Positions 1 to 64,000 of a stretch of 64,000 nucleotides of DNA are shown here, piece after piece (the first letter of the stretch is position 1; every line of letters starts with the position of its first letter). The notes under the pieces are model-generated. The model worked only from the letters and a program-made list of their open reading frames with translations. It searched no databases and was not told where the DNA came from. The position numbers were made by a program, and so were the translations under genes. The stretch is from an uncultured candidatus Porisulfidus sp. GTDB taxonomy: Bacteria; Pseudomonadota; Gammaproteobacteria; Poriferisulfidales; Poriferisulfidaceae. The stretch is from assembly GCA_965199755.1 (NCBI GenBank), contig CBDASZ010000002.1:224001-288000 (forward strand), read 5' to 3'.

Positions 1-268
1 CACTCAGCAGCACCTGGCCTTCCGGGGATTGAAAGTCGGGGTCGTCGTCCGCCATCACCAGCCAGCGACGCCATGTCTCATAGGTGCCCTTCTTGCGGTC
101 AATCGCAATGCGCACATCTGTGTCCGGGCCCAGTTTGGCGCGTGTCGCCGTCGCCAGCGCCACTTCCAGCGCGTCAAAAATGATCTCGCGCTCAATGCCC
201 TTCTCCTTCGAGACGGTCTCCACCACCGCCAGAATATCCAGACCGGACTCATTCCCTGCTTCACTCAT
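1..268 (-). CDS. nusA: Transcription termination/antitermination factor NusA, 5' part (runs off window)
   Basis: Manual translation from ATG at 268: MSEAGNESGLDILAVVETVSKEKGIEREIIFDALEVALATATRAKLGPDTDVRIAIDRKKGTYETWRRW, a typical NusA N-terminus. It lies directly downstream of rimP and is missing from the ORF track. Confidence 0.93.
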   Translation of the reverse strand, partial: MSEAGNESGLDILAVVETVSKEKGIEREIIFDALEVALATATRAKLGPDTDVRIAIDRKKGTYETWRRWLVMADDDPDFQSPEGQVLLS

Positions 269-294
269 TGTTCCAAACCCTTGCCTGTGTTGCC

Positions 295-762
295 TCAATA
301 ATGCAATCGCGCCTGCGCGATCGCGTGATAGGGGACGACGAAACTCTCCGCGTCCTCCTGAATCTGTACATCAGCGTCAGTTACTTCGCCAATGCGTCCT
401 TCCAAACTGCGGCGTCCCTGCAACGGCCAGCGCAAACGCACGGACACGGCGGACTCCTGATAGCGGCGGAAATGCTCAGGCCGCAACAGCAATCGATCCA
501 GACCCGGTGACGAGACCTCCAGTCGATACGTCATCTGAATCGGATCTTCCACATCCAGCAGACCGCTGACCTGCTCGCTGACGGCCGCACAGTCTTCATG
601 ACTGATGCCACCGGGATGGTCGATATAGACACATACCGTCCCACGCCGCGTCCCCAATCGGCAGACCAACCCCCAATACTCGTAACCCATTTTCTCCACT
701 AGTGGAGCAATCAGGCCCTCCAGAGTTCGAGTTGTGCCGTCCATACGCAGGGCGCGTCCCAT
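295..762 (-). CDS. rimP: Ribosome maturation factor RimP
   Basis: Motifs VYIDHPGGISHEDCAAVSEQVSGLLDVEDPI and YRLEVSSPGLDR; upstream of nusA. Start chosen at ATG 762 (GAGGAAGG RBS); ATG 744 is an alternative. Confidence 0.95.
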   Translation of the reverse strand: MGRALRMDGTTRTLEGLIAPLVEKMGYEYWGLVCRLGTRRGTVCVYIDHPGGISHEDCAAVSEQVSGLLDVEDPIQMTYRLEVSSPGLDRLLLRPEHFRRYQESAVSVRLRWPLQGRRSLEGRIGEVTDADVQIQEDAESFVVPYHAIAQARLHY

Positions 763-784
763 GGCCTTCCTCGCCGCACCTAAC

Positions 785-806
785 AAAAACCCCCGTAAAC
801 GGGGGC
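785..806 (-). terminator. Intrinsic terminator-like hairpin in the rimP leader (putative attenuator)
   Basis: Minus strand GCCCCCG-TTTA-CGGGGGT followed by TTTTG, about 25 nt upstream of rimP, where gammaproteobacterial rimP leader hairpins occur. Confidence 0.7.
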
Positions 807-985
807 TTCAGCCGGGTATCCCAATTTGTTCGGGACTACATTGTAACATTTATCGCCTGTACGATGCCAACATATATTGGATCCGATTCCCGCATGTATC
901 TGACAGAAGCAGAGCCCTCTTGAGAGGAATGCAACCTCCGCCGTCTCGTGGACAGTCATCTCTGCAACATGCGGCACAGGCAATT

Positions 986-1156
986 TCAACCAAGCCAGTC
1001 TATGACCGGGACGCGCACCGCGTCGCTACCCCAGTTATCTCGATAGAGTGCAGCCTTCGTAGCGTTAATATCGTTGGCGAAAACGGTCTCGATGCCCAGC
1101 GGCTCAAGACCGGCGCGCATCAGGCCCATGCCCGCAAAGAATTCGGCAGCACGCAT
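986..1156 (-). pseudogene. Truncated DNA (cytosine-5)-methyltransferase, N-terminal 56 aa only
   Basis: Manual translation MRAAEFFAGMGLMRAGLEPLGIETVFANDINATKAALYRDNWG...* covers C5-MTase motif I (FAGxG) and motifs II/III; GGAG RBS; the catalytic PC motif is absent. Confidence 0.85.
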
Positions 1157-1259
1157 CAGGCTCCCCGATTCCTATATGTATCTGGAATTAGCAACAGGGA
1201 CAAGCACAGGGCCGCTACGGACACAGCCGCAGCGTCAGCGTGTCAGGTGCAGCCCGTTC

Positions 1260-1340
1260 TTACTTAATGCGCATGGCGATCTGCATGATCACCACGGCAA
1301 GGACTGTGGCGCCAATCGCCATCCAAGCCCATCCACTCAT
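1260..1340 (-). CDS. Putative 26-aa single-pass membrane small protein
   Basis: MSGWAWMAIGATVLAVVIMQIAMRIK*: one hydrophobic helix with a basic C-terminus; GGAG RBS 7 nt before the ATG. Confidence 0.5.
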   Translation of the reverse strand: MSGWAWMAIGATVLAVVIMQIAMRIK

Positions 1341-1431
1341 AAATATGCTCCGGTCATCAAGTGCGGATTGTGTCGGGATTATAGCCGAAGGCGCATTACA
1401 ATGGGAACGCTCCATACCACCGGTACCCGTA

Positions 1432-1848
1432 ATGCCCCCAGTTGACAAAATCCAGCGCAGCGATGCCGAGTGGCGCAGCCAGCTCAGCGCCGAGCAATAT
1501 GCAGTCTGCCGCCGCAAGGGCACCGAACCCGCTTTCGGCGGAGAGTACTACACCCAGCACGATGACGGCCAGTTCCTGTGCGTGTGCTGTGACGCGCTAC
1601 TATTCGACTCGCAACACAAATACGACTCCGGCAGCGGCTGGCCAAGTTTCACCGCCTACGCCAAACCCGAAGCGGTCGATGAACTCTCCGATCACAGCCT
1701 CGGCATGCGCCGCACCGAAGTGCTGTGCGCCCGCTGTGATGCGCATCTCGGACACGTGTTCAACGACGGCCCGCCGCCGAGCGGACTGCGCTACTGCATC
1801 AATTCTGTCGCCCTGCGCTTTCGCCCACGCGACGATACTTCAGTCTGA
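1432..1848 (+). CDS. msrB: Peptide-methionine (R)-S-oxide reductase MsrB
   Basis: Motifs GTEPAF, CVCC, KYDSGSGWPSF, CARCDAHLGHVFNDGP, GLRYCINS. Confidence 0.97.
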   Translation: MPPVDKIQRSDAEWRSQLSAEQYAVCRRKGTEPAFGGEYYTQHDDGQFLCVCCDALLFDSQHKYDSGSGWPSFTAYAKPEAVDELSDHSLGMRRTEVLCARCDAHLGHVFNDGPPPSGLRYCINSVALRFRPRDDTSV

Positions 1849-2409
1849 TTCAAGCTGACGGCGCAACGCCGCCCAATCAAAAGCCGGTCCCGGATCGGTC
1901 TTGCGCCCCGGCGCAATATCGCAGTGCCCCACGATCCGCTGCGCATTGAGTTTCGGGTAAACGCACATCAAAGCCTGAATCACGGACACCAGCACCTCCA
2001 TTTGCGCAGCCTCATACGGCTCCTCATCACAGCCTTCCAGCTCAATGCCGATCGAGTAATCATTGCAGCGCGCGCGGCCTTCGAAAGATGACTCCCCGGC
2101 ATGCCAGGCACGGCGATGCAAGGGCACGAACTGGATCAGTTCACCATCCCTGCGGATCAATATGTGCGCAGATACCCGCAAGTCCCGCAGAGGCGCATAG
2201 TCAGGATGCGCAGCGCAGTCGAGCGTATTGGTGAACAGACGCTCCACCGCATCGCCGCCGTATTGTCCGGGCGGCAAACTGATACCGTGAATGACCAGCA
2301 AGTCCACGGTGGTCCCGGACGGGCGATCGTCGCAATTCGGCGACGGTACCTGCCGCGCGCCCGACAGCCAGCCGATCGTGGCATCTGCTGAAATTGAGTC
2401 GCTGTTCAT
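1840..2409 (-). CDS. ampD: 1,6-anhydro-N-acetylmuramyl-L-alanine amidase AmpD
   Basis: Motifs LLVIHGISLPPG, VSAHILIRRDG, RAWHAG, SIGIELEG, IAPGRKTDPG. Confidence 0.96.
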   Translation of the reverse strand: MNSDSISADATIGWLSGARQVPSPNCDDRPSGTTVDLLVIHGISLPPGQYGGDAVERLFTNTLDCAAHPDYAPLRDLRVSAHILIRRDGELIQFVPLHRRAWHAGESSFEGRARCNDYSIGIELEGCDEEPYEAAQMEVLVSVIQALMCVYPKLNAQRIVGHCDIAPGRKTDPGPAFDWAALRRQLESD

Positions 2410-2459
2410 GGGACGGCTATACTACAATACTACTGCACAGTGCCTTGTGAGAACCTGCT

Positions 2460-3629
2460 GTGGAACACACAACCAGCGTTGTTTTCGTCATCTTTCTGAT
2501 CTATACCGGGGCGGCCATCCTGGCCACCTTTTCGTTATTTGCACGTCAAACCCTGCTGATCGCCTACATCGCTCTGGGCCTGCTGATCGGCCCGTTCGGC
2601 TTCGGCTTCGTCTCCGATATCGAAACCATTCAGAACATCTCGCATATCGGCATCACCTTCTTGCTGTTTCTGCTCGGCCTCAACCTACGGCCGCAGAAAT
2701 TGCTGGAATTGTTCCGCAAGACCGCCATCATCACGGCCATCACCTCAGGTACCTTCGCCATCGGCGGCGCGGCCATCTGTTACTCGCTCGGCTTCAGCAT
2801 GGTCGATTCGCTGTTTATCGGTGCCGGCATGATGTTCTCCAGCACCATCATCGGCCTAAAATTGCTGCCGACCACCGTGCTGCATCACCAGATTACTGGC
2901 GAGTTGATGATCAGCATTCTGCTGCTGCAGGACGTGATCGCGCTGATTGTGCTGCTGATTATCGATATGCAGACCGGCGTGTTTTTCGGCAACGAAATCT
3001 TCCGCATGATCATCGGCCTGCCGGCGGTGGTCGGACTGTCCTGGCTCATCTATCGCTATGTGCTCGACCCGCTGTTCTCGCGCTTCGACCAGATCCAGGA
3101 ATACGTATTCCTGATGGTGATCGGCTGGTGTCTGGGCATGGCAGAAATCTCCGCCTTTCTCGGCCTGTCGATCGAATCGGGCGCGTTTATCGCCGGCGTC
3201 ACACTGGCGGCCAGCCCGATTTCGCAGTACATCGCGGAAGTGCTCAAACCGTTACGGGATTTCTTTCTGGTTATCTTCTTCTTCTCGGTCGGTGCCGCCT
3301 ACAACTGGCATGTGCTGCTTGAAGTGCTAGTGCCCGCCGCGCTGCTGGTCGCATTCACCATCGCCGTGAAACCGTGGATGTTCCGCACCCTGCTGTTGAA
3401 GATCGGCGAAAAGTCCACGCGCTCGCACGAGGTGGGCGTGCGCCTTGCCAACATCAGCGAGTTTTCGCTGCTGATCGCGGTGCTGGCGCTGACTGGCGGC
3501 GTAATCACCGAACAGGCATCCTTCGTCATCCAGACCGCCACCTTGTTCACGTTCATCATCTCGTCTTACTGGATCGTGCTGTTCTATCCCTCGCCGATGG
3601 CGGTGAAGGACGAATTGCGCCAGTTGTAG
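2460..3629 (+). CDS. Cation:proton antiporter, CPA2 (KefB/NapA-like) without RCK domain
   Basis: About 12 hydrophobic segments; motifs GLLIGP, FSSTII, LLLQD, SEFSL. Confidence 0.88.
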   Translation: MEHTTSVVFVIFLIYTGAAILATFSLFARQTLLIAYIALGLLIGPFGFGFVSDIETIQNISHIGITFLLFLLGLNLRPQKLLELFRKTAIITAITSGTFAIGGAAICYSLGFSMVDSLFIGAGMMFSSTIIGLKLLPTTVLHHQITGELMISILLLQDVIALIVLLIIDMQTGVFFGNEIFRMIIGLPAVVGLSWLIYRYVLDPLFSRFDQIQEYVFLMVIGWCLGMAEISAFLGLSIESGAFIAGVTLAASPISQYIAEVLKPLRDFFLVIFFFSVGAAYNWHVLLEVLVPAALLVAFTIAVKPWMFRTLLLKIGEKSTRSHEVGVRLANISEFSLLIAVLALTGGVITEQASFVIQTATLFTFIISSYWIVLFYPSPMAVKDELRQL

Positions 3630-3654
3630 CGCGCGGCTTCGCGCGCGTCGCCCC

Positions 3655-4023
3655 ATGGAAACCGGCATCGCCGATTTCAGCGAGCGCGAACAGTGGGTGG
3701 TGCACACCACGCTGCAAGAGCGCTGGACTGATACCGACATCCCGCTGCATACGGCCGACGTCGAAATCCGGCTGCGCACCGAAGACGCCGAAGGCTCGCC
3801 CTGCCCGGCCCTGTACTGGCAGGTCGATGGGTGCAATTTCGTTGTGGTCAAGACCAGCGAGAGCCGTTATCGCTGCCAGTTTTTCTATAATGACTTGCAG
3901 CAGATGGCCCCGGACGTCACCGAATACACCGAACTCGCCGAATGCGTGGTGCAGTTGCTGCAAACGCAAGCCGACCACGCCCGCATGACCGGCCGCGGCA
4001 TCACCAGCACGGACACACCATGA
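3655..4023 (+). CDS. Hypothetical protein
   Basis: 122-aa ORF in an operon context, ATGA-coupled to pfk. Confidence 0.75.
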   Translation: METGIADFSEREQWVVHTTLQERWTDTDIPLHTADVEIRLRTEDAEGSPCPALYWQVDGCNFVVVKTSESRYRCQFFYNDLQQMAPDVTEYTELAECVVQLLQTQADHARMTGRGITSTDTP

Positions 4024-5282
4024 GCACGCGCCGCAATCTTTTCTACGCGCAATCCGGCGGCCCCACCGCCGTCATCAATGCCTCCGCCGCAGGGGTCATT
4101 GAAACCGCACGCGCGCACCCTGATCGTATCGGCCGCGTGTACGCCGGGCGCAATGGCATTCTCGGCGCGCTCAACGAAGACATAATCGACGTCAACCGCG
4201 AATCCACCAGAACCATCGCGGCATTGCGGCACACGCCGGGTGCCGCCTTCGGCACCTGTCGCTACAAACTCAAGGGCCTGAAAGAAAACCGCGCCGAATA
4301 CGAACGCCTGCTCGACGTGTTCGAGGCGCACAACATTGGCTATTTCTTCTACAACGGCGGCGGCGACTCACAAGACACCGCGCACAAGGTCGCGCAACTA
4401 GCGCGGCAACGCAACTCACCGATTCGCTGCATTGGCATCCCGAAGACAGTGGACAACGACTTGCCGGTAACCGACAACTGCCCTGGCTTCGGCTCGGTCG
4501 CCAAATACGTCTCCACCTCGATCCGCGAAGCGGGACTAGACGTCGCTTCCATGGCCGCCACCTCGACCAAGGTCTTCATTCTGGAAGTGATGGGCCGGCA
4601 CGCCGGCTGGATCGCGGCGGCGGGCGGACTCGCCTCCACCTGTGGAGGAGAGCCGCCACATATCATTCTGTTCCCGGAGATTCCGCTCTCCCGACAGAAA
4701 TTTCTGGCCCGTGTGCGCGCCTGTGTTAAGGAATACGGCTTCTGCGCCATCGTCGCCTCTGAAGGCGTGCGCGATGCCCGCGGGCGCTTTCTGGCGGAAT
4801 CCGGCTCTCGCGATGCTTTCGGACACGCGCAACTCGGTGGCAACGCGCTGGTACTGGCGAATCTGATCTCCGAGCGCCTCGGCTACAAAAATCACTGGGC
4901 GGTGGCCGATTATCTGCAGCGCTCCGCCAGCCACATCGCCTCTCAAACCGACTGTGATCAGGCTTATGCGGTCGGCCGCGCCGCCGTGCGGCTAGCCCTC
5001 CGCGGACACACCGCCATCATGCCAACTATCGTGCGCACCTCCAATAATCCCTATCGCTGGAAGATCGGCACCACGCCGCTGTCGCGCGTCGCCAACCGCG
5101 AGCGTATGATGCCTAAAAACTTCATCACTGAAGACGGCTTCGGCATCACCCAGCGCTGCCGAAACTATCTGGAGCCGCTGATTCGCGGCGAAGCCACGCC
5201 ACCGTTTCGCAACGGACTACCGCAATATGCGCGCCTCAAGGACGTGCGCGTGGCGCAGAAACTGCCGCCCCACCCCACATGA
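4020..5282 (+). CDS. pfp: Pyrophosphate-dependent 6-phosphofructokinase (Pfp)
   Basis: Motifs YAQSGGPTAVIN, NGGGDS (Asp), IPKTVDND (Lys), EVMGRHAGW. The GGDS/PKT residues indicate the PPi-specific type. Confidence 0.9.
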   Translation: MSTRRNLFYAQSGGPTAVINASAAGVIETARAHPDRIGRVYAGRNGILGALNEDIIDVNRESTRTIAALRHTPGAAFGTCRYKLKGLKENRAEYERLLDVFEAHNIGYFFYNGGGDSQDTAHKVAQLARQRNSPIRCIGIPKTVDNDLPVTDNCPGFGSVAKYVSTSIREAGLDVASMAATSTKVFILEVMGRHAGWIAAAGGLASTCGGEPPHIILFPEIPLSRQKFLARVRACVKEYGFCAIVASEGVRDARGRFLAESGSRDAFGHAQLGGNALVLANLISERLGYKNHWAVADYLQRSASHIASQTDCDQAYAVGRAAVRLALRGHTAIMPTIVRTSNNPYRWKIGTTPLSRVANRERMMPKNFITEDGFGITQRCRNYLEPLIRGEATPPFRNGLPQYARLKDVRVAQKLPPHPT

Positions 5283-5476
5283 CTCTGGACAAGGCACGCG
5301 AACTGCTGCTAAAGCAAGCGCAAGTCGCTGGCGGCTATACGCGTAATGGCGCACGGCTGATTCTGGCCGAAGTCGGACGCGAACACGGTCAAGATGCCGT
5401 GGATGACCTGATCCGTGAACTGGATCTGGAGGAAATCTTTGGCTTCACCCCAGGCACTCACTTCAAGGGAGCCTGA
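5279..5476 (+). CDS. Small hypothetical protein
   Basis: 65-aa ORF ATGA-coupled to pfk, with protein-like composition. Confidence 0.7.
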   Translation: MTLDKARELLLKQAQVAGGYTRNGARLILAEVGREHGQDAVDDLIRELDLEEIFGFTPGTHFKGA

Positions 5477-6212
5477 ACGCGCTCGCGGCGAGCGCGGCCG
5501 CGACCGCCTCTACGCGCACAAGCGCCCGACAGAAGACTTCCGCTTTGACGCCCAAGTCGCCGATGTGTTCGACGACATGGTGGCCCGCTCAGTGCCGGGC
5601 TACGCCTCATTGATTCATGGCATCGGCGTGCTCGGCGCGCAGCGCATGCGCGAGCATCACGCCTGCTACGACCTCGGCTGCTCACTCGGCGCGGTGGCCC
5701 GCCGCTGGGCGCGGCACAAGACACCGAATAGCCCGATCATCGCCGTGGACGCCTCACGCGCCATGATCGAACGTGCCGCCGCGCGCTCCGATCCGTTCAT
5801 CACCTATCAATGCGCCGACATTCGCACCCTGACATTGCGCCCGGCCAGCGTCGTCGCGCTGAATCTGACCTTGCAGTTTCTGCCTGCCGAAGACCGACTC
5901 GGCGTGCTGGAGAACATCGCCCGCGCCCTGCACCCCGACGGCGCGTTGATCCTGACCGAAAAAATCCGCTTCAACGAACCTGAGGAGAGCCTACGCAATC
6001 AACAGCATGAAGCCTTCAAGCGATTGCAGGGATACAGCGAACTGGAAATCAGTCAGAAACGCACCGCGCTGGAGCGTACGCTGGTGCGGGATTCGCTGGA
6101 AATCCACCGCGCGCGACTGAAACAAGCGGGCTTTCACTCGATTACTGTCTGGTTCCAATGTCTGCACTTCTGCTCGATGCTGGCGCAACGCCGCAGCGAT
6201 TCCGGTTTCTGA
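5439..6212 (+). CDS. cmoA: Carboxy-S-adenosyl-L-methionine synthase CmoA
   Basis: Motifs DFRFDAQVADVFDDMVARSVPGY, YDLGCSLG, LNLTLQF, GYSELEISQKRTALE. TTG 5439 has a GGAGG RBS. Confidence 0.93.
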   Translation: MASPQALTSREPERARGERGRDRLYAHKRPTEDFRFDAQVADVFDDMVARSVPGYASLIHGIGVLGAQRMREHHACYDLGCSLGAVARRWARHKTPNSPIIAVDASRAMIERAAARSDPFITYQCADIRTLTLRPASVVALNLTLQFLPAEDRLGVLENIARALHPDGALILTEKIRFNEPEESLRNQQHEAFKRLQGYSELEISQKRTALERTLVRDSLEIHRARLKQAGFHSITVWFQCLHFCSMLAQRRSDSGF

Positions 6213-7147
6213 AGCAGTTCCTGCGCGAGCAGGGGCTCGGATCCTGGTGGAATCTGAGTGCGCAGTGCTGGGAGAATCCACAACACGGAGACACCGCACG
6301 CTGGCATGAAGCCGTGCGCGCCATGCCATCGCAAATCACCCCGCATATCGAACTGGATGCCGGATGCATCACCATCGGCGATGCCGGCGAACTGACACCA
6401 CGCGAACATACCCGACTTCGCCAGAGTCTGGAGACGCTGATGCCGTGGCGCAAAGGACCGTTTTGCCTGTTTGGCACAGAGATTGATGCGGAATGGCGCT
6501 GCGATATGAAATGGCAACGCTTGCACCCGCATATCGCTGATTTGCGCGGGCGGCGCGTCCTCGATATCGGCTGTGGCAACGGCTACTTTCTCCTGCGCAT
6601 GCTGGGCGCCGGCGCAGCACTGGCGCTGGGCGTGGAATCTTCCTGGCTGTCCCACTGGCAGTTCGCAACAGTAATGCGCACGATGGCAACAGAGTATCCC
6701 GGCTGGATGATTCCAGCACGCTTTGAAACCTTGCCGCAAGGCACGTTTGACAGCGTCTTCTCCATGGGCGTACTACATCACCAGCGCACGCCGCAAACAC
6801 ACTTGCAGCAGTTGCGCCAGCGGCTCGAATCTGGCGGAGAACTGGTGTTCGAGACTTTGCTCGTGGACGACGCACCGGGGGGCCAGTTGGATATTCCGGA
6901 TCGCTATGCGGCCATGCGCAACGTGTACCTGCTATGGACTCCGCAGCGCATTGAAGAGGAGTTGCGGGCGGCAGGATTCCGCATGGTACGCCAAGTTGAT
7001 CAGACCCGCACTACGGTGGCGGAACAGCGCCGCACTCGCTGGATGACTAACCACTCACTGGCGGACGCACTGGATGCACGCGATACAAATCGTACGATTG
7101 AAGGCTACCCCGCGCCGGCGCGTGGAATTTTCATCGCGGAAGCCTAA
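6158..7147 (+). CDS. cmoB: tRNA U34 carboxymethyltransferase CmoB
   Basis: Motifs LMPWRKGPF, IDAEWRCDMKW, LDIGCGNGY, FSMGVLHH, TIEGYPAP. Start uncertain. Confidence 0.93.
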   Translation: MSALLLDAGATPQRFRFLKQFLREQGLGSWWNLSAQCWENPQHGDTARWHEAVRAMPSQITPHIELDAGCITIGDAGELTPREHTRLRQSLETLMPWRKGPFCLFGTEIDAEWRCDMKWQRLHPHIADLRGRRVLDIGCGNGYFLLRMLGAGAALALGVESSWLSHWQFATVMRTMATEYPGWMIPARFETLPQGTFDSVFSMGVLHHQRTPQTHLQQLRQRLESGGELVFETLLVDDAPGGQLDIPDRYAAMRNVYLLWTPQRIEEELRAAGFRMVRQVDQTRTTVAEQRRTRWMTNHSLADALDARDTNRTIEGYPAPARGIFIAEA

Positions 7148-7201
7148 AGCCCTATAATAAATAGTATTCAGGCATCACCATAACAAGTACTTCAAAAACC
7201 T

Positions 7202-7780
7202 ATGCACGCAAAGCCTCTCTACTGTCCGCAATGCGGCTCCAACTCCTTGGAATATCGCATTCCGGACGGCGACAGCAAGCGACGTTATGTGTGCGAGCGC
7301 TGCGGCTACATCATCTATCAGAATCCCTTGACAGTGGCCGGGGCGATTCTGGAATGGGAAGGAAAAATTCTGTTGTGCAAGCGCGCCATCAAACCGCGCT
7401 TCGGCCTGTGGACCTTGCCGGCCGGTTTCATGGAAACGCACGAGACCGTGGAAGAATGCGCGCGCCGCGAAAGTCTGGAGGAAGCCACCGCGGAAATTGA
7501 CAACATGGCGCTGTTTAGCCTCTACAGTTTGCCGCACATCTCCCAGATTTACGTCATCTACTCTGGCACCCTGAGAGAGGGACGCACCGAACCCGGTGAG
7601 GAATCGAGTCAGTGTAAATTATTCGCGCCGGACGAGATCCCGTGGTCGGAAATCGCCTTTGACATCATTGAAGAGAATCTGAAACTGTATTTCGAACACG
7701 GCAGTGGCAATGGCCGGGTCCACACCGGCTCGGTCATGCCGCATCCTGGCTCTGGAGCGCAAGCTGAAATCGGACAGTGA
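7202..7780 (+). CDS. Nudix hydrolase with N-terminal zinc ribbon
   Basis: CPQC...CERC zinc ribbon, YQNP, and Nudix box PAGFMETHETVEECARRESLEEA. Confidence 0.9.
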   Translation: MHAKPLYCPQCGSNSLEYRIPDGDSKRRYVCERCGYIIYQNPLTVAGAILEWEGKILLCKRAIKPRFGLWTLPAGFMETHETVEECARRESLEEATAEIDNMALFSLYSLPHISQIYVIYSGTLREGRTEPGEESSQCKLFAPDEIPWSEIAFDIIEENLKLYFEHGSGNGRVHTGSVMPHPGSGAQAEIGQ

Positions 7781-8150
7781 ACCGCGCCGCCTGCTCACTA
7801 TCATCGAACTCGGCGGTTACCCGAATTTCACGGATCTCTACCGGGAACTCGGTTTTGATGCTGAGTTATGTATCTCCATGCGCAAGGCGCTGAGGGCGAT
7901 CCGGCGCCGGCCGCCTGATGTGATCGTCTGCGAGTTCAACTTTCAGTCAGATTTCCGCGATCGCACCAGTTCACTGGAATCCATGATCGCACTGGTACAG
8001 CGTCAACCAGAAACACAGGTGATTGTGCTGATGGAGCCGCAACATCGGATGCAGTTCAGCAAACTCGAAGCGCACTACCCTTTTCACGCCGCACTGGATT
8101 TGCCGGTGGATGAGGCCCATATGCGCCAAGCACTGGAGTGTCTGGCGTAG
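7764..8150 (+). CDS. Receiver-domain-like hypothetical protein
   Basis: Motifs LLTIIELGGYPNF, PDVIVCEFN, VIVLM suggest a degenerate CheY-like fold. Start uncertain (ORF track 7704; CTG at 7764 has a GGAG RBS). Confidence 0.65.
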   Translation: MKSDSEPRRLLTIIELGGYPNFTDLYRELGFDAELCISMRKALRAIRRRPPDVIVCEFNFQSDFRDRTSSLESMIALVQRQPETQVIVLMEPQHRMQFSKLEAHYPFHAALDLPVDEAHMRQALECLA

Positions 8151-8227
8151 AAGATAACCAGAAGGTCGGATCTGTTTGTCCGTGATCTTCTGCCTACACG
8201 AAACTCCGAAGAGCCCCTAACAACTCT

Positions 8228-10981
8228 TCAGAAGTTGTAGGTCGCCTGCATGTAGTAGAACCCCCCGTTGTAGTCAAACGGAATGGACTCACCGAATTCC
8301 GAGCCTACCTCTGTCGCATGCGGGTTCTTGTCCGGATCAACATCAAACAGGTTGTCCGCACCGACCGTCATACTGAAGTTGTCGTTCACGTTATAGGTAG
8401 CGGAAAGGTCAAACAGCCAGCGATCATCCGCCCTCAGGAACCAGTCTTTAGTATCAGCGTGGTATTCGATGTGGCCACCGTAATAGCGCAACCGGCTGAT
8501 AATCTTCCACGGACCCATCTCGTAGTCTCCGGTCACGGTGAAGCGCAATTTCGGCAGACTTTCCTCAATCTGACGGCGCTTCTTATCGCCAATGGTTTCA
8601 GTATTATAGTCCGTGACCTCCGTTCGTGTCAGATTTCCAGTCAAGGTCACATCAAGACTTGCACCGCTTTCCAGGTCCATCGGATACGTGGCAACCACAT
8701 CCACGCCCTCGGTCACTGTGTCAAAGTCATTTGCGAACCAACTCACCTGGCCAATCGCATAGATGTTGGTCACACCCTGATCGAACAGTGAATCCTTGAT
8801 TCTCTTGAGTTCTGCCTCTTCGTCGGCGGCGGGATTGAAGTCCGCACGCTCTTTCAGCAATTTGTCCAAATCCTTTGCCTGCGTCTGCGCAATACGATCA
8901 TCCACTTCGATGTGATAGTAGTCAATCGTGACATCCAAATCATCAATGTTAAACACTGCGCCCAAACCAAAACTGGTCGATTCCTCCTGCTCCAGCGGAC
9001 TGGCGATGCCCGCCAGTACCGGGTCGCTGGCCGGCAACGTTAAACGGTCCACCAAGCCCTTGCTGCTAAATGCCGTGGTCACATTGCGAACATTCGCCTG
9101 ACCCACCGTAGGCACCCTGAAACCGGTACCGTAGGAACTGCGCAGCGCCAACGTATCGGTAAGCTGAATCCGGGCTGAGACCTTGCCGTCCAGAGTCGCA
9201 TCAAAATCCTCCGGGTCCTCATGCCGCAGCGCCACGCCCAACAGCAAATCGTCCGTCACGTCGGCTTCAAAGTCGATGTAGGCGGCAATCGAATCGCGGT
9301 CCCATTTGCCTGTCTGATCCGGCCGGAACCCAGTAAACCCGTTGCTACCCACGCCCAGAGAAATGGTGCCGTCTCCCAACCCCCCATAGAAAGGCACAAT
9401 ATCATCAGTAGACAAATCAGTGCTGTCACCGCCGACGGTCTTGACACTATCATCGGCATCCACGTAGTAGATATTCGTATCGCCTGAATCTGCATCGTTG
9501 CGGTAGGCGACCAGCCAGGAGTTTAATTCTCCAGGCTCAATCTCAAACTCCTCATTACGCTTCTCGAAACCGAAGCCGATGTTCAGCGGGGAGGAGAAAG
9601 CCGCAATCTCCACCTCGGTCGTGAAGTCCAGATTGAAGGCGTGATCCTTCTCCCGATACAGGCCCGGATCATAGTAGGTGGGAATGTCATTCCCCAGATG
9701 CGCCAGTTGCGGGTTGATGGTGTTGTAGATGAAGAAATCGGTCTCATGTTCGCCATACACACCTGACAGATCAAAAGTCAACTCGCCGTCCATCAGTTCA
9801 CCGCGAACGCCCAAAGCCGCACTCATATCCTCAATGTCGCCTCCGAACTGTGGCGTGAAGCCACCGGGGAAGCGCTGATTGAAGGCGTAGCACCCGTCTG
9901 GGAGAGTACCGAGCTTTTGCTGAATGTCCTGATGATCAGGCGGGTAGGTGGCGAATTTGAGTGCCGGGCAGTCTGGACCACCGTTCGGAACCTGGTCAAT
10001 CACCAACAGGTAGTGGCCGTCGGCATCATCGCTGTTGCCATCCCCCTCAAAAACGCCGCTGCGCGTATACGGATTACGGTAGTAAAACCCGCCGTCCACC
10101 GTACGCTCAGCGTAGTTGGCGAACGAATACAACTCAGTAGTATCCGACAATTCAATGCCGGCATTGGCAAACAACTTGTAGTTATCATCAATTTCCGGGG
10201 CTCCCCAGACGCCGGTGGCCGGAGTGCGTATCGCGTCGTTGCCGGCATCAATTAGGGCCTGTGCATCCGCGCGCTGTACGCTGCGGCTGGTCGGGTCGGA
10301 CGTGTTGTATTCGCCACTGATGTTTAAAAACCCGCGGTCGGTCAGCGGCAGACCAAAGTTGCCCGCTACCGTAATATTCTCGCCGTCGCCATAGTAGTAC
10401 TGACCATAGCGTGCCATCAACTGGCCGCCTTCATCGTCTTCCTTCAGCACAAAATTGACGATGCCCGCCACCGCATCCGAGCCGTACTGTGCGGCGGCAC
10501 CGTCGCGCAGCACTTCCACGCGACCGAGCGCAATGGCCGGAATGGCAGACATATCCACCGGGTGCGACCCATCACTGAGTCCGGCACCCAAAAAGGTAAT
10601 CACAGAAGAGCGGTGACGCCGTTTGCCATTGACCAGAACCAGCGTGGAATCCGGCGGTAGCCCGCGCATGTTAACCGGACGCACTAGCGTGCCCGCGTCC
10701 GAGATCGGCTGCTGACTGACATTGACACTCGGTGCAACGCGCGACAGCATGGAATCCATGCGAGTATCTCCCTGCTCGATAAACTCGCTGCCTTCCAGCA
10801 CATCCACCGGCACCGCCAAATCGGCAGAAGATCGATCAAGACTCCGCGTACCGACCACAGAAATCTCCTCAGGCTCCTCCTCTTGCGCCCACGCTTGTGA
10901 GCCGAGCGTAAAGGCAACTACCACCAACGCCAGGAACGCATTCCGGCTACTGGCCATGCTATAGGCAAAACGCATTACCAT
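8228..10981 (-). CDS. TonB-dependent outer membrane receptor
   Basis: Signal peptide; TonB-box-like EEISVVG; plug motifs MRGL, LVLVNGKR, VEVLRDGAAAQYGSDAVAGIVN; C-terminal YNF. Confidence 0.95.
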   Translation of the reverse strand: MVMRFAYSMASSRNAFLALVVVAFTLGSQAWAQEEEPEEISVVGTRSLDRSSADLAVPVDVLEGSEFIEQGDTRMDSMLSRVAPSVNVSQQPISDAGTLVRPVNMRGLPPDSTLVLVNGKRRHRSSVITFLGAGLSDGSHPVDMSAIPAIALGRVEVLRDGAAAQYGSDAVAGIVNFVLKEDDEGGQLMARYGQYYYGDGENITVAGNFGLPLTDRGFLNISGEYNTSDPTSRSVQRADAQALIDAGNDAIRTPATGVWGAPEIDDNYKLFANAGIELSDTTELYSFANYAERTVDGGFYYRNPYTRSGVFEGDGNSDDADGHYLLVIDQVPNGGPDCPALKFATYPPDHQDIQQKLGTLPDGCYAFNQRFPGGFTPQFGGDIEDMSAALGVRGELMDGELTFDLSGVYGEHETDFFIYNTINPQLAHLGNDIPTYYDPGLYREKDHAFNLDFTTEVEIAAFSSPLNIGFGFEKRNEEFEIEPGELNSWLVAYRNDADSGDTNIYYVDADDSVKTVGGDSTDLSTDDIVPFYGGLGDGTISLGVGSNGFTGFRPDQTGKWDRDSIAAYIDFEADVTDDLLLGVALRHEDPEDFDATLDGKVSARIQLTDTLALRSSYGTGFRVPTVGQANVRNVTTAFSSKGLVDRLTLPASDPVLAGIASPLEQEESTSFGLGAVFNIDDLDVTIDYYHIEVDDRIAQTQAKDLDKLLKERADFNPAADEEAELKRIKDSLFDQGVTNIYAIGQVSWFANDFDTVTEGVDVVATYPMDLESGASLDVTLTGNLTRTEVTDYNTETIGDKKRRQIEESLPKLRFTVTGDYEMGPWKIISRLRYYGGHIEYHADTKDWFLRADDRWLFDLSATYNVNDNFSMTVGADNLFDVDPDKNPHATEVGSEFGESIPFDYNGGFYYMQATYNF

Positions 10982-11074
10982 GATCTACCCCTTAATTATA
11001 TGAGCGAAAACATTAAAACGCCAGAGCGTTACCCACGTACGTTAGCATAACTTGGCTAAAAAGTCTACATCACG

Positions 11075-11468
11075 GTTGTCGTCTTGCTTCAGCAAAGCCT
11101 TGTCCTCGGTTCGGCTCACTTGATCCACGCCATCGTTGAGCATCCTCACAACATGAAAGCGATCGATGCAAATGTCGGCGACAGTATGCTTCTTAGTCGC
11201 GCAGACGCACGTGACATATCCATATGCCGCAGTCTTGACCTGCGCACAGGCGTCCTCGCCCAGTCCCTCAAAAACGGCTCAATCGCCTCAGTCCCTTTGC
11301 CATCCGCCACATACGGTAACGGCCTCCCGCCCGACCTTGATCGACCACAAGGGTGACGTATTCATGGCGCATCTGGAACGAGGTCTCATCCATGCCAATG
11401 TGCTCCGGATACTGGGCGGGGCGCCAATCCACACCGCGATCTACTGCACACTTCATTGGGACACTCAC
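11075..11468 (-). mobile_element. Degenerate ISL3-family transposase fragment
   Basis: Frameshifted pieces IGMDETSFQMRHEYVTLVVD and DRFHVVRMLNDGVDQV, characteristic of ISL3 transposases; no intact ends seen. Confidence 0.8.
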
Positions 11469-11924
11469 TCAGTCCTCGTTCGGGCGCACCAGACGCAGGT
11501 GCGGACGCTCCGCTTTAGCAGACGACTGGGCCTGTTTCTCAGGCATCGGTACCGTATCCTGCGGCATCAGATCGGATACGAACATCATGCCGGCCGGAAG
11601 ATCGCGCGGGTCCCGAAGTTCGTCCGGGCGAGCCACCAGACTGACCCCGGCCTGGGTCTCCTTGCAAAACACACTGATGACCTGCGCTATACCAATTTCC
11701 ACAAACACCGAACGACCACCAAAGCGCGCATGAAAGCGTACGCCATCTTCATCAATCACCAGATCTCGCACCGCCTGCGGCGCGATGTTGTAGAACACAT
11801 AAGGCTCCTGCTGCGCACCGGCAGCAGCCGCGTCCTCGTTGCGTACCCCCAGCATCGGCGTCCACTCATTGTCCACGGCCCATTCGTAAATGGCGCGAAT
11901 CATGTAGGGACGCAATGACACCAT
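11469..11924 (-). CDS. sspB: ClpXP specificity factor SspB
   Basis: Motifs RPYMIRAIYEWAVDN, NIAPQAV, FHARFGG and C-terminal RPHLRLV; follows sspA. Confidence 0.93.
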   Translation of the reverse strand: MVSLRPYMIRAIYEWAVDNEWTPMLGVRNEDAAAAGAQQEPYVFYNIAPQAVRDLVIDEDGVRFHARFGGRSVFVEIGIAQVISVFCKETQAGVSLVARPDELRDPRDLPAGMMFVSDLMPQDTVPMPEKQAQSSAKAERPHLRLVRPNED

Positions 11925-11949
11925 TCCTGCGTTCCTGCGGGGTTTCTGC

Positions 11950-12573
11950 TCAGCGGCTTCGACCGCGATACAAGTCCCTCTCGGCCTCGGTCAGACTATA
12001 GGCAAAAGAATCGCGCTCATAAATGTCCTTGGCGTAGCTTCCCAATGCCGAGTGGATGTACTTTTGCGGAATGTCGTAGCAGGCGGTCAGGCGCCACAGG
12101 ATCGGCGCCAGTGAGGCGTCAAGCAGACTAAAACTGTCGCCGACAAAGTATTTGCGCCCGTTGCGCCGCAATTCAACCGCGATCCGCTGCAGGAAGTCCT
12201 GCACAGTCTGTCGCGCCTGCGCCAGCTTGCGAACCCCTGGCGAGTGCAGATCCTTGAGCTGGTCATACAGATTGCGTTCAATGCCGAGTAGCCACACCCG
12301 CGCCCGCGCCTTGCCAATCGGATCGACAGGCATCAGGGGGGGATGCGGAAAACGATCGTCCAGATACTCCATGATTACGCTGGGCTCAAGCAGCGTCATG
12401 CCTCGATCATGGAAGGTCGGGGTGGTGGCTTCCGGATTGAGCATCTTGAGATCTTCGAAGTGCGCCGGGTCATCGATGAAACTGACAAGGTCCTGCTCGG
12501 TAATATCCTTCTCGTACATGACGATGCGGACGCGATGGCACTGCGGACAATCCATATCAGAAAAAAGCTGCAT
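11950..12573 (-). CDS. sspA: Stringent starvation protein A (GST fold)
   Basis: Motifs CHRVRIVMYEK, IMEYLDDRFPHPPLMPVDP, LAPILWRL; petABC-sspAB synteny. Confidence 0.92.
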   Translation of the reverse strand: MQLFSDMDCPQCHRVRIVMYEKDITEQDLVSFIDDPAHFEDLKMLNPEATTPTFHDRGMTLLEPSVIMEYLDDRFPHPPLMPVDPIGKARARVWLLGIERNLYDQLKDLHSPGVRKLAQARQTVQDFLQRIAVELRRNGRKYFVGDSFSLLDASLAPILWRLTACYDIPQKYIHSALGSYAKDIYERDSFAYSLTEAERDLYRGRSR

Positions 12574-12591
12574 GACGTGACCTCTTGATAC

Positions 12592-13338
12592 TCAGTGGAC
12601 GTCTTTCCAATATTCACGCTTGAGGAAATAGGTCAGCCCTATCAGCATCAGCAAAAACAGTAGCACCCACCAGCCAGCGGTGGTGCGCACCATGCGCGCC
12701 GGTTCGGACACATACACCAGAAACAGCGTAATGTCCTCAATCATTCTCTGATATTCCTCCGGTGTCTTCTGTCCCGGCTCGGACAGCACCAGTTCTGAAA
12801 TCACCGACCGCATCGTGCCGGCGGCATCCTCTTGCTCAACCCACTGGGCCTGTTGCAAGCCCTGCTCGCGCCACAGCACATGCGGCATGGTGGTGTTCGG
12901 AAAACGCCAGTTGTTAACGCCCCAGGGCCGCGAGTCATCCGCATAGAACGTCATAAGGTACTGATAAATATAGGATGCGCCCTTTTGTCTGGCCATCACG
13001 CTCAGATCTGGTGGTGACGCGCCAAACCAGGTTTCCGCTTTCGCCGGGTCCATCGCTGTCTCCATCGTCTCAGAGACACGACGACCGGTGAACACCAAAT
13101 TCTCCGCGACCATGTCGTGCGGAATGCCAAGATCGTCGGCGACCCGACTGTAACGGCTGTACTTCAACGAATGGCAGCCCAGACAATAGTTGACGAAATG
13201 CCGGGCGCCGCGCTGCAGCGCCGGGCGATTGTTGAGGTCCACATGAATCTGGTAGCCCGGTAACTCCGCGCCGCCCGCCGCGAACGCGCCCGTGCCCGCA
13301 AGCGCCAGACCCAACAGCACGCAGAAACGCTTCATCAT
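12592..13338 (-). CDS. petC: Cytochrome c1
   Basis: CLGCH heme motif, PPDLS, TTMPHVL and a C-terminal TM anchor. Confidence 0.96.
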   Translation of the reverse strand: MMKRFCVLLGLALAGTGAFAAGGAELPGYQIHVDLNNRPALQRGARHFVNYCLGCHSLKYSRYSRVADDLGIPHDMVAENLVFTGRRVSETMETAMDPAKAETWFGASPPDLSVMARQKGASYIYQYLMTFYADDSRPWGVNNWRFPNTTMPHVLWREQGLQQAQWVEQEDAAGTMRSVISELVLSEPGQKTPEEYQRMIEDITLFLVYVSEPARMVRTTAGWWVLLFLLMLIGLTYFLKREYWKDVH

Positions 13339-14738
13339 GCGCGCACGCGAGTGGGAACCTCGCGATCGTGTCCGAGTTTCGGGAAACTGCTGCCCGGAAT
13401 GGTGACAGCCAAAAACACCGCCGGAATCAGCCAGCTCAGCAGAATCAGCATTTGGCGATCGCCCGCCATACGCATGATGTCATAAAAACTGATCAGCCCC
13501 AGCGCAATGGCGAAAGTGGCCAGACGCACCGTGGCGCTGCGCGGGCGGCTGTAGAACCACAGCACCAGGAAAAACAGGAAGTACAACTCGGAGAATCGCA
13601 AGGCGATTTCGCTGTACAGCGGTGTCGGCGGATTGAAGCCCAGATAGCCCAGCACGGCGAAGGTAACCACGAACACCAGCAAGTTGACGCGGAACAGCGG
13701 ACTGCGGTAGCGTACCGAGCGCACTGGATTGCGGTCAATCCACGGCAGAAAGAACAACACCACGATAGCCAGCAACATGGCCAGTGCGCCGAATTGCGGG
13801 TCCGGGATCGCGCGCAGAATAGAGTAAAACGGTGTGAAATACCACACCGGCACAATGTGCTCCGGCGTCAGTAATGGATCAGCCGGCGCGAAGTTGTCCG
13901 GCTCCAGGAAATAGCCGCCCATCTCCGGAGCGAAGAATACGACCAGCGCGAACAAAAACAAGAACACCGATGCGCCCATCAAGTCCTTGACGGTGTAGTA
14001 AGGATGAAATGGAATGCCATCGATCGGATGACCGTCCTCGCCTTTGTGCTCCTTGATCTCAACGCCGTCAGGGTTGTTCGAGCCAACCTCATGCAGGGCC
14101 AGAATGTGCAGCGCCACCAGTCCCAGAATCGCCAGCGGCACGGCCGCGACATGCAAGGCAAAAAACCGTGTCAGCGTGGCGTCAGAGACGGCAAAATCGC
14201 CGCGCAGCCACACCGCGAAATCCGGTCCGATCCACGGGATCGTGCTAAACAGGTTGACAATCACCTGCGCGCCCCAGTAGGACATGTTGCCCCACGGCAG
14301 CAGATAACCCATGAACGCCTCCGCCATCAGCGCCATATACAGGAACATGCCGAGTAGCCAGATCAATTCGCGCGGCGACTTGAAGGAGCCGTACATGATG
14401 CCGCGGAACATGTGCAGGTACACTACAATGAAGAAGAATGAGGCACCAGTGGAGTGCATGTAGCGCAACAGCCAGCCCAAATCCACATCCCGCATGATGT
14501 ATTCGACCGAACCGAAGGCCAGTTCGGCGTCCGGCTTGTAGTGCATGGTCAGGAAAATGCCGGTGACGATCTGAATCACCAGCACCAAAATGGCGAGAGA
14601 GCCAAAGAAATACCAGAAATTGAAGTTTTTCGGCGCGTAATATTGCGCCAGATGCTCATTCCACAGACTCAACAGCGGAAAGCGCGCATCAATCCAGTCA
14701 AGCAAGCCGCCCAGCAAGCCGCGACGCGCGGTGCTCAT
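13335..14738 (-). CDS. petB: Cytochrome b (bc1 complex) with C-terminal extension
   Basis: Motifs GWLLRYMHSTGAS, LHMFRG, SYWGAQVI, FFALH, PVWYF. Confidence 0.97.
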   Translation of the reverse strand: MSTARRGLLGGLLDWIDARFPLLSLWNEHLAQYYAPKNFNFWYFFGSLAILVLVIQIVTGIFLTMHYKPDAELAFGSVEYIMRDVDLGWLLRYMHSTGASFFFIVVYLHMFRGIMYGSFKSPRELIWLLGMFLYMALMAEAFMGYLLPWGNMSYWGAQVIVNLFSTIPWIGPDFAVWLRGDFAVSDATLTRFFALHVAAVPLAILGLVALHILALHEVGSNNPDGVEIKEHKGEDGHPIDGIPFHPYYTVKDLMGASVFLFLFALVVFFAPEMGGYFLEPDNFAPADPLLTPEHIVPVWYFTPFYSILRAIPDPQFGALAMLLAIVVLFFLPWIDRNPVRSVRYRSPLFRVNLLVFVVTFAVLGYLGFNPPTPLYSEIALRFSELYFLFFLVLWFYSRPRSATVRLATFAIALGLISFYDIMRMAGDRQMLILLSWLIPAVFLAVTIPGSSFPKLGHDREVPTRVRA

Positions 14739-15349
14739 GCCGGTGTCTCCTCAACGACCGGCATCTCCCCGATCAGAATCCGGGTGTCGCTTAAAAAACG
14801 ATACGGCGGCACTTTCAGGTTGGCGTTGGCCGGCACATTGGCATACACCCGACCAGACAAGTCAAACCGCGAACCATGACAGGCGCAGAAGAATCCGCCC
14901 AGCCACTCCGGCCCCAAATCTTCTGGCGCGGTATCCGGGCGATACATCGGGTTGCAGCCCAAGTGCGTACAAATGCCAACCAGCACCAGAAATTCCGGGC
15001 GCAATGAGCGGTGCGGGTTTTGTGCGAACGCCGGCTGTTGCGACTGTTCGGAATGCGGGTCGCGCAAATAATCCGCCTCTTGTGACAAACCGGCGACCGT
15101 CTCTGGCGGTCGGCGAATGATCCAGATCGGCTGTTTGCGCCAGATCAAATCAATCTTCTGCCCCATTTCCATGCGGCTGACATCCACTTCCACCGGCGCG
15201 CCGGCAGTGCGTGCATTGGCACTGGGGGCCATTGAGGCGACAAACGGCCACAGGGCAACGGCTGCGCCCGTTCCGCCCACCAAGGTCGTGCTGGCCGTTA
15301 GAAACCGTCGCCGTCCAGCATCAACTTCGTGCTCGGACATGTTGCGCAA
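14735..15349 (-). CDS. petA: Rieske iron-sulfur subunit of bc1
   Basis: Tat motif RRRFL; CTHLGC and CACHGS boxes. Confidence 0.97.
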   Translation of the reverse strand: MRNMSEHEVDAGRRRFLTASTTLVGGTGAAVALWPFVASMAPSANARTAGAPVEVDVSRMEMGQKIDLIWRKQPIWIIRRPPETVAGLSQEADYLRDPHSEQSQQPAFAQNPHRSLRPEFLVLVGICTHLGCNPMYRPDTAPEDLGPEWLGGFFCACHGSRFDLSGRVYANVPANANLKVPPYRFLSDTRILIGEMPVVEETPA

Positions 15350-15451
15350 ACTCTCCTGAAGAAAACAGTGACGCGCCCTCCGGGTCTTGCGAAACTTGCG
15401 AGGCGCATAAAAGTCGCGGCGATTTTAACACAGAGCGCCGCCGCGCCTGAT

Positions 15452-16351
15452 ATGATGCCGCAGCAGAATTTACCACGGCGCATCGCCCCGACACCCGCGT
15501 TGCGCCTCTTCATGCGGAACGTCACCCTCTACACACTGCTGCTGCTGCTTGGGCTTACACTCGGCGCGACCCTCATGGGTGCCGCGCACCTGACGCTGGA
15601 GTTGATTTGGCCGTATGAGAAAGTGGTCAAGTACGGGGCCTTGCTGGTGGCCGCGCTCATCATCGTATTGCAGGCGCGCCGCGACGGCCTCACACGCGGC
15701 GATCTCGGTCTGCAAACCGGACACGCCGGACTGCAGCTGGTGGTTGGATTCGGCACCACGGTGGTCTTGCTGCTGCCGCTGTGGATCTTTCTGCTAGGTA
15801 CCGGCGCGCGAGAGGCGGACTTCCTGCTGCTGAGCAAATCACTGGCCTACCATGCGGGCGGGTACTTGCTGATCGGCGTCGCCGTCGCCACGGTGGAGGA
15901 GTTGTACTTTCGCGGCGTGCTGATGTCCGACGCCCGCCGCGCGAACATCCAGCTCGCGCTCATCGCATCCGCACTGCTGTACACCGTGCTGCACTTCCTG
16001 CGCCCGGAAGCCGGTTTCGGCGAGCCGCCCTGGTATGGCGGCACCCTGATGCTGATGGAGGCCGTGCAACAACTGCCACAAGCGCTGCTCGCGGACCTTC
16101 CGAAGGTTGCCACGCTGCTGGCGATCGGACTCGGACTGGGGCTAGTGCGGTGGCACACCGGCAGTCTCGCCTTGTGTATCGGGGCGCACGCAGCCATGGT
16201 GTTCAGCATGAAAATGTTTCAGGAGTTCACCGATTCCGGCCATGCTATGATGCCGTGGGTTGCCGCCGATTCCCGGGGCGGGTGGAGTAGTACCGTCTGG
16301 TTGGCCATTTTGCTCATTTTCCTGTGGCAAAAACTGCCCAAAAAATCCTGA
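15452..16351 (+). CDS. CPBP (Abi/CAAX-protease-like) intramembrane glutamic endopeptidase
   Basis: Multi-TM protein with EELYFRG, LYTVLH and IGAH motifs. Start uncertain (15452-15512). Confidence 0.85.
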   Translation: MMPQQNLPRRIAPTPALRLFMRNVTLYTLLLLLGLTLGATLMGAAHLTLELIWPYEKVVKYGALLVAALIIVLQARRDGLTRGDLGLQTGHAGLQLVVGFGTTVVLLLPLWIFLLGTGAREADFLLLSKSLAYHAGGYLLIGVAVATVEELYFRGVLMSDARRANIQLALIASALLYTVLHFLRPEAGFGEPPWYGGTLMLMEAVQQLPQALLADLPKVATLLAIGLGLGLVRWHTGSLALCIGAHAAMVFSMKMFQEFTDSGHAMMPWVAADSRGGWSSTVWLAILLIFLWQKLPKKS

Positions 16352-16559
16352 ATTTTCTTTTATATTTCATATCTTTGCGTCACTGCACGCAAGGCTCTCT
16401 TTGACGCATCCCTCCGCGCCGTCGCGCCACCTTCTCACGGAGGCGCTCTCATAAGCTATTGAAATCTCTAGGGGAAAAAATAGTCTAAAAATTTGAACCA
16501 TTTATTTAACCCTTTTGCGCTATTTTCATTTAGGGTGGCACTCCCAACCGGAGAGACCC

Positions 16560-17399
16560 ATGCGCACCCAGTTTTTGACTGTTTTTTTGAGCCTCGCAAG
16601 CACCGTCGCGGCCGCTGGCGAGCACACTGAGATTTCGCGCTACGCCTATCTGTTGCCCGGTAGCAGCCACGCGCAGCGTCATCCGCTGCAAGTCACCGTG
16701 ACGCAAGTGCGCTTCCCGCAGGAAGTCGCCAACGTCGGTGAGGCCCTGCAGTATCTGCTGACCCGTTCCGGCTATCGGCTGGATGAGCAGCGCAGTCCGT
16801 GGGCGCGCGCCATTTTGATGCCGCAGCCATTACCGGAAGTGCAGCGCGATCTGGGGCCCATCCCGCTGGCCGAGGCGCTCGGCGTGCTGGCCGGCAGTGC
16901 CTGGCGACTGAAAGTCAATCCGCTGTACCGCACAGTGATCATTGAACCGACCGAAGCATGGCTCCAGCAACTGGAATCGGCACCGGCGCGGCTGGAAATC
17001 GAACGCTCCGTGCCGCGCGATACCGCACGTGCCGATCTCTATCTGGACTCTTCCCTCGCCGATGGCTTCAAGTCCGAGACACCACGCGATGAATTCGCGC
17101 CCGCCGCGGAAGACTATACCGTGGCGCTGGAGTTCTCCGCCTCCCTGCATGATCCCGCGGAAATCTTCGTCGACGATCTGAGCCTGCAGCAGGCGCTGGA
17201 TCTGCTGGTGCCGGAAGGTTGGCGTCTGCGCCCTGAGGTGCGCGCGCAAACGTTGCAGTCACGCATCTCGCTGATCTCATCCACCACCTGGTGGGACGCG
17301 CTGACGGAACTTGCGCACAAGCTCGGCATGCAAACGCAAAGTGAATTGCTGCTGCATGTCTTTGAAGAACAGAAACTGGTGGTGCTGGAGCAGATCTAA
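16560..17399 (+). CDS. PilL-like type IV pilus biogenesis protein (ICE/plasmid T4bP type)
   Basis: Signal peptide; segment RY...AQRHPLQ...VGEALQYLLTRSGYRL...PLPEVQRDLGPIPLAEALGVLAGSAWRL resembles the ICE PilL N-terminal domain; second periplasmic domain at C-terminus. Confidence 0.75.
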   Translation: MRTQFLTVFLSLASTVAAAGEHTEISRYAYLLPGSSHAQRHPLQVTVTQVRFPQEVANVGEALQYLLTRSGYRLDEQRSPWARAILMPQPLPEVQRDLGPIPLAEALGVLAGSAWRLKVNPLYRTVIIEPTEAWLQQLESAPARLEIERSVPRDTARADLYLDSSLADGFKSETPRDEFAPAAEDYTVALEFSASLHDPAEIFVDDLSLQQALDLLVPEGWRLRPEVRAQTLQSRISLISSTTWWDALTELAHKLGMQTQSELLLHVFEEQKLVVLEQI

Positions 17400-18908
17400 A
17401 TGAATACCCGCGCTCTTGCCGCCCTCCCGCTCGCCCTCCTCACGGCCTGCAGCACCCCGGACATCGCACCAGTCGAGGTGGCGCGCCCGGAACCTCTGGC
17501 GATCCCGGAGCCCACTGCCGCCGTGACCAATGCGCCGCGCCCGTTCGTGCGCGTGCGCCAGACGCCGGACCCGCGTCCCGGCCTCACCATCACCCTCAAT
17601 CTGCAGGAAGCCACGCTGGCGGAGTGTTTAAGTCGCGCCGACCCGCGTCTGAACGTGGTGCCCACCACCGCCGATGTGGACCTGACACGCCGCTACGACG
17701 TGCGCGTCAATGAACTCAGCATGTCTCAGTACCTGAAGTTTCTCGAAGGCATCACCGGCTACGCGCTGGAACTGGATTCCGAGGAGCACATCCTGCACGT
17801 GCTCGCCTATCTGGGTCGCTCCTGGGACGTCAGCACTTTCGCCGGACATGGACAGGCCCGAATGCAGGTCGGCGCATCCGTGTCCCTGAGTTCCGGCTCT
17901 GCTGGCGATGAGGAAGGAGGCGACGAAGGCGATAGCGCCGAGAACTCCGGCTCAGCCATCGTGACTTACGACCATCAGGACCTGCCCTGGGATGATCTGC
18001 TGCACAACGCCCGCGCGATTCTGGGGCTTGACAATGTCGCGCTCGGCCCCGACCACACCGGCCACAGTTGGCTGGTCGCCGATCGACGCCTCGGTCTGCT
18101 ACGCGCCTACGGCCCGGTCGCGCAGATCCAGCAACTTGACACCTGGCTGAACGAACAAATACGCCGCGGCGCGCGACAGGTGTTGCTGGCCGTCGCGATT
18201 CTGGATGTCACCCGCGAGAAAGGCGACAGCAGCGGACTGGATCTGGATCTGCTGTATCAACGCATGGATCGCTACGTGCAATTGCAGCGCACCACGCCCA
18301 ACAACCTGAGCTTCACTACGCCCGGCGGTGCCTGGCAAGTTAACGCGGCGCTGGAGTTCGGACGCTGGAGCCTGAATGCGATCGTGCATCAGTTATCGCA
18401 GCAAGGCACCGTCACGATTCGCAGCGATCCCATCTTCACTGTGATCAACGGCATGACCACCTTTCTCGCCGATGGAGAGGAAGTCAGTTTCATCGCCAAC
18501 ACTGATCTCAGTCTGGGCCAGAACAACAGCCAGCCCCTTTTGTCGACCGAGTTCGAGCACATCCGGGTCGGCTTTCGCATCGCCGTCACTCCGCGCATGC
18601 GCCAGGACGGCACCATTCTGGTCGAGGTGGTGCCGGTACTGTCCTCGATTCGCTCACAGACCAGTTTCGATACCGGCGTCTCCACCGTGGTGCGTCCGAA
18701 CATCGCGATTCAGGAAATGGCCACACTTGCGATCACCCGAAGCGGCAAGCCAATCCTGCTCGGCGGCCTGATCCAAAGCCGCATGCGCGAAGCCTCGCAT
18801 CGCCTGCCCTGCGACCACTTCCTGTGCGATGTGTTCGCTTCCGCTACGGTCGAACAAGGCAACCGAGAATTGATGATCGTTATCACGCCGATTGAGGTGG
18901 CCATCTGA
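17400..18908 (+). CDS. Lipoprotein secretin (PilN/BfpB/MshL-like)
   Basis: Lipobox LLTAC; Ser/Gly/acidic insert; secretin core RQVLLAVAILDV, VGFRIAVTP, SGKPILLGGLI, ELMIVITP. Confidence 0.9.
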   Translation: MNTRALAALPLALLTACSTPDIAPVEVARPEPLAIPEPTAAVTNAPRPFVRVRQTPDPRPGLTITLNLQEATLAECLSRADPRLNVVPTTADVDLTRRYDVRVNELSMSQYLKFLEGITGYALELDSEEHILHVLAYLGRSWDVSTFAGHGQARMQVGASVSLSSGSAGDEEGGDEGDSAENSGSAIVTYDHQDLPWDDLLHNARAILGLDNVALGPDHTGHSWLVADRRLGLLRAYGPVAQIQQLDTWLNEQIRRGARQVLLAVAILDVTREKGDSSGLDLDLLYQRMDRYVQLQRTTPNNLSFTTPGGAWQVNAALEFGRWSLNAIVHQLSQQGTVTIRSDPIFTVINGMTTFLADGEEVSFIANTDLSLGQNNSQPLLSTEFEHIRVGFRIAVTPRMRQDGTILVEVVPVLSSIRSQTSFDTGVSTVVRPNIAIQEMATLAITRSGKPILLGGLIQSRMREASHRLPCDHFLCDVFASATVEQGNRELMIVITPIEVAI

Positions 18909-19771
18909 TGATTCCGCTGCACACCCCGACCCGCATCGGCCCGATTGACGTCGTGCTGGTCGACGATCTGGTGCTGAGCCACATCGCGCCCAATCTGGAG
19001 AATCAGCTTATGTCCATCACCTCACCCGACAGCGAGTTGCCGCTTTATGTGGAGCGCAGTCAGGTCGAGACGCTGTCCGAACAACATCCGCACCTGCCTC
19101 TCTACGGCTTGTGGCAGGTCATGCTCGCCTCCCAATGTATCCCGTCAGATACCGGGCTGTACCAGATTCGCACCAATCATCCATCACACCCGAAACGCTA
19201 TTTGATGCGCGAGGAGAACGGGGCCTACAGCGGCTGGGTTACGGAAGACAGCCTGATCGACACCGCCATGGCACAGCAGGATGCGCCTGAACCGGTCACG
19301 CTGGAACTGGAGATGGCCGCCTTGCGGCTGCCGTCCCAGCCGATTCAGACCCTGCGCCAGCAACACGCCCAGCAACGCCGTGCCTGGCGTCAAAGCATGA
19401 TGCTGCTCGGCTTCATCGTGTTGACGGGAACTTTCGCCGGGGTCGCTGCCGACCGGGTGCTGCATCATCGCCACACCGCGCATCTGAATCAGGCCACGGC
19501 ACTGCAGGAACAGGCGGCGGCGCTGCAAGGCACGCTGCAGCAACTGAACCGACAAGGACGCATCGAGGTCTTCGAGCAAAGCCGCCAGCTGGAGCAACTG
19601 ATCCTGCTGGCGCGGCACACACAGTCGGTTGAAGTGCCGCAAACTTCCCTGCTCTCCGCAGAGCGTATGCACGCCATCATTCGTGCGCCGCGAGCCCCGG
19701 AAGCTCCTCCGGGAATTCCGATTCACAGCGCTATTCATCAGCCCGATGCCTCGCTTCATGTCCGCTGGTAA
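18908..19771 (+). CDS. Pilus alignment/accessory protein (PilO/GspL-like by position)
   Basis: Cytoplasmic domain, one TM helix, then coiled coil; TGATG-coupled to the secretin. Confidence 0.6.
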   Translation: MIPLHTPTRIGPIDVVLVDDLVLSHIAPNLENQLMSITSPDSELPLYVERSQVETLSEQHPHLPLYGLWQVMLASQCIPSDTGLYQIRTNHPSHPKRYLMREENGAYSGWVTEDSLIDTAMAQQDAPEPVTLELEMAALRLPSQPIQTLRQQHAQQRRAWRQSMMLLGFIVLTGTFAGVAADRVLHHRHTAHLNQATALQEQAAALQGTLQQLNRQGRIEVFEQSRQLEQLILLARHTQSVEVPQTSLLSAERMHAIIRAPRAPEAPPGIPIHSAIHQPDASLHVRW

Positions 19772-20255
19772 CGCATGGCCGCGGCGCATGCTGGTGGTAC
19801 TGATTGCTGTCATAAGTTCCGGTAGCATCAGCGCCGGGGTGCTGGTACGTGATGCCGCGCGAGAAAGTGTGAATCTGGACGGGCTTGCGGCGCACGTCTC
19901 ACGGTTGCAGCAACGGCATGAACGGCTGCAGCAAATGCCGCCGAGTCAACCCATCCACTGGCAGATCCACCGCCTGCGGGCGCTGGCCCAGACGCTCCCG
20001 GACATCACCGCGTTTCAGGTCGTGGCCGCGGACCCTGACACCTACTCGCCAGAACTGGCCGAGCATATCGGTCAATTCGGCGGAACCGTCTGGAAGATTG
20101 CCGCGAAAGGCTCCCTGCTGTCGCTGGCGTCACTGTGCCGCACATCACACCATGAAATTCCACTGATTGTGGACTCAGTGCACGCCAACAATGGCACCGC
20201 GCATGTACTCCTTTACGTGCTCGGTGCACCTGCCGATCCGGCGGAGAATATCTGA
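19758..20255 (+). CDS. Pilus accessory bitopic membrane protein
   Basis: N-terminal TM plus coiled coil plus small periplasmic domain; overlaps both neighbours. Confidence 0.6.
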   Translation: MSAGNAWPRRMLVVLIAVISSGSISAGVLVRDAARESVNLDGLAAHVSRLQQRHERLQQMPPSQPIHWQIHRLRALAQTLPDITAFQVVAADPDTYSPELAEHIGQFGGTVWKIAAKGSLLSLASLCRTSHHEIPLIVDSVHANNGTAHVLLYVLGAPADPAENI

Positions 20256-20722
20256 TGCGCACGGCCTTGACTCTACTTTTGCTGCTAGCCGGAAGCGCTC
20301 TGGCAAACGGCCTGCCCAAACAGCCGGACGCCGCGCGCATCCTGCACGAGGCGGAAGCCCATCTGCGCAAACTGCAGCGCCTGAACGAGGCCGATACCCT
20401 GCTTGATGTACAGTTGAAGATCGCCAAGAAACTGGCGGAATGCCAGCAAACCGGCTATTCGTGTGCCACACTCGAAGGGCCTCACACCGCGCCGGAGACG
20501 GCACCGAACACCAGCGCGGCCACTTCCCCCTACGCCCTGCCGCAACTACTCGCCACCTATCAGGGCCGCGCGCAAATTCGCACCAGTGACGGCCGCTTGC
20601 TGGAAATACAACCCGGAACGCAACTTGGCCCGTGGACCGTCCGGCAGATCGCCGTGGACTTCATCTCCCTGCGCAACACCGCCGGAGAACAGTTGCGCCT
20701 GCCGCTGGAGCGCCAGCCATGA
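20255..20722 (+). CDS. PilP-like pilus biogenesis protein
   Basis: Signal peptide, coiled coil, Pro/Thr linker and beta-rich C-domain (LEIQPGTQLGPWTVRQI). Confidence 0.65.
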   Translation: MRTALTLLLLLAGSALANGLPKQPDAARILHEAEAHLRKLQRLNEADTLLDVQLKIAKKLAECQQTGYSCATLEGPHTAPETAPNTSAATSPYALPQLLATYQGRAQIRTSDGRLLEIQPGTQLGPWTVRQIAVDFISLRNTAGEQLRLPLERQP

Positions 20723-22425
20723 GCTCGCTGCCGCAACGCACCCGCACACAGTTCGAGGCGGTCCGTCAAGCCTTGATCGTCGCCGGCGCGCTGCCGTCCA
20801 ATGCCTTGCAACTCAGCTGCCCGGATACCGCTGATGCCATCATTCCGCGCCTGCTGCGCACCGGGGCCGATGCCGAATCGATCAGTCTGGCGCTATCAAC
20901 CGTGTTCGGACTACCGCTGTATGTGGAAGGCGTGCATGGCGCTTTGGAATATGCCGAGCATGAGACGGTGGGCTGGGCCGACGGGCGCATCTTTGTGTCG
21001 GACCCGTTCGCCTGTGAGGTGCTGATTCGCAACCCGCAACTCGCGCTGCCCGAAGAATGGCTGCGCCATTATCAAGGTGATATTGGACTGCTGCCCATCC
21101 CGGCGCACACCCACACTCTGGAGGCGCACGAAGCATCATCCTCACATGAGGCCGAGCGCATCCTGAATGAATGGATCGAACTGGCCATCGAGCATCGCGC
21201 CAGCGACATTCATATCACGCCGCGCGACAACGATTCCGTAGAAATCAAGATTCGGCGCAATGGCATGCTGCAGACCGTGCGCGAAGAGCGCATGACGATG
21301 TCGGAGAAATGCAACTACCGGCTGATTTCCAATACCTTGCTAAGCCTGTCCGGCAACCAGCATGGCGTCTACAATACCCCGCGGGACGGCAATATGGAAT
21401 TGCCGCTGCGCGGCCGCCTGTTTTTCATTCGCGTCAATATGTCGCCGGTCACCATCGGGCGGCGCATCTGGGGATCCTTCACGCTGCGCATCGTCGGCGG
21501 CTACCAGCACACCGTGCAGACGCTGGAGCAACTGGCACTGCCGCCGACCTATGTCCGCAACCTACACCGCGTCGCCGAGCGCAACAGCGGACTGTTTCTG
21601 CTGACCGGCCCCACCGGTTCCGGCAAGACCACCACGTTTTACGCGGTGATCATGGAGATTCTGCGGCGCACCAAAAATCAGGTGTCGGTCAAAACGCTGG
21701 AAGATCCGATCGAAGTGCAGGTGCCGGGGATTGACCAGATCCAGATCAATTCTGACATCGGCATGAGTTACGCCGCCGGACTGCGCGCCTTGCTGCGGGC
21801 CGACCCAGACGTCATCCTGATCGGGGAGATTCGAGACGAGGAAACCGCCGCGCTGGCCGCCCGCGCCAGTCTGACCGGGCATCTGGTGCTGTCGACGCTG
21901 CACACCCAAAACAGCCTCGGTGCCATCGATCGCCTGCGCAATCTTGGCGTCAGCTCGCACCTGATCGCCGACACCCTCACCGCGGTCGGCGCGCAACGCC
22001 TGGCGCGTCAGGTGTGCCCGTCCTGTGTGCGCCATGGTCGCGACACGGCCAGCGAAGACGCCTGTCAGCGGCTGAGCCTGCCGTATCACCAGTCCTGGCC
22101 GCTGGCGAACCCGGACGGTTGCGAGCAGTGCGCTTACAGCGGGTACCGCGGCCGCGCCTGCCTCTCTGAAACCCTGAACATCACACCCACGCTGGCCGAT
22201 GGCATCAACCGCGGCGACAGTCTGCGCGACCTGTATGAGGCCGCAACTGATGAGGGCTTTGAGGATTTCTGGACCCAGGCCGAACAGCAAGTGCGTGACG
22301 GACACACCAGCTGGGCGGAATGTCTGCGTGTGCTGCCCGGTCGCTTTCGCGAAACAGTCACCCCCGCGACATCCAGTCGCACCCTTCCCTTCCCTTTTCA
22401 AATTATGGAGAACCAAGCCGTATGA
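20719..22425 (+). CDS. Type IV filament assembly ATPase (PilQ/GspE/PilB family)
   Basis: Motifs ASDIHI, Walker A GPTGSGKTT, TLEDPIE, DPDVILIGEIRD, TGHLVLSTLH, tetracysteine CPSC...CEQC. Confidence 0.95.
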   Translation: MSSLPQRTRTQFEAVRQALIVAGALPSNALQLSCPDTADAIIPRLLRTGADAESISLALSTVFGLPLYVEGVHGALEYAEHETVGWADGRIFVSDPFACEVLIRNPQLALPEEWLRHYQGDIGLLPIPAHTHTLEAHEASSSHEAERILNEWIELAIEHRASDIHITPRDNDSVEIKIRRNGMLQTVREERMTMSEKCNYRLISNTLLSLSGNQHGVYNTPRDGNMELPLRGRLFFIRVNMSPVTIGRRIWGSFTLRIVGGYQHTVQTLEQLALPPTYVRNLHRVAERNSGLFLLTGPTGSGKTTTFYAVIMEILRRTKNQVSVKTLEDPIEVQVPGIDQIQINSDIGMSYAAGLRALLRADPDVILIGEIRDEETAALAARASLTGHLVLSTLHTQNSLGAIDRLRNLGVSSHLIADTLTAVGAQRLARQVCPSCVRHGRDTASEDACQRLSLPYHQSWPLANPDGCEQCAYSGYRGRACLSETLNITPTLADGINRGDSLRDLYEAATDEGFEDFWTQAEQQVRDGHTSWAECLRVLPGRFRETVTPATSSRTLPFPFQIMENQAV

Positions 22426-22886
22426 CTTATCCCACTTCTCAGCGCCGGCGCTCGCAGACCGGTTTCACCCTGCCGGAAATTCTCGCCGTGATTGCGCTGC
22501 TCAGTGTCCTGATCTCGGTCATCACCACGAATTTTGGCAATGCCTCCCGGGATTTGACGCTCACCAGTAGCAAGGACACGCTGCTGAATGACATTCCCGC
22601 CGCCATGATGTCCTATCGCGCCATCAACGGCAGCCTCACTGGCCTGACCAAGTCCGACATCACCGACACCGGCGTGCCAGCATCCAGCCCTGATGGCGAT
22701 GCCTGGACAGTCGGCACTGTCAACACCCGCAGTGCCGTTATCAACTGGCTGTTGTCCAACGCGGACAATCCTGATGATTTCGCCAATGACCTGACGGCCA
22801 GCCTGACGACAAACGGTTCAACCATTTCCGCCTCCACCTACACCAGCAGCAGTAAAACGCTGGCGGTGACCTACGCGATCCCCTGA
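22422..22886 (+). CDS. Major pilin candidate (PilS-like)
   Basis: Class III signal QTG|FTLPEILAVIALLSVLI; Ser/Thr-rich globular head; GGAGA RBS. Confidence 0.88.
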   Translation: MTYPTSQRRRSQTGFTLPEILAVIALLSVLISVITTNFGNASRDLTLTSSKDTLLNDIPAAMMSYRAINGSLTGLTKSDITDTGVPASSPDGDAWTVGTVNTRSAVINWLLSNADNPDDFANDLTASLTTNGSTISASTYTSSSKTLAVTYAIP

Positions 22887-22888
22887 GC

Positions 22889-24034
22889 ATGACGCTGTAT
22901 TCCGTCCGCATTCTGTCGCCCTCCGGCAATACCGCCACACTGGCCATCGACGCGCACAGTGTGGAGGCGGTGCGCCAGCATCCCACGCTGGCGCGCCAAC
23001 AGATCGTATCGGTGCGGCGGCACTGGCAGGAATGGCTCGGACTGCGCCGCACCGACCCGAACGAACAGCGCCTGCTGTTGATGCGCATGGCCAGTCAGTT
23101 GATGCGCGGGCGGCTCAGTGCCACCGACCTTGAACAGATCATTGACCGGCTGCCAAGCCTGAGGCGCAACCGGCGGGCGCGCCCGAAGTACAGCCTAACC
23201 GGACTCGCGCCGCATGAAATCCTGTTGCACCTGAACTGTCACCCGTTCGCTATCGCGCTGTGTCGGGAAGGCGAGCAACTCGGTCAGGTGCCCGAACTGC
23301 TGCTGCAAGGCGCACAATTCCTGGAACAGCAGCGCCACATCAAAAAGCAACTGCACGGCCCACTGTTTAAGTCCTGTCTGTATCTCGGCACCACCCTAGG
23401 ATTGCTGATCGTGACCCCGCTGTTGTTCCAGACGCTGCTCGACAACCTCGCGACACGCGTTGTCATTCAGACCAATCTCGCCACCGAGATTCTGAGCGGA
23501 CTCAACATGGCGCTGACCGACTTCCTGCCATTGACGCTGGCCGCGCTGGTGGCGATGGTGGCGCTGGGCCGGACTGGATGGGTACAACTACGGCGCTGGC
23601 CGGTGGTGCAGGATTTCGACGGTCTGATCCGCGCGCGGCGCGCTTCGGTGTTGTTGTCAGTATTGATCCCGTCCTTTCGCAAGGGCGTGCATCTGGCGGA
23701 CCTAATGCGCTCTTTAAGTCCGCTGTTGGGCCGGCGCGCAAGCCACTATCTGTACACCCAGTTGAATACCGGACATCGCCTGTCGCAAAGTCTCACCGAG
23801 ACCTACTTCAGCGAAACTCTGGTAGTCGGTCTCAGCCAGTTTGAAGACGTCCCGGACACCCGGCTGCCGACCGTGTTCGACACCGTGAAATCCAATCTTG
23901 AGGAAGAAATCAGCTGGCGGCTGGAGCGCATCGTGCGCGTGATGCAATGGCTGTACATGGGCTTGCTGATGGGGCTGTTGCTGCTTTTGATTCAGGGCTT
24001 TTTAGTGCCCCTGTACTCCATTAGCGTGACATGA
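22889..24034 (+). CDS. Inner-membrane platform protein (PilR/GspF/PilC family)
   Basis: Three TM segments; GEQLGQVPELL motif; C-terminal FLVPLY. Confidence 0.88.
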   Translation: MTLYSVRILSPSGNTATLAIDAHSVEAVRQHPTLARQQIVSVRRHWQEWLGLRRTDPNEQRLLLMRMASQLMRGRLSATDLEQIIDRLPSLRRNRRARPKYSLTGLAPHEILLHLNCHPFAIALCREGEQLGQVPELLLQGAQFLEQQRHIKKQLHGPLFKSCLYLGTTLGLLIVTPLLFQTLLDNLATRVVIQTNLATEILSGLNMALTDFLPLTLAALVAMVALGRTGWVQLRRWPVVQDFDGLIRARRASVLLSVLIPSFRKGVHLADLMRSLSPLLGRRASHYLYTQLNTGHRLSQSLTETYFSETLVVGLSQFEDVPDTRLPTVFDTVKSNLEEEISWRLERIVRVMQWLYMGLLMGLLLLLIQGFLVPLYSISVT

Positions 24035-24270
24035 AGCACCCCTCGCAACGCGGCTTCACGCTGCCGGAGATGATCGGGGTCATCTCGCTGGTCGCGATTA
24101 TGCTAGGCCTGTTCGCCAGCGCCGCCACTTCGCGATGGGTCGCCGTGCAAGCGCGCATCGATCAGCGGGCAGTGGTCGAAAGTACCGCCACAGTGCAGCG
24201 CGGTGATCTGCGCATTCCCCTGTGGCGCGCAATGGAATTGCGCCGGCAACACGAGGCGGAAAACCCATGA
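24031..24270 (+). CDS. Short minor pilin
   Basis: QRG|FTLPEMIGVISLVAIML class III signal; 79 aa; ATGA overlaps at both ends. Confidence 0.8.
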   Translation: MKHPSQRGFTLPEMIGVISLVAIMLGLFASAATSRWVAVQARIDQRAVVESTATVQRGDLRIPLWRAMELRRQHEAENP

Positions 24271-25139
24271 TGCAACGGAGAATACCCGCCGCGCGCCAGC
24301 GCGGCTTCAGTCTGCTGGAACTGGCCATCAGCATCCTGCTGTTCTCCATGCTCATCGGCAGCGTGCAGTTGAGTTTCACCCGACGCATGTCGCAAGAACT
24401 GCAACTGGATCAGGCGGAACAAGCGGCCGGGCAGATGTATCGGCTGGCGAACGCGGCGCAGCACTATGAGATTCAGAATGGCGAATGGCCGGACGAACTG
24501 ATGCAGTGCGTGGGGGCCTGGACGGTGCTCGAAAGCGACGGGTTGCTGAACACCACGGGGATGACTTCGCCATATCAGGACGCTCAGGGACGGGTTCAGA
24601 AATACACAACAGCCTGTGTGCAACCGACCCATTTCCGCGTCTCGATCACCACCGAAAGTGTGGATCACGCCGCGCGGCTTGCGCAGAAAATTCCCACCGC
24701 CACCACCGTCAACCGCAGAGTGGTGGTGCGTTATCCTCGAGCGGCCGCGGTTGGCAACGACGGCGACTTTCTGCCGCTGGACGGCTCGGCACGCCCCACC
24801 GACACGCTGGACTTCGGCAATCAGTACGTGTTCGGCGTCAAGGACATTCTGGCGACCAGCGGGCAGACCCTGCTCAATTCGGTGCAGCACGTCACCACCG
24901 CGAGGCCCGGCGACAAGATCACCAAGCCGGCCTGTCCGGGCCAGATGCAGCCGCATATTTTCACCGCGCTCAATCGGGTGCAAACCTCCAGCGGGCGGCC
25001 GCTGCACGCCATTCAGTTGCCGGCGGAGGACAACGGCGACAGCTGGACTGTGGACGCGGTAGTCACCGGCTCAGGCGGTGATGAAACGGTTTCTTCTAGT
25101 GATGCAAGCATCACTGTTTTCGTTAAATGCTCTTACTAA
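24267..25139 (+). CDS. PilV-like tip/minor pilin adhesin
   Basis: QRG|FSLLELAISILL; long helix; FLPLDGS beta segment; C-terminal KPACPG...C domain as in PilV-type tips. Confidence 0.78.
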   Translation: MMQRRIPAARQRGFSLLELAISILLFSMLIGSVQLSFTRRMSQELQLDQAEQAAGQMYRLANAAQHYEIQNGEWPDELMQCVGAWTVLESDGLLNTTGMTSPYQDAQGRVQKYTTACVQPTHFRVSITTESVDHAARLAQKIPTATTVNRRVVVRYPRAAAVGNDGDFLPLDGSARPTDTLDFGNQYVFGVKDILATSGQTLLNSVQHVTTARPGDKITKPACPGQMQPHIFTALNRVQTSSGRPLHAIQLPAEDNGDSWTVDAVVTGSGGDETVSSSDASITVFVKCSY

Positions 25140-25156
25140 AAGGAGAATGATTCACT

Positions 25157-25558
25157 ATGAAAGAACTGACTATTGCTCTGGTGTTACTCGCCGGCTTCCT
25201 CGGCATCACGCAAACGGCTTTGGCCGCACAGCCGCTGACGTACGCGCAGTGCATCCGCATGGAACTCACCGACAACGCCTGTCATCGGCGCATCGCCTCG
25301 GCCGGCGGCACCTCCCGGTCCGCGCCACGAACCGCTCAGGACGTCATGGTTGTGGAGGAGCCTGACCCAGATTCAAACGAAAACACCGAGCCAGTGATCG
25401 TCATCAAGGACCCGGACGGGAAAACCGCCAAGGATCGGTGGTACGATCAATATGTTCTGTACGCCCGTGACTATGGCGCGAGAGTGGAGCCCAAAAGCGT
25501 CGCGCTTCGGTACTACCCGAACTATCCGCCGATGCGACCCGCTTACGGCTTTCGCTGA
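25157..25558 (+). CDS. Secreted hypothetical protein, last gene of pilus operon
   Basis: Strong AAAGGAGA RBS; Sec signal ending ALA; two Cys. Confidence 0.75.
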   Translation: MKELTIALVLLAGFLGITQTALAAQPLTYAQCIRMELTDNACHRRIASAGGTSRSAPRTAQDVMVVEEPDPDSNENTEPVIVIKDPDGKTAKDRWYDQYVLYARDYGARVEPKSVALRYYPNYPPMRPAYGFR

Positions 25559-25561
25559 ACA

Positions 25562-25596
25562 GCGCTTGTGACCCTAGGGACGCCTGGGTCAGCGCC
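25562..25596. terminator. Hairpin between convergent pilus operon and ychF
   Basis: GCGCT..TGACCC-loop-GGGTCAGCGC inverted repeat; no clear U-tract. Confidence 0.4.
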
Positions 25597-25627
25597 ACAC
25601 GGGCTCCGGCACCCCACCATATCTGAA

Positions 25628-26722
25628 CTAGACGTTGAAACGAAAGTGGATGACGTCGGCTTCCTGCACTTCGTACTCGCGCCCCTCCGTGCGGCATTTG
25701 CCAGCACCGCGCGCACCAGCTTCACCGCCGCAGTCCACATAATCTTCATAGCCGATCACTTCCGCGCAAATAAAGCCGCGCCCGAAGTCCGTATGAATCA
25801 GGCCGGCCGCCGCCGGTGCCAGAGTGCCGCGGCGCACCGTCCACGCTCGCGCCTCTTTGGGGCCAACCGTGAAGAACGTCATGCAGTCCAGCAGTTGATA
25901 GCCGGCGCGCACCACCCGATCCAGACCCGGCTCGGACAGTCCCAGTTCCTGCAAGAAACTCTGACGACTCGGCGTGTCGAGTTGCGCGATTTCCGCCTCT
26001 AACGCCGCGCACACCACCAGCACTTCGGCGCGAACGTCGCGCAGATGCGCACACAGGCGCGAGACCATTTCTGATTCTTCGGCAAGCCCCGCCTCATCCA
26101 CGTTGGCCACATACATCATCGGCTTGGCGCTCAGCAAACAGAGTTCTGCGATGTGTTCGGCTTGCGTCTCATCAAGGGACTGCGCACGCACCGCGATGCC
26201 ATCATCCACGCCTTGCGCCACCGCCTCCAGTGTGCGCAGTACGGCCTGCGCTTCCTTCGCATTGATTTTCAGCTGTCGGCGCACCCGTTCCAACGCCCGC
26301 TCCAGCGTGCCGAGATCCGCGAGTAGCAATTCGGTCTGGATGATCTCACAATCGCGCACCGGGTCCACCGTGCCGGCGACATGCGTGACGTCATCCGCCT
26401 CAAAACAGCGCACCACCTGGGCGATCGCATCCGCCTCGCGGATATGCGCCAGAAACTTGTTGCCCAGCCCTTCGCCCTGCGCCGCGCCACTCACCAGACC
26501 GGCAATATCCACAAATTCAACAGTGGCCGGCAGCTGCTGCTCGGAATGCGCCAGCGCCGCCAGTTCCCCAAGGCGCGTATCCGGCACCGGCACCACGCCA
26601 ATATTCGGCTCAATCGTGCAAAACGGATAATTCTGCGCCGCCGCCTCACTGCAGGTCAGCGCATTAAACAACGTGGACTTGCCGACATTGGGCAGTCCCA
26701 CAATGCCGCATTTCAGGCTCAT
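25628..26722 (-). CDS. ychF: Redox-regulated ATPase YchF
   Basis: Motifs GIVGLPNVGKSTLFN, NYPFCTIEPN, GEGLGNKFL, IHTDF, FRFNV. Confidence 0.98.
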   Translation of the reverse strand: MSLKCGIVGLPNVGKSTLFNALTCSEAAAQNYPFCTIEPNIGVVPVPDTRLGELAALAHSEQQLPATVEFVDIAGLVSGAAQGEGLGNKFLAHIREADAIAQVVRCFEADDVTHVAGTVDPVRDCEIIQTELLLADLGTLERALERVRRQLKINAKEAQAVLRTLEAVAQGVDDGIAVRAQSLDETQAEHIAELCLLSAKPMMYVANVDEAGLAEESEMVSRLCAHLRDVRAEVLVVCAALEAEIAQLDTPSRQSFLQELGLSEPGLDRVVRAGYQLLDCMTFFTVGPKEARAWTVRRGTLAPAAAGLIHTDFGRGFICAEVIGYEDYVDCGGEAGARGAGKCRTEGREYEVQEADVIHFRFNV

Positions 26723-27321
26723 TCGGGAGGTTTGCTAGCCGGGTGCAGTACATTCATGACGGCCTGAAAGTCTCCAGCGCGCAGCGCATCGAGATGCCGC
26801 AGCGAATCCGCGATGAGCGTCTGCATCCGCTCATATTCAGCGAGCGGCAGCGGGTGCAGCACGTAATCCGTCACCTGCGAAGCCTCACCGGGATGCCCGA
26901 CACCGACCTTCAGTCGCCAGAACTCGGCTCCGGCATGCTGCTGCAGATCGCGAATGCCGTTATGACCGCCATGGCCGCCGCCGAACTTCAGCCGCATACT
27001 ACCCTCCGGCAGATCAATGTCATCCTGCACCACCAGCAAGGCGGATTCGGGTAATCGGTAATAGCGACAGGCCGCCGCAATGGGCAGGCCGCTGACATTG
27101 ACGTAGGTGTTCGGGCGCAACAGGCGCAAGGTGGAGCCGTCGGCTGCGGTATGCGCCGCCACCTCAGCCTGGAAGGAGGACGCGGTCTTGAAAGAGGCCC
27201 CCAGATGCGCCGCCAGCGCATCCACAAACCAGAAGCCTACGTTGTGTCGGGTGCGGGCGTATTTCTCGCCAGGATTGCCCAGCCCCGCGATCACCCGGAT
27301 CGCCTCAGGAGAATCAGCCAT
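26719..27321 (-). CDS. pth: Peptidyl-tRNA hydrolase
   Basis: Motifs GLGNPGEKYARTRHNVGF and GGHGGHNG. Confidence 0.97.
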   Translation of the reverse strand: MADSPEAIRVIAGLGNPGEKYARTRHNVGFWFVDALAAHLGASFKTASSFQAEVAAHTAADGSTLRLLRPNTYVNVSGLPIAAACRYYRLPESALLVVQDDIDLPEGSMRLKFGGGHGGHNGIRDLQQHAGAEFWRLKVGVGHPGEASQVTDYVLHPLPLAEYERMQTLIADSLRHLDALRAGDFQAVMNVLHPASKPPE

Positions 27322-27336
27322 GGGCAGGGCTTGGAA

Positions 27337-28020
27337 TCAGGATTCCGGCTGCTGCTCAGAATCCTCTGTATCCGCGTCGGCCTCTCCCTCGACTTCCTCG
27401 CCCTCTGGCTCCTCGACTTCCTCTTCCTCGATGATCTGTTCGCGGCGCTCGTTGATGATGACAATCGCGTGATCATGCCCGTGCATCAACTCCGTCAATT
27501 CCACGCCGTCGGGCAACTCCACAGATGACAAGTGCACTGGCTCACCGATGTGCAGGTGTGAGACGTCCACTTCGATGTATTCCGGGAGATCCGCCGGCAA
27601 GCAGTTCACCTCGATTTCAGTCATCAGGTGGCTAAAGATACCGCTTTGCTCCTTGATGCCGGGTGCCTCTTCCTCGCCCATGAAATGGAACGGTACCGTG
27701 ATGTGAATCTTCTCGTCCTGGCGAATGCGCTGCATGTCCAGATGCAACACGATGTCGGAGCGCACCGGATGACGCTGTATGCCGCGCAGAATGACTTTCT
27801 GCTTCTTGCCATCCACGCTCAGGCTCAGAATGTGCGAGTAAAACGCCTCCTGTTCCAGGTGGCGCATCAGTTCTCTGCCATCCAGCGTGATCGATACGGT
27901 CTCACGGCCAGCGCCATAAACCACGCCGGGTATCTGGCCATTGCGGCGCATGCGCCGTACGGCGACGGATCCGGTTTCCGTGCGCGATTGCGCGGACAGG
28001 CTAAAATCAAGGTCGCTCAT
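27337..28020 (-). CDS. rplY: 50S ribosomal protein L25/Ctc
   Basis: Motifs IPGVVYG, QRHPV, LHLD, LPEYIEVDVS; acidic tail. Confidence 0.96.
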   Translation of the reverse strand: MSDLDFSLSAQSRTETGSVAVRRMRRNGQIPGVVYGAGRETVSITLDGRELMRHLEQEAFYSHILSLSVDGKKQKVILRGIQRHPVRSDIVLHLDMQRIRQDEKIHITVPFHFMGEEEAPGIKEQSGIFSHLMTEIEVNCLPADLPEYIEVDVSHLHIGEPVHLSSVELPDGVELTELMHGHDHAIVIINERREQIIEEEEVEEPEGEEVEGEADADTEDSEQQPES

Positions 28021-28120
28021 GGACGGGTGCAGGGTCTCCCCCGTTGTGTTCGGGCGGGTATTATTCGGAAAAGCGCGCCAAAGGTCAAGTCTGAGGGTCG
28101 CGAGGGTCGGCGCAAACCTG

Positions 28121-28137
28121 TTTAGACAAGGTCTAAA
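28121..28137. promoter_or_regulatory. 7-3-7 palindromic operator (Irr/Fur-family-like) over rubrerythrin promoter
   Basis: Perfect inverted repeat TTTAGAC-AAG-GTCTAAA, overlapping the -35 region of an extended -10 TGcTATACT (28141-28149). Confidence 0.65.
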
Positions 28138-28209
28138 TTATGCTATACTAACATTCTAGTCGGCGAATACGCCGAACTTTTCTGACTGCATGTTACAAGG
28201 AGAAACACC

Positions 28210-28632
28210 ATGTCGACACTAAAAGGAAGCCGCACCGAACAAAACCTGAAGGATGCGTTCTCCGGCGAATCACAAGCGAACCGGCGTTATCTCTACTTCG
28301 CCTCCAAGGCTGACGTAGAAGGATACAACGATGTCTCCGCCGTGTTCCGTTCCACTGCCGAAGGCGAAACCGGCCACGCGCACGGTCATCTCGAATACCT
28401 TGAAGACTGCGGCGATCCGGCGACCGGCCTGCCGATCGGCAACACCGAAAGCAACCTGAAAGCCGCCATCGCAGGCGAGACCCACGAATACACGGACATG
28501 TATCCGGGTATGGCGAAAGCCGCGCGTGAGGAAGGTTTCGATGAGATTGCGGACTGGTTCGAGACGCTGGCGCGCGCCGAGCGCTCTCATGCCAATCGCT
28601 TTCAGAAATCTCTGGACACACTCGACGGCTGA
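28210..28632 (+). CDS. Rubrerythrin (short, no rubredoxin domain)
   Basis: Motifs [36 protein letters not shown]. Confidence 0.95.
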
Positions 28633-28698
28633 GCAAGGATTGAATCGGGTCCGGGGCGCACGGGCGGCCTGGGCTCGCGTTCACTATATATTCTGACA

Positions 28699-30054
28699 AT
28701 GGCCCCTGACACTGCTGCTCAAGAACAGGGTCTGGAGGCGCCCACGCGCCATGTTTTAAACTGGAAAGATCCGCAATTCACGGATCCGGACGCGCTCAAT
28801 GCAGAACTGGAGCGCGTGTTTGACATCTGTAGCGGCTGCCGTCGCTGCATCAATCTCTGCAACGCATTCCCCACCCTGTTTGACCTGATCGACAACTCGG
28901 AGACCTTCGAGATTGACGGCGTCGCCAAAGAGGACTACGGCAAGGTCGTAGCAGAATGCTACATATGCGATCTGTGCTTTAGCACCAAATGTCCGTATGT
29001 GCCGCCGCACTCATGGAATCTGGATTTTCCTCATTTGATGCTGCGTGCCAAACACGCCAAATTCAAGAGCGAAAAACCAAGCTGGAACGAGCGCCTGCTG
29101 TCCGCAACCGACGGCATCGGCAAATTTTATGGCATCCCGATCATTGCGCAAACCACCAACTTCGTCTTCGGAAACAAGACCCTGCGCCGCATACTGGAAC
29201 CCGTCACCCAGATTCATCGCGATGCCCCTACTCCGCGCATCGTGCCGAGGCCTAAACACGCCCGCGCCGTCCACAAGGAGCTACGCCCCTCCAAGACCGG
29301 CCCTGTGCTTCTGGAGGATCAAACCAGTGAACACCACGTGCTACTGTTCGCCACTTGCTACATCAATCAAAATGAACCGCAGATACTCGATGACATGATC
29401 GCCATCCTCAGGCACAACAATGTCAGCGTGCACATGGCCGAGCAGGAAGCCTGCTGTGGCATGCCGAGAATGGAATTTGGCAACTTCGAGAAGGTTGAGA
29501 AGCAAAAGAACAAAAACATCCCACACCTGAAAGCCGCAGTGGACCAGGGCTTCGATATCCTCGCCGCAATCCCTTCCTGCGTAATGATGTTCCGCAAGGA
29601 AATGCCACTGCTGTTCCCGGACGACCCCGACATCAAGGCCGTCGCCAAACATGTCATGGGGCCGTTCGAATACTTCAAGCGTCTGCATGACGCCGGACAC
29701 CTCAACACCGAATTTCCGCACTCTCTTGGAAAACTGGTGCTACATTCCTCCTGCCATCAGCGCGTCCAGATGGTGGGACATCCCGTCAGCGACATTTTCG
29801 AGCTGGTCCCGGACACCAATGTCACCACCATTGAGCGCTGTTCAGGGCATGACGGCACGTATGCCGTCAAGCGGGACACCTACCAAAAAGCGTGCAAGAT
29901 CGGCCGCCCGATAGCGCGCCATATCGACACCATCAAACCCGACCATTACGGTAGCGACTGCCCCTTGGCCTCCCAGCATATCGGCCATCTCTCCAACCTC
30001 GAAATCCACTCCGAACACCCTCTCCGGTTGCTGCGCAACGCCTATGGCATCTGA
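28699..30054 (+). CDS. Rubrerythrin-associated Fe-S oxidoreductase (GlpC/HdrD-like)
   Basis: Motifs CSGCRRCINLC, CYICDLC...CPY, CCG, HSSCH, RCSGHDG, SDCP. Confidence 0.9.
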   Translation: MAPDTAAQEQGLEAPTRHVLNWKDPQFTDPDALNAELERVFDICSGCRRCINLCNAFPTLFDLIDNSETFEIDGVAKEDYGKVVAECYICDLCFSTKCPYVPPHSWNLDFPHLMLRAKHAKFKSEKPSWNERLLSATDGIGKFYGIPIIAQTTNFVFGNKTLRRILEPVTQIHRDAPTPRIVPRPKHARAVHKELRPSKTGPVLLEDQTSEHHVLLFATCYINQNEPQILDDMIAILRHNNVSVHMAEQEACCGMPRMEFGNFEKVEKQKNKNIPHLKAAVDQGFDILAAIPSCVMMFRKEMPLLFPDDPDIKAVAKHVMGPFEYFKRLHDAGHLNTEFPHSLGKLVLHSSCHQRVQMVGHPVSDIFELVPDTNVTTIERCSGHDGTYAVKRDTYQKACKIGRPIARHIDTIKPDHYGSDCPLASQHIGHLSNLEIHSEHPLRLLRNAYGI

Positions 30055-30637
30055 GCACAAAATCAGCCGTGCCGATCTGCTGACGCTGGAAGCCTACTCC
30101 GAACAGCGCGCCGAATGGCGCTCTAAAGTCATGGCGCACAAGAAACTTCGGGTGATTGCACTGGGCGATGATGCGCGACTGTATTTCGAGGATCGCATCA
30201 CCATGCAGTATCAGATCCAGGAAATGCTCCGGGTGGAGAAAATCTTTGAAGCGGAAGGCATTCAGGACGAACTGGAGGTCTACAACGAACTGATCCCGGA
30301 CGGCACCAACCTGAAGGCGACCTTTATGCTGGAGTATGACGATATCGAACAGCGCCGCCGTGAACTGGCGCGGCTGACTGGCATTGAGGATACCCTGTGG
30401 GCGCAAGTCGGAGAAGAGGCGCGCATTTATGCGATTGCCAATGAAGATCTGGAGCGCTCAACCGATGAGAAAACCTCCTCCGTGCACTTCGTGCGCTTTG
30501 AGTTCCCCGACGAGCAGATTCACGCCTTGAAGGAAGGTGCCGAGTTGCGCTTCGGCATCGAACACGAACACTACCCGCACAGCAGCGAGACGCTGCCTGA
30601 AGCGGTTCGTCAGTCGCTGGTTTCGGATTTCGATTGA
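30044..30637 (+). CDS. DUF3501 family protein
   Basis: Motifs YQIQEMLRVE, YNELIP, KTSSVHFVRF; canonical third gene of the rbr-RFO-DUF3501 cluster. Confidence 0.9.
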   Translation: MASEHKISRADLLTLEAYSEQRAEWRSKVMAHKKLRVIALGDDARLYFEDRITMQYQIQEMLRVEKIFEAEGIQDELEVYNELIPDGTNLKATFMLEYDDIEQRRRELARLTGIEDTLWAQVGEEARIYAIANEDLERSTDEKTSSVHFVRFEFPDEQIHALKEGAELRFGIEHEHYPHSSETLPEAVRQSLVSDFD

Positions 30638-31467
30638 GGCGGACGGCGCGGCGGCGCGTCGTAGACCACAGCCTCCGTCAGGTTGTAGACCAGAAAAGCG
30701 CGCCCTTTCGCCCGCGCGATCATCACCACGCCCAGATCGGCCGCCAGTTCCACTCCCATACTGGTCACCCCGGAGCGCGACAGCAACACCGGAATGCCCA
30801 TCCCGGCCGCCTTCATCACAATCTCCGAAGTCAGACGTCCAGTGGTGTAAAAAATCTTGTCCGCGCCTTCCACGCCCTGCAACCACATGCGCCCGGCGAT
30901 CGTGTCGGCCGCGTTGTGCCGCCCGACATCCTCCACAAACATCAGAATCTCCTCACCGCGACATAGCGCACAGCCGTGCACCGCGCCGGACTGCTTGTAG
31001 ATCTGATTGGAACTCGCGATCACTTCAAGCAGGCGATAAATCAAGGACTGGCGCACTTCAACCTGCGGCAGCTGCTGGTCATACAGATGATCCAGCGTGC
31101 AACTAAACACCGTGCCCTGCCCGCAGCCGGTAGTGACGGTGCGCCCGGACAGTTTCGCCTCCAGATCCTCAATGCCGCGCCCCGGCTGCATGGTCACATC
31201 CACCGCCTCACGCTCCCAGTCCACCCGAATGGAGGCGACATCCTCCATGCGCGCCACCAGCCGCTGATTGCGCAAATACCCCAGCGCCAGTTCTTCAGGG
31301 AACATGCCCAGCGTCATCAGCGACACAATCTCGCGTTCGTCCACCCGCAGGGTCAAGGGCCGCTCACCGGCCACCCGAACGGTGCGCGCATCGCCGTACT
31401 GATCGCGGACCTCGACTTCCTGAGTCGGCTCCAGACCTTCGGCACTCAGCTGCGGCTCAGTGCTCAT
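30610..31467 (-). CDS. fdhD: Formate dehydrogenase accessory sulfurtransferase FdhD
   Basis: Motifs TTGCGQG, GAVHGCAL, EDVGRHNAAD, TGRLTSEIV. Confidence 0.93.
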   Translation of the reverse strand: MSTEPQLSAEGLEPTQEVEVRDQYGDARTVRVAGERPLTLRVDEREIVSLMTLGMFPEELALGYLRNQRLVARMEDVASIRVDWEREAVDVTMQPGRGIEDLEAKLSGRTVTTGCGQGTVFSCTLDHLYDQQLPQVEVRQSLIYRLLEVIASSNQIYKQSGAVHGCALCRGEEILMFVEDVGRHNAADTIAGRMWLQGVEGADKIFYTTGRLTSEIVMKAAGMGIPVLLSRSGVTSMGVELAADLGVVMIARAKGRAFLVYNLTEAVVYDAPPRRPPQSKSETSD

Positions 31468-32752
31468 GCGGCGACTCCTTCTCCTCAGGGGCAGGCTCCC
31501 GCCGCGGGTAGATGCGTACGGTGCGCACCGAGGTGCCGTCCAGTTTCACGACTTCCATGGGATAACGGTTGAGCATCAGGCACATGCCAGCGGCCGGAAT
31601 CTCCTCGAGATGCTCCAGAATCAATCCGTTCAGGGTGCGCGGGCCCTCCAAAGGAAAGCTGCTGTTCAACTGACCGTTCAATTCGCGCACACTGATGCTG
31701 GCGTCCACCATCATACTGCCGTCCTCCAGTACCTTGTACACATCCAGATCATACTGTCCCGGGTCCAGAGCGATGGTGCCGATCACCGACTCCAGAATAT
31801 CCTCCAGCGTCACCAGCCCCAGAACGTCACCGTATTCACTGATCACCAGACCCATGCGGCGCTTGTGCTGCTGAAAATTGTACAACTGCTCATGCAGGCG
31901 AATGCCATCAGGAATGAAGTACGGATCGCGCATGGTCTCGCGGATGAGATCGGCCGTCAGGTCCTCGTCCAGAATGTGCGGCAGCACCTTGCGCCAGTGC
32001 AGCATGCCGCCGACGTGATCAATGCTGCCCTCGTATACCGGCATGCGCGTGTAGATCGGATGGTGCAGTTGATCAAGCACCTCGTTCCAGTCCTCGTTCA
32101 GGTCAATGCCAACAATCTCGCTGCGCGGAATCATCACGTCGTTGACCGTGATCTTCTCCAGATCCAGAATGCCCAGCAGCATCTTCTGGTGATCCCCGGA
32201 GAGCAGACCGCTTGATTCGCGCACTGCATTGCGCAACTCTTCGCCGGTCAAGGCATGACTGGCCTCTTCGCGCCACACTCCAGCCAGACGCAGCAGCCCG
32301 TTGGCGAAGCGGTTGATCAGCCAGACCAAAGGCAGCGCCACCACCATTAGGAAACGATAGATGATCGCGGCCGGGTAGGCCACGCGCTCGGCGTGCATGG
32401 ACGCCAGTGTCTTCGGTGCCAGTTCCGCGAACACCAGAATCGCAATGGTGAGAAAGCCGGTGACGATCGCCACGCCGATTTCCTGAAAGTACACATAGCC
32501 CAGATAACTGGCTAACTGGGTGATCAGGATGTTGACCAGATTGTTGCCCAGCAGAATCAATCCGATCAGGCGGTCCGGGTGTTGCAGCAAGGCGCGGGCG
32601 CAGCGCGCCCCGTAATGTCCCTGCTCGGCGCGGTGATTCAAACGGTAGTGATTCAGCGCCATCAACGCGGTCTCGGAGCCAGAGAAGAACGCCGACAGCA
32701 CAAACAGCACACCCAGTACTACGAACAGCAACTCAACGGGAATCAGGCTCAT
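31457..32752 (-). CDS. HlyC/CorC (CNNM) family transporter
   Basis: Motifs [26 protein letters not shown]; CBS pair; [10 protein letters not shown]. Confidence 0.93.
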
Positions 32753-32820
32753 TGCAACACGCGCGGCGAACGAACGCTGGACTGCCGCCTATAATTGAAA
32801 CCATCCACAGTTCTTTCCTG

Positions 32821-33312
32821 ATGAACTCCAAAGCCCGCACAACGGCACCCGATCCGGTGATCGCCCGCAATCGGAAGGCGCGCCACAACTACGCCATTGA
32901 CGAAGAGTTTGAGGCTGGACTGGTGCTGCATGGCTGGGAAGTCAAAAGTTTGCGGCTCGGCCGCGCCCAGATCAATGAGGGCTATGTCAGCGTCCGCAAC
33001 GGCGAAGTATGGCTGTTGAGTTGCCACATCACTCCCCTGCCGAACGCCGCGCATCTTGACACCGATGCGGCGCGCCCGCGTAAACTGCTGCTGCACGAAA
33101 GAGAAATCGCGCACCTGCGCGGCGCAGTGGAGCGCAAGGGCTACACGCTGGTTCCTCTGTCACTGTACTGGAAGCGGGGACGGGCCAAACTTAAGTTCGC
33201 TCTGGCGCACGGCAAGCAGGCGCGTGACCGGCGTCAGGACATCAAAAAACGCGACTGGACGCGCGAACGCGAGCGGCTGCTGCGCCATAGCAACAAGGGC
33301 CGCGAAGCCTGA
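32821..33312 (+). CDS. smpB: SsrA-binding protein SmpB
   Basis: Motifs [39 protein letters not shown]. Confidence 0.98.
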
Positions 33313-33374
33313 GGCTCGCGGCCGCCTGCGTTCATATTCTGCGGCAGGGATTCGACCTTCCCGCCGCGAACCAA

Positions 33375-33623
33375 TTACTGGCTGCAGGAATACGGGGTCG
33401 TCACCACATCCACCTTTTCGCGGACGGCAGCGACACAATCGTCGTAACTGGCGTAATGACCCGCCGAATGTTTGTCGTCTCCCATGCCGACCATAGCCTC
33501 CCAGGCCCCACCGTCTGCAGACTCGCCGGTCGCGGTGTCTGGCATGGCGTCATCCTGTTGCGACAGCCAGTAGAAAAAACCAACAACAAGCACGATGATC
33601 ACTCCGGTAATTACTTTATCCAT
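33375..33623 (-). CDS. Small membrane-anchored hypothetical protein
   Basis: GGAGG RBS; N-terminal TM; acidic domain with two Cys. Confidence 0.7.
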   Translation of the reverse strand: MDKVITGVIIVLVVGFFYWLSQQDDAMPDTATGESADGGAWEAMVGMGDDKHSAGHYASYDDCVAAVREKVDVVTTPYSCSQ

Positions 33624-33708
33624 TCCCAATAGTCCTCCAAAGACAGATAGATTGCTGCGCCGCAACACAGAGGCGAGGCACAAAATACGAGTTTAAGATT
33701 ATCAGAAT

Positions 33709-34395
33709 TTAAGCGCCTTTGCTAGCCGAGGTCATCTGCGCCATAAATTCCTCATGCGCACGCTGCTCCTCCGCGCTCGGCATCAGCACCGGAATTTCCA
33801 CTTCGCTGGTGTCAATGCGATGGCTTACCACCGCCTCACTCGGTAGCTCCAGCCCGATCTGTCCGCCGGTCATCCGCAAATACACTTGCGCCAGTAACTG
33901 CGCGTCGAGCAAGGCTCCATGCTTGTCCCGATGGCTGCGATTAATGCCGTACTGATCGCACAACTGATCGAGCCCGTTGCCGCCGGGGTGCATCTTCCGC
34001 GCCATCTCCAGCGTGTCGGTGATTTTTGAGCAGTACACCGCGAAGTCGTCCTTGTAGCCGGCCGTGTGCAATTCGCGGTTGAGAAATCCCAGATCAAAAC
34101 TGGCGTTGTGAATCAGGACCTCCGCGTCCACCACAAACTCCAGCAACTCTTCCACAATGTCGGCAAACTTCGGCTTGCCGCGCAACTCCTCGCGACTGAT
34201 GCCGTGCACTTCCTGCGCCTTGGGTTCAATGTCGCGTCCCGGATCAACGTAGTGCTGCAAGACCCGACCACTGAGTTCGCGCGCCATCAACTCCACACAA
34301 CCGACCTCAATGATCCGGTTCTCCTCGGTCATGCCGGTGGTCTCCAGGTCCAGCACCACCTGCCGACCCATATTCAGCGCCTCAGTCGCCGTCAT
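33709..34395 (-). CDS. dnaQ: DNA polymerase III epsilon subunit
   Basis: Motifs LDLETTG, IHNASFD, HGALLDA, MTGGQ. Confidence 0.97.
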
Positions 34396-34832
34396 GTCTG
34401 CACCAACCGGTCAATGGCCTCATTCGCCAAAGCATCCGCGCGCTCATTGCCGGCGTCGCCAGTGTGTCCTCGCACCCAGGTCCAGTGCACCTGATGCCGG
34501 GCGGCCAGAGCGTCGAGCCGCTGCCACAAGTCCTGATTCTTGACCGGTTTGCCGTTCGCGGTCTTCCAGTTTTTCTTCTTCCAGTTGGGCATCCATGAAT
34601 TGAGCCCATCCATTAGATAGCGCGAGTCCGTCACCAGCTCGGCCTGACACGGTTCGCCCAATGCGCTCAGGGCTTCAATCGCCGCCAGCATCTCCATGCG
34701 ATTGTTGGTGGTCTGCGGATGCGCGCCCATCAATTCGCGCCGCTTGCCTTCCTCGACCAGCACCACTCCCCAGCCGCCAGGTCCCGGATTGCCGCGGCAC
34801 GCGCCGTCTGTGTAAATGGTGACCTGTTTCAT
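34392..34832 (-). CDS. rnhA: Ribonuclease HI
   Basis: Motifs [31 protein letters not shown]. Confidence 0.98.
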
Positions 34833-34841
34833 GGCGCGAGA

Positions 34842-35576
34842 TTATATGCGCGTGGTCGGTTCGGCCCCTGCCAAGGCATCCGACAGCACCGTCGAGGGCC
34901 GATACCAAGGCTCTCGGGTCGGCGTCAATGGCAGGCGCAACTTGCGCGCACGAATGCAACACACCCCTCCGAAATGATTCCAGCGCCAGCGACTTTGATG
35001 CTCCAGCACCTGCAGACTGCGCTGTATCACTGCATTGTGAATGGGTGGGCGGAACACTGTGTAGGTGCAGGCTTCGGTCTCCAGATTCAACACGGACAGC
35101 CAGTCCCTTACGCGACCCGATCCATAAAAATGCTGGCTCCACGGAAACTTCCACGGCGCGAACAGGCGGCGCAACCCATAGCAACTCCACGGATTGAATC
35201 CGGCCAGCACGAGACGCCCGTTGGCCACCAGCACCCGCTCCGCTTCGCGCAGCACCCGATGCGGCTGCGCACTCAATTCCAGCGCATGCGCCAGCACCAG
35301 AAGGTCCACCGTGTTGGAGGCCACCGGCAGCGCATCCGGTGTTCCTCGAAACTGACCGCTGCGCGCATCCGGGTGCATCAGAAAAGAGCGGTGCACTTCG
35401 GTCGCTGATGTCAATTCTTCGTCACACAAGGCCGCGGGGCCGCAGTAAATTGCATGCTGACCCCACGAATCCTGCTGCAGCGTCTGCAACTGTCGACGCA
35501 CCAGTTCAGCCGACAGACGCCCTGCGCCGGTGGCGTACCACTGGTCGAGTTTGCTGTAGTTCTCGATTTGAGACAC
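34842..35576 (-). CDS. YafS-like class I SAM-dependent methyltransferase
   Basis: Motifs PHRVLREAERVL and GFNPWS; conserved position next to rnhA. Confidence 0.88.
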   Translation of the reverse strand: MSQIENYSKLDQWYATGAGRLSAELVRRQLQTLQQDSWGQHAIYCGPAALCDEELTSATEVHRSFLMHPDARSGQFRGTPDALPVASNTVDLLVLAHALELSAQPHRVLREAERVLVANGRLVLAGFNPWSCYGLRRLFAPWKFPWSQHFYGSGRVRDWLSVLNLETEACTYTVFRPPIHNAVIQRSLQVLEHQSRWRWNHFGGVCCIRARKLRLPLTPTREPWYRPSTVLSDALAGAEPTTRI

Positions 35577-35582
35577 GGGTGC

Positions 35583-36227
35583 TCACGGCGACAGGCGATC
35601 CTGTTGCCACATCCCGTCATCGCCGAGACGAAAGCGAATGCGATCGTGCAGGCGGCAGGAGGCGTTCTGCCAAAACTCAATCGTATGTGGACTCAGGGCA
35701 TATCCACCCCAGAACTCCGGGCACGGAACATCCTGACCCTCAAAGCGCTGCGTGGCCTCCTCGAACTGACGCTGCAACTGGTTATGATCTCCCACCACTT
35801 GACTCTGATGCGAGGCATAAGCCCCCAGCTGACTGCTGCGCGGGCGCGTGCGGAAATACTGCTCGTTTTTCTCAGCCGATAGCTGTCGCACAGAGCCTTC
35901 CACCCGAACCTGCCGGCCGGGAGGCTCCCACCAAAAGGTCAGCGCCGCAAAACCACTGGCTTGCAATTCGCGAGACTTGGCGCTGTTGTAGTTGGTATAG
36001 AACACAAACTCCTCATCGTGCAGTTCCTTGAACAAGACCATGCGCGCACGCGGACGGCCTTGGGCATCCACGGTGGCAATATTCATGGCGTTCGGCAACG
36101 GCCGGCCGTCATCAGCCTCCTGAAACCATGTGGAGAACAGGGCGAACGGATCCGATCCGGCAGCCGCGCGGGTCAGGGGTGGGGGTGTAGTATCAATCAT
36201 GCGGTATATTATGATGGACGCTTTCAC
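35583..36227 (-). CDS. pdxH: Pyridoxine/pyridoxamine 5'-phosphate oxidase
   Basis: Motifs RMVLFK, FYTNYNSAK, RQVRVEG, WGGY, EFWQ...RLHDR. Confidence 0.96.
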   Translation of the reverse strand: MKASIIIYRMIDTTPPPLTRAAAGSDPFALFSTWFQEADDGRPLPNAMNIATVDAQGRPRARMVLFKELHDEEFVFYTNYNSAKSRELQASGFAALTFWWEPPGRQVRVEGSVRQLSAEKNEQYFRTRPRSSQLGAYASHQSQVVGDHNQLQRQFEEATQRFEGQDVPCPEFWGGYALSPHTIEFWQNASCRLHDRIRFRLGDDGMWQQDRLSP

Positions 36228-36247
36228 ACTACCGCCTACTCTTACTT

Positions 36248-36472
36248 ATGAGCGCAGAAACCATGATCAAGCGAGCCAGTGATGACGGTTTCATCATCGC
36301 CTGGAAATACAAATACAAGTTTGAAGTCGGCGTCCTCGACGGCGAAATGACCTACAGCGAAGCGCTGGAGAAATGCGCACAGTTGTGTGCCGAAGATCCG
36401 GAGAAGACCTTCTGGCCGCAGCGCACGGAAGCGACCAGCGACTCCTACGGAAAATTCCACAAGGCGCACTGA
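36248..36472 (+). CDS. Small hypothetical protein
   Basis: 74-aa ORF divergent from pdxH, with protein-like composition. Confidence 0.7.
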   Translation: MSAETMIKRASDDGFIIAWKYKYKFEVGVLDGEMTYSEALEKCAQLCAEDPEKTFWPQRTEATSDSYGKFHKAH

Positions 36473-37020
36473 AGACCTCGAAACGCACCTCAGGCGCTAC
36501 ATGGCGTCTGTTCTTCGCGCTGTTCCCGGACACCCCCACACGCGAACAACTGCTGCGTGTTCAGCAGCGCATTCAGTCTGAACGCGGGCGCGCCACGCGA
36601 GAGGAAAACCTGCACCTGACCTTACTGTTCCTCGGTGAGGTGGAAACACATCGCATATTCGATCTGCAAGAGATCGTCCCGCGTCTTGACCATCTGGATG
36701 CGGAGCTGGAACTCGACGCGTTCGGCAGCTTCGGACACGCCGGGAAACACAGCCTTTGGCTCGGTCCGTCACAGCCGCCTGAAACATTGCTGCAATGGCG
36801 CAAGCAACTGGTGCGGGAAGTGAGCCGGCTGGGTTTGCAGGTCCGGCGCGAAACCTGGCGTCCGCACATCACCTTGTATCGCGGAGCATCAGGGTTGCGG
36901 CACATGCCGGAGCGACTCGAAGAAGCGCTGGCGTGGCGGGTGGGATCCTGCACTCTGGTGCGCTCACATCTGACACCGCAAGGGCCTGTTTATAAGAGAC
37001 TGCCACCAAGGTTCGAGTAG
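36469..37020 (+). CDS. thpR: RNA 2',3'-cyclic phosphodiesterase
   Basis: RLFFAL and two HxT motifs (HLTL, HITL). Start uncertain. Confidence 0.9.
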   Translation: MKTSKRTSGATWRLFFALFPDTPTREQLLRVQQRIQSERGRATREENLHLTLLFLGEVETHRIFDLQEIVPRLDHLDAELELDAFGSFGHAGKHSLWLGPSQPPETLLQWRKQLVREVSRLGLQVRRETWRPHITLYRGASGLRHMPERLEEALAWRVGSCTLVRSHLTPQGPVYKRLPPRFE

Positions 37021-37514
37021 ATCTTGTAAACGAAAAGCATGGTTGAAAAGAGCAAATCACGCTAATCTATTTATGTTCCTCCCAAGAGTCTTTGCGTACC
37101 TCAAACGTGCCGAAGTATCCCTCAATGACGTGGCGTGCATTTTCCCATCCTGATCGAGAAATTGCCTTGAGTGCATTCATTTTTGTCTCCATTTATTTAA
37201 AGCATGCTGCAATGAAACTTCCAATTTGCGCTGAAGGACAGGCATCTCGGTGCCAAAATATATTCAACGTTATTAAAATATGATAACGTCAGTCTTATGG
37301 ACATTTAGCAAGCTCTGACGCCAACCGGCACTGATTTCATACGTTATTCATGCGCCTGTTAGCATAAATGCACACCCGCCAGACACTTTTTTGAGAAAGT
37401 GCTTCCGCAACGGACAGGACGGCGCTAGAAAACCGGATCCGACACTTGCTTCATAGTTGGGACATGCCACCATGTAAAATGCCTACCCCAACCCATTTAT
37501 GAGGAAAGTTGATC

Positions 37515-37790
37515 ATGCCCAAATACATCATTGAACGCGATATCCCAGGTGCTGGCAACCTGTCGCCTGAGGAACTGCGTGACATCTCGCAAAAATCCTG
37601 CAGTGTGCTCCAAAGCATGGGCCCGCATATCCAGTGGCTTGAGAGCCATGTAACGGATGACAAAGTCTACTGCACCTATATCGCGCCGAATGAAGCAGCG
37701 ATTCGTGAGCATGCTGAACAAGGCGGATTCCCGGCCAACAATATTGCTGAAATCCGTACCACTATCGATCCGACCACTAGCGAAGGATGA
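37515..37790 (+). CDS. DUF4242 domain protein
   Basis: Motifs MPKYIIERDIPGAG, IQWLESHVT, YCTYIAP, HAEQGGFPAN. Confidence 0.9.
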   Translation: MPKYIIERDIPGAGNLSPEELRDISQKSCSVLQSMGPHIQWLESHVTDDKVYCTYIAPNEAAIREHAEQGGFPANNIAEIRTTIDPTTSEG

Positions 37791-38113
37791 GCGCTCTGGA
37801 CCGCATCCGCGAACAGGTCACCGGCAATCCGGTGGTACTGTACATGAAAGGCACGCCGCAAATGCCGCAGTGCGGGTTTTCAAGCCGCGCCGCGCAGGCG
37901 CTGATGGAGTGTGGCGAGGAATTCGCCTACGTCAATGTGCTGATGGACCCGGAGATCTTCCAGGACCTGCCGAAATATGCTGACTGGCCGACGTTTCCGC
38001 AGCTGTACATCGACGGCGAGTTGGTCGGCGGCTGCGACATCATGATGGAACTGCACCAAAGCGGTGAGTTGAAGAAAAAAGTCCAGGAAGTGCGCAGTGA
38101 CGACGCCTCCTAA
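37787..38113 (+). CDS. grxD: Monothiol glutaredoxin Grx4
   Basis: Motifs PQCGFS, WPTFPQL, GGCDI. Confidence 0.97.
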   Translation: MSALDRIREQVTGNPVVLYMKGTPQMPQCGFSSRAAQALMECGEEFAYVNVLMDPEIFQDLPKYADWPTFPQLYIDGELVGGCDIMMELHQSGELKKKVQEVRSDDAS

Positions 38114-38120
38114 GGTCGCG

Positions 38121-38750
38121 TTACGGGGCCGGAGTCTCCGGTACCGTGTCGTGTCGCGGCCAATCGTTGATAATCTGACAGAAAATCCGCGCCGTCATGT
38201 GGGCGTCGTAGCCAGCACTGTGCGCCTGCTCGGTGTCCCACTCGAATCCCGCTTCTTCCGCAATGCGCGACAGTACGGTCTGGCCGTAGGCGGCCGCACC
38301 TAAACTCACGGTATCAAGTGTGCTGAACGGATGAAACGGATTGCGCTTGAGGCCGCAACGGGCGGCGGTAGCATACATCACCGCTAAATCAAACGCGGCA
38401 TTGTGGCCCAACAGAATCGCGCGCTGGCAGTGGTGCTCGCGAACCGCGGCACGCACCATCCGAAACACCTCTTCGAGCGCGACCTTCTCAAAGACGGCTT
38501 CACGCTTCGGGTCGTGCGGGTCAATCTTCAGCATCTCCAGCGAAACTGGATCCAGACGGGCACCTTCAAAGGGTCGCACCGCCAGTTGCAACGGCTCTTG
38601 CGGTGACAACCGACCTTGGGCATCCATCGTCAGCAACACTACCGCGACCTCCAGCAAGGCGTCGGTCTCAGGCACCAGACCTCCGGTCTCCACATCTATC
38701 GCTACCGGCAAAAACCCGCGAAAGCGGCTCTCCATGCTCACGCCTGTCAT
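38121..38750 (-). CDS. rnt: Ribonuclease T
   Basis: Motifs RFRGFLPVAIDVETGG, GHNAAFD, RNPFHPFS, AHSAGYD. Confidence 0.97.
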   Translation of the reverse strand: MTGVSMESRFRGFLPVAIDVETGGLVPETDALLEVAVVLLTMDAQGRLSPQEPLQLAVRPFEGARLDPVSLEMLKIDPHDPKREAVFEKVALEEVFRMVRAAVREHHCQRAILLGHNAAFDLAVMYATAARCGLKRNPFHPFSTLDTVSLGAAAYGQTVLSRIAEEAGFEWDTEQAHSAGYDAHMTARIFCQIINDWPRHDTVPETPAP

Positions 38751-38810
38751 AACGTCACTTCCCTCCTCTCCCTATAATAATACGTCAATCGACTGTGCTG
38801 GCGCACTGCC

Positions 38811-40010
38811 ATGTCTCAATACCGCAAAATTGTGCTCGCCTATTCCGGCGGACTCGACACCTCTATCATCCTGAAGTGGCTACAGGAACAGTATGCCTGC
38901 GAGGTGGTTACGTTCACCGCTGATTTGGGTCAGCAGGAAGATCTGGAGCCGGCGCGCAAGCGCGCGGCTGACTTGGGCGTGGGCGATATTCGCGTGGTGG
39001 ATTTGCGCGTGCCATTCGTGCGGGATTATATTTTCCCGATGCTGCGGGCCAACCCGCTGTATGAGGGACAGTATTTGCTGGGCACCGCCATCGCGCGCCC
39101 GCTAATCGCGAATGCCATGGTGCAGGTGGCGCATGAATGCGGGGCGGACGCTATTGCGCATGGCGCGACCGGCAAAGGCAACGATCAAGTTCGTTTCGAG
39201 CTGGCAGCGCGGGCTCTGGCACCAGAGCTCGGCATCATCGCACCTTGGCGGGAGTGGAAGCTGAACTCTCGCAGCGCACTGCTGGAATACGCAGCGCAGC
39301 ACGACATTGAAGTCGAGACCGACGCCGAGGGCAAAAGTCTCTATTCCATGGACGCCAACATGCTGCACATCTCTTATGAGGGCGGCATTCTGGAAGACCC
39401 GGACGCGACAGCACCAGAAGATATGTGGCGCTGGACCTGCGGTCCAAGACACGCTCCTGACAAGCCGCAAGTGGTGCGGATCGGTTTTGAGGGCGGCGAC
39501 GCTGTATCAATCGACGGCGAAACGCTGGCTCCGGCTGCGCTGCTGGAATACCTCAACACGATTGCGGCGCAACACGGCGTTGGGCGGGTTGATCTGGTCG
39601 AAAACCGCTATCTGGGACTGAAATCGCGTGGCTGCTATGAAACACCCGGCGGCACTGTGCTGCTGGCCGCGCACCGGGCGATCGAGTCGCTGGTACTGGA
39701 TCGGGAGGTCGCGCATCTGAAAGAAGAATTAATGCCGCGCTACGCGACCTTGATCTACAACGGGTACTGGTTCAGCCCGGAACGGGAGGCCTTGCAAGCA
39801 TTCATTGATCACACGCAGCGCGGGGTCAGCGGCGAGGTGCGGCTGCGGCTGTACAAAGGCAGTGTGTTCGTGGAGGGACGCAGCAGTCCCAACAGCCGCT
39901 ACGATCCGACTCAGGCGACTTTTGAGGATGATCAGGGACAGTTTGATCAGAGTGATGCCACTGGTTTCATTCGGCTGTCCGGACTGCGCCTGCGCAAGCC
40001 TGGGAGTTGA
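38811..40010 (+). CDS. argG: Argininosuccinate synthase
   Basis: Motifs [34 protein letters not shown]. Confidence 0.98.
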
Positions 40011-40097
40011 TTTTGTCGCGGTGTGCCGCAGTGCGAGTTTTGCGCTGTTAGGTTTTCGCTATAATGGGCTTTTACACCCTATGGGTGACACAAGATC

Positions 40098-40826
40098 ATG
40101 CAATACAGACGCATTTTGATTTCGCCGCTTTGCGCGGCTGTGGCCGCAGGCATTATGCTGGCGGCTATGCCAGGCATTGGCGTTGCGGCAGTCGCCCCCG
40201 ACCCGCGTGATCCGTGGGAAGGCTACAACCGCACCATGCACGCTTTCAACGACACAATTGACAATGCGATTGTCAAGCCCGTGTCCACTCTGTACAAGGC
40301 TGTCACGCCGAAACCGGTGGATCAGGGCGTGACGAATTTCTTCTCCAATCTGGGAGAGCTTCGGAACTTTCTGAACTCAATGCTACAAGGCAAACCGGAG
40401 CGCAGCTTCAATGCGCTGGCTCGGTTCGCGGTCAACAGCACCGTCGGTCTGCTTGGCGTCGTTGATGTCGCAACCAGCCTAGGGATTGAGAAAGCGCCGG
40501 AAGATTTCGGCCAGACGCTGGCTGTGTGGGGATCAGGGCCGGGGCCTTATTTCGTATTGCCCTTTTTCGGTCCGAGCACCGTGCGCGATGCGTTCGGCAA
40601 GCCGTTTGATATTGCCGCGAATCCGGTCACTTGGCACGATGAAGCAACGATTTTATACGGCGTTGATGTGGTGGATTATCGCGCCGACCTGTTCGAACTC
40701 GAAGAAAGTGTCGAAGGCATTACTGAGGATGAGTACGCGCTCATTCGCAACGCCTATCTTGACCAGCGCGAATACGCCATAAGCGACGGCGAAATGGATG
40801 CCGACGCTTACGATATTGGCGAATAG
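40098..40826 (+). CDS. mlaA: MlaA/VacJ outer membrane lipid asymmetry protein
   Basis: Motifs DPWEGYNR, NFFSNL, EDFGQTL, LPFFGPSTVRD. Confidence 0.94.
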   Translation: MQYRRILISPLCAAVAAGIMLAAMPGIGVAAVAPDPRDPWEGYNRTMHAFNDTIDNAIVKPVSTLYKAVTPKPVDQGVTNFFSNLGELRNFLNSMLQGKPERSFNALARFAVNSTVGLLGVVDVATSLGIEKAPEDFGQTLAVWGSGPGPYFVLPFFGPSTVRDAFGKPFDIAANPVTWHDEATILYGVDVVDYRADLFELEESVEGITEDEYALIRNAYLDQREYAISDGEMDADAYDIGE

Positions 40827-40830
40827 GATT

Positions 40831-40860
40831 CAGTACCCGTCGGAATGACGGGATGACTGG
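40831..40860. terminator. Hairpin between convergent genes
   Basis: CAGT-A-CCCGTC-GGAAT-GACGGG-ATG-ACTG stem-loop. Confidence 0.45.
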
Positions 40861-40862
40861 AT

Positions 40863-41063
40863 TCAGCCACCGAACAACTTCTTGATTGAGCCGATCAGTC
40901 GGCCCATGCCGCAGCTCGAAGATTCACTCGATGCGGACGGTGCCGGATCAGCAGCGGGTGACGCTTCGGCTGATGCAGCGGGCGCGGCACCGGAAGACCC
41001 GGATGAACCTGCGCTCGCCATCTGTTCGTAGTGTCGTCTGAGAACGGAATCAGTTGGAACCAT
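40863..41063 (-). CDS. Small protein with PTDSVLRRHY motif, low-complexity linker and amphipathic C-terminus
   Basis: GGAGG RBS; 66 aa; ends LIGSIKKLFGG. Confidence 0.75.
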   Translation of the reverse strand: MVPTDSVLRRHYEQMASAGSSGSSGAAPAASAEASPAADPAPSASSESSSCGMGRLIGSIKKLFGG

Positions 41064-41167
41064 AATGGATTGCCCTCCAAAAATCAGCCCTCATTGTAGC
41101 GCACCGCTTACGCGAGAAATTTGGACCTTAGTATGCGCGGCCAGTGGCGCATATCGAAATGATGGTT

Positions 41168-41854
41168 TTATTGGGAGCCTGAACCGGCAGCCTCATCATC
41201 ATCCGGCTCCAGCCACGACACCATAAGCCCGGCGATGGCACCAATGACCCCAAGTGAGAGAATCTGCAGCCACAGTGTGATGAACCGACCAGTGGTCGTA
41301 ACCGGATAGTGCTCACCAAAGACCGCAGGCTCCGCTCCGAATATCGTGGACACACACCACCACATGGCGTCTTCCGCCGAATGAATGTTGGAGCCTTCCG
41401 CACCATATTCGACGCTCAACAAGAGGAAGGCAGAGAAGATCAGTGAAAGCGCAGTAACCGAGAAAACACTGGCAATAAGCGAAGCACGATAGTTGAGCCG
41501 GGTCGTCAGGACGTTTGTGAGGCGCATGATAGCCCGCAGCGCTCTGAACATCAGGAAGAACCGCAACACGCGTAGGGCTCGCAACTCTTCGATGTACGGC
41601 ACGGAAGCCAGAATGTCGATCCATCCCCGTGTAAACCAAGCACGCTTGTTTTCCGCCTGATAGATGTCCCAGATGACCTTGGAGATGAAGACAGCGCAGA
41701 TCAAGTAGTCGCTAATAACCCACAGGCGAAGATACTCTCCATCCAGATCTCCCGTGACGCGCAAACCCAGACCGACGACAGACACCAGCGCAAAAATCAT
41801 CAAGGTCGTCTCGATGATCAGTTCCGCAATGGATACCGGGCGATTGGGTTGCAT
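41168..41854 (-). CDS. Voltage-gated-type ion channel (6TM K+-channel-like)
   Basis: S4-like LRALRVLRFF; DAMWWCVSTI pore helix; YPVTTTGR. Confidence 0.85.
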   Translation of the reverse strand: MQPNRPVSIAELIIETTLMIFALVSVVGLGLRVTGDLDGEYLRLWVISDYLICAVFISKVIWDIYQAENKRAWFTRGWIDILASVPYIEELRALRVLRFFLMFRALRAIMRLTNVLTTRLNYRASLIASVFSVTALSLIFSAFLLLSVEYGAEGSNIHSAEDAMWWCVSTIFGAEPAVFGEHYPVTTTGRFITLWLQILSLGVIGAIAGLMVSWLEPDDDEAAGSGSQ

Positions 41855-41910
41855 GAGCGAGTTATTTCAGGGATGGTCCAGATAATTATATTAATCCTGA
41901 AATATTGTGC

Positions 41911-42063
41911 TTAAGATTCTGTCGGTTTGAATTCAAATTTGAGGTCTGGGAATGCCTTCTTCAAAGACTCTGCCGCTTCTAACGTTCCTGTACCCCACTG
42001 GTTACTAAACACATATGTCTTTTCGCCAATCAGAAAAACCTCTCCGTCGTTACAAAAATATGG
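41911..42063 (-). pseudogene. Orphan C-terminal gene fragment
   Basis: Manual translation PYFCNDGEVFLIGEKTYVFSNQWG...FPDLKFEFKPTES*: protein-like, with no start codon; marks the left edge of the AT-richer island. Confidence 0.55.
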
Positions 42064-42125
42064 GACTTACCAGCCTAATTAGCCAAGAAGGGCTTGATAT
42101 CCAGCGCGGGAATGGCTAAATTTAA

Positions 42126-43068
42126 TCAAGAACGGACAGGGGAATACATTTCAGGGTCGGTAGGTCCATAAATTCCTACGACAGAAGTTTGCACTGCTGC
42201 AGCCACGTGCAACAAACCCGAATCATTGGCTGCCCTACATCAGGCTATGGCAATGATGTCAACCACTTCTTCAAGAGAAGTTTTGCCACATAAATTAGCG
42301 ACTTCGCAACCATATTTCTGCGCTATCTTTTCACCCAGCCCCCCCCCCCCATTAAGACGATTTGATAGCCGTCAGCAATCAACATTCCTGCTAATTTATT
42401 GAAAGACTCCAAGAGCCACTTCTTCGCACTCCACCTTGACGCACCCGGTGCCAAAACAATTAGTTCTCGACCCATATCCAACTTAAACTTTTGCATTGTC
42501 TGGTCCATTCGTTCCGGGTAAACTACGAGATGTGGATTCGGGACAGGATTCGAATGCGGCATATCCGGTGGCAGTAGTCGAACAATTTTCTCTTGAAAAC
42601 TTCGTGATCGACGCACCCTTAAATCATTCACCAGCCAAGGCCGTACTTGCTGAACCCTGTGCGGCGAGCAATGCCGGCGAGAACAAGCAACATGCCGGCA
42701 TTTGTTGAGCGTGGAGTCAAAATGGATGCAGGATAGTTTTCACTACGAATTTGCTTTATTGTTCTGAACCATAAGCGAGACGGGAATCTGCCCTTGGTAG
42801 TGTTGATCTCAAAGTGATTGCGAACTTTTGGCATTCGCTTAATGAACCCTCGAAAATGTGATGGTGCCACGACGTCGATAATCATCGACAGGGCATGTTC
42901 TTTCAGTAAGCGAAGCAACGTCTGGTTCATCACCAGATCACCAACGGACGTATCCAATACCACCAACAAGTGGGAGTACGCAGTATCTTCAGAGGTCGCA
43001 ATATCGGTGGGTGATTCACTCATGGCAGGATGTTCTAAATTGACGAGATGTTCCTGAAACTGTGTCAT
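42126..43068 (-). pseudogene. GT9 LPS heptosyltransferase (WaaF-like), disrupted
   Basis: Pieces VGDLVMNQTL / APGASRWSAKKW / NLCGKTSL..*..NDSGLLHVAAA...GIYGPT lie in three frames. Frameshifts near 42630 and at the G12 tract; in-frame TGA at 42240-42242. Confidence 0.88.
42339..42350 (-). repeat. Homopolymeric G12 tract within GT9 gene
   Basis: 12 consecutive C on the + strand, located at a frame switch. Confidence 0.9.
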
Positions 43069-44660
43069 TATTTGATGTTTTCTCTGAGCTCCCAGTACAC
43101 ATCTATGTGCTGCCGTGCAATCAGTGCAGGATCGTATTGTTTTGCCCGTTCAATTCCTGCCTGGGCAAACTTTTGGCGCAATTCTGAAGATTGATACAGG
43201 CGAGTTATTTGCTGTGCTAGCGCATCCGCGTCATTAGGAGAAACCAGCACCCCACACTCATCAGTAACGACTTCCGGGATCCCCCCGACTCGACTGGCCA
43301 CAATGGGGATACCTGAGTGCATCACGTCCAATAGTATAGAGCCTAAAGACTCGATCAGTGAGGGAAATACGAATAAATCAAAAGTATCCACCCACGCCCA
43401 AGGCTCTTCTATCCACCCGGCAAAATGAATATTGCTCAGTCCCTTCGCTTGCTGGCGCAACTCTTCTTCCAAACGACCAGCACCCAGTAACAGAAACTTC
43501 ACATCTGGAAAATCCGCTGCTAACAATTGTGCAGCCCGGATCAGCACCGAATGTCCCTTCTCTGGTCCATCCATTGCAGCCACATGTCCGATCAAAAATT
43601 TGCCTGAAAACTTCTCGCGGATTTTGGCAGTACTTTCCGGGTCTGCGTCTCTGGGATTCCAGGCATCGGGGATGCTATAGGTAGAAATATACGGAAACCT
43701 CTGACGCACACCTTGCTCAACCGCATCTGTGAGTGTAATCACAGTTTCTGCATTTCGATAGATGGCAGAACTATACAGATTGTTGTTGATGGGTTTTGTC
43801 AGCCTCCGTGTGATCAAATACTTGCTACGCCAAATGAGCGACGCGGCATACGCCACTTGTGTGGCATGCGCCTCATGCGCGTGCAGTAAAGAAGACCCAC
43901 GACACGCAAACAACGCGGCGAGCCGACTTCGCGCCAAGTGGAGTTCAATGGTCTCGGTATTTTTAAGGCGCGATGCCAGCGGCCCATGCTTCAATACCAC
44001 AACCCGTTGTTCGGCGACTCCCTCTTTTTCGAGGGCCTGAATCAGAATTTCGGTTTGACGCTCCCCTCCTCTCAGCTTGGAGTCTCGCGCAAGATTGAGG
44101 TGGCATACCGAGGCAGCCTGCAAGCGCGATTTGCGGAATATCTTAAGCCTGTATTCGGGAAGTTGCGTTGCTTTTCTGCGTAGCAACCAAAGGGGTCCGA
44201 CCAGTGTGCGATAGCCCCGTGACGCAACCCATGTGGTCCTCCCTATGCCCCAAAACCAACACCATATCAGTCGAGTACTCCACGATAGCGGATCAACCAG
44301 TTGTGTTTCGATTTTGATTTCTACGATTGCCTTGCCGTTTAACTGAAGTTCATCTCTCAAACGGCACGCCGCGATCACTTCCACAAAGTGCAGTGCATGA
44401 CTGTTGCGTCGTGAAATAAGGCAGTGAATCCCGTTAATTTCAGCGTGCCAATAGTAAATGCGCCCTTCTTGAGGAATAGCCGTGTACTCTGGTTTGAACC
44501 GCACTGGCCGATCCAGAGCAACATTCAGTGAACCCGGATACGGAAGTGCCCCAAGCGCATCAGAAATCGGACTCGGTTCTATGTTCCACCGCGACGCAGT
44601 GCCATAACCGCTGACAACGCGGCCCCTTAGCACTGTCTGGTCGGACGCGGATTCCGGCAT
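43068..44660 (-). CDS. Fusion: CTP-dependent riboflavin-kinase-like (DUF120) domain + GT4 glycosyltransferase
   Basis: N-terminal LRGRVVSGYG, PYPGSLNV, EVIAACRLRDELQL; C-terminal GGERQ, EKGH, ESLGSILLD, SRVGGIPE. Confidence 0.82.
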   Translation of the reverse strand: MPESASDQTVLRGRVVSGYGTASRWNIEPSPISDALGALPYPGSLNVALDRPVRFKPEYTAIPQEGRIYYWHAEINGIHCLISRRNSHALHFVEVIAACRLRDELQLNGKAIVEIKIETQLVDPLSWSTRLIWCWFWGIGRTTWVASRGYRTLVGPLWLLRRKATQLPEYRLKIFRKSRLQAASVCHLNLARDSKLRGGERQTEILIQALEKEGVAEQRVVVLKHGPLASRLKNTETIELHLARSRLAALFACRGSSLLHAHEAHATQVAYAASLIWRSKYLITRRLTKPINNNLYSSAIYRNAETVITLTDAVEQGVRQRFPYISTYSIPDAWNPRDADPESTAKIREKFSGKFLIGHVAAMDGPEKGHSVLIRAAQLLAADFPDVKFLLLGAGRLEEELRQQAKGLSNIHFAGWIEEPWAWVDTFDLFVFPSLIESLGSILLDVMHSGIPIVASRVGGIPEVVTDECGVLVSPNDADALAQQITRLYQSSELRQKFAQAGIERAKQYDPALIARQHIDVYWELRENIK

Positions 44661-44793
44661 TCGGATCTAAAAGATAAAAATTAGATCAGCAATTATGCTG
44701 GTTTTCATCACCACATATGCACATTTCTCATAAAAGTGCTCTGCTTTTCCCGCATAATATGAATTCTGAGTGCTGATGAAAATCCCGGTTTTC

Positions 44794-45276
44794 ATGGCCT
44801 CACTCCCATCCTCAAGCCTTCCAATATCTGCAGTAATTCTGTTTAAGAACTCACTCGACACCTTGCCGAAAACACTGGACAGCCTGCAAGGGCTGGATGA
44901 GGTATTGATCTTTGATAACGGCCCGACACCGGAATTAAATCAGGCGTGCGCACCTTACTCTAACCTGCGGATCGTTACTGGAGAATTTGTCGGATTCGGC
45001 CCGATACGGAATCAAGCTGCGAAACTGGCACGAATCTGTACGATCTGTGAAACAAGAGCTAGAAAAAATCAATCGCTACACCGAACTTGCCACAAAGGAC
45101 TCGCGCAGACCTTCTTCCCTTTGGGGTGCTAGGTGCGAGCGACTTGGCAATTTTTCAACGCCTACGTGCTGGAGTTGGGAATGCTGGATGGCTGGCGCGG
45201 ATTACTATGCGCAGTGAACACAGCAAATACCGGTTTTTACAAGCACATTAAACGCGTGGCCGCTCGCGACGGCTAA
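44794..45276 (+). pseudogene. GT2 glycosyltransferase (WaaE/KdtX-like), internally deleted and frameshifted
   Basis: ISAVILFKN...DEVLIFDNG...GFGPIRN joined to KINRYTELA and LGMLDGWRGL in other frames; the central DxD region is missing. Confidence 0.82.
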
Positions 45277-45599
45277 ACTCATGGCTAGGCTCGCTCACCT
45301 GAATCATCGCTCATTTCCACGAACTAAAACGTCGGGACTCCTTGATGCGCCACCTTGTCTGCACAACAGTACTGATCGCCGCGATGGGTTTAGAGCATAA
45401 ATGAGTTTAGTTTTTTAGAATACGCGCCACCAACAAGAAAACAACGAAGCACGTTCATACCCATCCTTTCCCTAGAAGACAAACAGGCTTTGTTCGCCCA
45501 GCGCAGGTACAGGAGCCCTTTCAGCCTTCCAGTACGCTCTACCCGGGCCAGTTGCCTAGCTATATGGCGGCTGCTACACTCGCATATTGAAGCATCTTC

Positions 45600-46293
45600 T
45601 CAACCTCTGCGTATATTGGATATAGGGTGTGGCTCCGGGGCTATGCTCCAGCATACTGCCTAGCATTGCCGCACAAAAAACTGGCCTGTCGAAGGAAATC
45701 TCCTTGGTTTGGATATTGATGAAGAAGCCTTTCAGGCAGAAGTCCCGTTCAAAAAAGCCGACCTAAACCTGCCACTAACCCAACAAGTGGAATCCTTCGA
45801 CATTATCATCGCCATGGAAGTACTGAAGCACTTGCGAACTCCATATCTGATGCTGGAAGATATTTACCAGACCCTGAATCCAGGTGGACATTTTCTGTTT
45901 TCAGTGCCGAATATTCACAACCTGCTTAGCCGGATCAAATTCTTGACCAAAGGCACAACCTACAAATACCACCTACCCAGTGCCGACTCATCAGATGCCC
46001 ATAGCACACACGGACATATCAGCCCGTTTTCAATCCAGTATTGGGATTATGGATTGCGCTATGCAGGGTTTTCGGATATTCACTATTCCACCGACCGATT
46101 CATCCGAGAAGCTTTAATTTGGGCTGCCCTCTTGTCGCCACTTCTATAGCTAGGAACCTGGTCGCTGCACCGTAGAGAGTAGCAGAGAAATCAGCGGATC
46201 TATGAACAAAACCACAGGGCAGCTCATGAAATCAATACGTTGCGGAATCTCGCTGGCAGTAACCTCATCGGAAAATGCGCCAAGCCCTTATAA
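45600..46293 (+). pseudogene. Class I SAM-dependent methyltransferase, disrupted
   Basis: Motifs ILDIGCGSG, FDIIIAMEV, LNPGG, FSVPN; in-frame TAG at 45661, 46147 and 46180. 5' boundary approximate. Confidence 0.82.
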
Positions 46294-46378
46294 CTGACTC
46301 TAATCACACGGCTACCTTTTCAGAAAGTTGTATGATCTCGCTCTCATTTCGCAATGCAAAGATTGAATCTGTAAGATT

Positions 46379-46947
46379 ATGAAAGCCCAGCAAATTGAAT
46401 TCCTAAAACTGCTCGAAGGCAGGGTTCAGGACATCATCCCGTACTGGCAACGCCGCTACTGTTGGGGGAAAGCCGACACCGAACGACTGATCGAAGATCT
46501 GATGGCAATCGCAGACGCAGATACAAATTCCAATCATTATGCGGGTAATCTTCTAACCTTCCCCAAACCAAAAACAGCCTGCACTAGTAAATCCAAAACT
46601 TTTCGTGTGGTCGATGGTCAGTAGCGACTGACAACCGTAAGCCTCTTACTCGCATGTATCGCCGAAAAACTAGAACACGAAGTAGGCAAAATTCCCTTAA
46701 ACTACATATCCGAAACCATAAGCAATCAGCTACTAACATCAGGAGGATGTGCCAGTTATCGCAGATCATACGATGTGAAATGGCAGACCAAAGTATTTCA
46801 GGGGATGTGGTGCAGGAAAGCAGGCAACGTAAAACCGTGCACGTTGAGCGCTCTTGGGAACGAGAAAACGACGATGAGTGGGAAGAGGCTTATGAGTGGA
46901 TTTATGAACAATACAAAAGACTAATCCTTTATATTAGAAAACGCTGA
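46379..46947 (+). pseudogene. GmrSD/DUF262-type restriction gene remnant
   Basis: Motifs IPYWQRRYCW, HYAG, and VVDGQ*RLTT with TAG in the DGQQR motif; followed by a short C-terminal-like fragment in another frame. Confidence 0.8.
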
Positions 46948-46980
46948 TTTTGAAGATGAGAAACATTGAGGTAGCTCCTA

Positions 46981-48783
46981 ATGAACACCAAAAATAGAAA
47001 CGAATTGATCGAAGATTTCCCTTGGATAGAACTTTACGAAAAAATTGCCGATCAATTACTACAATATCGCCATAACAGGAAACCACTTGTTGAACGCCTC
47101 CACGATATTGCTGCACGTGTTGAGCCTTTCATGAGCATGACAGATAAGGATGCGGAAGGCTCTTTGCCCTTAAGAGATATTGATCCTTTCACAACAATAG
47201 CCTCATTCAATCGCCGTACCAAATCCGAGAACAGAATACAGGTAGCCATCGAACTTGCTGAATTTCTTGGCGTCGACATGGATAAGCAACGTATTGAAGA
47301 AGCTATTTACGTACTGGGCGATCGTAGAAGTGTCCCAGAAGTGTATCCCGGAGCAACTTGGTTCTTTGCATTCGCTAAAAATCGCGAAGCAAATGATATT
47401 GATACTCTTTGGAATTTTTTTGAAAGAGCACTTGAGTTTGCGGATTCTGCCACAGATGAAAGCAGGAAAGCTTTTACAGAAACCTATGACGAGGCTTTGA
47501 AATGCAAGCAGATCGGAGACACTAAGTTGAGCATGGGGCTGTACTGGATTCGTCCAAGGTCTTTCCAAAATCTGGACAACTGTACCTGCCCATACATAGA
47601 AAATGTACTCGACATACCAATACAAAGTAGCGGCCCAAAAGGACGTAACGCAGATGATTATCTGGCACTACTCAGCGAACTCGAAACCAGATTTAAAGAA
47701 GACGCTTTCCCAGTACACTCATTTCCTGAATTAAGTTGGACTGCTTGGTGGCGGAATGAAACCGTACCCAAACCAATACCTGGCAATGACACCATATTCC
47801 CACCATATCCCCTCAATACGATTCTCTATGGTCCGCCTGGGACGGGGAAAACATACGCCACTGTCCGGCGTTGTGTCGAAATTTGCGAAGGTAAAGAAGT
47901 CCCAGATTCAGACAACAGTAATGACATTCGTGCCCGCTATGACGAACTGGTAGAGAAAGGGCGCATTGAATTCATCACTTTCCACCAATCATACGGCTAT
48001 GAAGAGTTCGTAGAAGGACTGCGGCCTGAAACTAGTGGAACAGACACTGGCTTTCGTCTTGAATACAAGGATGGCGTACTCAAGGAAATTGCTAAACGCT
48101 CAAGGAATAAAAACGAGCCTTATGTTCTCGTCATTGACGAAATCAACCGAGCCAATGTCTCAAAAGTGCTCGGTGAACTTGTCACGCTGCTGGAAGAAGA
48201 CAAACGCCAAAGAGCAGAAAATGAGATCTCCGCGACCCTGCCTCATTCTGGTGAGAAATTTTCTCTCCCAGCTAACCTTTTCATCCTTGGCACTATGAAC
48301 ACGGCTGACCGATCTATCGCACTGCTGGACACAGCACTGCGCCGCCGGTTCCATTTTGAGGAACTGCCCCCTAACCCTCAAATGCTAGAGAATGCTAAGG
48401 CTGCGACGGGAATTGACCTGCCCCGAGTGCTGCGCTCCATCAATGAACGTATTGAGTGGCTCTACGACAGAGACCATCTAATCGGTCATGCTTGGCTAAT
48501 GAATGCCAAAACACGAGAAGGTATAGACGAGATTATGCGATGCAAAATCATTCCCCTCCTGGCTGAATATTTCTATGAAGACTGGCAGAAAGTTCAGGCC
48601 ATTCTCGGAGGCACTGATGACTTCGTGCGGAAAGAAAAACTCAACCCACCGCCAGGCCTCGAAAACGAAGGTGACAAACGCTACCGGTGGACAATCAGAG
48701 AACGCTTTGGAGACGATGCCTACACCCGATTAATCAAAGGTAACCCAGATCAGAAACCCACGAAGGATGATGTCGCAGACTAA
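46981..48783 (+). CDS. mcrB: McrB-like AAA+ GTPase (type IV restriction)
   Basis: Motifs GPPGTGKT, FITFHQSYGYEEFVEG, DEINRAN, GTMNTADRS, ALRRRF, IGHAW, IPLLAEYF. Confidence 0.92.
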   Translation: MNTKNRNELIEDFPWIELYEKIADQLLQYRHNRKPLVERLHDIAARVEPFMSMTDKDAEGSLPLRDIDPFTTIASFNRRTKSENRIQVAIELAEFLGVDMDKQRIEEAIYVLGDRRSVPEVYPGATWFFAFAKNREANDIDTLWNFFERALEFADSATDESRKAFTETYDEALKCKQIGDTKLSMGLYWIRPRSFQNLDNCTCPYIENVLDIPIQSSGPKGRNADDYLALLSELETRFKEDAFPVHSFPELSWTAWWRNETVPKPIPGNDTIFPPYPLNTILYGPPGTGKTYATVRRCVEICEGKEVPDSDNSNDIRARYDELVEKGRIEFITFHQSYGYEEFVEGLRPETSGTDTGFRLEYKDGVLKEIAKRSRNKNEPYVLVIDEINRANVSKVLGELVTLLEEDKRQRAENEISATLPHSGEKFSLPANLFILGTMNTADRSIALLDTALRRRFHFEELPPNPQMLENAKAATGIDLPRVLRSINERIEWLYDRDHLIGHAWLMNAKTREGIDEIMRCKIIPLLAEYFYEDWQKVQAILGGTDDFVRKEKLNPPPGLENEGDKRYRWTIRERFGDDAYTRLIKGNPDQKPTKDDVAD

Positions 48784-50047
48784 TCACTTCACTTGCCATG
48801 AGTGGGAGGAATTGCACATCAAGGAAAATAACTTGTCAGAAAAGCAGGTTGAACAACTCCATACTTACGCCGAGCGTGCCAAGCAGCATCTGAAAAAAGC
48901 CACTGTCTTAACTCGCACGCCAGGTGGTCTGAAAGCCGACCAAGTAGTTGGTATTTTACAGACTCCGAGTGCCACTTTAGAAATTCTCCCCAAGATAGAC
49001 GGCGAAGATGATACTGTGCGAAAAGCCCTCGTTCACATGCTTGCTGAAACTTGGGATCTGGGCGTGACACATGGCGAACTCGCTTCCTTAAGTGCCCAGT
49101 CCGATAACCTGCTGGAGTATTTCATTCGGCTATTTTCAGAACGGCTTCTCGCCGCTATTCGCCGAGGACTACCCCGACGCTATCTCGTCCACAATGACGA
49201 TCTCCCTGTGTTGCGAGGAAAACTGAACGTCGTGCGTCAGTTGACGCACCTATCCGTTCGACCAGACCGCCTTGCTTGCCGCTTTGATGAACTGTCAGAA
49301 AATACTCCCTTGAATCGCGTCCTGAAAGCAGCCGTCATACGACTCTCACGCATCACTCGATCAGCAGTCAATGCACAGAAGCTGGCCGAACTTTCTTCCC
49401 GCTTTGAGGCCGTAGGCGATACCCAGACACCACTTCGCGAGCCTGTGCGGATAGACCGTACCAACACGGCTTTTCATGTTTTATACCGACTAGCGCGATT
49501 TTTCCTGTCGGGAGACTGGCAGAGCACCTCAGGCGGAAAGGCTGTAACGGGATTTTCCCTGCTATTCCGAATGAACGACTTGTTCGAAGAGTACACCGGG
49601 AGAATCCTGAAACGCATACTGATTGATTACACCGTGAATCTCCAGCACCGAGGAGAACACGCACTGATCAGCGAATATGGTACTCGCATATTTGCCTTGC
49701 GCCCTGACATTGTGATTCAAGATAATGGCGGCCCCATCATTCTTGACACGAAATGGAAGCACCTTAAACCTGAAAAATCGAGACTGGACGTTTCTCAGTC
49801 CGATGTCTACCAGATGCTTGCATACGCCCATGCCTACAAAGCACAGCGTCTCACGCTTATCTACCCGTGGCACGCGAAAATAAACAAGCCTCCCGGGTTG
49901 TGCCAAAGTTGGAGAGTTCCAAAAACCGACTGCCCCTTCGACATAGTGACAGTCAATGTCGGTGGTCCAGATTCCGTATCAGGCACCCTGCGAGATTACA
50001 CTGACCAATTTCTCAACGATACTAACCCTATGAAAGACGCTGCCTAG
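48767..50047 (+). CDS. mcrC: McrC-like PD-(D/E)xK nuclease subunit
   Basis: Motifs LEILPKI, MNDLFEEY, RPDIV...ILDTKWK, DVYQMLAYA; overlaps mcrB. Confidence 0.92.
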   Translation: MMSQTNHFTCHEWEELHIKENNLSEKQVEQLHTYAERAKQHLKKATVLTRTPGGLKADQVVGILQTPSATLEILPKIDGEDDTVRKALVHMLAETWDLGVTHGELASLSAQSDNLLEYFIRLFSERLLAAIRRGLPRRYLVHNDDLPVLRGKLNVVRQLTHLSVRPDRLACRFDELSENTPLNRVLKAAVIRLSRITRSAVNAQKLAELSSRFEAVGDTQTPLREPVRIDRTNTAFHVLYRLARFFLSGDWQSTSGGKAVTGFSLLFRMNDLFEEYTGRILKRILIDYTVNLQHRGEHALISEYGTRIFALRPDIVIQDNGGPIILDTKWKHLKPEKSRLDVSQSDVYQMLAYAHAYKAQRLTLIYPWHAKINKPPGLCQSWRVPKTDCPFDIVTVNVGGPDSVSGTLRDYTDQFLNDTNPMKDAA

Positions 50048-50099
50048 CTTCTCTCATTTTCACAAAACCTCCACTACCAACGAATACGAAAACCCCGCT

Positions 50100-50717
50100 C
50101 TAGTGCGGTGGCCCCAACACTCGGTCCAGCCCCACTTCCAGTCGCTCCAGATCATCACGCAGGTTATCCACTTCGTGCATGAAGGCGTCGACCTCCTCCT
50201 GGTGCGGCGTCACGTCTGATTCTTCGCGCAAGTAATCTCGTACATTGTCGGCCACAGCATCCCCAAAGGTCTGCGCCGCCAGAATCACATCTTCCAGCGT
50301 TCGCCCAATCACCCGTGCGGAAGTGTCGCCTAAGACATGCGACAGACGCTCCTCCAGATCCAGATCCAGTTTTGAAAAGAAGTTGCTCAAGTCCTGCGCA
50401 ATATCCACCTCACCCTGAAATTGAATGTCTTCACGCTGCTCGGCCATCGCATAGCGCACGAAGGCGGCCACATGTCCAGTTATGGCGAGGTCATAGTCAT
50501 TCGGCTCTATACCAAAGTTCAACTCTCCCTTGCGAATATACAGCCCGAATGCGGGGAATGGCTCCAGTTCCATTCTGACGGTCTGCTCTCCCATAGCGCG
50601 CAAGCGCAACTGAGCCTGAGGGTCGACCTGCAGAACCTCATTCAGCCCGGAATTCAGAAGAGCAAAAAAAGTAGGAGGCAACACGGCTATATCACGCGGT
50701 GAAAGAATGGGATGCAA
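50100..50717 (-). CDS. ubiJ: Ubiquinone biosynthesis accessory factor UbiJ (SCP2 domain)
   Basis: Motifs LNEVLQVDP, QGEVDIAQ, DLEERLSHVLGD, DYLREE, VDNLRDDLERLE. Confidence 0.85.
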   Translation of the reverse strand: MHPILSPRDIAVLPPTFFALLNSGLNEVLQVDPQAQLRLRAMGEQTVRMELEPFPAFGLYIRKGELNFGIEPNDYDLAITGHVAAFVRYAMAEQREDIQFQGEVDIAQDLSNFFSKLDLDLEERLSHVLGDTSARVIGRTLEDVILAAQTFGDAVADNVRDYLREESDVTPHQEEVDAFMHEVDNLRDDLERLEVGLDRVLGPPH

Positions 50718-50843
50718 ATTATACAGGCAACCCTCAAATTCCCTGCTTGCCCATCTTGCTTTAATATGTAATATAATCTGAAACGAAGCGGGGATAACTC
50801 TTAACTTTTATATATATAAGAATATATTATCAGAAGCCGAGGT

Positions 50844-52730
50844 ATGATCACCATGAAACAGTATCCATTGCTGGAACGCATCAACACTCCTTCCGATTTG
50901 CGCGAATTAAATGAATCGGAGTTGCAGGGCGTTGTCGACGAATTACGCGAATATTTGATTCACAGCGTCGCACACTGCGGCGGACATTTCGGAGCCGGAT
51001 TGGGGGCTGTCGAATTGACGGTGGCGCTGCACTATGTGTTCAACACCCCGCACGACAATCTGGTCTGGGATGTCGGACACCAAAGTTACGGACACAAGGT
51101 ACTGACCGGACGACGTGACAAGTTGAGAACCATCCGGCGCTGGGAAGGCCTCGCACCCTTCCCCGACCGTGACGAAAGTATCTACGACAGCTTCGGCGTC
51201 GGACACTCCAGCACCTCGATCAGCGCGGCTCTCGGCATGGCGTTAGCCAGTCGCAACGCCGATGAGGATCGCGAAGCGGTCGCCATCATTGGCGACGGTG
51301 GCCTGACCGCGGGACTGGCATACGAAGGCCTCTGCCATCTTGGCGATACCGGTGCCAATGTGCTCGTCGTGCTGAACGACAACCGGATGTCCATCTCTCC
51401 AAACGTCGGTGCCATGACCAAGTACCTAACCCGTATTCTGGCCGGTAGCAGTTATGCCTCGATGGTCAAGGGCAGTGAGTGGATACTCAACAGCATCCCC
51501 GGCGGGATTCGTAACCTCGCCGCAAAAATGGAGAAGCAGGTCAAGGGCATGTTTGTGCCCGGCAGCCTGTTCGAGGAACTGGGACTGAGTTACTACGGTC
51601 CGGTGGACGGACACGATTTGCCGGAACTTCTGAAAATCATGACGCAGGTGAAACAGCACAGCGGCCCTCGCCTTCTACACGTGGTCACCTGCAAAGGCAA
51701 AGGCTACCAGCCGGCAGAAGAAGATCAGGTGGGGTATCACGCGGTGCCCAGCGGCTTCGACCCGGAGATCGGCGTGGTGAAAGCCCCCAAGAATCCGAAT
51801 GCGGCCAAAACCTATACCCAGATCTTCAGCGACTGGCTGTGCGATCAGGCGTCGGAAGACACCCGACTGCTGGCGGTCACCCCAGCCATGCGAGAAGGCA
51901 GTGGGCTGGTTCGCTTTGAGAAGGAATATCCCGACCGTTACTTTGATGTGGCGATCGCCGAGCAGCATGCTGTCTGCGTCGGTGCCGGCATGGCATGCGG
52001 CGGCGCGAAACCGGTCGTCGCCATTTATTCCACCTTCCTGCAGCGCGGCTACGATCAGTTAGTCCACGACATTGTCGTGCAGCAACTGGATGTGCTGCTG
52101 GCGGTTGACCGGGCCGGCATGGTTGGTGCTGACGGCAAGACGCATGTCGGCTCTTTTGATCTGTCGTACATGCGCTGCCTGCCTAATCTGGTGATCATGG
52201 CTCCCTCCGATGAGGATGAGTGTCGCAAATTGCTGACCACCGGCTATCAGCATCGAGGCCCGGCGGCCGTGCGCTATCCGCGCGGAACGGGACCCGGTGC
52301 CACTGTTGACCCGGCACTGGAAGCAGTGGAAATCGGCAAGGCCCGCCCGGTGCGCGAAGGTAGCAATGTCGCGTTTCTGGTATTTGGCAGTTTGCTGGAC
52401 CAGGTACTGCCCATCGCTGAGGATTTGGATGCCACTTTGATTGACATGCGTTTTGTCAAGCCTTTGGATGTCGAGTGCATCAAACAGGCCGCGGACACGC
52501 ATGACATGCTGATCACCGTCGAGGACAACGTACTGGCCGGAGGAGCCGGCAGTGCCGTCGCCGAGACGTTCGGCCCGGATGAGTCGGTGCGCTTGTTGCG
52601 CCTTGGTTTGCCGGACCACTACATCCCGCACGGCACACGCGAAGAGCAACTTTCGAGCGTAGGCATGGATACCGCAGGAATGCGGGCAACCATAGAGCAA
52701 GCCGGAATCCCCCGCGGAAGCAAACGTTGA
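50844..52730 (+). CDS. dxs: 1-deoxy-D-xylulose-5-phosphate synthase
   Basis: Motifs WDVGHQSYGHK, GHSSTSISAALG, IGDG...LNDN, IAEQHAV, YSTFLQRGYDQ, DRAG. Confidence 0.98.
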   Translation: MITMKQYPLLERINTPSDLRELNESELQGVVDELREYLIHSVAHCGGHFGAGLGAVELTVALHYVFNTPHDNLVWDVGHQSYGHKVLTGRRDKLRTIRRWEGLAPFPDRDESIYDSFGVGHSSTSISAALGMALASRNADEDREAVAIIGDGGLTAGLAYEGLCHLGDTGANVLVVLNDNRMSISPNVGAMTKYLTRILAGSSYASMVKGSEWILNSIPGGIRNLAAKMEKQVKGMFVPGSLFEELGLSYYGPVDGHDLPELLKIMTQVKQHSGPRLLHVVTCKGKGYQPAEEDQVGYHAVPSGFDPEIGVVKAPKNPNAAKTYTQIFSDWLCDQASEDTRLLAVTPAMREGSGLVRFEKEYPDRYFDVAIAEQHAVCVGAGMACGGAKPVVAIYSTFLQRGYDQLVHDIVVQQLDVLLAVDRAGMVGADGKTHVGSFDLSYMRCLPNLVIMAPSDEDECRKLLTTGYQHRGPAAVRYPRGTGPGATVDPALEAVEIGKARPVREGSNVAFLVFGSLLDQVLPIAEDLDATLIDMRFVKPLDVECIKQAADTHDMLITVEDNVLAGGAGSAVAETFGPDESVRLLRLGLPDHYIPHGTREEQLSSVGMDTAGMRATIEQAGIPRGSKR

Positions 52731-52754
52731 CCGCCAAGTAACCAACTCAGTCTC

Positions 52755-52795
52755 CCCGCATGGAGTGGCACACTGTGTGCTACTCCTTACGCGGG
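52755..52795. promoter_or_regulatory. Long hairpin containing a sigma54-like -24/-12 element upstream of slyD
   Basis: CCCGC..GGAGTGGCACA-CTG-TGTGCTACTCC..GCGGG; TGGCACACTGTGTGCT (52766-52781) has GG-N10-GC spacing. Confidence 0.4.
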
Positions 52796-52865
52796 TGCTA
52801 AAATTCGCCACCGAGCCTGACCGACAGAGCTTTCTGTTTAGGGTTCCACCGCACAACACGTATTC

Positions 52866-53360
52866 ATGAATTTTTTGCCCGAGCATACTGTTCAAGCCAA
52901 CAAGGTGGTGGAGTTCACTTACCGCATTCTGGACCAACACGGAAAGGTTCTGGAGCAGATCGACGTGCCCGTCTCCTACGTGCACGGCAGTGAACACGGC
53001 CTGTGGCACCGCGTTGAAGCGGCGATCGAAAATCGCCGCGCCGGAGACACCGTCGAAGTCTTAGTGCGCCCAAAAGATGCCTTTGGTGATTCAGATCCGG
53101 ACTTGCTGATCACACAGAATCTGGAGCATGTGCCGCCGCAGTTTCGGCATATCGGTGCGGAAGCGGATTTCCAGAATGAGGAAGGCGACATACATCGTTT
53201 TCGGGTGACCGCGATCGAAGGTGACACGCTGGTGCTGGACGGCAACCACCCGCTCGCCGGCAAAACCCTGAAGTTCTTTGTCAACATCCTGAACGTGCGT
53301 GACGCCACTGAAGAAGAAGTACGCAATCCCGACAGTCTCAGCACCCCCATCGTCCACTGA
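52866..53360 (+). CDS. slyD: FKBP-type peptidyl-prolyl isomerase (SlyD-like)
   Basis: Motifs YVHG, PKDAFG, LDGNHPLAGKTLKF, VRDATEEE; no His-rich tail. Confidence 0.85.
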   Translation: MNFLPEHTVQANKVVEFTYRILDQHGKVLEQIDVPVSYVHGSEHGLWHRVEAAIENRRAGDTVEVLVRPKDAFGDSDPDLLITQNLEHVPPQFRHIGAEADFQNEEGDIHRFRVTAIEGDTLVLDGNHPLAGKTLKFFVNILNVRDATEEEVRNPDSLSTPIVH

Positions 53361-53371
53361 TTCTCCGTGCT

Positions 53372-55714
53372 GTGAAGATCATTGGCGGCGTTCTTGCCTT
53401 GGTGCCGCTTTTCATATTCCTGCTCTACACCAGTCGCCCGCAACTCACCGGCGACATTGCACTATCCGCACTCGGTGACACCGTCGTGGTGCGTCGCGAC
53501 GCCCTCGGCCACACCACCATTGAGGCGAGTTCTCGACTGGACCTCGCACGCGCCACCGGTTTCGTTCACGCTCAGGAACGCTTTCTGTCGATGGACCTGC
53601 GCCGCCGCCTCACCGCAGGCGATCTGGCCTCCCTGCTCGGCCCGTTGTCGCTGGATTTTGATCGCAACATCCGAATCCACGGGTTTCGCGAACAATCCCG
53701 ACGCATGATCACCGAACTGCCGCCGCAAGAGCGGCAGATATTGGAGGCCTACACCGACGGCGTCAATCAAGGTCTCGCCACGCTGGGGATATGGCCGTTT
53801 CCGTATTCTCTGGTCGCGCAAAAACCGCGCGCATGGCTGCCGGAAGACAGTCTGCTGACGCTGTTCGCCATGCACCTGGTGCTGCAGGGCAGCCGCTGGC
53901 AGTACGATGCCACCGTCACCGCTCTGACCGAAGCTCTGGGGCCTGAGGCAGCTGATTTTCTGGCTCCGACTGATTCGCATCACAACGCCGCGCTGGATGG
54001 CTCCGCACCTTCGTGGCAGACCCCGCACATCCCACCGCCTGAAGCAGTTGATTTTCGCGAACTGCCGCTGGAACTCGACGCGCTCAGTGAAGTGCGGGCG
54101 CACTGGGAACGCGAACGCAGCAAGGAAAATTCCGGCAGCAGCGCCGCCGCAGTACAGGGCGTGTTAACCGAACACGGAGGTGGCTTGCTGGCGAATGACA
54201 TGCACCTGGTGTTGCAGGTGCCGAACATCTGGTACCGGGTGCACTGGAAATGGCAGGACGGAGACACCCCGCGCATGGCGAGCGGCCTCAGCCTCCCCGG
54301 CATGCCCTGGTTGGTGGCGGGCAGCAACGGACAGATCGCTTGGGGATTCACCAACAGCAACGTCGACAGTCAAGATCTGATCACTCTGGATTCGAGCGAG
54401 CCTCCACTAGAAGAAGTGACGGAAACCTACGAAGTCGCTTTTTATCCCGACCCTGAACCCGAATTGCGCCTGCAATCGCGCTGGGGACCGGTGGTGCAGG
54501 CGTCCCGTGACGAATCTGCCGAGGACTCTCCCGTATTCGCCTTGCGCTGGGCCTCGCACTGGCTGCACGGGCGACACATCAATTTCAGTAGTATTGAAGC
54601 CGCATCCACAGTGGACGCGGCCATGACCCTGTTTCAGCGTTCGGCCATCCCCGCGCAAAACATTCTGATCGCGGACTGCCACGGCAATGCCGGCTGGACG
54701 GTTGCCGGACAACTCTTTCACCGTAACGGATTCCGCGGCCGCACCGCCGTCTCAAGTGCGCAGTTAGCGCAGCCGCAACCCCAGTGGCTCACCCCTGATG
54801 AGTATCCGCGCGTGTTACAACCACGCCTGTGGTCCGGGAACCAGCGACATATTGGCGGAGAAGCTTTCGCACGGCTCGGTGACGGACGCTACACAGCCTC
54901 AATGCGCGCCCGCCAGATCAAAACACGCATGCTGGAGCGGGACCAGTTTGATGAAGCCGCCATGTTCGCGCTGCAAGTTGACGCGCGAGCGGATTATCTG
55001 GTCGAATGGCACAAACGCATGGAGCGAATTCTCGACCACCCCACCGTCGCCGATCTGGCCTCACAGCACGCGGTGCGAGAGATCCTCAATAACTGGGACG
55101 GCTACGCAAACATCGAAAGCGTCGGCTACGGACTGGTACGCAACTTCAGAAAACGCACCCATGAACTGTTCCTGCGCGTCTTGCTAACACGCATGGAGGC
55201 CTACCCACACTTCCACGCCAACACCTTGCGCTGGCAACTGGACGGACCGCTCACACGTTTAATTGAGGCCGACACCCAACACTTTCTGCCGCAAGGCTAT
55301 GCGCACTGGGATGATCTGATGGCGCAAGCCCTGCACATCACTTTGGAAGAACTCACGCAAGAAGACACCGCTTTGGATACCATCGTCTGGGGAGAAGTCA
55401 ACCGCTCGGAAATCCAACACCCCTTGTCACTCGCCTTGCCGGCTTTGAGTCCGCTGCTGGATCCCCCCGCGTACCCGCAGGCCGGTGACCTCAACATCCC
55501 GCGCGTGGCCCGACCCCGATTCGGTGCCTCACAGAGAATGGTGGTCGCACCCTGCCGTGAAGAACACGGCATCATGCACATGCCCGGTGGACAATCCGGC
55601 CATCCCTTGTCGCCGTTCTATCTCGCCGGCCACGAAGACTGGGCGCTTGATCGACCAAGCCCGTTTCTGCCCGGACCGGACTATGCCGTGATGACCTTAA
55701 GTCCCGCTCCTTAG
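53372..55714 (+). CDS. Penicillin acylase family Ntn hydrolase (S45)
   Basis: Motifs GFVHAQER, AYTDGVN, LLANDMHL, PNIWY, IAWGFTN, PGGQSGHP. Confidence 0.92.
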   Translation: MKIIGGVLALVPLFIFLLYTSRPQLTGDIALSALGDTVVVRRDALGHTTIEASSRLDLARATGFVHAQERFLSMDLRRRLTAGDLASLLGPLSLDFDRNIRIHGFREQSRRMITELPPQERQILEAYTDGVNQGLATLGIWPFPYSLVAQKPRAWLPEDSLLTLFAMHLVLQGSRWQYDATVTALTEALGPEAADFLAPTDSHHNAALDGSAPSWQTPHIPPPEAVDFRELPLELDALSEVRAHWERERSKENSGSSAAAVQGVLTEHGGGLLANDMHLVLQVPNIWYRVHWKWQDGDTPRMASGLSLPGMPWLVAGSNGQIAWGFTNSNVDSQDLITLDSSEPPLEEVTETYEVAFYPDPEPELRLQSRWGPVVQASRDESAEDSPVFALRWASHWLHGRHINFSSIEAASTVDAAMTLFQRSAIPAQNILIADCHGNAGWTVAGQLFHRNGFRGRTAVSSAQLAQPQPQWLTPDEYPRVLQPRLWSGNQRHIGGEAFARLGDGRYTASMRARQIKTRMLERDQFDEAAMFALQVDARADYLVEWHKRMERILDHPTVADLASQHAVREILNNWDGYANIESVGYGLVRNFRKRTHELFLRVLLTRMEAYPHFHANTLRWQLDGPLTRLIEADTQHFLPQGYAHWDDLMAQALHITLEELTQEDTALDTIVWGEVNRSEIQHPLSLALPALSPLLDPPAYPQAGDLNIPRVARPRFGASQRMVVAPCREEHGIMHMPGGQSGHPLSPFYLAGHEDWALDRPSPFLPGPDYAVMTLSPAP

Positions 55715-55733
55715 AAAACACACGCCGGTGCAT

Positions 55734-55982
55734 TCAATCGGCTTCCAGCCAGCGCACCAGATAATACAGAAATTGCCCTTCTGAGGACTTTGACGGCCCC
55801 AGCACCTCGGCTGCGTGCCGTTGGGTATCCGAATGCGCCAAGCGCAATGCTTCTTGTGGATCCGCCGCCAGCGTCACCAGACCTGCCGGAAAGCGCCGAC
55901 GCCGACGATGCGGACTATGGATGACCGCGAAATGTGTTTGCGACACTGCCGTCTCGGGATCCGGCGGCACCACTCCGCGCAT
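55734..55982 (-). CDS. Hypothetical protein
   Basis: 82 aa, TAATG-coupled to accC; motif GPSKSSEGQFLYYLVRWL. Confidence 0.7.
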   Translation of the reverse strand: MRGVVPPDPETAVSQTHFAVIHSPHRRRRRFPAGLVTLAADPQEALRLAHSDTQRHAAEVLGPSKSSEGQFLYYLVRWLEAD

Positions 55983-57331
55983 TATTCAGACTCGGCGTTG
56001 CTGCGATTTTCCAGCCAGTGAATATTCACGCCGCCGGCCTGAAATTCCTCATCCTCAATTAACTCCTGATGCAACGGGGCATTCGTGCGAATGCCGTCGA
56101 CCACCAGTTCGGTCAGCGCCCGGTGCATTCGCCGCAGCGCCACTGTGCGATCGCGCGCATGCGCCACCACCTTGCCAATCATTGAGTCATAGTTGGGCGG
56201 AACTTCATAACCGGTGTATAAATGCGTGTCCATGCGCACACCGGGGCCACCCGGACTGTGAAAATGCACCACCCGCCCCGGCTGCGGCAAGAAGGTTTCG
56301 GGGTCTTCCGCATTGATGCGGCACTCCACTGCATGCCCGCGCATCTGCACTTCAGACTGCTTGATGCTCAGGCGTTCGCCCTGTGCGATCAGCAACTGAT
56401 GCCGCACCAGATCCACACCCGTGACCATCTCCGTCACCGGATGCTCGACCTGAATGCGCGTGTTCATTTCAATGAAGTAGAACTCGCCGTCCTGATACAG
56501 AAACTCAAAGGTGCCCAGACCGCGGTATTCCATTTTCTGGCAGGCTTGCGCCAGACGCTCGCCCAACTGCTGGCGCTGCTCAGGCGTAATCCCCGGTGCC
56601 GGCGACTCCTCGATTACCTTCTGGTGCCTTCGCTGCACCGAACAATCACGCTCGCCCAAATGAATCGCATTGCCGTACGTATCCGCCAGCACCTGAAATT
56701 CAATATGTCTGGGTCGTTCCAGAAATTTCTCCAGATACACCTCGCTGTTGCCAAAAGCGGCCTGAGCCTCGGTGCGCGTCAATTCCAGTGCCTCCTCCAT
56801 ATCCTCTTCCGCATGCACCACGCGCATGCCGCGACCGCCACCGCCCGCGCTCGCTTTGATCATCACCGGATAGCCGATGTCGCGCGCCAGCGCCCGACAT
56901 TCGCCGGCATCCTCCGGCAGTGCGCCGTCGCTGCCTGGCACACAGGGAATATCCACCGACATGGCCGCCTTGCGCGCCGCCACCTTGTCGCCCATCTCCC
57001 GGATGTTTTGCGCCTTCGGGCCAATAAAGACGAAACCGCTGGATTCCACGCGCTCGGCGAAATCGGCGTTCTCGGACAGAAAACCGTAACCCGGATGAAT
57101 CGCCGCGGCGTTGGTGACTTCAGCCGCCGAGATGATGGCCGGGATGTTCAGATAACTTTGCTGCGAATCCGCAGGCCCGATGCACACAGATTCATCCGCC
57201 AGACGAACATGCAGCAAGTTCCGGTCCACTTCAGAGTGCACCGCCACCGTGCGAATGTCCATATCGCGGCAGGCGCGCAGGATGCGCAAACCGATTTCAC
57301 CACGATTGGCGATCAGTACCTTGTCCAGCAT
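55982..57331 (-). CDS. accC: Biotin carboxylase
   Basis: Motifs [41 protein letters not shown]. Confidence 0.98.
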
Positions 57332-57337
57332 GGGAGC

Positions 57338-57796
57338 TCAGCCAATGATCACCAGCGCCTGACCATACTCGACCGGCGTGGCGTTTTCCACCAGAACCGC
57401 TTTCACCGTACCCGCGACATCCGCTTCAATCTGATTGAGCATCTTCATCGCCTCGACAATGCACAAGGTGTCGCCCACATCAACCTGATCGCCGACCTTG
57501 ACGAACGGATTGGCACCTGGAGAAGGCGAGGTGTAGAACGTCCCCACCATCGGTGATGCCACCACATGCCCTTCAGGCAGACCCTCTCCCTCCGCCGACG
57601 CTTCCGCAACCACCCCTGTCGGACTTGGCGCAGCCGCAGCGGCGGCGACCGGAGCCATCATCGGCGCGGGAGCCGGCACAGGCACGGATGAGGCCCGGCT
57701 GATGCGGACCGTGGCATCTCCTTCTGAAATTTCGATTTCCGCGACGTCTGATTCCTCCAGCAACTGGATCAGACTTTTGATTTTGCGCAAGTCCAT
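57338..57796 (-). CDS. accB: Biotin carboxyl carrier protein
   Basis: Motifs [23 protein letters not shown]. Confidence 0.98.
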
Positions 57797-57810
57797 CGTG
57801 CGCCCCTCAA

Positions 57811-58251
57811 TCAGGCGTTCAGCCGCTCGACCGCCGCCCGCAGCGCCAGCTCATAACCGAGCGCGCCAAAACCGCTCACCACCCCGACGGCGATATCGGA
57901 CAAGTAGGAGACCTGACGAAACTCCTCGCGCGCGTACACATTCGACAGATGCACCTCAATGAACGGGATCGCGACGCCAAGCAAGGCATCACGCAACGCG
58001 ATGCTGGTGTGCGTGTACGCACCCGGATTGAACAAAATAAATTCCACATGATCGGTTCGCGCCTCGTGAATGCGATCAATCAGCGCGCCTTCCGAATTGG
58101 ATTGCAGCGTCTCAATGGTACAGCCAAGATCTGCGGCCGCCGTCCCGACATCAATCATAATGTCTTCGAGCGTGTCGGTGCCATAGACTTCCGGCTCGCG
58201 CGTACCGAGCAGGTTCAGATTGGGGCCATTGAGAATGAGGATGCGCGACAC
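57811..58251 (-). CDS. aroQ: Type II 3-dehydroquinate dehydratase
   Basis: Motifs [33 protein letters not shown]. Confidence 0.98.
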
Positions 58252-58360
58252 GAGCAGAAAAGGTAGCAGCAGACGCGATCAGTATAGCACAAAAAAAGAA
58301 GATAAGCGGAGTTAGGCTAATTTTGGCGGGAAATAGCGTCAGATAACTGGTAAATAAGCC

Positions 58361-60148
58361 TTATTGCGCAAATTCCAGCACTTCATTAAGTTGTTCGGCG
58401 AAGTCGTCTGCCGATATATAACTGACGGTTCGATACGCGCGCAGTTCCTCACCGTCCGCAGTATAAAACAGGATTGCCGGAGGACCAAACAGATCGAGCG
58501 ATGCCAACAGTTCCTGATCCGCCGCGTCATTGTCCGTAACATCCACCTGCAACCGTATGAAATGCTGCATGCGCTGCTGCACAAGCGGGTCGGGGAAAGT
58601 AAAGGTCTTCAGCTCCTGACAGGTCACGCACCAGTCCGCATAAAAATCCACCAGCACCGGTTGCGTCGCGGCGGCGAGTTCCTGCTGCAGATCTTCAACC
58701 GTCTTGATCGGGCGGTACGCCAGCAGTTCCTGTTCCGGCGCGGCGCTGTCCATCAGAGGTGCCAAGGGCCGCAACACACTGGTGCCACCACTGATCCCGC
58801 CGACCAGAAACACCGCGCCATAAACCAACAGCACCACGCCCACGGCCTTACCTAGCCGCAACGCACGATCGGCTTGCCGGTCCAGCGTATCCAGTGCCCG
58901 CATATAGACGCCGGTGAAAATCAGCAGCAAGCCCGCGGCAGCCAGAGTGAGTTGGCCCGGCCACACCCGGTCCAGCATCCAGATCGACAGCGCCAGCAAC
59001 AAAATGCCAAAGAAACTGCGCACGCGCGTCATCCAGGCTCCCGCGCGCGGCAGGAATCGACCCTCAAAGACACCGAACAACAACAGCGGAATGCCAAGCC
59101 CCAGCCCCATGGAGAACAAACTGACCGCGCCGCGCACGGCACCGCCCTCATGCGCGATGTGAAGCAACGCACCGACCAGAGGCGGTGAGACACAGGGACT
59201 GGCGATCAGTGCGCCGAGCGCGCCCATGATGACCGCGCCGACATAATTGCCGCCGCCGACACGCTGACTGAGTTCGTGCACGCGAGTATTCAGCACGCTG
59301 ATGAAGCGCATCTCGTAGACGCCAAACATCGACAACGCCATGGCGATCAGAATCACAACAAAGGCAGCAATAATCCACGGGTCTTGCATGTACGCCTGCA
59401 GATTGGCCCCGGTGAGTCCGATGGCCACACCCAGCACCGCGTAAGTGGAGGCCATCGCCAGCACATAAGAAAGTGACAGGCGAAACGCGCGCCCAGTACT
59501 GGTAGCACCGGCAATCACTCCGGCCAGAATCGGAATCATCGGCAGCACACAAGGCGTCAGCGCCAGCAACAAGCCAAAACCCAAAAACGCGAGGAAACTC
59601 CACCACAAGGTCGTCTGCGACAAGTCCGCGGCAATTTGATCCGAACGCGACAGCAACATGTCCGGCGACACTGAGGAAGAATCCGATACGCTCAGCAAAA
59701 CCTCTTCCGCGGACACCCACTGCAGCGCCACCGTCTTGACCTGCGGCGGGTAACACACCCCGCGCTCCGCGCAGCCCTGATAATGCGCCTGCAGCGTCAT
59801 GGTCTCGCCCGCGCCCGCAGGCAACTGCAAATCCACCGACAGACCGCCCGAATACGTGGCCACCTGACCGAACAGCGGATCATCCTTGATGGCCCCGTCC
59901 GGCAGTTCGTAATCGATTTCGCCCGCCGGATCAGTGGCGACAAACCGCATCTTGTCGCGATACAGATAGTAGCCTTCGGCGATCTGGAAGCGTGCCTGCG
60001 CACGCTGCGGCCCGCTCGCGCTCATCACCAGCACGAAGGCTTCATCCGGGTGCAGAAACTCCGACTCGTCCTCGCCAAACAAATCCACCGCCGCCGACCA
60101 TGTCGGCCACGATGCCAGCAATGCGATCAGACCGAGCCGCTTAACCAT
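58361..60148 (-). CDS. dsbD: Thiol:disulfide interchange protein DsbD
   Basis: Motifs QGCAERGVCYPP, TPCVLP, SPCVSP, YADWCVTC. Confidence 0.97.
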   Translation of the reverse strand: MVKRLGLIALLASWPTWSAAVDLFGEDESEFLHPDEAFVLVMSASGPQRAQARFQIAEGYYLYRDKMRFVATDPAGEIDYELPDGAIKDDPLFGQVATYSGGLSVDLQLPAGAGETMTLQAHYQGCAERGVCYPPQVKTVALQWVSAEEVLLSVSDSSSVSPDMLLSRSDQIAADLSQTTLWWSFLAFLGFGLLLALTPCVLPMIPILAGVIAGATSTGRAFRLSLSYVLAMASTYAVLGVAIGLTGANLQAYMQDPWIIAAFVVILIAMALSMFGVYEMRFISVLNTRVHELSQRVGGGNYVGAVIMGALGALIASPCVSPPLVGALLHIAHEGGAVRGAVSLFSMGLGLGIPLLLFGVFEGRFLPRAGAWMTRVRSFFGILLLALSIWMLDRVWPGQLTLAAAGLLLIFTGVYMRALDTLDRQADRALRLGKAVGVVLLVYGAVFLVGGISGGTSVLRPLAPLMDSAAPEQELLAYRPIKTVEDLQQELAAATQPVLVDFYADWCVTCQELKTFTFPDPLVQQRMQHFIRLQVDVTDNDAADQELLASLDLFGPPAILFYTADGEELRAYRTVSYISADDFAEQLNEVLEFAQ

Positions 60149-60453
60149 TGCAGATAGTCCGGTGCGCCATCCACGACCGGCAGCACAATCAACTCTGGTA
60201 GCTCATACGGATGCTGTTCGGGGAGCGCCTCATGCAAGCGCACGTACGCCTCGCGGGTAGTCTTGATTAACAACAGAATCTCTGGTGTATCCTCCAGTTG
60301 ATTCTCCCAAAAATAAGTGGATCGTGCTTTCATGCGGGTGACGCAGGCGGCGAATTTATGCTCCACCATCCAGGTGGATAACTGCCGCGCGCTCTCCTCG
60401 TCCGCGACGGTCGTCATCGCAACCACAGGGTCAGAATCGACAGAACTCATCAC
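60127..60453 (-). CDS. cutA: Divalent cation tolerance protein CutA
   Basis: Motifs AACV, YFWEN, LLIKT, HPYELPELI, YLQWL. Confidence 0.95.
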   Translation of the reverse strand: MMSSVDSDPVVAMTTVADEESARQLSTWMVEHKFAACVTRMKARSTYFWENQLEDTPEILLLIKTTREAYVRLHEALPEQHPYELPELIVLPVVDGAPDYLQWLSGSV

Positions 60454-60465
60454 GGCACTCCAGCG

Positions 60466-61923
60466 TCAGGGGACCACTATTTTGACGACCGCTCCAGCCG
60501 CAGGTTCCCCATTCGGGTAATCCGCATTGTACAACCGCAACATCGCCTCGGCATGCGTATCCCACTGTGCGCCCGCCGCATAATCGCTATAAGTGTCGCC
60601 CGCAACCGCCTGAATAATTTTTATACGACGCGGGCGCGCCAGCGCGCGCTCCTCATCGCGTAGAGGACGCACACTTAAAAGGCTCTCCTCAATGGCCCGC
60701 TGATGCAGGTTTCGACCCGTGCGCGATGCGCGCACCACCGTCAACAGCATTACCCCCTGCGATTGCTCCATTACAGTCAGATTCACATAGCCTTCCTCGC
60801 TCTGCACCCAGCCCTGACAAATTCGGTAGCCACCGGGATGCTGCGCCTCGCGCAAGGGCCGGCGATGCTCAAAATGTTGCCGGATAAAATCGCAGGCCGA
60901 CTGCCCCAGCAGACGCTGGTACAACATCAAACCAATCTCGGCGGTACCGTCCGGCGCACGCGCGACCAGTTGATGCACGCCGTTGTCAATGCCCCAGCCC
61001 GCCGGAAACGACATCATGTGATCGTACGGGCCGTGGTAGAAATGCCGACCGCGCACGATGCCCTGCGCCGCACTGGACCCGATCACCAGACCATCGATTT
61101 GCTGTAAGTATCGCTCCCGTTGTATTTCTTTGGCTGTGGAGGCAGCCCGGCCCGCATGTAGCGCGGCGTTCCTCATACGCTCCTCAGTATCCGGGTGCGA
61201 CGCGAACAAGTGATACAAGAAAGGCTTGTCTCTCCCGGTGCGCTGCTTTTCGACCGTTTCGTAATCCTGCATGGCGCGAAAAAAATCCAGCGCAGCCTGC
61301 GGATCGTAGCCGGCTTGCGCCATGTATTGCACCCCCAACTTGTCGGCTTCTCTCTCCGCATCCCGACTGTACCTGCTCAGGTGCATCGCAGTCAGTACAT
61401 TGCCGGCCTCTCGAACCAGTTTGCTTTCCGATGTCTTGAGAACAATGTAGCGGGCCAACTCGGCCAGTTGCTGCCGCCCTATCTGCTGCGCGATGTGCCG
61501 CGCCGTGATATGCGCGAGTTCGTGTCCGAGCACCGCGGCCAGTTCTGCCTCTGAATTGAACAGCGCCAGTATGCCGCGCGTGACATAGACGTAGCCCGGT
61601 ATGGCGAACGCATTGACGATTTCATGGTCCAGCACCGTGAACTGATAATCCAGATCCGGGCGGTGCGTGTGCGGCACGATCGACTCGCCCACCCAGGTCA
61701 CATAACGCTGCAAATCCTGATCGGGATACACCCCGAACTCGGCAATCAGCTGCTGGTGTGCCTGACGCCCTAGTTCTAGTTCCTGCTCTTCATCCACCGC
61801 CAGCCAGTCAGTCTCACCGGTGACCGGATTGACTGTGCCGCCCATGCAGGCGCACAGCGCCAGACAAGGCGTCAGCGGAAGGAGTCGGGAAAAGAAGGAG
61901 CGGCGGCCGCGATCAGCTGCCAT
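60466..61923 (-). CDS. M48 family metalloprotease lipoprotein
   Basis: Lipobox LCAC; NAFAIPG, LGHELAH, EREAD, SHP. Confidence 0.92.
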
Positions 61924-62113
61924 AGCGCTTGCGGTACTTGTCTACCTGACGCGCGGTCTCCAGAATTTTTTGCTTGCCGGTATAGAACGGATGGCAGTTC
62001 GAGCAGATCTCCACATGCAACTCGTCCCCTTCCATGGTGGAACGGGTCTCGAAATGATTGCCACAGGCACAGGTAACCGTAACTGTGTGATAGTCGTATT
62101 GGTTGGCACGCAT
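61913..62113 (-). CDS. rpmE: 50S ribosomal protein L31 (zinc-binding type A)
   Basis: Motifs [17 protein letters not shown]. Confidence 0.96.
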
Positions 62114-62202
62114 GATCGGCATCGACAGGAAAAACCAGTTTTCTGGGGGCGCTATTGTAGCAAATGAGCACACCGTTCTCGAATCTGTGCGCTGTCTGCT
62201 AT

Positions 62203-62241
62203 AAGTTTACAAAAAATTATTATAATTGTCGCTGTAAACTT
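62203..62241. promoter_or_regulatory. Inverted-repeat operator flanking a TATAAT box upstream of XRE-metallopeptidase gene
   Basis: AAGTTTACA-N21-TGTAAACTT perfect 9-bp inverted repeat; TATAAT at 62221-62226. Confidence 0.55.
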
Positions 62242-62254
62242 TGGGAAATCCATT

Positions 62255-63343
62255 ATGCTCGGCGACAAATTAAGATTGGCCCGCAAAAAAATGGGCTTAT
62301 CATTGCGAGGCCTGTCAAAAAAACTGAAAGAAGAGGCCCGAGTATCTGCTCAGGCAATCGGGAAATACGAGCGGGGTGAAATGGTGCCAAGTTCCACCGT
62401 GCTCATTGCCCTGTCGCAAGCACTGGCAGAACCTGTTGATTATTTTATGAGCCCTATGGACGCCAAATTGCGTGATGTGGATTTTCGCAAGAAATCAGGC
62501 ATATCAGCGCGCGATCAAGCGCGCGTGAGATCTGCCGTTCTTGATCATGCTGAACGATATTTGGTTATTGAAAATATTTTGGAATTGAACAGTGCGACAT
62601 GGAATGCCCCATGCAAACCGGTGGCCTTGGGGAACATTGAGGATGCTGAAGTATTGGCTCAGAAGGTGCGCAGGAAATGGGACCTTGGCGGTGGTCCCAT
62701 CCCTGATATGACAGAGTTACTGGAGGAACAGGGACTCAAGGTTTTGGCTATCGGGCTCCCCGAAAAGGTTGCCGGCTTGACTTGTCTGGTCGAGCACATG
62801 GACAGCAGCATCCCAGTTCCGATGATTGCCGTGAATGCAACGCATGGTGTCGAACGACGACGTATGACGCTGGCCCACGAACTGGCTCATCGAGTCATTG
62901 ACCCTGCATCCTCAGTCAATCTGGGAAAAGCGGCAACACGCTTCGCAGGAGCATTTCTGATCCCTGCTGCACATTTGAAAAGAGAAGTTGGGAAAGACCG
63001 GCATTCTGTCAAAGGCAATGAAATAATGGCGCTGAAGCATCGCTATCGTGTAAGTGCTGTTTCGCTCCTCGTTCGCATGGAACAGGTTGGCATCATCAGA
63101 TCCTCAAAGTTGGCTTATATGATGCAAACGGAAGGCCGCGGATGGCGTACGCAAGAACCGCAGCCGATTAAAGACGATGTGACTGAAAAGGCAACACGCT
63201 TTAAACGCTTATGCTTTCGAGCACTGAATGAGGGTGAGATATCCCTTCCTAAAACCTCCGAGCTCCTGAGAACACCTGTGGTGGAAATTTGGCAGGAAAG
63301 AATGCAAAAGGGAGCTTCGGCAAGTGCGGTCTATTGTCCTTGA
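62255..63343 (+). CDS. XRE HTH + ImmA/IrrE (M78) metallopeptidase-domain protein
   Basis: N-terminal HTH (LRLARKKMGLSLRGL...IGKYERG), DFRK, RRMTLAHELAH, RFAGAFL. Confidence 0.92.
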   Translation: MLGDKLRLARKKMGLSLRGLSKKLKEEARVSAQAIGKYERGEMVPSSTVLIALSQALAEPVDYFMSPMDAKLRDVDFRKKSGISARDQARVRSAVLDHAERYLVIENILELNSATWNAPCKPVALGNIEDAEVLAQKVRRKWDLGGGPIPDMTELLEEQGLKVLAIGLPEKVAGLTCLVEHMDSSIPVPMIAVNATHGVERRRMTLAHELAHRVIDPASSVNLGKAATRFAGAFLIPAAHLKREVGKDRHSVKGNEIMALKHRYRVSAVSLLVRMEQVGIIRSSKLAYMMQTEGRGWRTQEPQPIKDDVTEKATRFKRLCFRALNEGEISLPKTSELLRTPVVEIWQERMQKGASASAVYCP

Positions 63344-63764
63344 CACTTCCATTCTTATTGATCTGGAGAAAACCGGGTCTTTAGAGAACATCTTCGGCCT
63401 GCCCTACGACTTCACCGCTGCTGATGTAATGTTTCGTAATGAATTACTGTATATGAAGGGCTATAGGAAGGACAGTCTTCTGGCACTAGGATTGCGATTG
63501 GTCAGGCTGGACAGCCACGAAGCCAAAGCGGCAATATTGGGACACGTAAAAATCTACCGGCAACTCACCTCTAACGATGCCTATGCCTCAGAGTTTGCAA
63601 GAACTTACAACTGCATACTACTCACGGGAGACAAAAAACTCCGGCAGGCAGCAAATGAAGAAGGCGTTGAGGTACACGGCCATTTCTGGCTTGTAGAAGA
63701 TCTGGAAGAGCGGATTCAAAAACTTGAGCGCAATCTGCTCGAACCATATCCCATGGGAATGTAA
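63324..63764 (+). CDS. PIN-domain nuclease (putative toxin)
   Basis: Motifs IVLDTSILID, LTSND, LLTGDKKLR, VEVHG; overlaps the XRE-peptidase gene. Confidence 0.85.
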   Translation: MRSIVLDTSILIDLEKTGSLENIFGLPYDFTAADVMFRNELLYMKGYRKDSLLALGLRLVRLDSHEAKAAILGHVKIYRQLTSNDAYASEFARTYNCILLTGDKKLRQAANEEGVEVHGHFWLVEDLEERIQKLERNLLEPYPMGM

Positions 63765-63794
63765 CTCTAATAAATGCAACTCTAAAGCCTGTGA

Positions 63795-64000
63795 CTAAAC
63801 GGAATGCGCATGCTCCTGAAGTGACTCGGTAGGCAGAAACATCTCACATAAATCATTGAGGTGCCGCCATCCCAACTCACTGGCGCGCAACCCGTACCCC
63901 TCCTCTAAGATCAGACCCGCTACCCGCGCATGCTCCAGCGCCGATTCGGCCATCTCCTTTGATTGCCCGGTGCGCTCCTCGAACAAGTCCCAGGTCGCCC
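63795..64000 (-). CDS. hemW: Radical SAM heme chaperone HemW, 3' end (partial)
   Basis: FEERTG...LRASELGWRHLNDLCEMFL resembles the HemN_C-type C-terminus. Confidence 0.75.
   Translation of the reverse strand, partial: ATWDLFEERTGQSKEMAESALEHARVAGLILEEGYGLRASELGWRHLNDLCEMFLPTESLQEHAHSV

Follow-up and report, generated by a model that had tools for sequence, protein, structure and literature searches.

A chromosomal type IV filament operon in a genus of sponge symbionts, probably a domesticated pilus derived from a conjugative element

Introduction

What kind of machine is encoded by a compact type IV filament operon standing among core genes of a sponge symbiont, and where could it have come from? 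The window analysed here is a stretch of 64,000 nt, in which a first-pass annotation had recognized the operon and read it as an orphan system of an undescribed subtype. We consider it probable that the operon encodes a domesticated, ICE-derived pilus, a working machine of an uncharacterised clade that has been chromosomally fixed in the genus.

Results

Gene organization of the operon

Reading of the sequence and its ORFs, together with the family calls (profile score in bits versus the curated cut-off of each model), confirmed the annotated 11-gene operon at 16560-25558. The ORFs are co-oriented on the + strand, all 11 frames are open, and the core parts are all present and intact as judged by sequence and profile matches.

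16560-17399, +: g1, secreted PilL2-domain protein, 279 aa
17400-18908, +: g2, lipoprotein secretin, 502 aa
18908-19771, +: g3, bitopic inner-membrane assembly protein, 287 aa
about 19746-20255 (start uncertain), +: g4, small bitopic protein, about 169 aa
20255-20722, +: g5, periplasmic PilP-like protein with signal peptide, 155 aa
20719-22425, +: g6, assembly ATPase, 568 aa
22422-22886, +: g7, major pilin, 154 aa
22889-24034, +: g8, inner-membrane platform protein, 381 aa
24031-24270, +: g9, very short prepilin-type protein, 79 aa
24267-25139, +: g10, large minor pilin, 290 aa
25157-25558, +: g11, small secreted protein with signal peptide, 133 aa

The genes overlap by 1-4 nt or abut, apart from three junctions, namely a 26-nt overlap of g3 and g4 (with the chosen start), a 2-nt gap between g7 and g8 and a 17-nt gap between g10 and g11. 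Upstream lie petA (210.9 bits), cytochrome b and then a membrane protein with weak CPBP matches (23.8 bits, cut-off 435), and downstream lie ychF (453.8), pth and L25. The GC content is 0.61-0.62 over the operon, with 0.56-0.61 in adjacent bins, and no tRNA gene was found in the window.

The PilL2 domain of g1 (TIGR03748, 94.8 bits versus 64.15) covers residues 25-127 of a protein that is 59-66% identical in the congeners, and this N-terminal domain is typical of MPF_G elements; the C-terminal half carries no assigned domain. Among the first genes compared, it is common only to the genus, an MPF_G element of the gammaproteobacterium G313 (93.3 bits) and pMAQU02 (120.4 bits); the first genes of the operons in the sister family (f3), Methylophaga, pQBR103 and R64 gave no match. 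The secretin g2 (PF00263, 67.4 bits versus 27.5) has a lipobox cysteine at the end of its signal peptide; its top NCBIfam model is MshL (107.7 bits, below the cut-off of 250.2). No family match to g3, g4 or g11 was found among the curated profile models. In its AF2 model (pLDDT 78), g3 begins with an alpha/beta domain, continues in a long helix (149-216) and ends in a small domain. Foldseek matched the model weakly to GspL (cytoplasmic domain, E 0.09-0.1) and to PilO2Bp (E 0.3), which suggests that g3, kept in 8/8 congeners and also in the sister family and G313, probably partners the ATPase in the manner of GspL/PilO2. The next gene, g4, occupies a GspM/PilO-like position, with a hydrophobic segment at the N-terminus of its product and 37-44% identity in congeners (8/8 loci), and g5 stays under the PilP cut-off (TIGR03021, 22.5 bits versus 34.65), with 41-47% identity in congeners and 26% in two loci of the sister family. 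The ATPase g6 (T2SSE, PF00437, 305.1 bits versus 24.9) has an N-terminal domain, about 145 aa long, that is specific to its clade, and scores 292 bits with the PilB model (cut-off 676). The pilin g7 (N_methyl, 26.0 bits versus 21.2) has a 14-residue leader, Phe as the first mature residue and no cysteine, and is 52-60% identical in congeners. The platform protein g8 (T2SSF, PF00482, 29.4 bits versus 25.2) is 53-59% identical in congeners and 22-28% in the sister-family loci, and g9 (N_methyl, 23.9 bits versus 21.2) is weakly conserved, its congener matches being confined to the N-terminus.

Filament genes in the whole genome

The operon is the sole type IV filament machine of the 1.39-Mb genome (98.9% complete). 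In the genome-wide searches, g2 was the only secretin and g6 the only T2SSE-family ATPase; therefore no retraction ATPase is present. The annotation had seen neither this enzyme nor a prepilin peptidase in the window, and rightly so: the single A24 peptidase of the genome lies outside it, in the context pilD-coaE-zapD from which pilB and pilC are gone, and is a relic of a lost pilBCD cluster. A cysteine-free pilin and a missing retraction ATPase are also compatible with a short pseudopilus. From the T2SS, the genome search recovered an 82-aa GspG stub and nothing else, with no match to the GspC, GspI/J/K and GspL/M families. Short contigs of one RNA library fall on g1, g2, g6, g10 and the flanking genes, possibly as DNA carry-over.

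The minor pilin g10 and its predicted partner

In the AF2 model of g10 (N_methyl, 24.8 bits versus 21.2; pLDDT 73), a pilin domain is followed by a beta domain at the C-terminus. Foldseek matched it to TcpB (E 1.6e-4, prob 0.99; with the C-terminal half of TcpB, prob 1.0 and TM 0.40) and less strongly to CofB (E 0.012-0.048, prob 0.33-0.60), at 9-14% identity with both, which suggests that g10 is probably a tip subunit; a search of 1.84 billion cluster representatives with its profile retrieved 272 of them at E≤1e-10. The downstream g11 was found by tblastn in 7/8 congener loci, with two invariant cysteines and 21 invariant columns in 8 sequences, and has no family, no Atlas relative and no detectable relative outside the genus. 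It is predicted to be a binding partner of g10: three g10 copies plus g11 scored 0.77 (best of 3 controls 0.02), a mark reached by 58/80 solved complexes and 2/110 mismatched pairs in the calibration. Unlike the calibration, the g10-g11 prediction used shallow alignments and three copies, and likeness to known complexes could have raised its score, because the TcpB-TcpF and CofB-CofJ peptide complexes are solved. At least 46% of the contacts agree between runs, the partner pLDDT is at least 55, and the predicted interface joins g11 residues 25-68 (the conserved, mature N-terminal part) to the C-terminal domain of two g10 copies. The adhesion or secretion role proposed earlier fits such a TcpB/CofB-like minor pilin.

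Such a pair might instead serve a T2SS-like exporter, whose short pseudopilus would push g11, and perhaps other periplasmic proteins, out by way of the secretin, in place of the lost T2SS. The ATPase scores nearer to GspE than to T4bP ATPases (PDB search: GspE/EpsE 219 bits, BfpD 114 bits; NCBIfam GspE model 326 bits), the cysteine-free pilin matches the GspG/GspH models through its N-terminus only, the operon ends with a secreted-protein gene whose product is predicted to bind g10, and the genome has no retraction ATPase and has lost its T2SS down to the GspG stub. However, the GspE score lies far under the cut-off of 630.25, the GspE clade of the ATPase tree (support 100/100) excludes g6, the GspC, GspI/J/K and GspL/M matches are absent, and g10 resembles the pilus-tip protein TcpB and, more weakly, CofB. 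T4b pili with TcpB/CofB-like tips export partners yet still form pili. We regard the exporter as an unlikely explanation.

An MPF_G secretion cluster in the same genome

The operon had been taken for an orphan without conjugation genes, but a type IV secretion cluster of MPF_G (ICE) type, comprising 13 genes, is present on a separate contig, C1 (TraC 832.8 bits versus a cut-off of 520.6), and the orphan reading was rejected on this ground. TraC is found in 14/15 congeners and the full 13-gene order in 4/5 loci examined, and the combination of the operon with a conserved MPF_G cluster occurs in the genus alone. The TraC protein is only 41% identical to that of G313. The first-pass annotation had named the remainder of an ICE, linked elsewhere in the genome, as a finding that would speak against its reading. 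In part this was found, as the T4SS, but not as a relaxase, coupling protein or integrase: no TIGR03760 relaxase, TraD or TraG-D_C domain was found in the genome, and XerC and XerD are its sole two tyrosine recombinases, with no integrase beyond them. A 519-533-aa membrane P-loop protein is kept in twelve congeners and in genome G010 (50-56 bits in the genome search; 86.7 bits with the TraD model when the G012 protein was scanned whole), and G010 additionally has a full TraD (686 bits); tblastn did not find this TraD-like protein in the window's genome.

Conservation and relatives on mobile elements

The ATPase occurs in 15/15 congeners (64-77% identity), and the gene order is kept in 8/8 congener loci examined, with both flanks in 7/8 (CPBP-like flank 8/8, ychF-pth-L25 7/8), which upholds the earlier description of a chromosomal, host-like and vertically conserved locus. 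The operon is absent from 12 genomes of family f2, and in the sister family 3/3 loci from two genera lie in a core context with mraZ-rsmH-ftsL-ftsI (dcw cluster) immediately downstream, a chromosomal site different from that in the genus. No TraC was found in the sister-family genomes with the operon; an MPF_G partner is therefore not required by the system, whose presence in the order could predate any ICE.

In the ATPase tree, the genus, the sister-family chromosomes, G313, Methylophaga pWTT2411 and pQBR103 make up one clade (11 rows; support 94/95, and 97/92 at an inner node), apart from R64 PilQ/BfpD, GspE and MshE-context ATPases, so the distinct ATPase clade foreseen by the annotation is supported. 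Within it, the genus, the sister family and G313 group together at 99/93, with no firm branching order among them. The deep position of the whole clade is a polytomy, because of which the tree is compatible with transfer in either direction between chromosomes and mobile elements. All clade members compared have the order ATPase-pilin-platform-minor pilin-large minor pilin.

The subtype, once thought undescribed, has been seen before: its gene order also occurs on pQBR103, on a Methylophaga plasmid and in an MPF_G element. A close relative is the backbone 'type IV pilus region' of the Pseudomonas megaplasmids pQBR103/pQBR57 and pBT2436-like (IncP-2), and Methylophaga pinxianii pWTT2411 carries the same cluster. 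Both pQBR103 and pWTT2411 have the same order (a small gene at the front, then the secretin, three further small genes, the ATPase, the pilin, the platform, and a small and a large prepilin) and an ATPase that aligns over its full length, including the N-terminal domain. However, these clusters are plasmid-borne beside coupling-protein or small-ATPase genes, the identities are low (ATPase 31-33%, secretin 25-32%), their first gene lacks the PilL2 domain of g1, and no g11 homologue was found in them. Of the records in a plasmid collection, 128 match the ATPase over 80% or more of its length. Papers on the pQBR and IncP-2 megaplasmids mention the cluster as a putative, unexplained 'type IV pilus region'.

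The G313 element resembles the operon in its order and in its PilL2 first gene (domain 44% identical; ATPase 35-37%, large minor pilin 33%), and its MPF_G genes belong to the same families as those on C1. In G313, a T4CP and an MPF_G cluster (TraC 848 bits) follow on the same strand, about 12 kb downstream of the operon. The pilus, a small second ATPase, the T4CP (TraG-D_C) and the T4SS thus stand side by side there as a single element, whereas the modules of the window's genome are divided between contigs, and both the T4CP and the small ATPase are absent. An ORF of tyrosine-recombinase size, judged by size alone, lies near the G313 element.

This distribution bears on the alternative of an ancient, vertically inherited chromosomal pilus of the order, unrelated in origin to MPF_G, whose mobile copies were captured from chromosomes. 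It would suit the single core site of the three sister-family loci, which lack TraC, the host-like composition, and the lack of a firm branching order inside the 99/93 clade. Nevertheless, the two families have the operon at different sites, the 12 f2 genomes have none, the PilL2 domain of g1 is common to the G313 MPF_G element and pMAQU02 and not to the three sister-family operons, and the genus alone joins the operon to a conserved MPF_G cluster. On balance, we hold this alternative to be improbable, slightly more so than the exporter.

Decay into a relic without present function might be suspected in a reduced genome of 1.39 Mb, where g9 is short and weakly conserved and the congeners' coupling-protein-like gene has no counterpart; it is nonetheless very doubtful, as all 11 frames are open, 10/11 genes are recognisable in 8/8 congeners with ychF-like divergence (65-71%), and the operon and peptidase were retained while T4aP and T2SS genes were lost. 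The least credible alternative is a live conjugation apparatus moving DNA between symbiont cells, for which the two intact, conserved modules, the membrane P-loop protein of the congeners and the TraD of G010 might speak, but neither a relaxase nor a coupling protein, a TraG-D_C domain or the TraD-like protein of the congeners was found in the window's genome, and XerC/XerD are the only integrase-type recombinases found.

Discussion

Comparison with known systems

The R64 pilL-pilV cluster (IncI1) shares the logic of the operon, i.e. first gene, lipoprotein secretin, accessories, PilP-like protein, ATPase and terminal large minor pilin, and g1 has the PilL2 domain, which is name-giving in the PFGI-1/PAPI-1 class. 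The PAPI-1 pil2 cluster, compared here by its general description, encodes a conjugative thin pilus. In R64, however, the platform gene precedes the pilin gene instead of following it, PilL has no TIGR03748 match, and the cluster also encodes a peptidase, a transglycosylase, a shufflon PilV and a recombinase of its own, none of which is in this operon. The thin-pilus signature noticed by the annotation does not make the operon an R64/PAPI-1-type thin pilus: R64 PilQ is 27% identical to g6 (124 bits), R64 PilN gives 48 bits, and g2 reaches 58.9 bits with the PilN model, below its cut-off of 287.65.

With the TCP of V. cholerae (TcpB-TcpF) and CFA/III of ETEC (CofB-CofJ), the operon shares the fold of g10, closer to TcpB than to CofB, and the predicted docking of the g11 N-terminus on the C-terminal domains of the g10 trimer, which matches the solved peptide complexes 7w64 and 5ypz. 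TCP is not known to have a retraction ATPase either. The differences are that g6 does not group with BfpD/R64 PilQ, that g11 has no detectable relative outside the genus, and that g7 has a short leader, a Phe start and no disulfide. A precedent for domestication is Dot/Icm of Legionella and Coxiella, an IncI-lineage conjugation machine that was chromosomally fixed and turned to host interaction; the lineage is MPF_I there and MPF_G here, and for the system studied here neither effectors nor a coupling protein is known. A host-directed role of this MPF_G T4SS would be speculative.

Origin and possible role

Returning to the domesticated, ICE-derived pilus, we infer a common origin of the operon and the MPF_G cluster, which lie on different contigs. 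A conjugative element might have been fixed in the chromosome of the ancestor of the genus and then have lost its integrase and relaxase, and its pilus module (the operon) and T4SS module (on C1) might have split apart, both being retained. The lone prepilin peptidase would process the three prepilins, and the ATPase, the platform and g3/g4/g5 would polymerise the g7 pilin through the lipoprotein secretin, with g10 capping the fibre as a TcpB/CofB-like tip that would hold or release g11. The analysis shows the gene content, its conservation and the likeness of folds; the formation of a pilus, the tip position of g10 and the biological role are all inferred. From the domesticated, divergent filament first proposed, vertical conservation and a clade of its own have stood, while the system is neither an orphan nor an unseen subtype. 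Its function is most likely attachment to host or sister cells, with g11 being displayed or exported as well. A role in DNA uptake is improbable, the competence reading being disfavoured because no ComEC and no DprA were found in the genome. Whereas the clade otherwise rides on MPF_G conjugative elements and large conjugative plasmids, in these sponge symbionts it would have become a fixed chromosomal organelle.

Gene content and setting of the pilus operon

Eleven co-oriented ORFs lie at positions 16560-25558 (+) of the window, most of them abutting or overlapping by 1–4 nt. The first-pass annotation had described this operon accurately, and its eleven ORFs and their coordinates were confirmed. 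In order of transcription, g1 to g11, with the flanks, the features are:

Upstream flank: petA, cytochrome b and a weakly CPBP-like membrane protein
16560-25558 (+): the operon, made up of
g1: PilL2-domain protein (TIGR03748, 94.8 bits against a cut-off of 64.15)
g2: secretin with a lipobox
g3 and g4: no family assigned by curated models
g5: PilP match, under its cut-off
g6: T2SSE-family ATPase
g7: prepilin-type protein (pilin)
g8: T2SSF platform protein
g9: prepilin-type protein (mini-pilin)
g10: prepilin-type protein (large minor pilin)
g11: secreted protein, no family assigned by curated models
Downstream flank: ychF-pth-L25

The lipobox cysteine is absent from the sequence of g1, and the family models found neither a peptidase nor a transglycosylase within the operon. 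The GC content is 0.61–0.62 within the operon against 0.56–0.61 beside it, and no tRNA gene was found in the window. Elsewhere in the window, the stretch at 42000-50100 has a GC content of 0.45–0.50 against about 0.60 in the remainder; it holds a glycosyltransferase gene (43068-44660, -) and a McrBC restriction pair (AAA_5 at 46981-48783 and McrBC at 48767-50047), and is probably an acquired island.

A distinct ATPase clade with an uncharacterised pilus

In the PDB search the g6 ATPase matched GspE (219 bits), PilB (206 bits) and BfpD (114 bits), so that by score it is closer to GspE and PilB than to the T4b ATPases, although it falls far under both curated cut-offs (GspE TIGR02533: 326.4 bits against 630.25). 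With the same GspE and PilB models, ATPases adjacent to MshL scored 515–568 bits, as against 263–326 bits for the clade of the window. Among 300 sampled genomes of the class (G334 being counted in this tally only), full-length relatives including the N-terminal domain were found only in one congener, one genome of the sister family and G313, a gammaproteobacterium with an MPF_G conjugative element, the remaining matches covering only residues about 145–540. In the plasmid collection, 128 records span at least 80% of the ATPase, headed by the Methylophaga plasmid pWTT2411, pQBR103 and IncP-2-like Pseudomonas megaplasmids.

A maximum-likelihood tree was built from 38 ATPases, cut down from 48 rows by dropping 13 near-redundant GspE-like sequences and 2 congeners and adding 4 sequences of MshE context and 1 of GspE context. 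It contains an 11-row clade (support 94/95; inner nodes 97/92 and 99/93) made up of the genus, three sister-family genomes, G313, the Methylophaga plasmid and pQBR103, and thus the distinct clade that the first-pass annotation had named as a mark in favour of its reading. The order ATPase-pilin-platform is common to every locus of this clade that was read. GspE sequences form a clade of their own (100/100), outside which g6 lies, as it should not if the operon were a T2SS. The ATPases beside true MshL genes form two further clades (100/100 and 93/100), separate from that of the window. BfpD and R64 PilQ pair at 95/93, and HofB stands alone. The g6 ATPase is not grouped with the T4bP ATPases BfpD and PilQ, although the branching order among the groups, i.e. 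the deep nodes, is a polytomy.

The secretin g2 reached 107.7 bits with the MshL model TIGR02519 (cut-off 250.2), and at E<=1e-60 no MshL match was found in the genome of the window, while 54 of 151 genomes of the class were above the cut-off. As in the R64/PAPI-1 thin pilus, the first gene, g1, is of the PilL family, with the PilL2 domain of PFGI-1-class ICEs, and g2 carries a lipobox. However, R64 PilL itself has no TIGR03748 match, and in pMAQU02 the same domain heads an MPF_G cluster that has no pilus. Moreover, the PilN secretin model TIGR02520 gave only 58.9 bits with g2 (cut-off 287.65), and R64 PilN gave 48 bits by tblastn. R64 PilQ is 27% identical to g6 (124 bits) and lies outside its clade; the R64 order is ATPase-platform-pilin (Q-R-S) rather than ATPase-pilin-platform; and R64 carries its own peptidase, transglycosylase and shufflon, which the operon lacks. 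The operon is therefore not a conjugative thin pilus of the R64/PAPI-1 type, as secretin, ATPase and gene order all speak against it. Assignments to MSH, T2SS and R64-type systems were rejected on the curated cut-offs and the ATPase tree.

To judge from its model, the large minor pilin g10 has the fold of the tip subunits TcpB and CofB, a feature in common with TCP and CFA-III. The operon differs from these two in the major pilin: g7 has a 14-residue leader, a mature part of 140 residues that starts with Phe, and no cysteine, instead of the long leader and the large D-region with a disulfide of T4b-type pilins.

The pilus is not a categorically new machine. Its clade, coherent but uncharacterised, has members on IncP-2/pQBR megaplasmids, on an MPF_G element and in chromosomes. 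In the accessible text of the papers on the pQBR and IncP-2 megaplasmids, the cluster figures as a type IV pilus region of the conserved backbone, labelled putative and left unexplained, and that of Denise et al. (2019) counts 884 systems left 'generic'. A literature search confined to listings and abstracts found no description of the operon in sponge or sulfur-oxidising symbionts.

The only filament system retained in a reduced genome

The genome of the window comprises 1,389,004 bases in four contigs and is 98.9% complete. T2SSE-family ATPases and secretins are represented in it by exactly one gene each, both within the operon. A single prepilin peptidase is located on the same contig 170 kb away and is followed by coaE and zapD (C2:53460-55665; L088:5460-7665). 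These two genes are the usual tail of a pilBCD cluster. The expected place of pilB and pilC upstream of the peptidase is taken by unrelated genes on the opposite strand, and the locus would seem to be the remnant of a T4aP pilBCD cluster. A six-frame motif scan of the genome found prepilin N-termini only in g7, g9, g10 and one stub, an 82-aa truncated GspG pseudopilin at C1 about 102351-102599 (-) (L101:851-1099; TIGR01710, 70.2 bits, model positions 1–78 of 134), which is the sole trace of a T2SS found there; E. coli queries for GspF, GspD, GspG and GspL gave no match. Taken together, the single ATPase, secretin and peptidase, the missing pilB and pilC and the GspG stub indicate that the T4aP and the T2SS were lost, while the operon and the peptidase that it needs were kept. 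The pilus is the only filament system retained in this 1.39-Mb symbiont genome. A competence pilus was rejected, since ComEC (PF03772) and DprA (PF02481) are both absent from the genome, which argues against DNA uptake.

Inheritance and expression

The ATPase is present in all 15 congeneric genomes (64–77% identity) and absent in 12 of 12 genomes of the more reduced family of the same order. Synteny was checked over 20 kb around the gene in eight congeners. In all eight loci g1 to g10 occur in the same order (g9 only weakly recognizable) with the CPBP-like gene upstream, and in seven of the eight ychF-pth-L25 follows downstream; a g11 homologue is likewise found in seven. The pilus genes are 41–68% identical across congeners and ychF is 65–71%, so the divergence is alike. 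The kept order and flanks, together with this ychF-like divergence, point to vertical descent under constraint, and the vertical conservation named as a check in the first pass is upheld by the order in 8/8 loci and the ATPase in 15/15 congeners.

In one metatranscriptomic library, short contigs of 99–100% identity fall on g1, g2, g6 and g10, and also on petC, petA, ychF and a downstream gene; as the RNA runs are contigs, transcription is not demonstrable from them, DNA carry-over is possible, and the parts of the operon uncovered in run X1 carry no information. Runs X5 and X6 gave only chance matches of 18–23 nt.

A relaxase-less MPF_G cluster elsewhere in the genome

A whole-genome search detected an MPF_G VirB4 homologue (TraC, TIGR03744; 832.8 bits against a cut-off of 520.6) on contig C1, within 13 co-oriented genes outside the window:

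C1:530362-542236 (L022/L023): lipoprotein, DUF2976-like, TIGR03746, TIGR03749-like, TrbI-like TIGR03752, TraU (TIGR03756), TraC, TIGR03755, TraG_N and four small ORFs

Besides TraC, TIGR03756 (275 against 188 bits) and TIGR03746 (139.3 against 137.25) exceed their cut-offs; TIGR03755 (250 bits) and TIGR03752 (169 bits) fall under theirs, and TraG_N reached 80.7 bits. TraC occurs in 14 of 15 congeners, the exception being G003 (97% complete, 20 contigs), where it was not found, and also in 2 of 12 sister-family genomes. All 13 genes are in order in four of five congener loci, and the fifth shows the last seven.

Pilus and C1 cluster together supply the mating-pair genes of an MPF_G ICE of the PFGI-1/ICEclc/PAPI-1 class. 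The difference lies in mobility, for which relaxase, coupling protein and integrase would be expected. The relaxase TIGR03760, the class searched for, had no match in the genome; TraD reached at most 13.9 bits and TraG-D_C (PF12696) had no match; and the tyrosine recombinases are limited to XerD (382 bits against 329.6) and XerC (333.4 against 335.15). In R64/PAPI-1 the pilus is linked to T4SS and relaxase genes, whereas here the T4SS is on a separate contig and no TIGR03760 relaxase was found. Hence the lack of an integrase that the first pass noted for the window extends to the whole genome, XerC and XerD apart; the lack of a T4SS does not, and the operon is no orphan.

A conserved TraD-like membrane P-loop protein of 519–533 aa (L094:2329-3888, -; L095:2754-4355, +; sub-threshold TraD similarity, 86.7 bits) is encoded among housekeeping genes in 12 congeners. 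G010 also has it, alongside a full TraD. In the genome of the window, the P-loop protein was not found by tblastn. When compared with the coupling proteins beside the pilus in pQBR103, the Methylophaga plasmid, G313, R64 and the ICE loci, it gave a 64-residue Walker-A match to G313 only, which is uninformative.

Origin of the operon

The G313 copy of the pilus operon is encoded on the same strand as TraC (848 bits), which follows about 12 kb downstream; the interval contains a small second ATPase, a coupling protein with a TraG-D_C domain, and MPF_G genes. MPF_G elements therefore do carry this pilus clade. Furthermore, the PilL2 domain of g1 recurs at the head of the operon in G313 (93.3 bits) and of the cluster in pMAQU02 (120.4 bits); the sister-family operons (three loci), the Methylophaga plasmid and pQBR103 have first genes that lack it, and so does R64 PilL. 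This adjacency and this distribution both back a link between pilus and T4SS. A simple descent from an ICE is opposed by two other observations. In three sister-family loci from two genera (L039, L040 and L041, of G036, G017 and G032), the operon is located directly upstream of the core genes mraZ-rsmH-ftsL-ftsI in genomes without TraC, and the TraC of the window's genome is only 41% identical to that of G313. Weighing the two linking results against the two opposing ones, we rate an ICE origin of the operon of the genus as likely.

Two side observations concern these loci. The sister-family operons have unrelated small signal-peptide ORFs in the place of g11. The operons of the Methylophaga plasmid and G313 are followed by a small T2SSE ATPase gene (L034:18977-19939; L076:5185-6456), which is absent from the chromosomal operons of the genus and whose products branch in the tree with the outgroup rows R64 TraJ and BfpF.

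The first-pass interpretation thus stands in part. The pilus is fixed in the chromosome, is inherited vertically and belongs to an uncharacterised clade, other members of which ride on MPF_G elements and megaplasmids; its orphan status has to be given up, as the relaxase-less secretion module of such an element is located elsewhere in the genome.

A putative tip pilin and its predicted partner

The model of g10 (pLDDT 73) has a pilin domain followed by a beta domain, with residues 162–201 disordered. Foldseek matched it to TcpB (7w64_A; E 1.6e-4, prob 0.99), to the C-terminal half of TcpB (6mic; prob 1.0, TM 0.40 over 123 columns) and more weakly to CofB (E 0.012–0.048, prob 0.33–0.60; for 5ypz/4qs4, E 0.012–0.02, prob 0.47–0.60); T4b pilus subunits are also among the best structural matches. 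In two of the matched entries the minor pilin is in complex with the N-terminal peptide of its secreted partner, TcpF or CofJ. The gene g11, 17 nt downstream of g10, encodes a secreted protein of 133 residues in which two cysteines are invariant and a motif close to the mature N-terminus is conserved. A complex predicted from three copies of g10 (residues 30–290) and mature g11 scored 0.77, whereas the best of three controls reached 0.02. In the calibration, 58 of 80 solved complexes attained this mark, as did 2 of 110 mismatched pairs. The present job differs from the calibration in its three copies and its own shallow alignments, and similar complexes have already been solved, a likeness that could have raised the score. 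The runs agreed in at least 46% of contacts, with a partner pLDDT of at least 55, and the model places residues 25–68 of g11 between the C-terminal domains of two g10 copies. The modelling supports a putative binding of g11 by g10.

The g10 profile found 272 cluster representatives at E<=1e-10 among 1.84 billion, and many of them have only the pilin half in common, their C-terminal domains being different. Tip adhesins often vary in this domain. For g11, the best hit in the ESM Atlas scored 0.82, which is below the meaningful level.

In the model of g3, an alpha/beta domain at the N-terminus is followed by a long helix and a small domain in the periplasm. Its only matches are weak ones to the cytoplasmic domains of GspL and PilO2, and because of these and its position, g3 may be the membrane partner of the g6 ATPase. 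In a wide structural search with this model (VIA-align), coiled coils similar to the long helix took up the list of matches, which was thus uninformative on the domains.

Implications for the symbiont and the plasmids

It is conceivable, though we hold it to be rather improbable, that this genome-reduced sponge-symbiont genus domesticated a whole MPF_G transfer apparatus as a host-interaction organelle. The pilus would then display the small, genus-specific protein g11 on a TcpB/CofB-like tip, or export it from there, and the relaxase-less MPF_G system would serve as a protein translocator. Dot/Icm arose from IncI-type conjugation systems; if true, the domestication considered here would be independent of that origin and parallel to it. 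The putative TcpB/CofB-like tip pilin and its predicted secreted partner provide a first mechanistic handle on the pilus clade. With the system described here, two questions become directly testable, namely what the "type IV pilus region", so far unexplained, does for Pseudomonas megaplasmids of clinical importance, and by what means sponge symbionts whose genomes are shrinking attach to their host or communicate with it. The system is of interest for symbiosis as well as for the biology of the IncP-2/pQBR plasmids.
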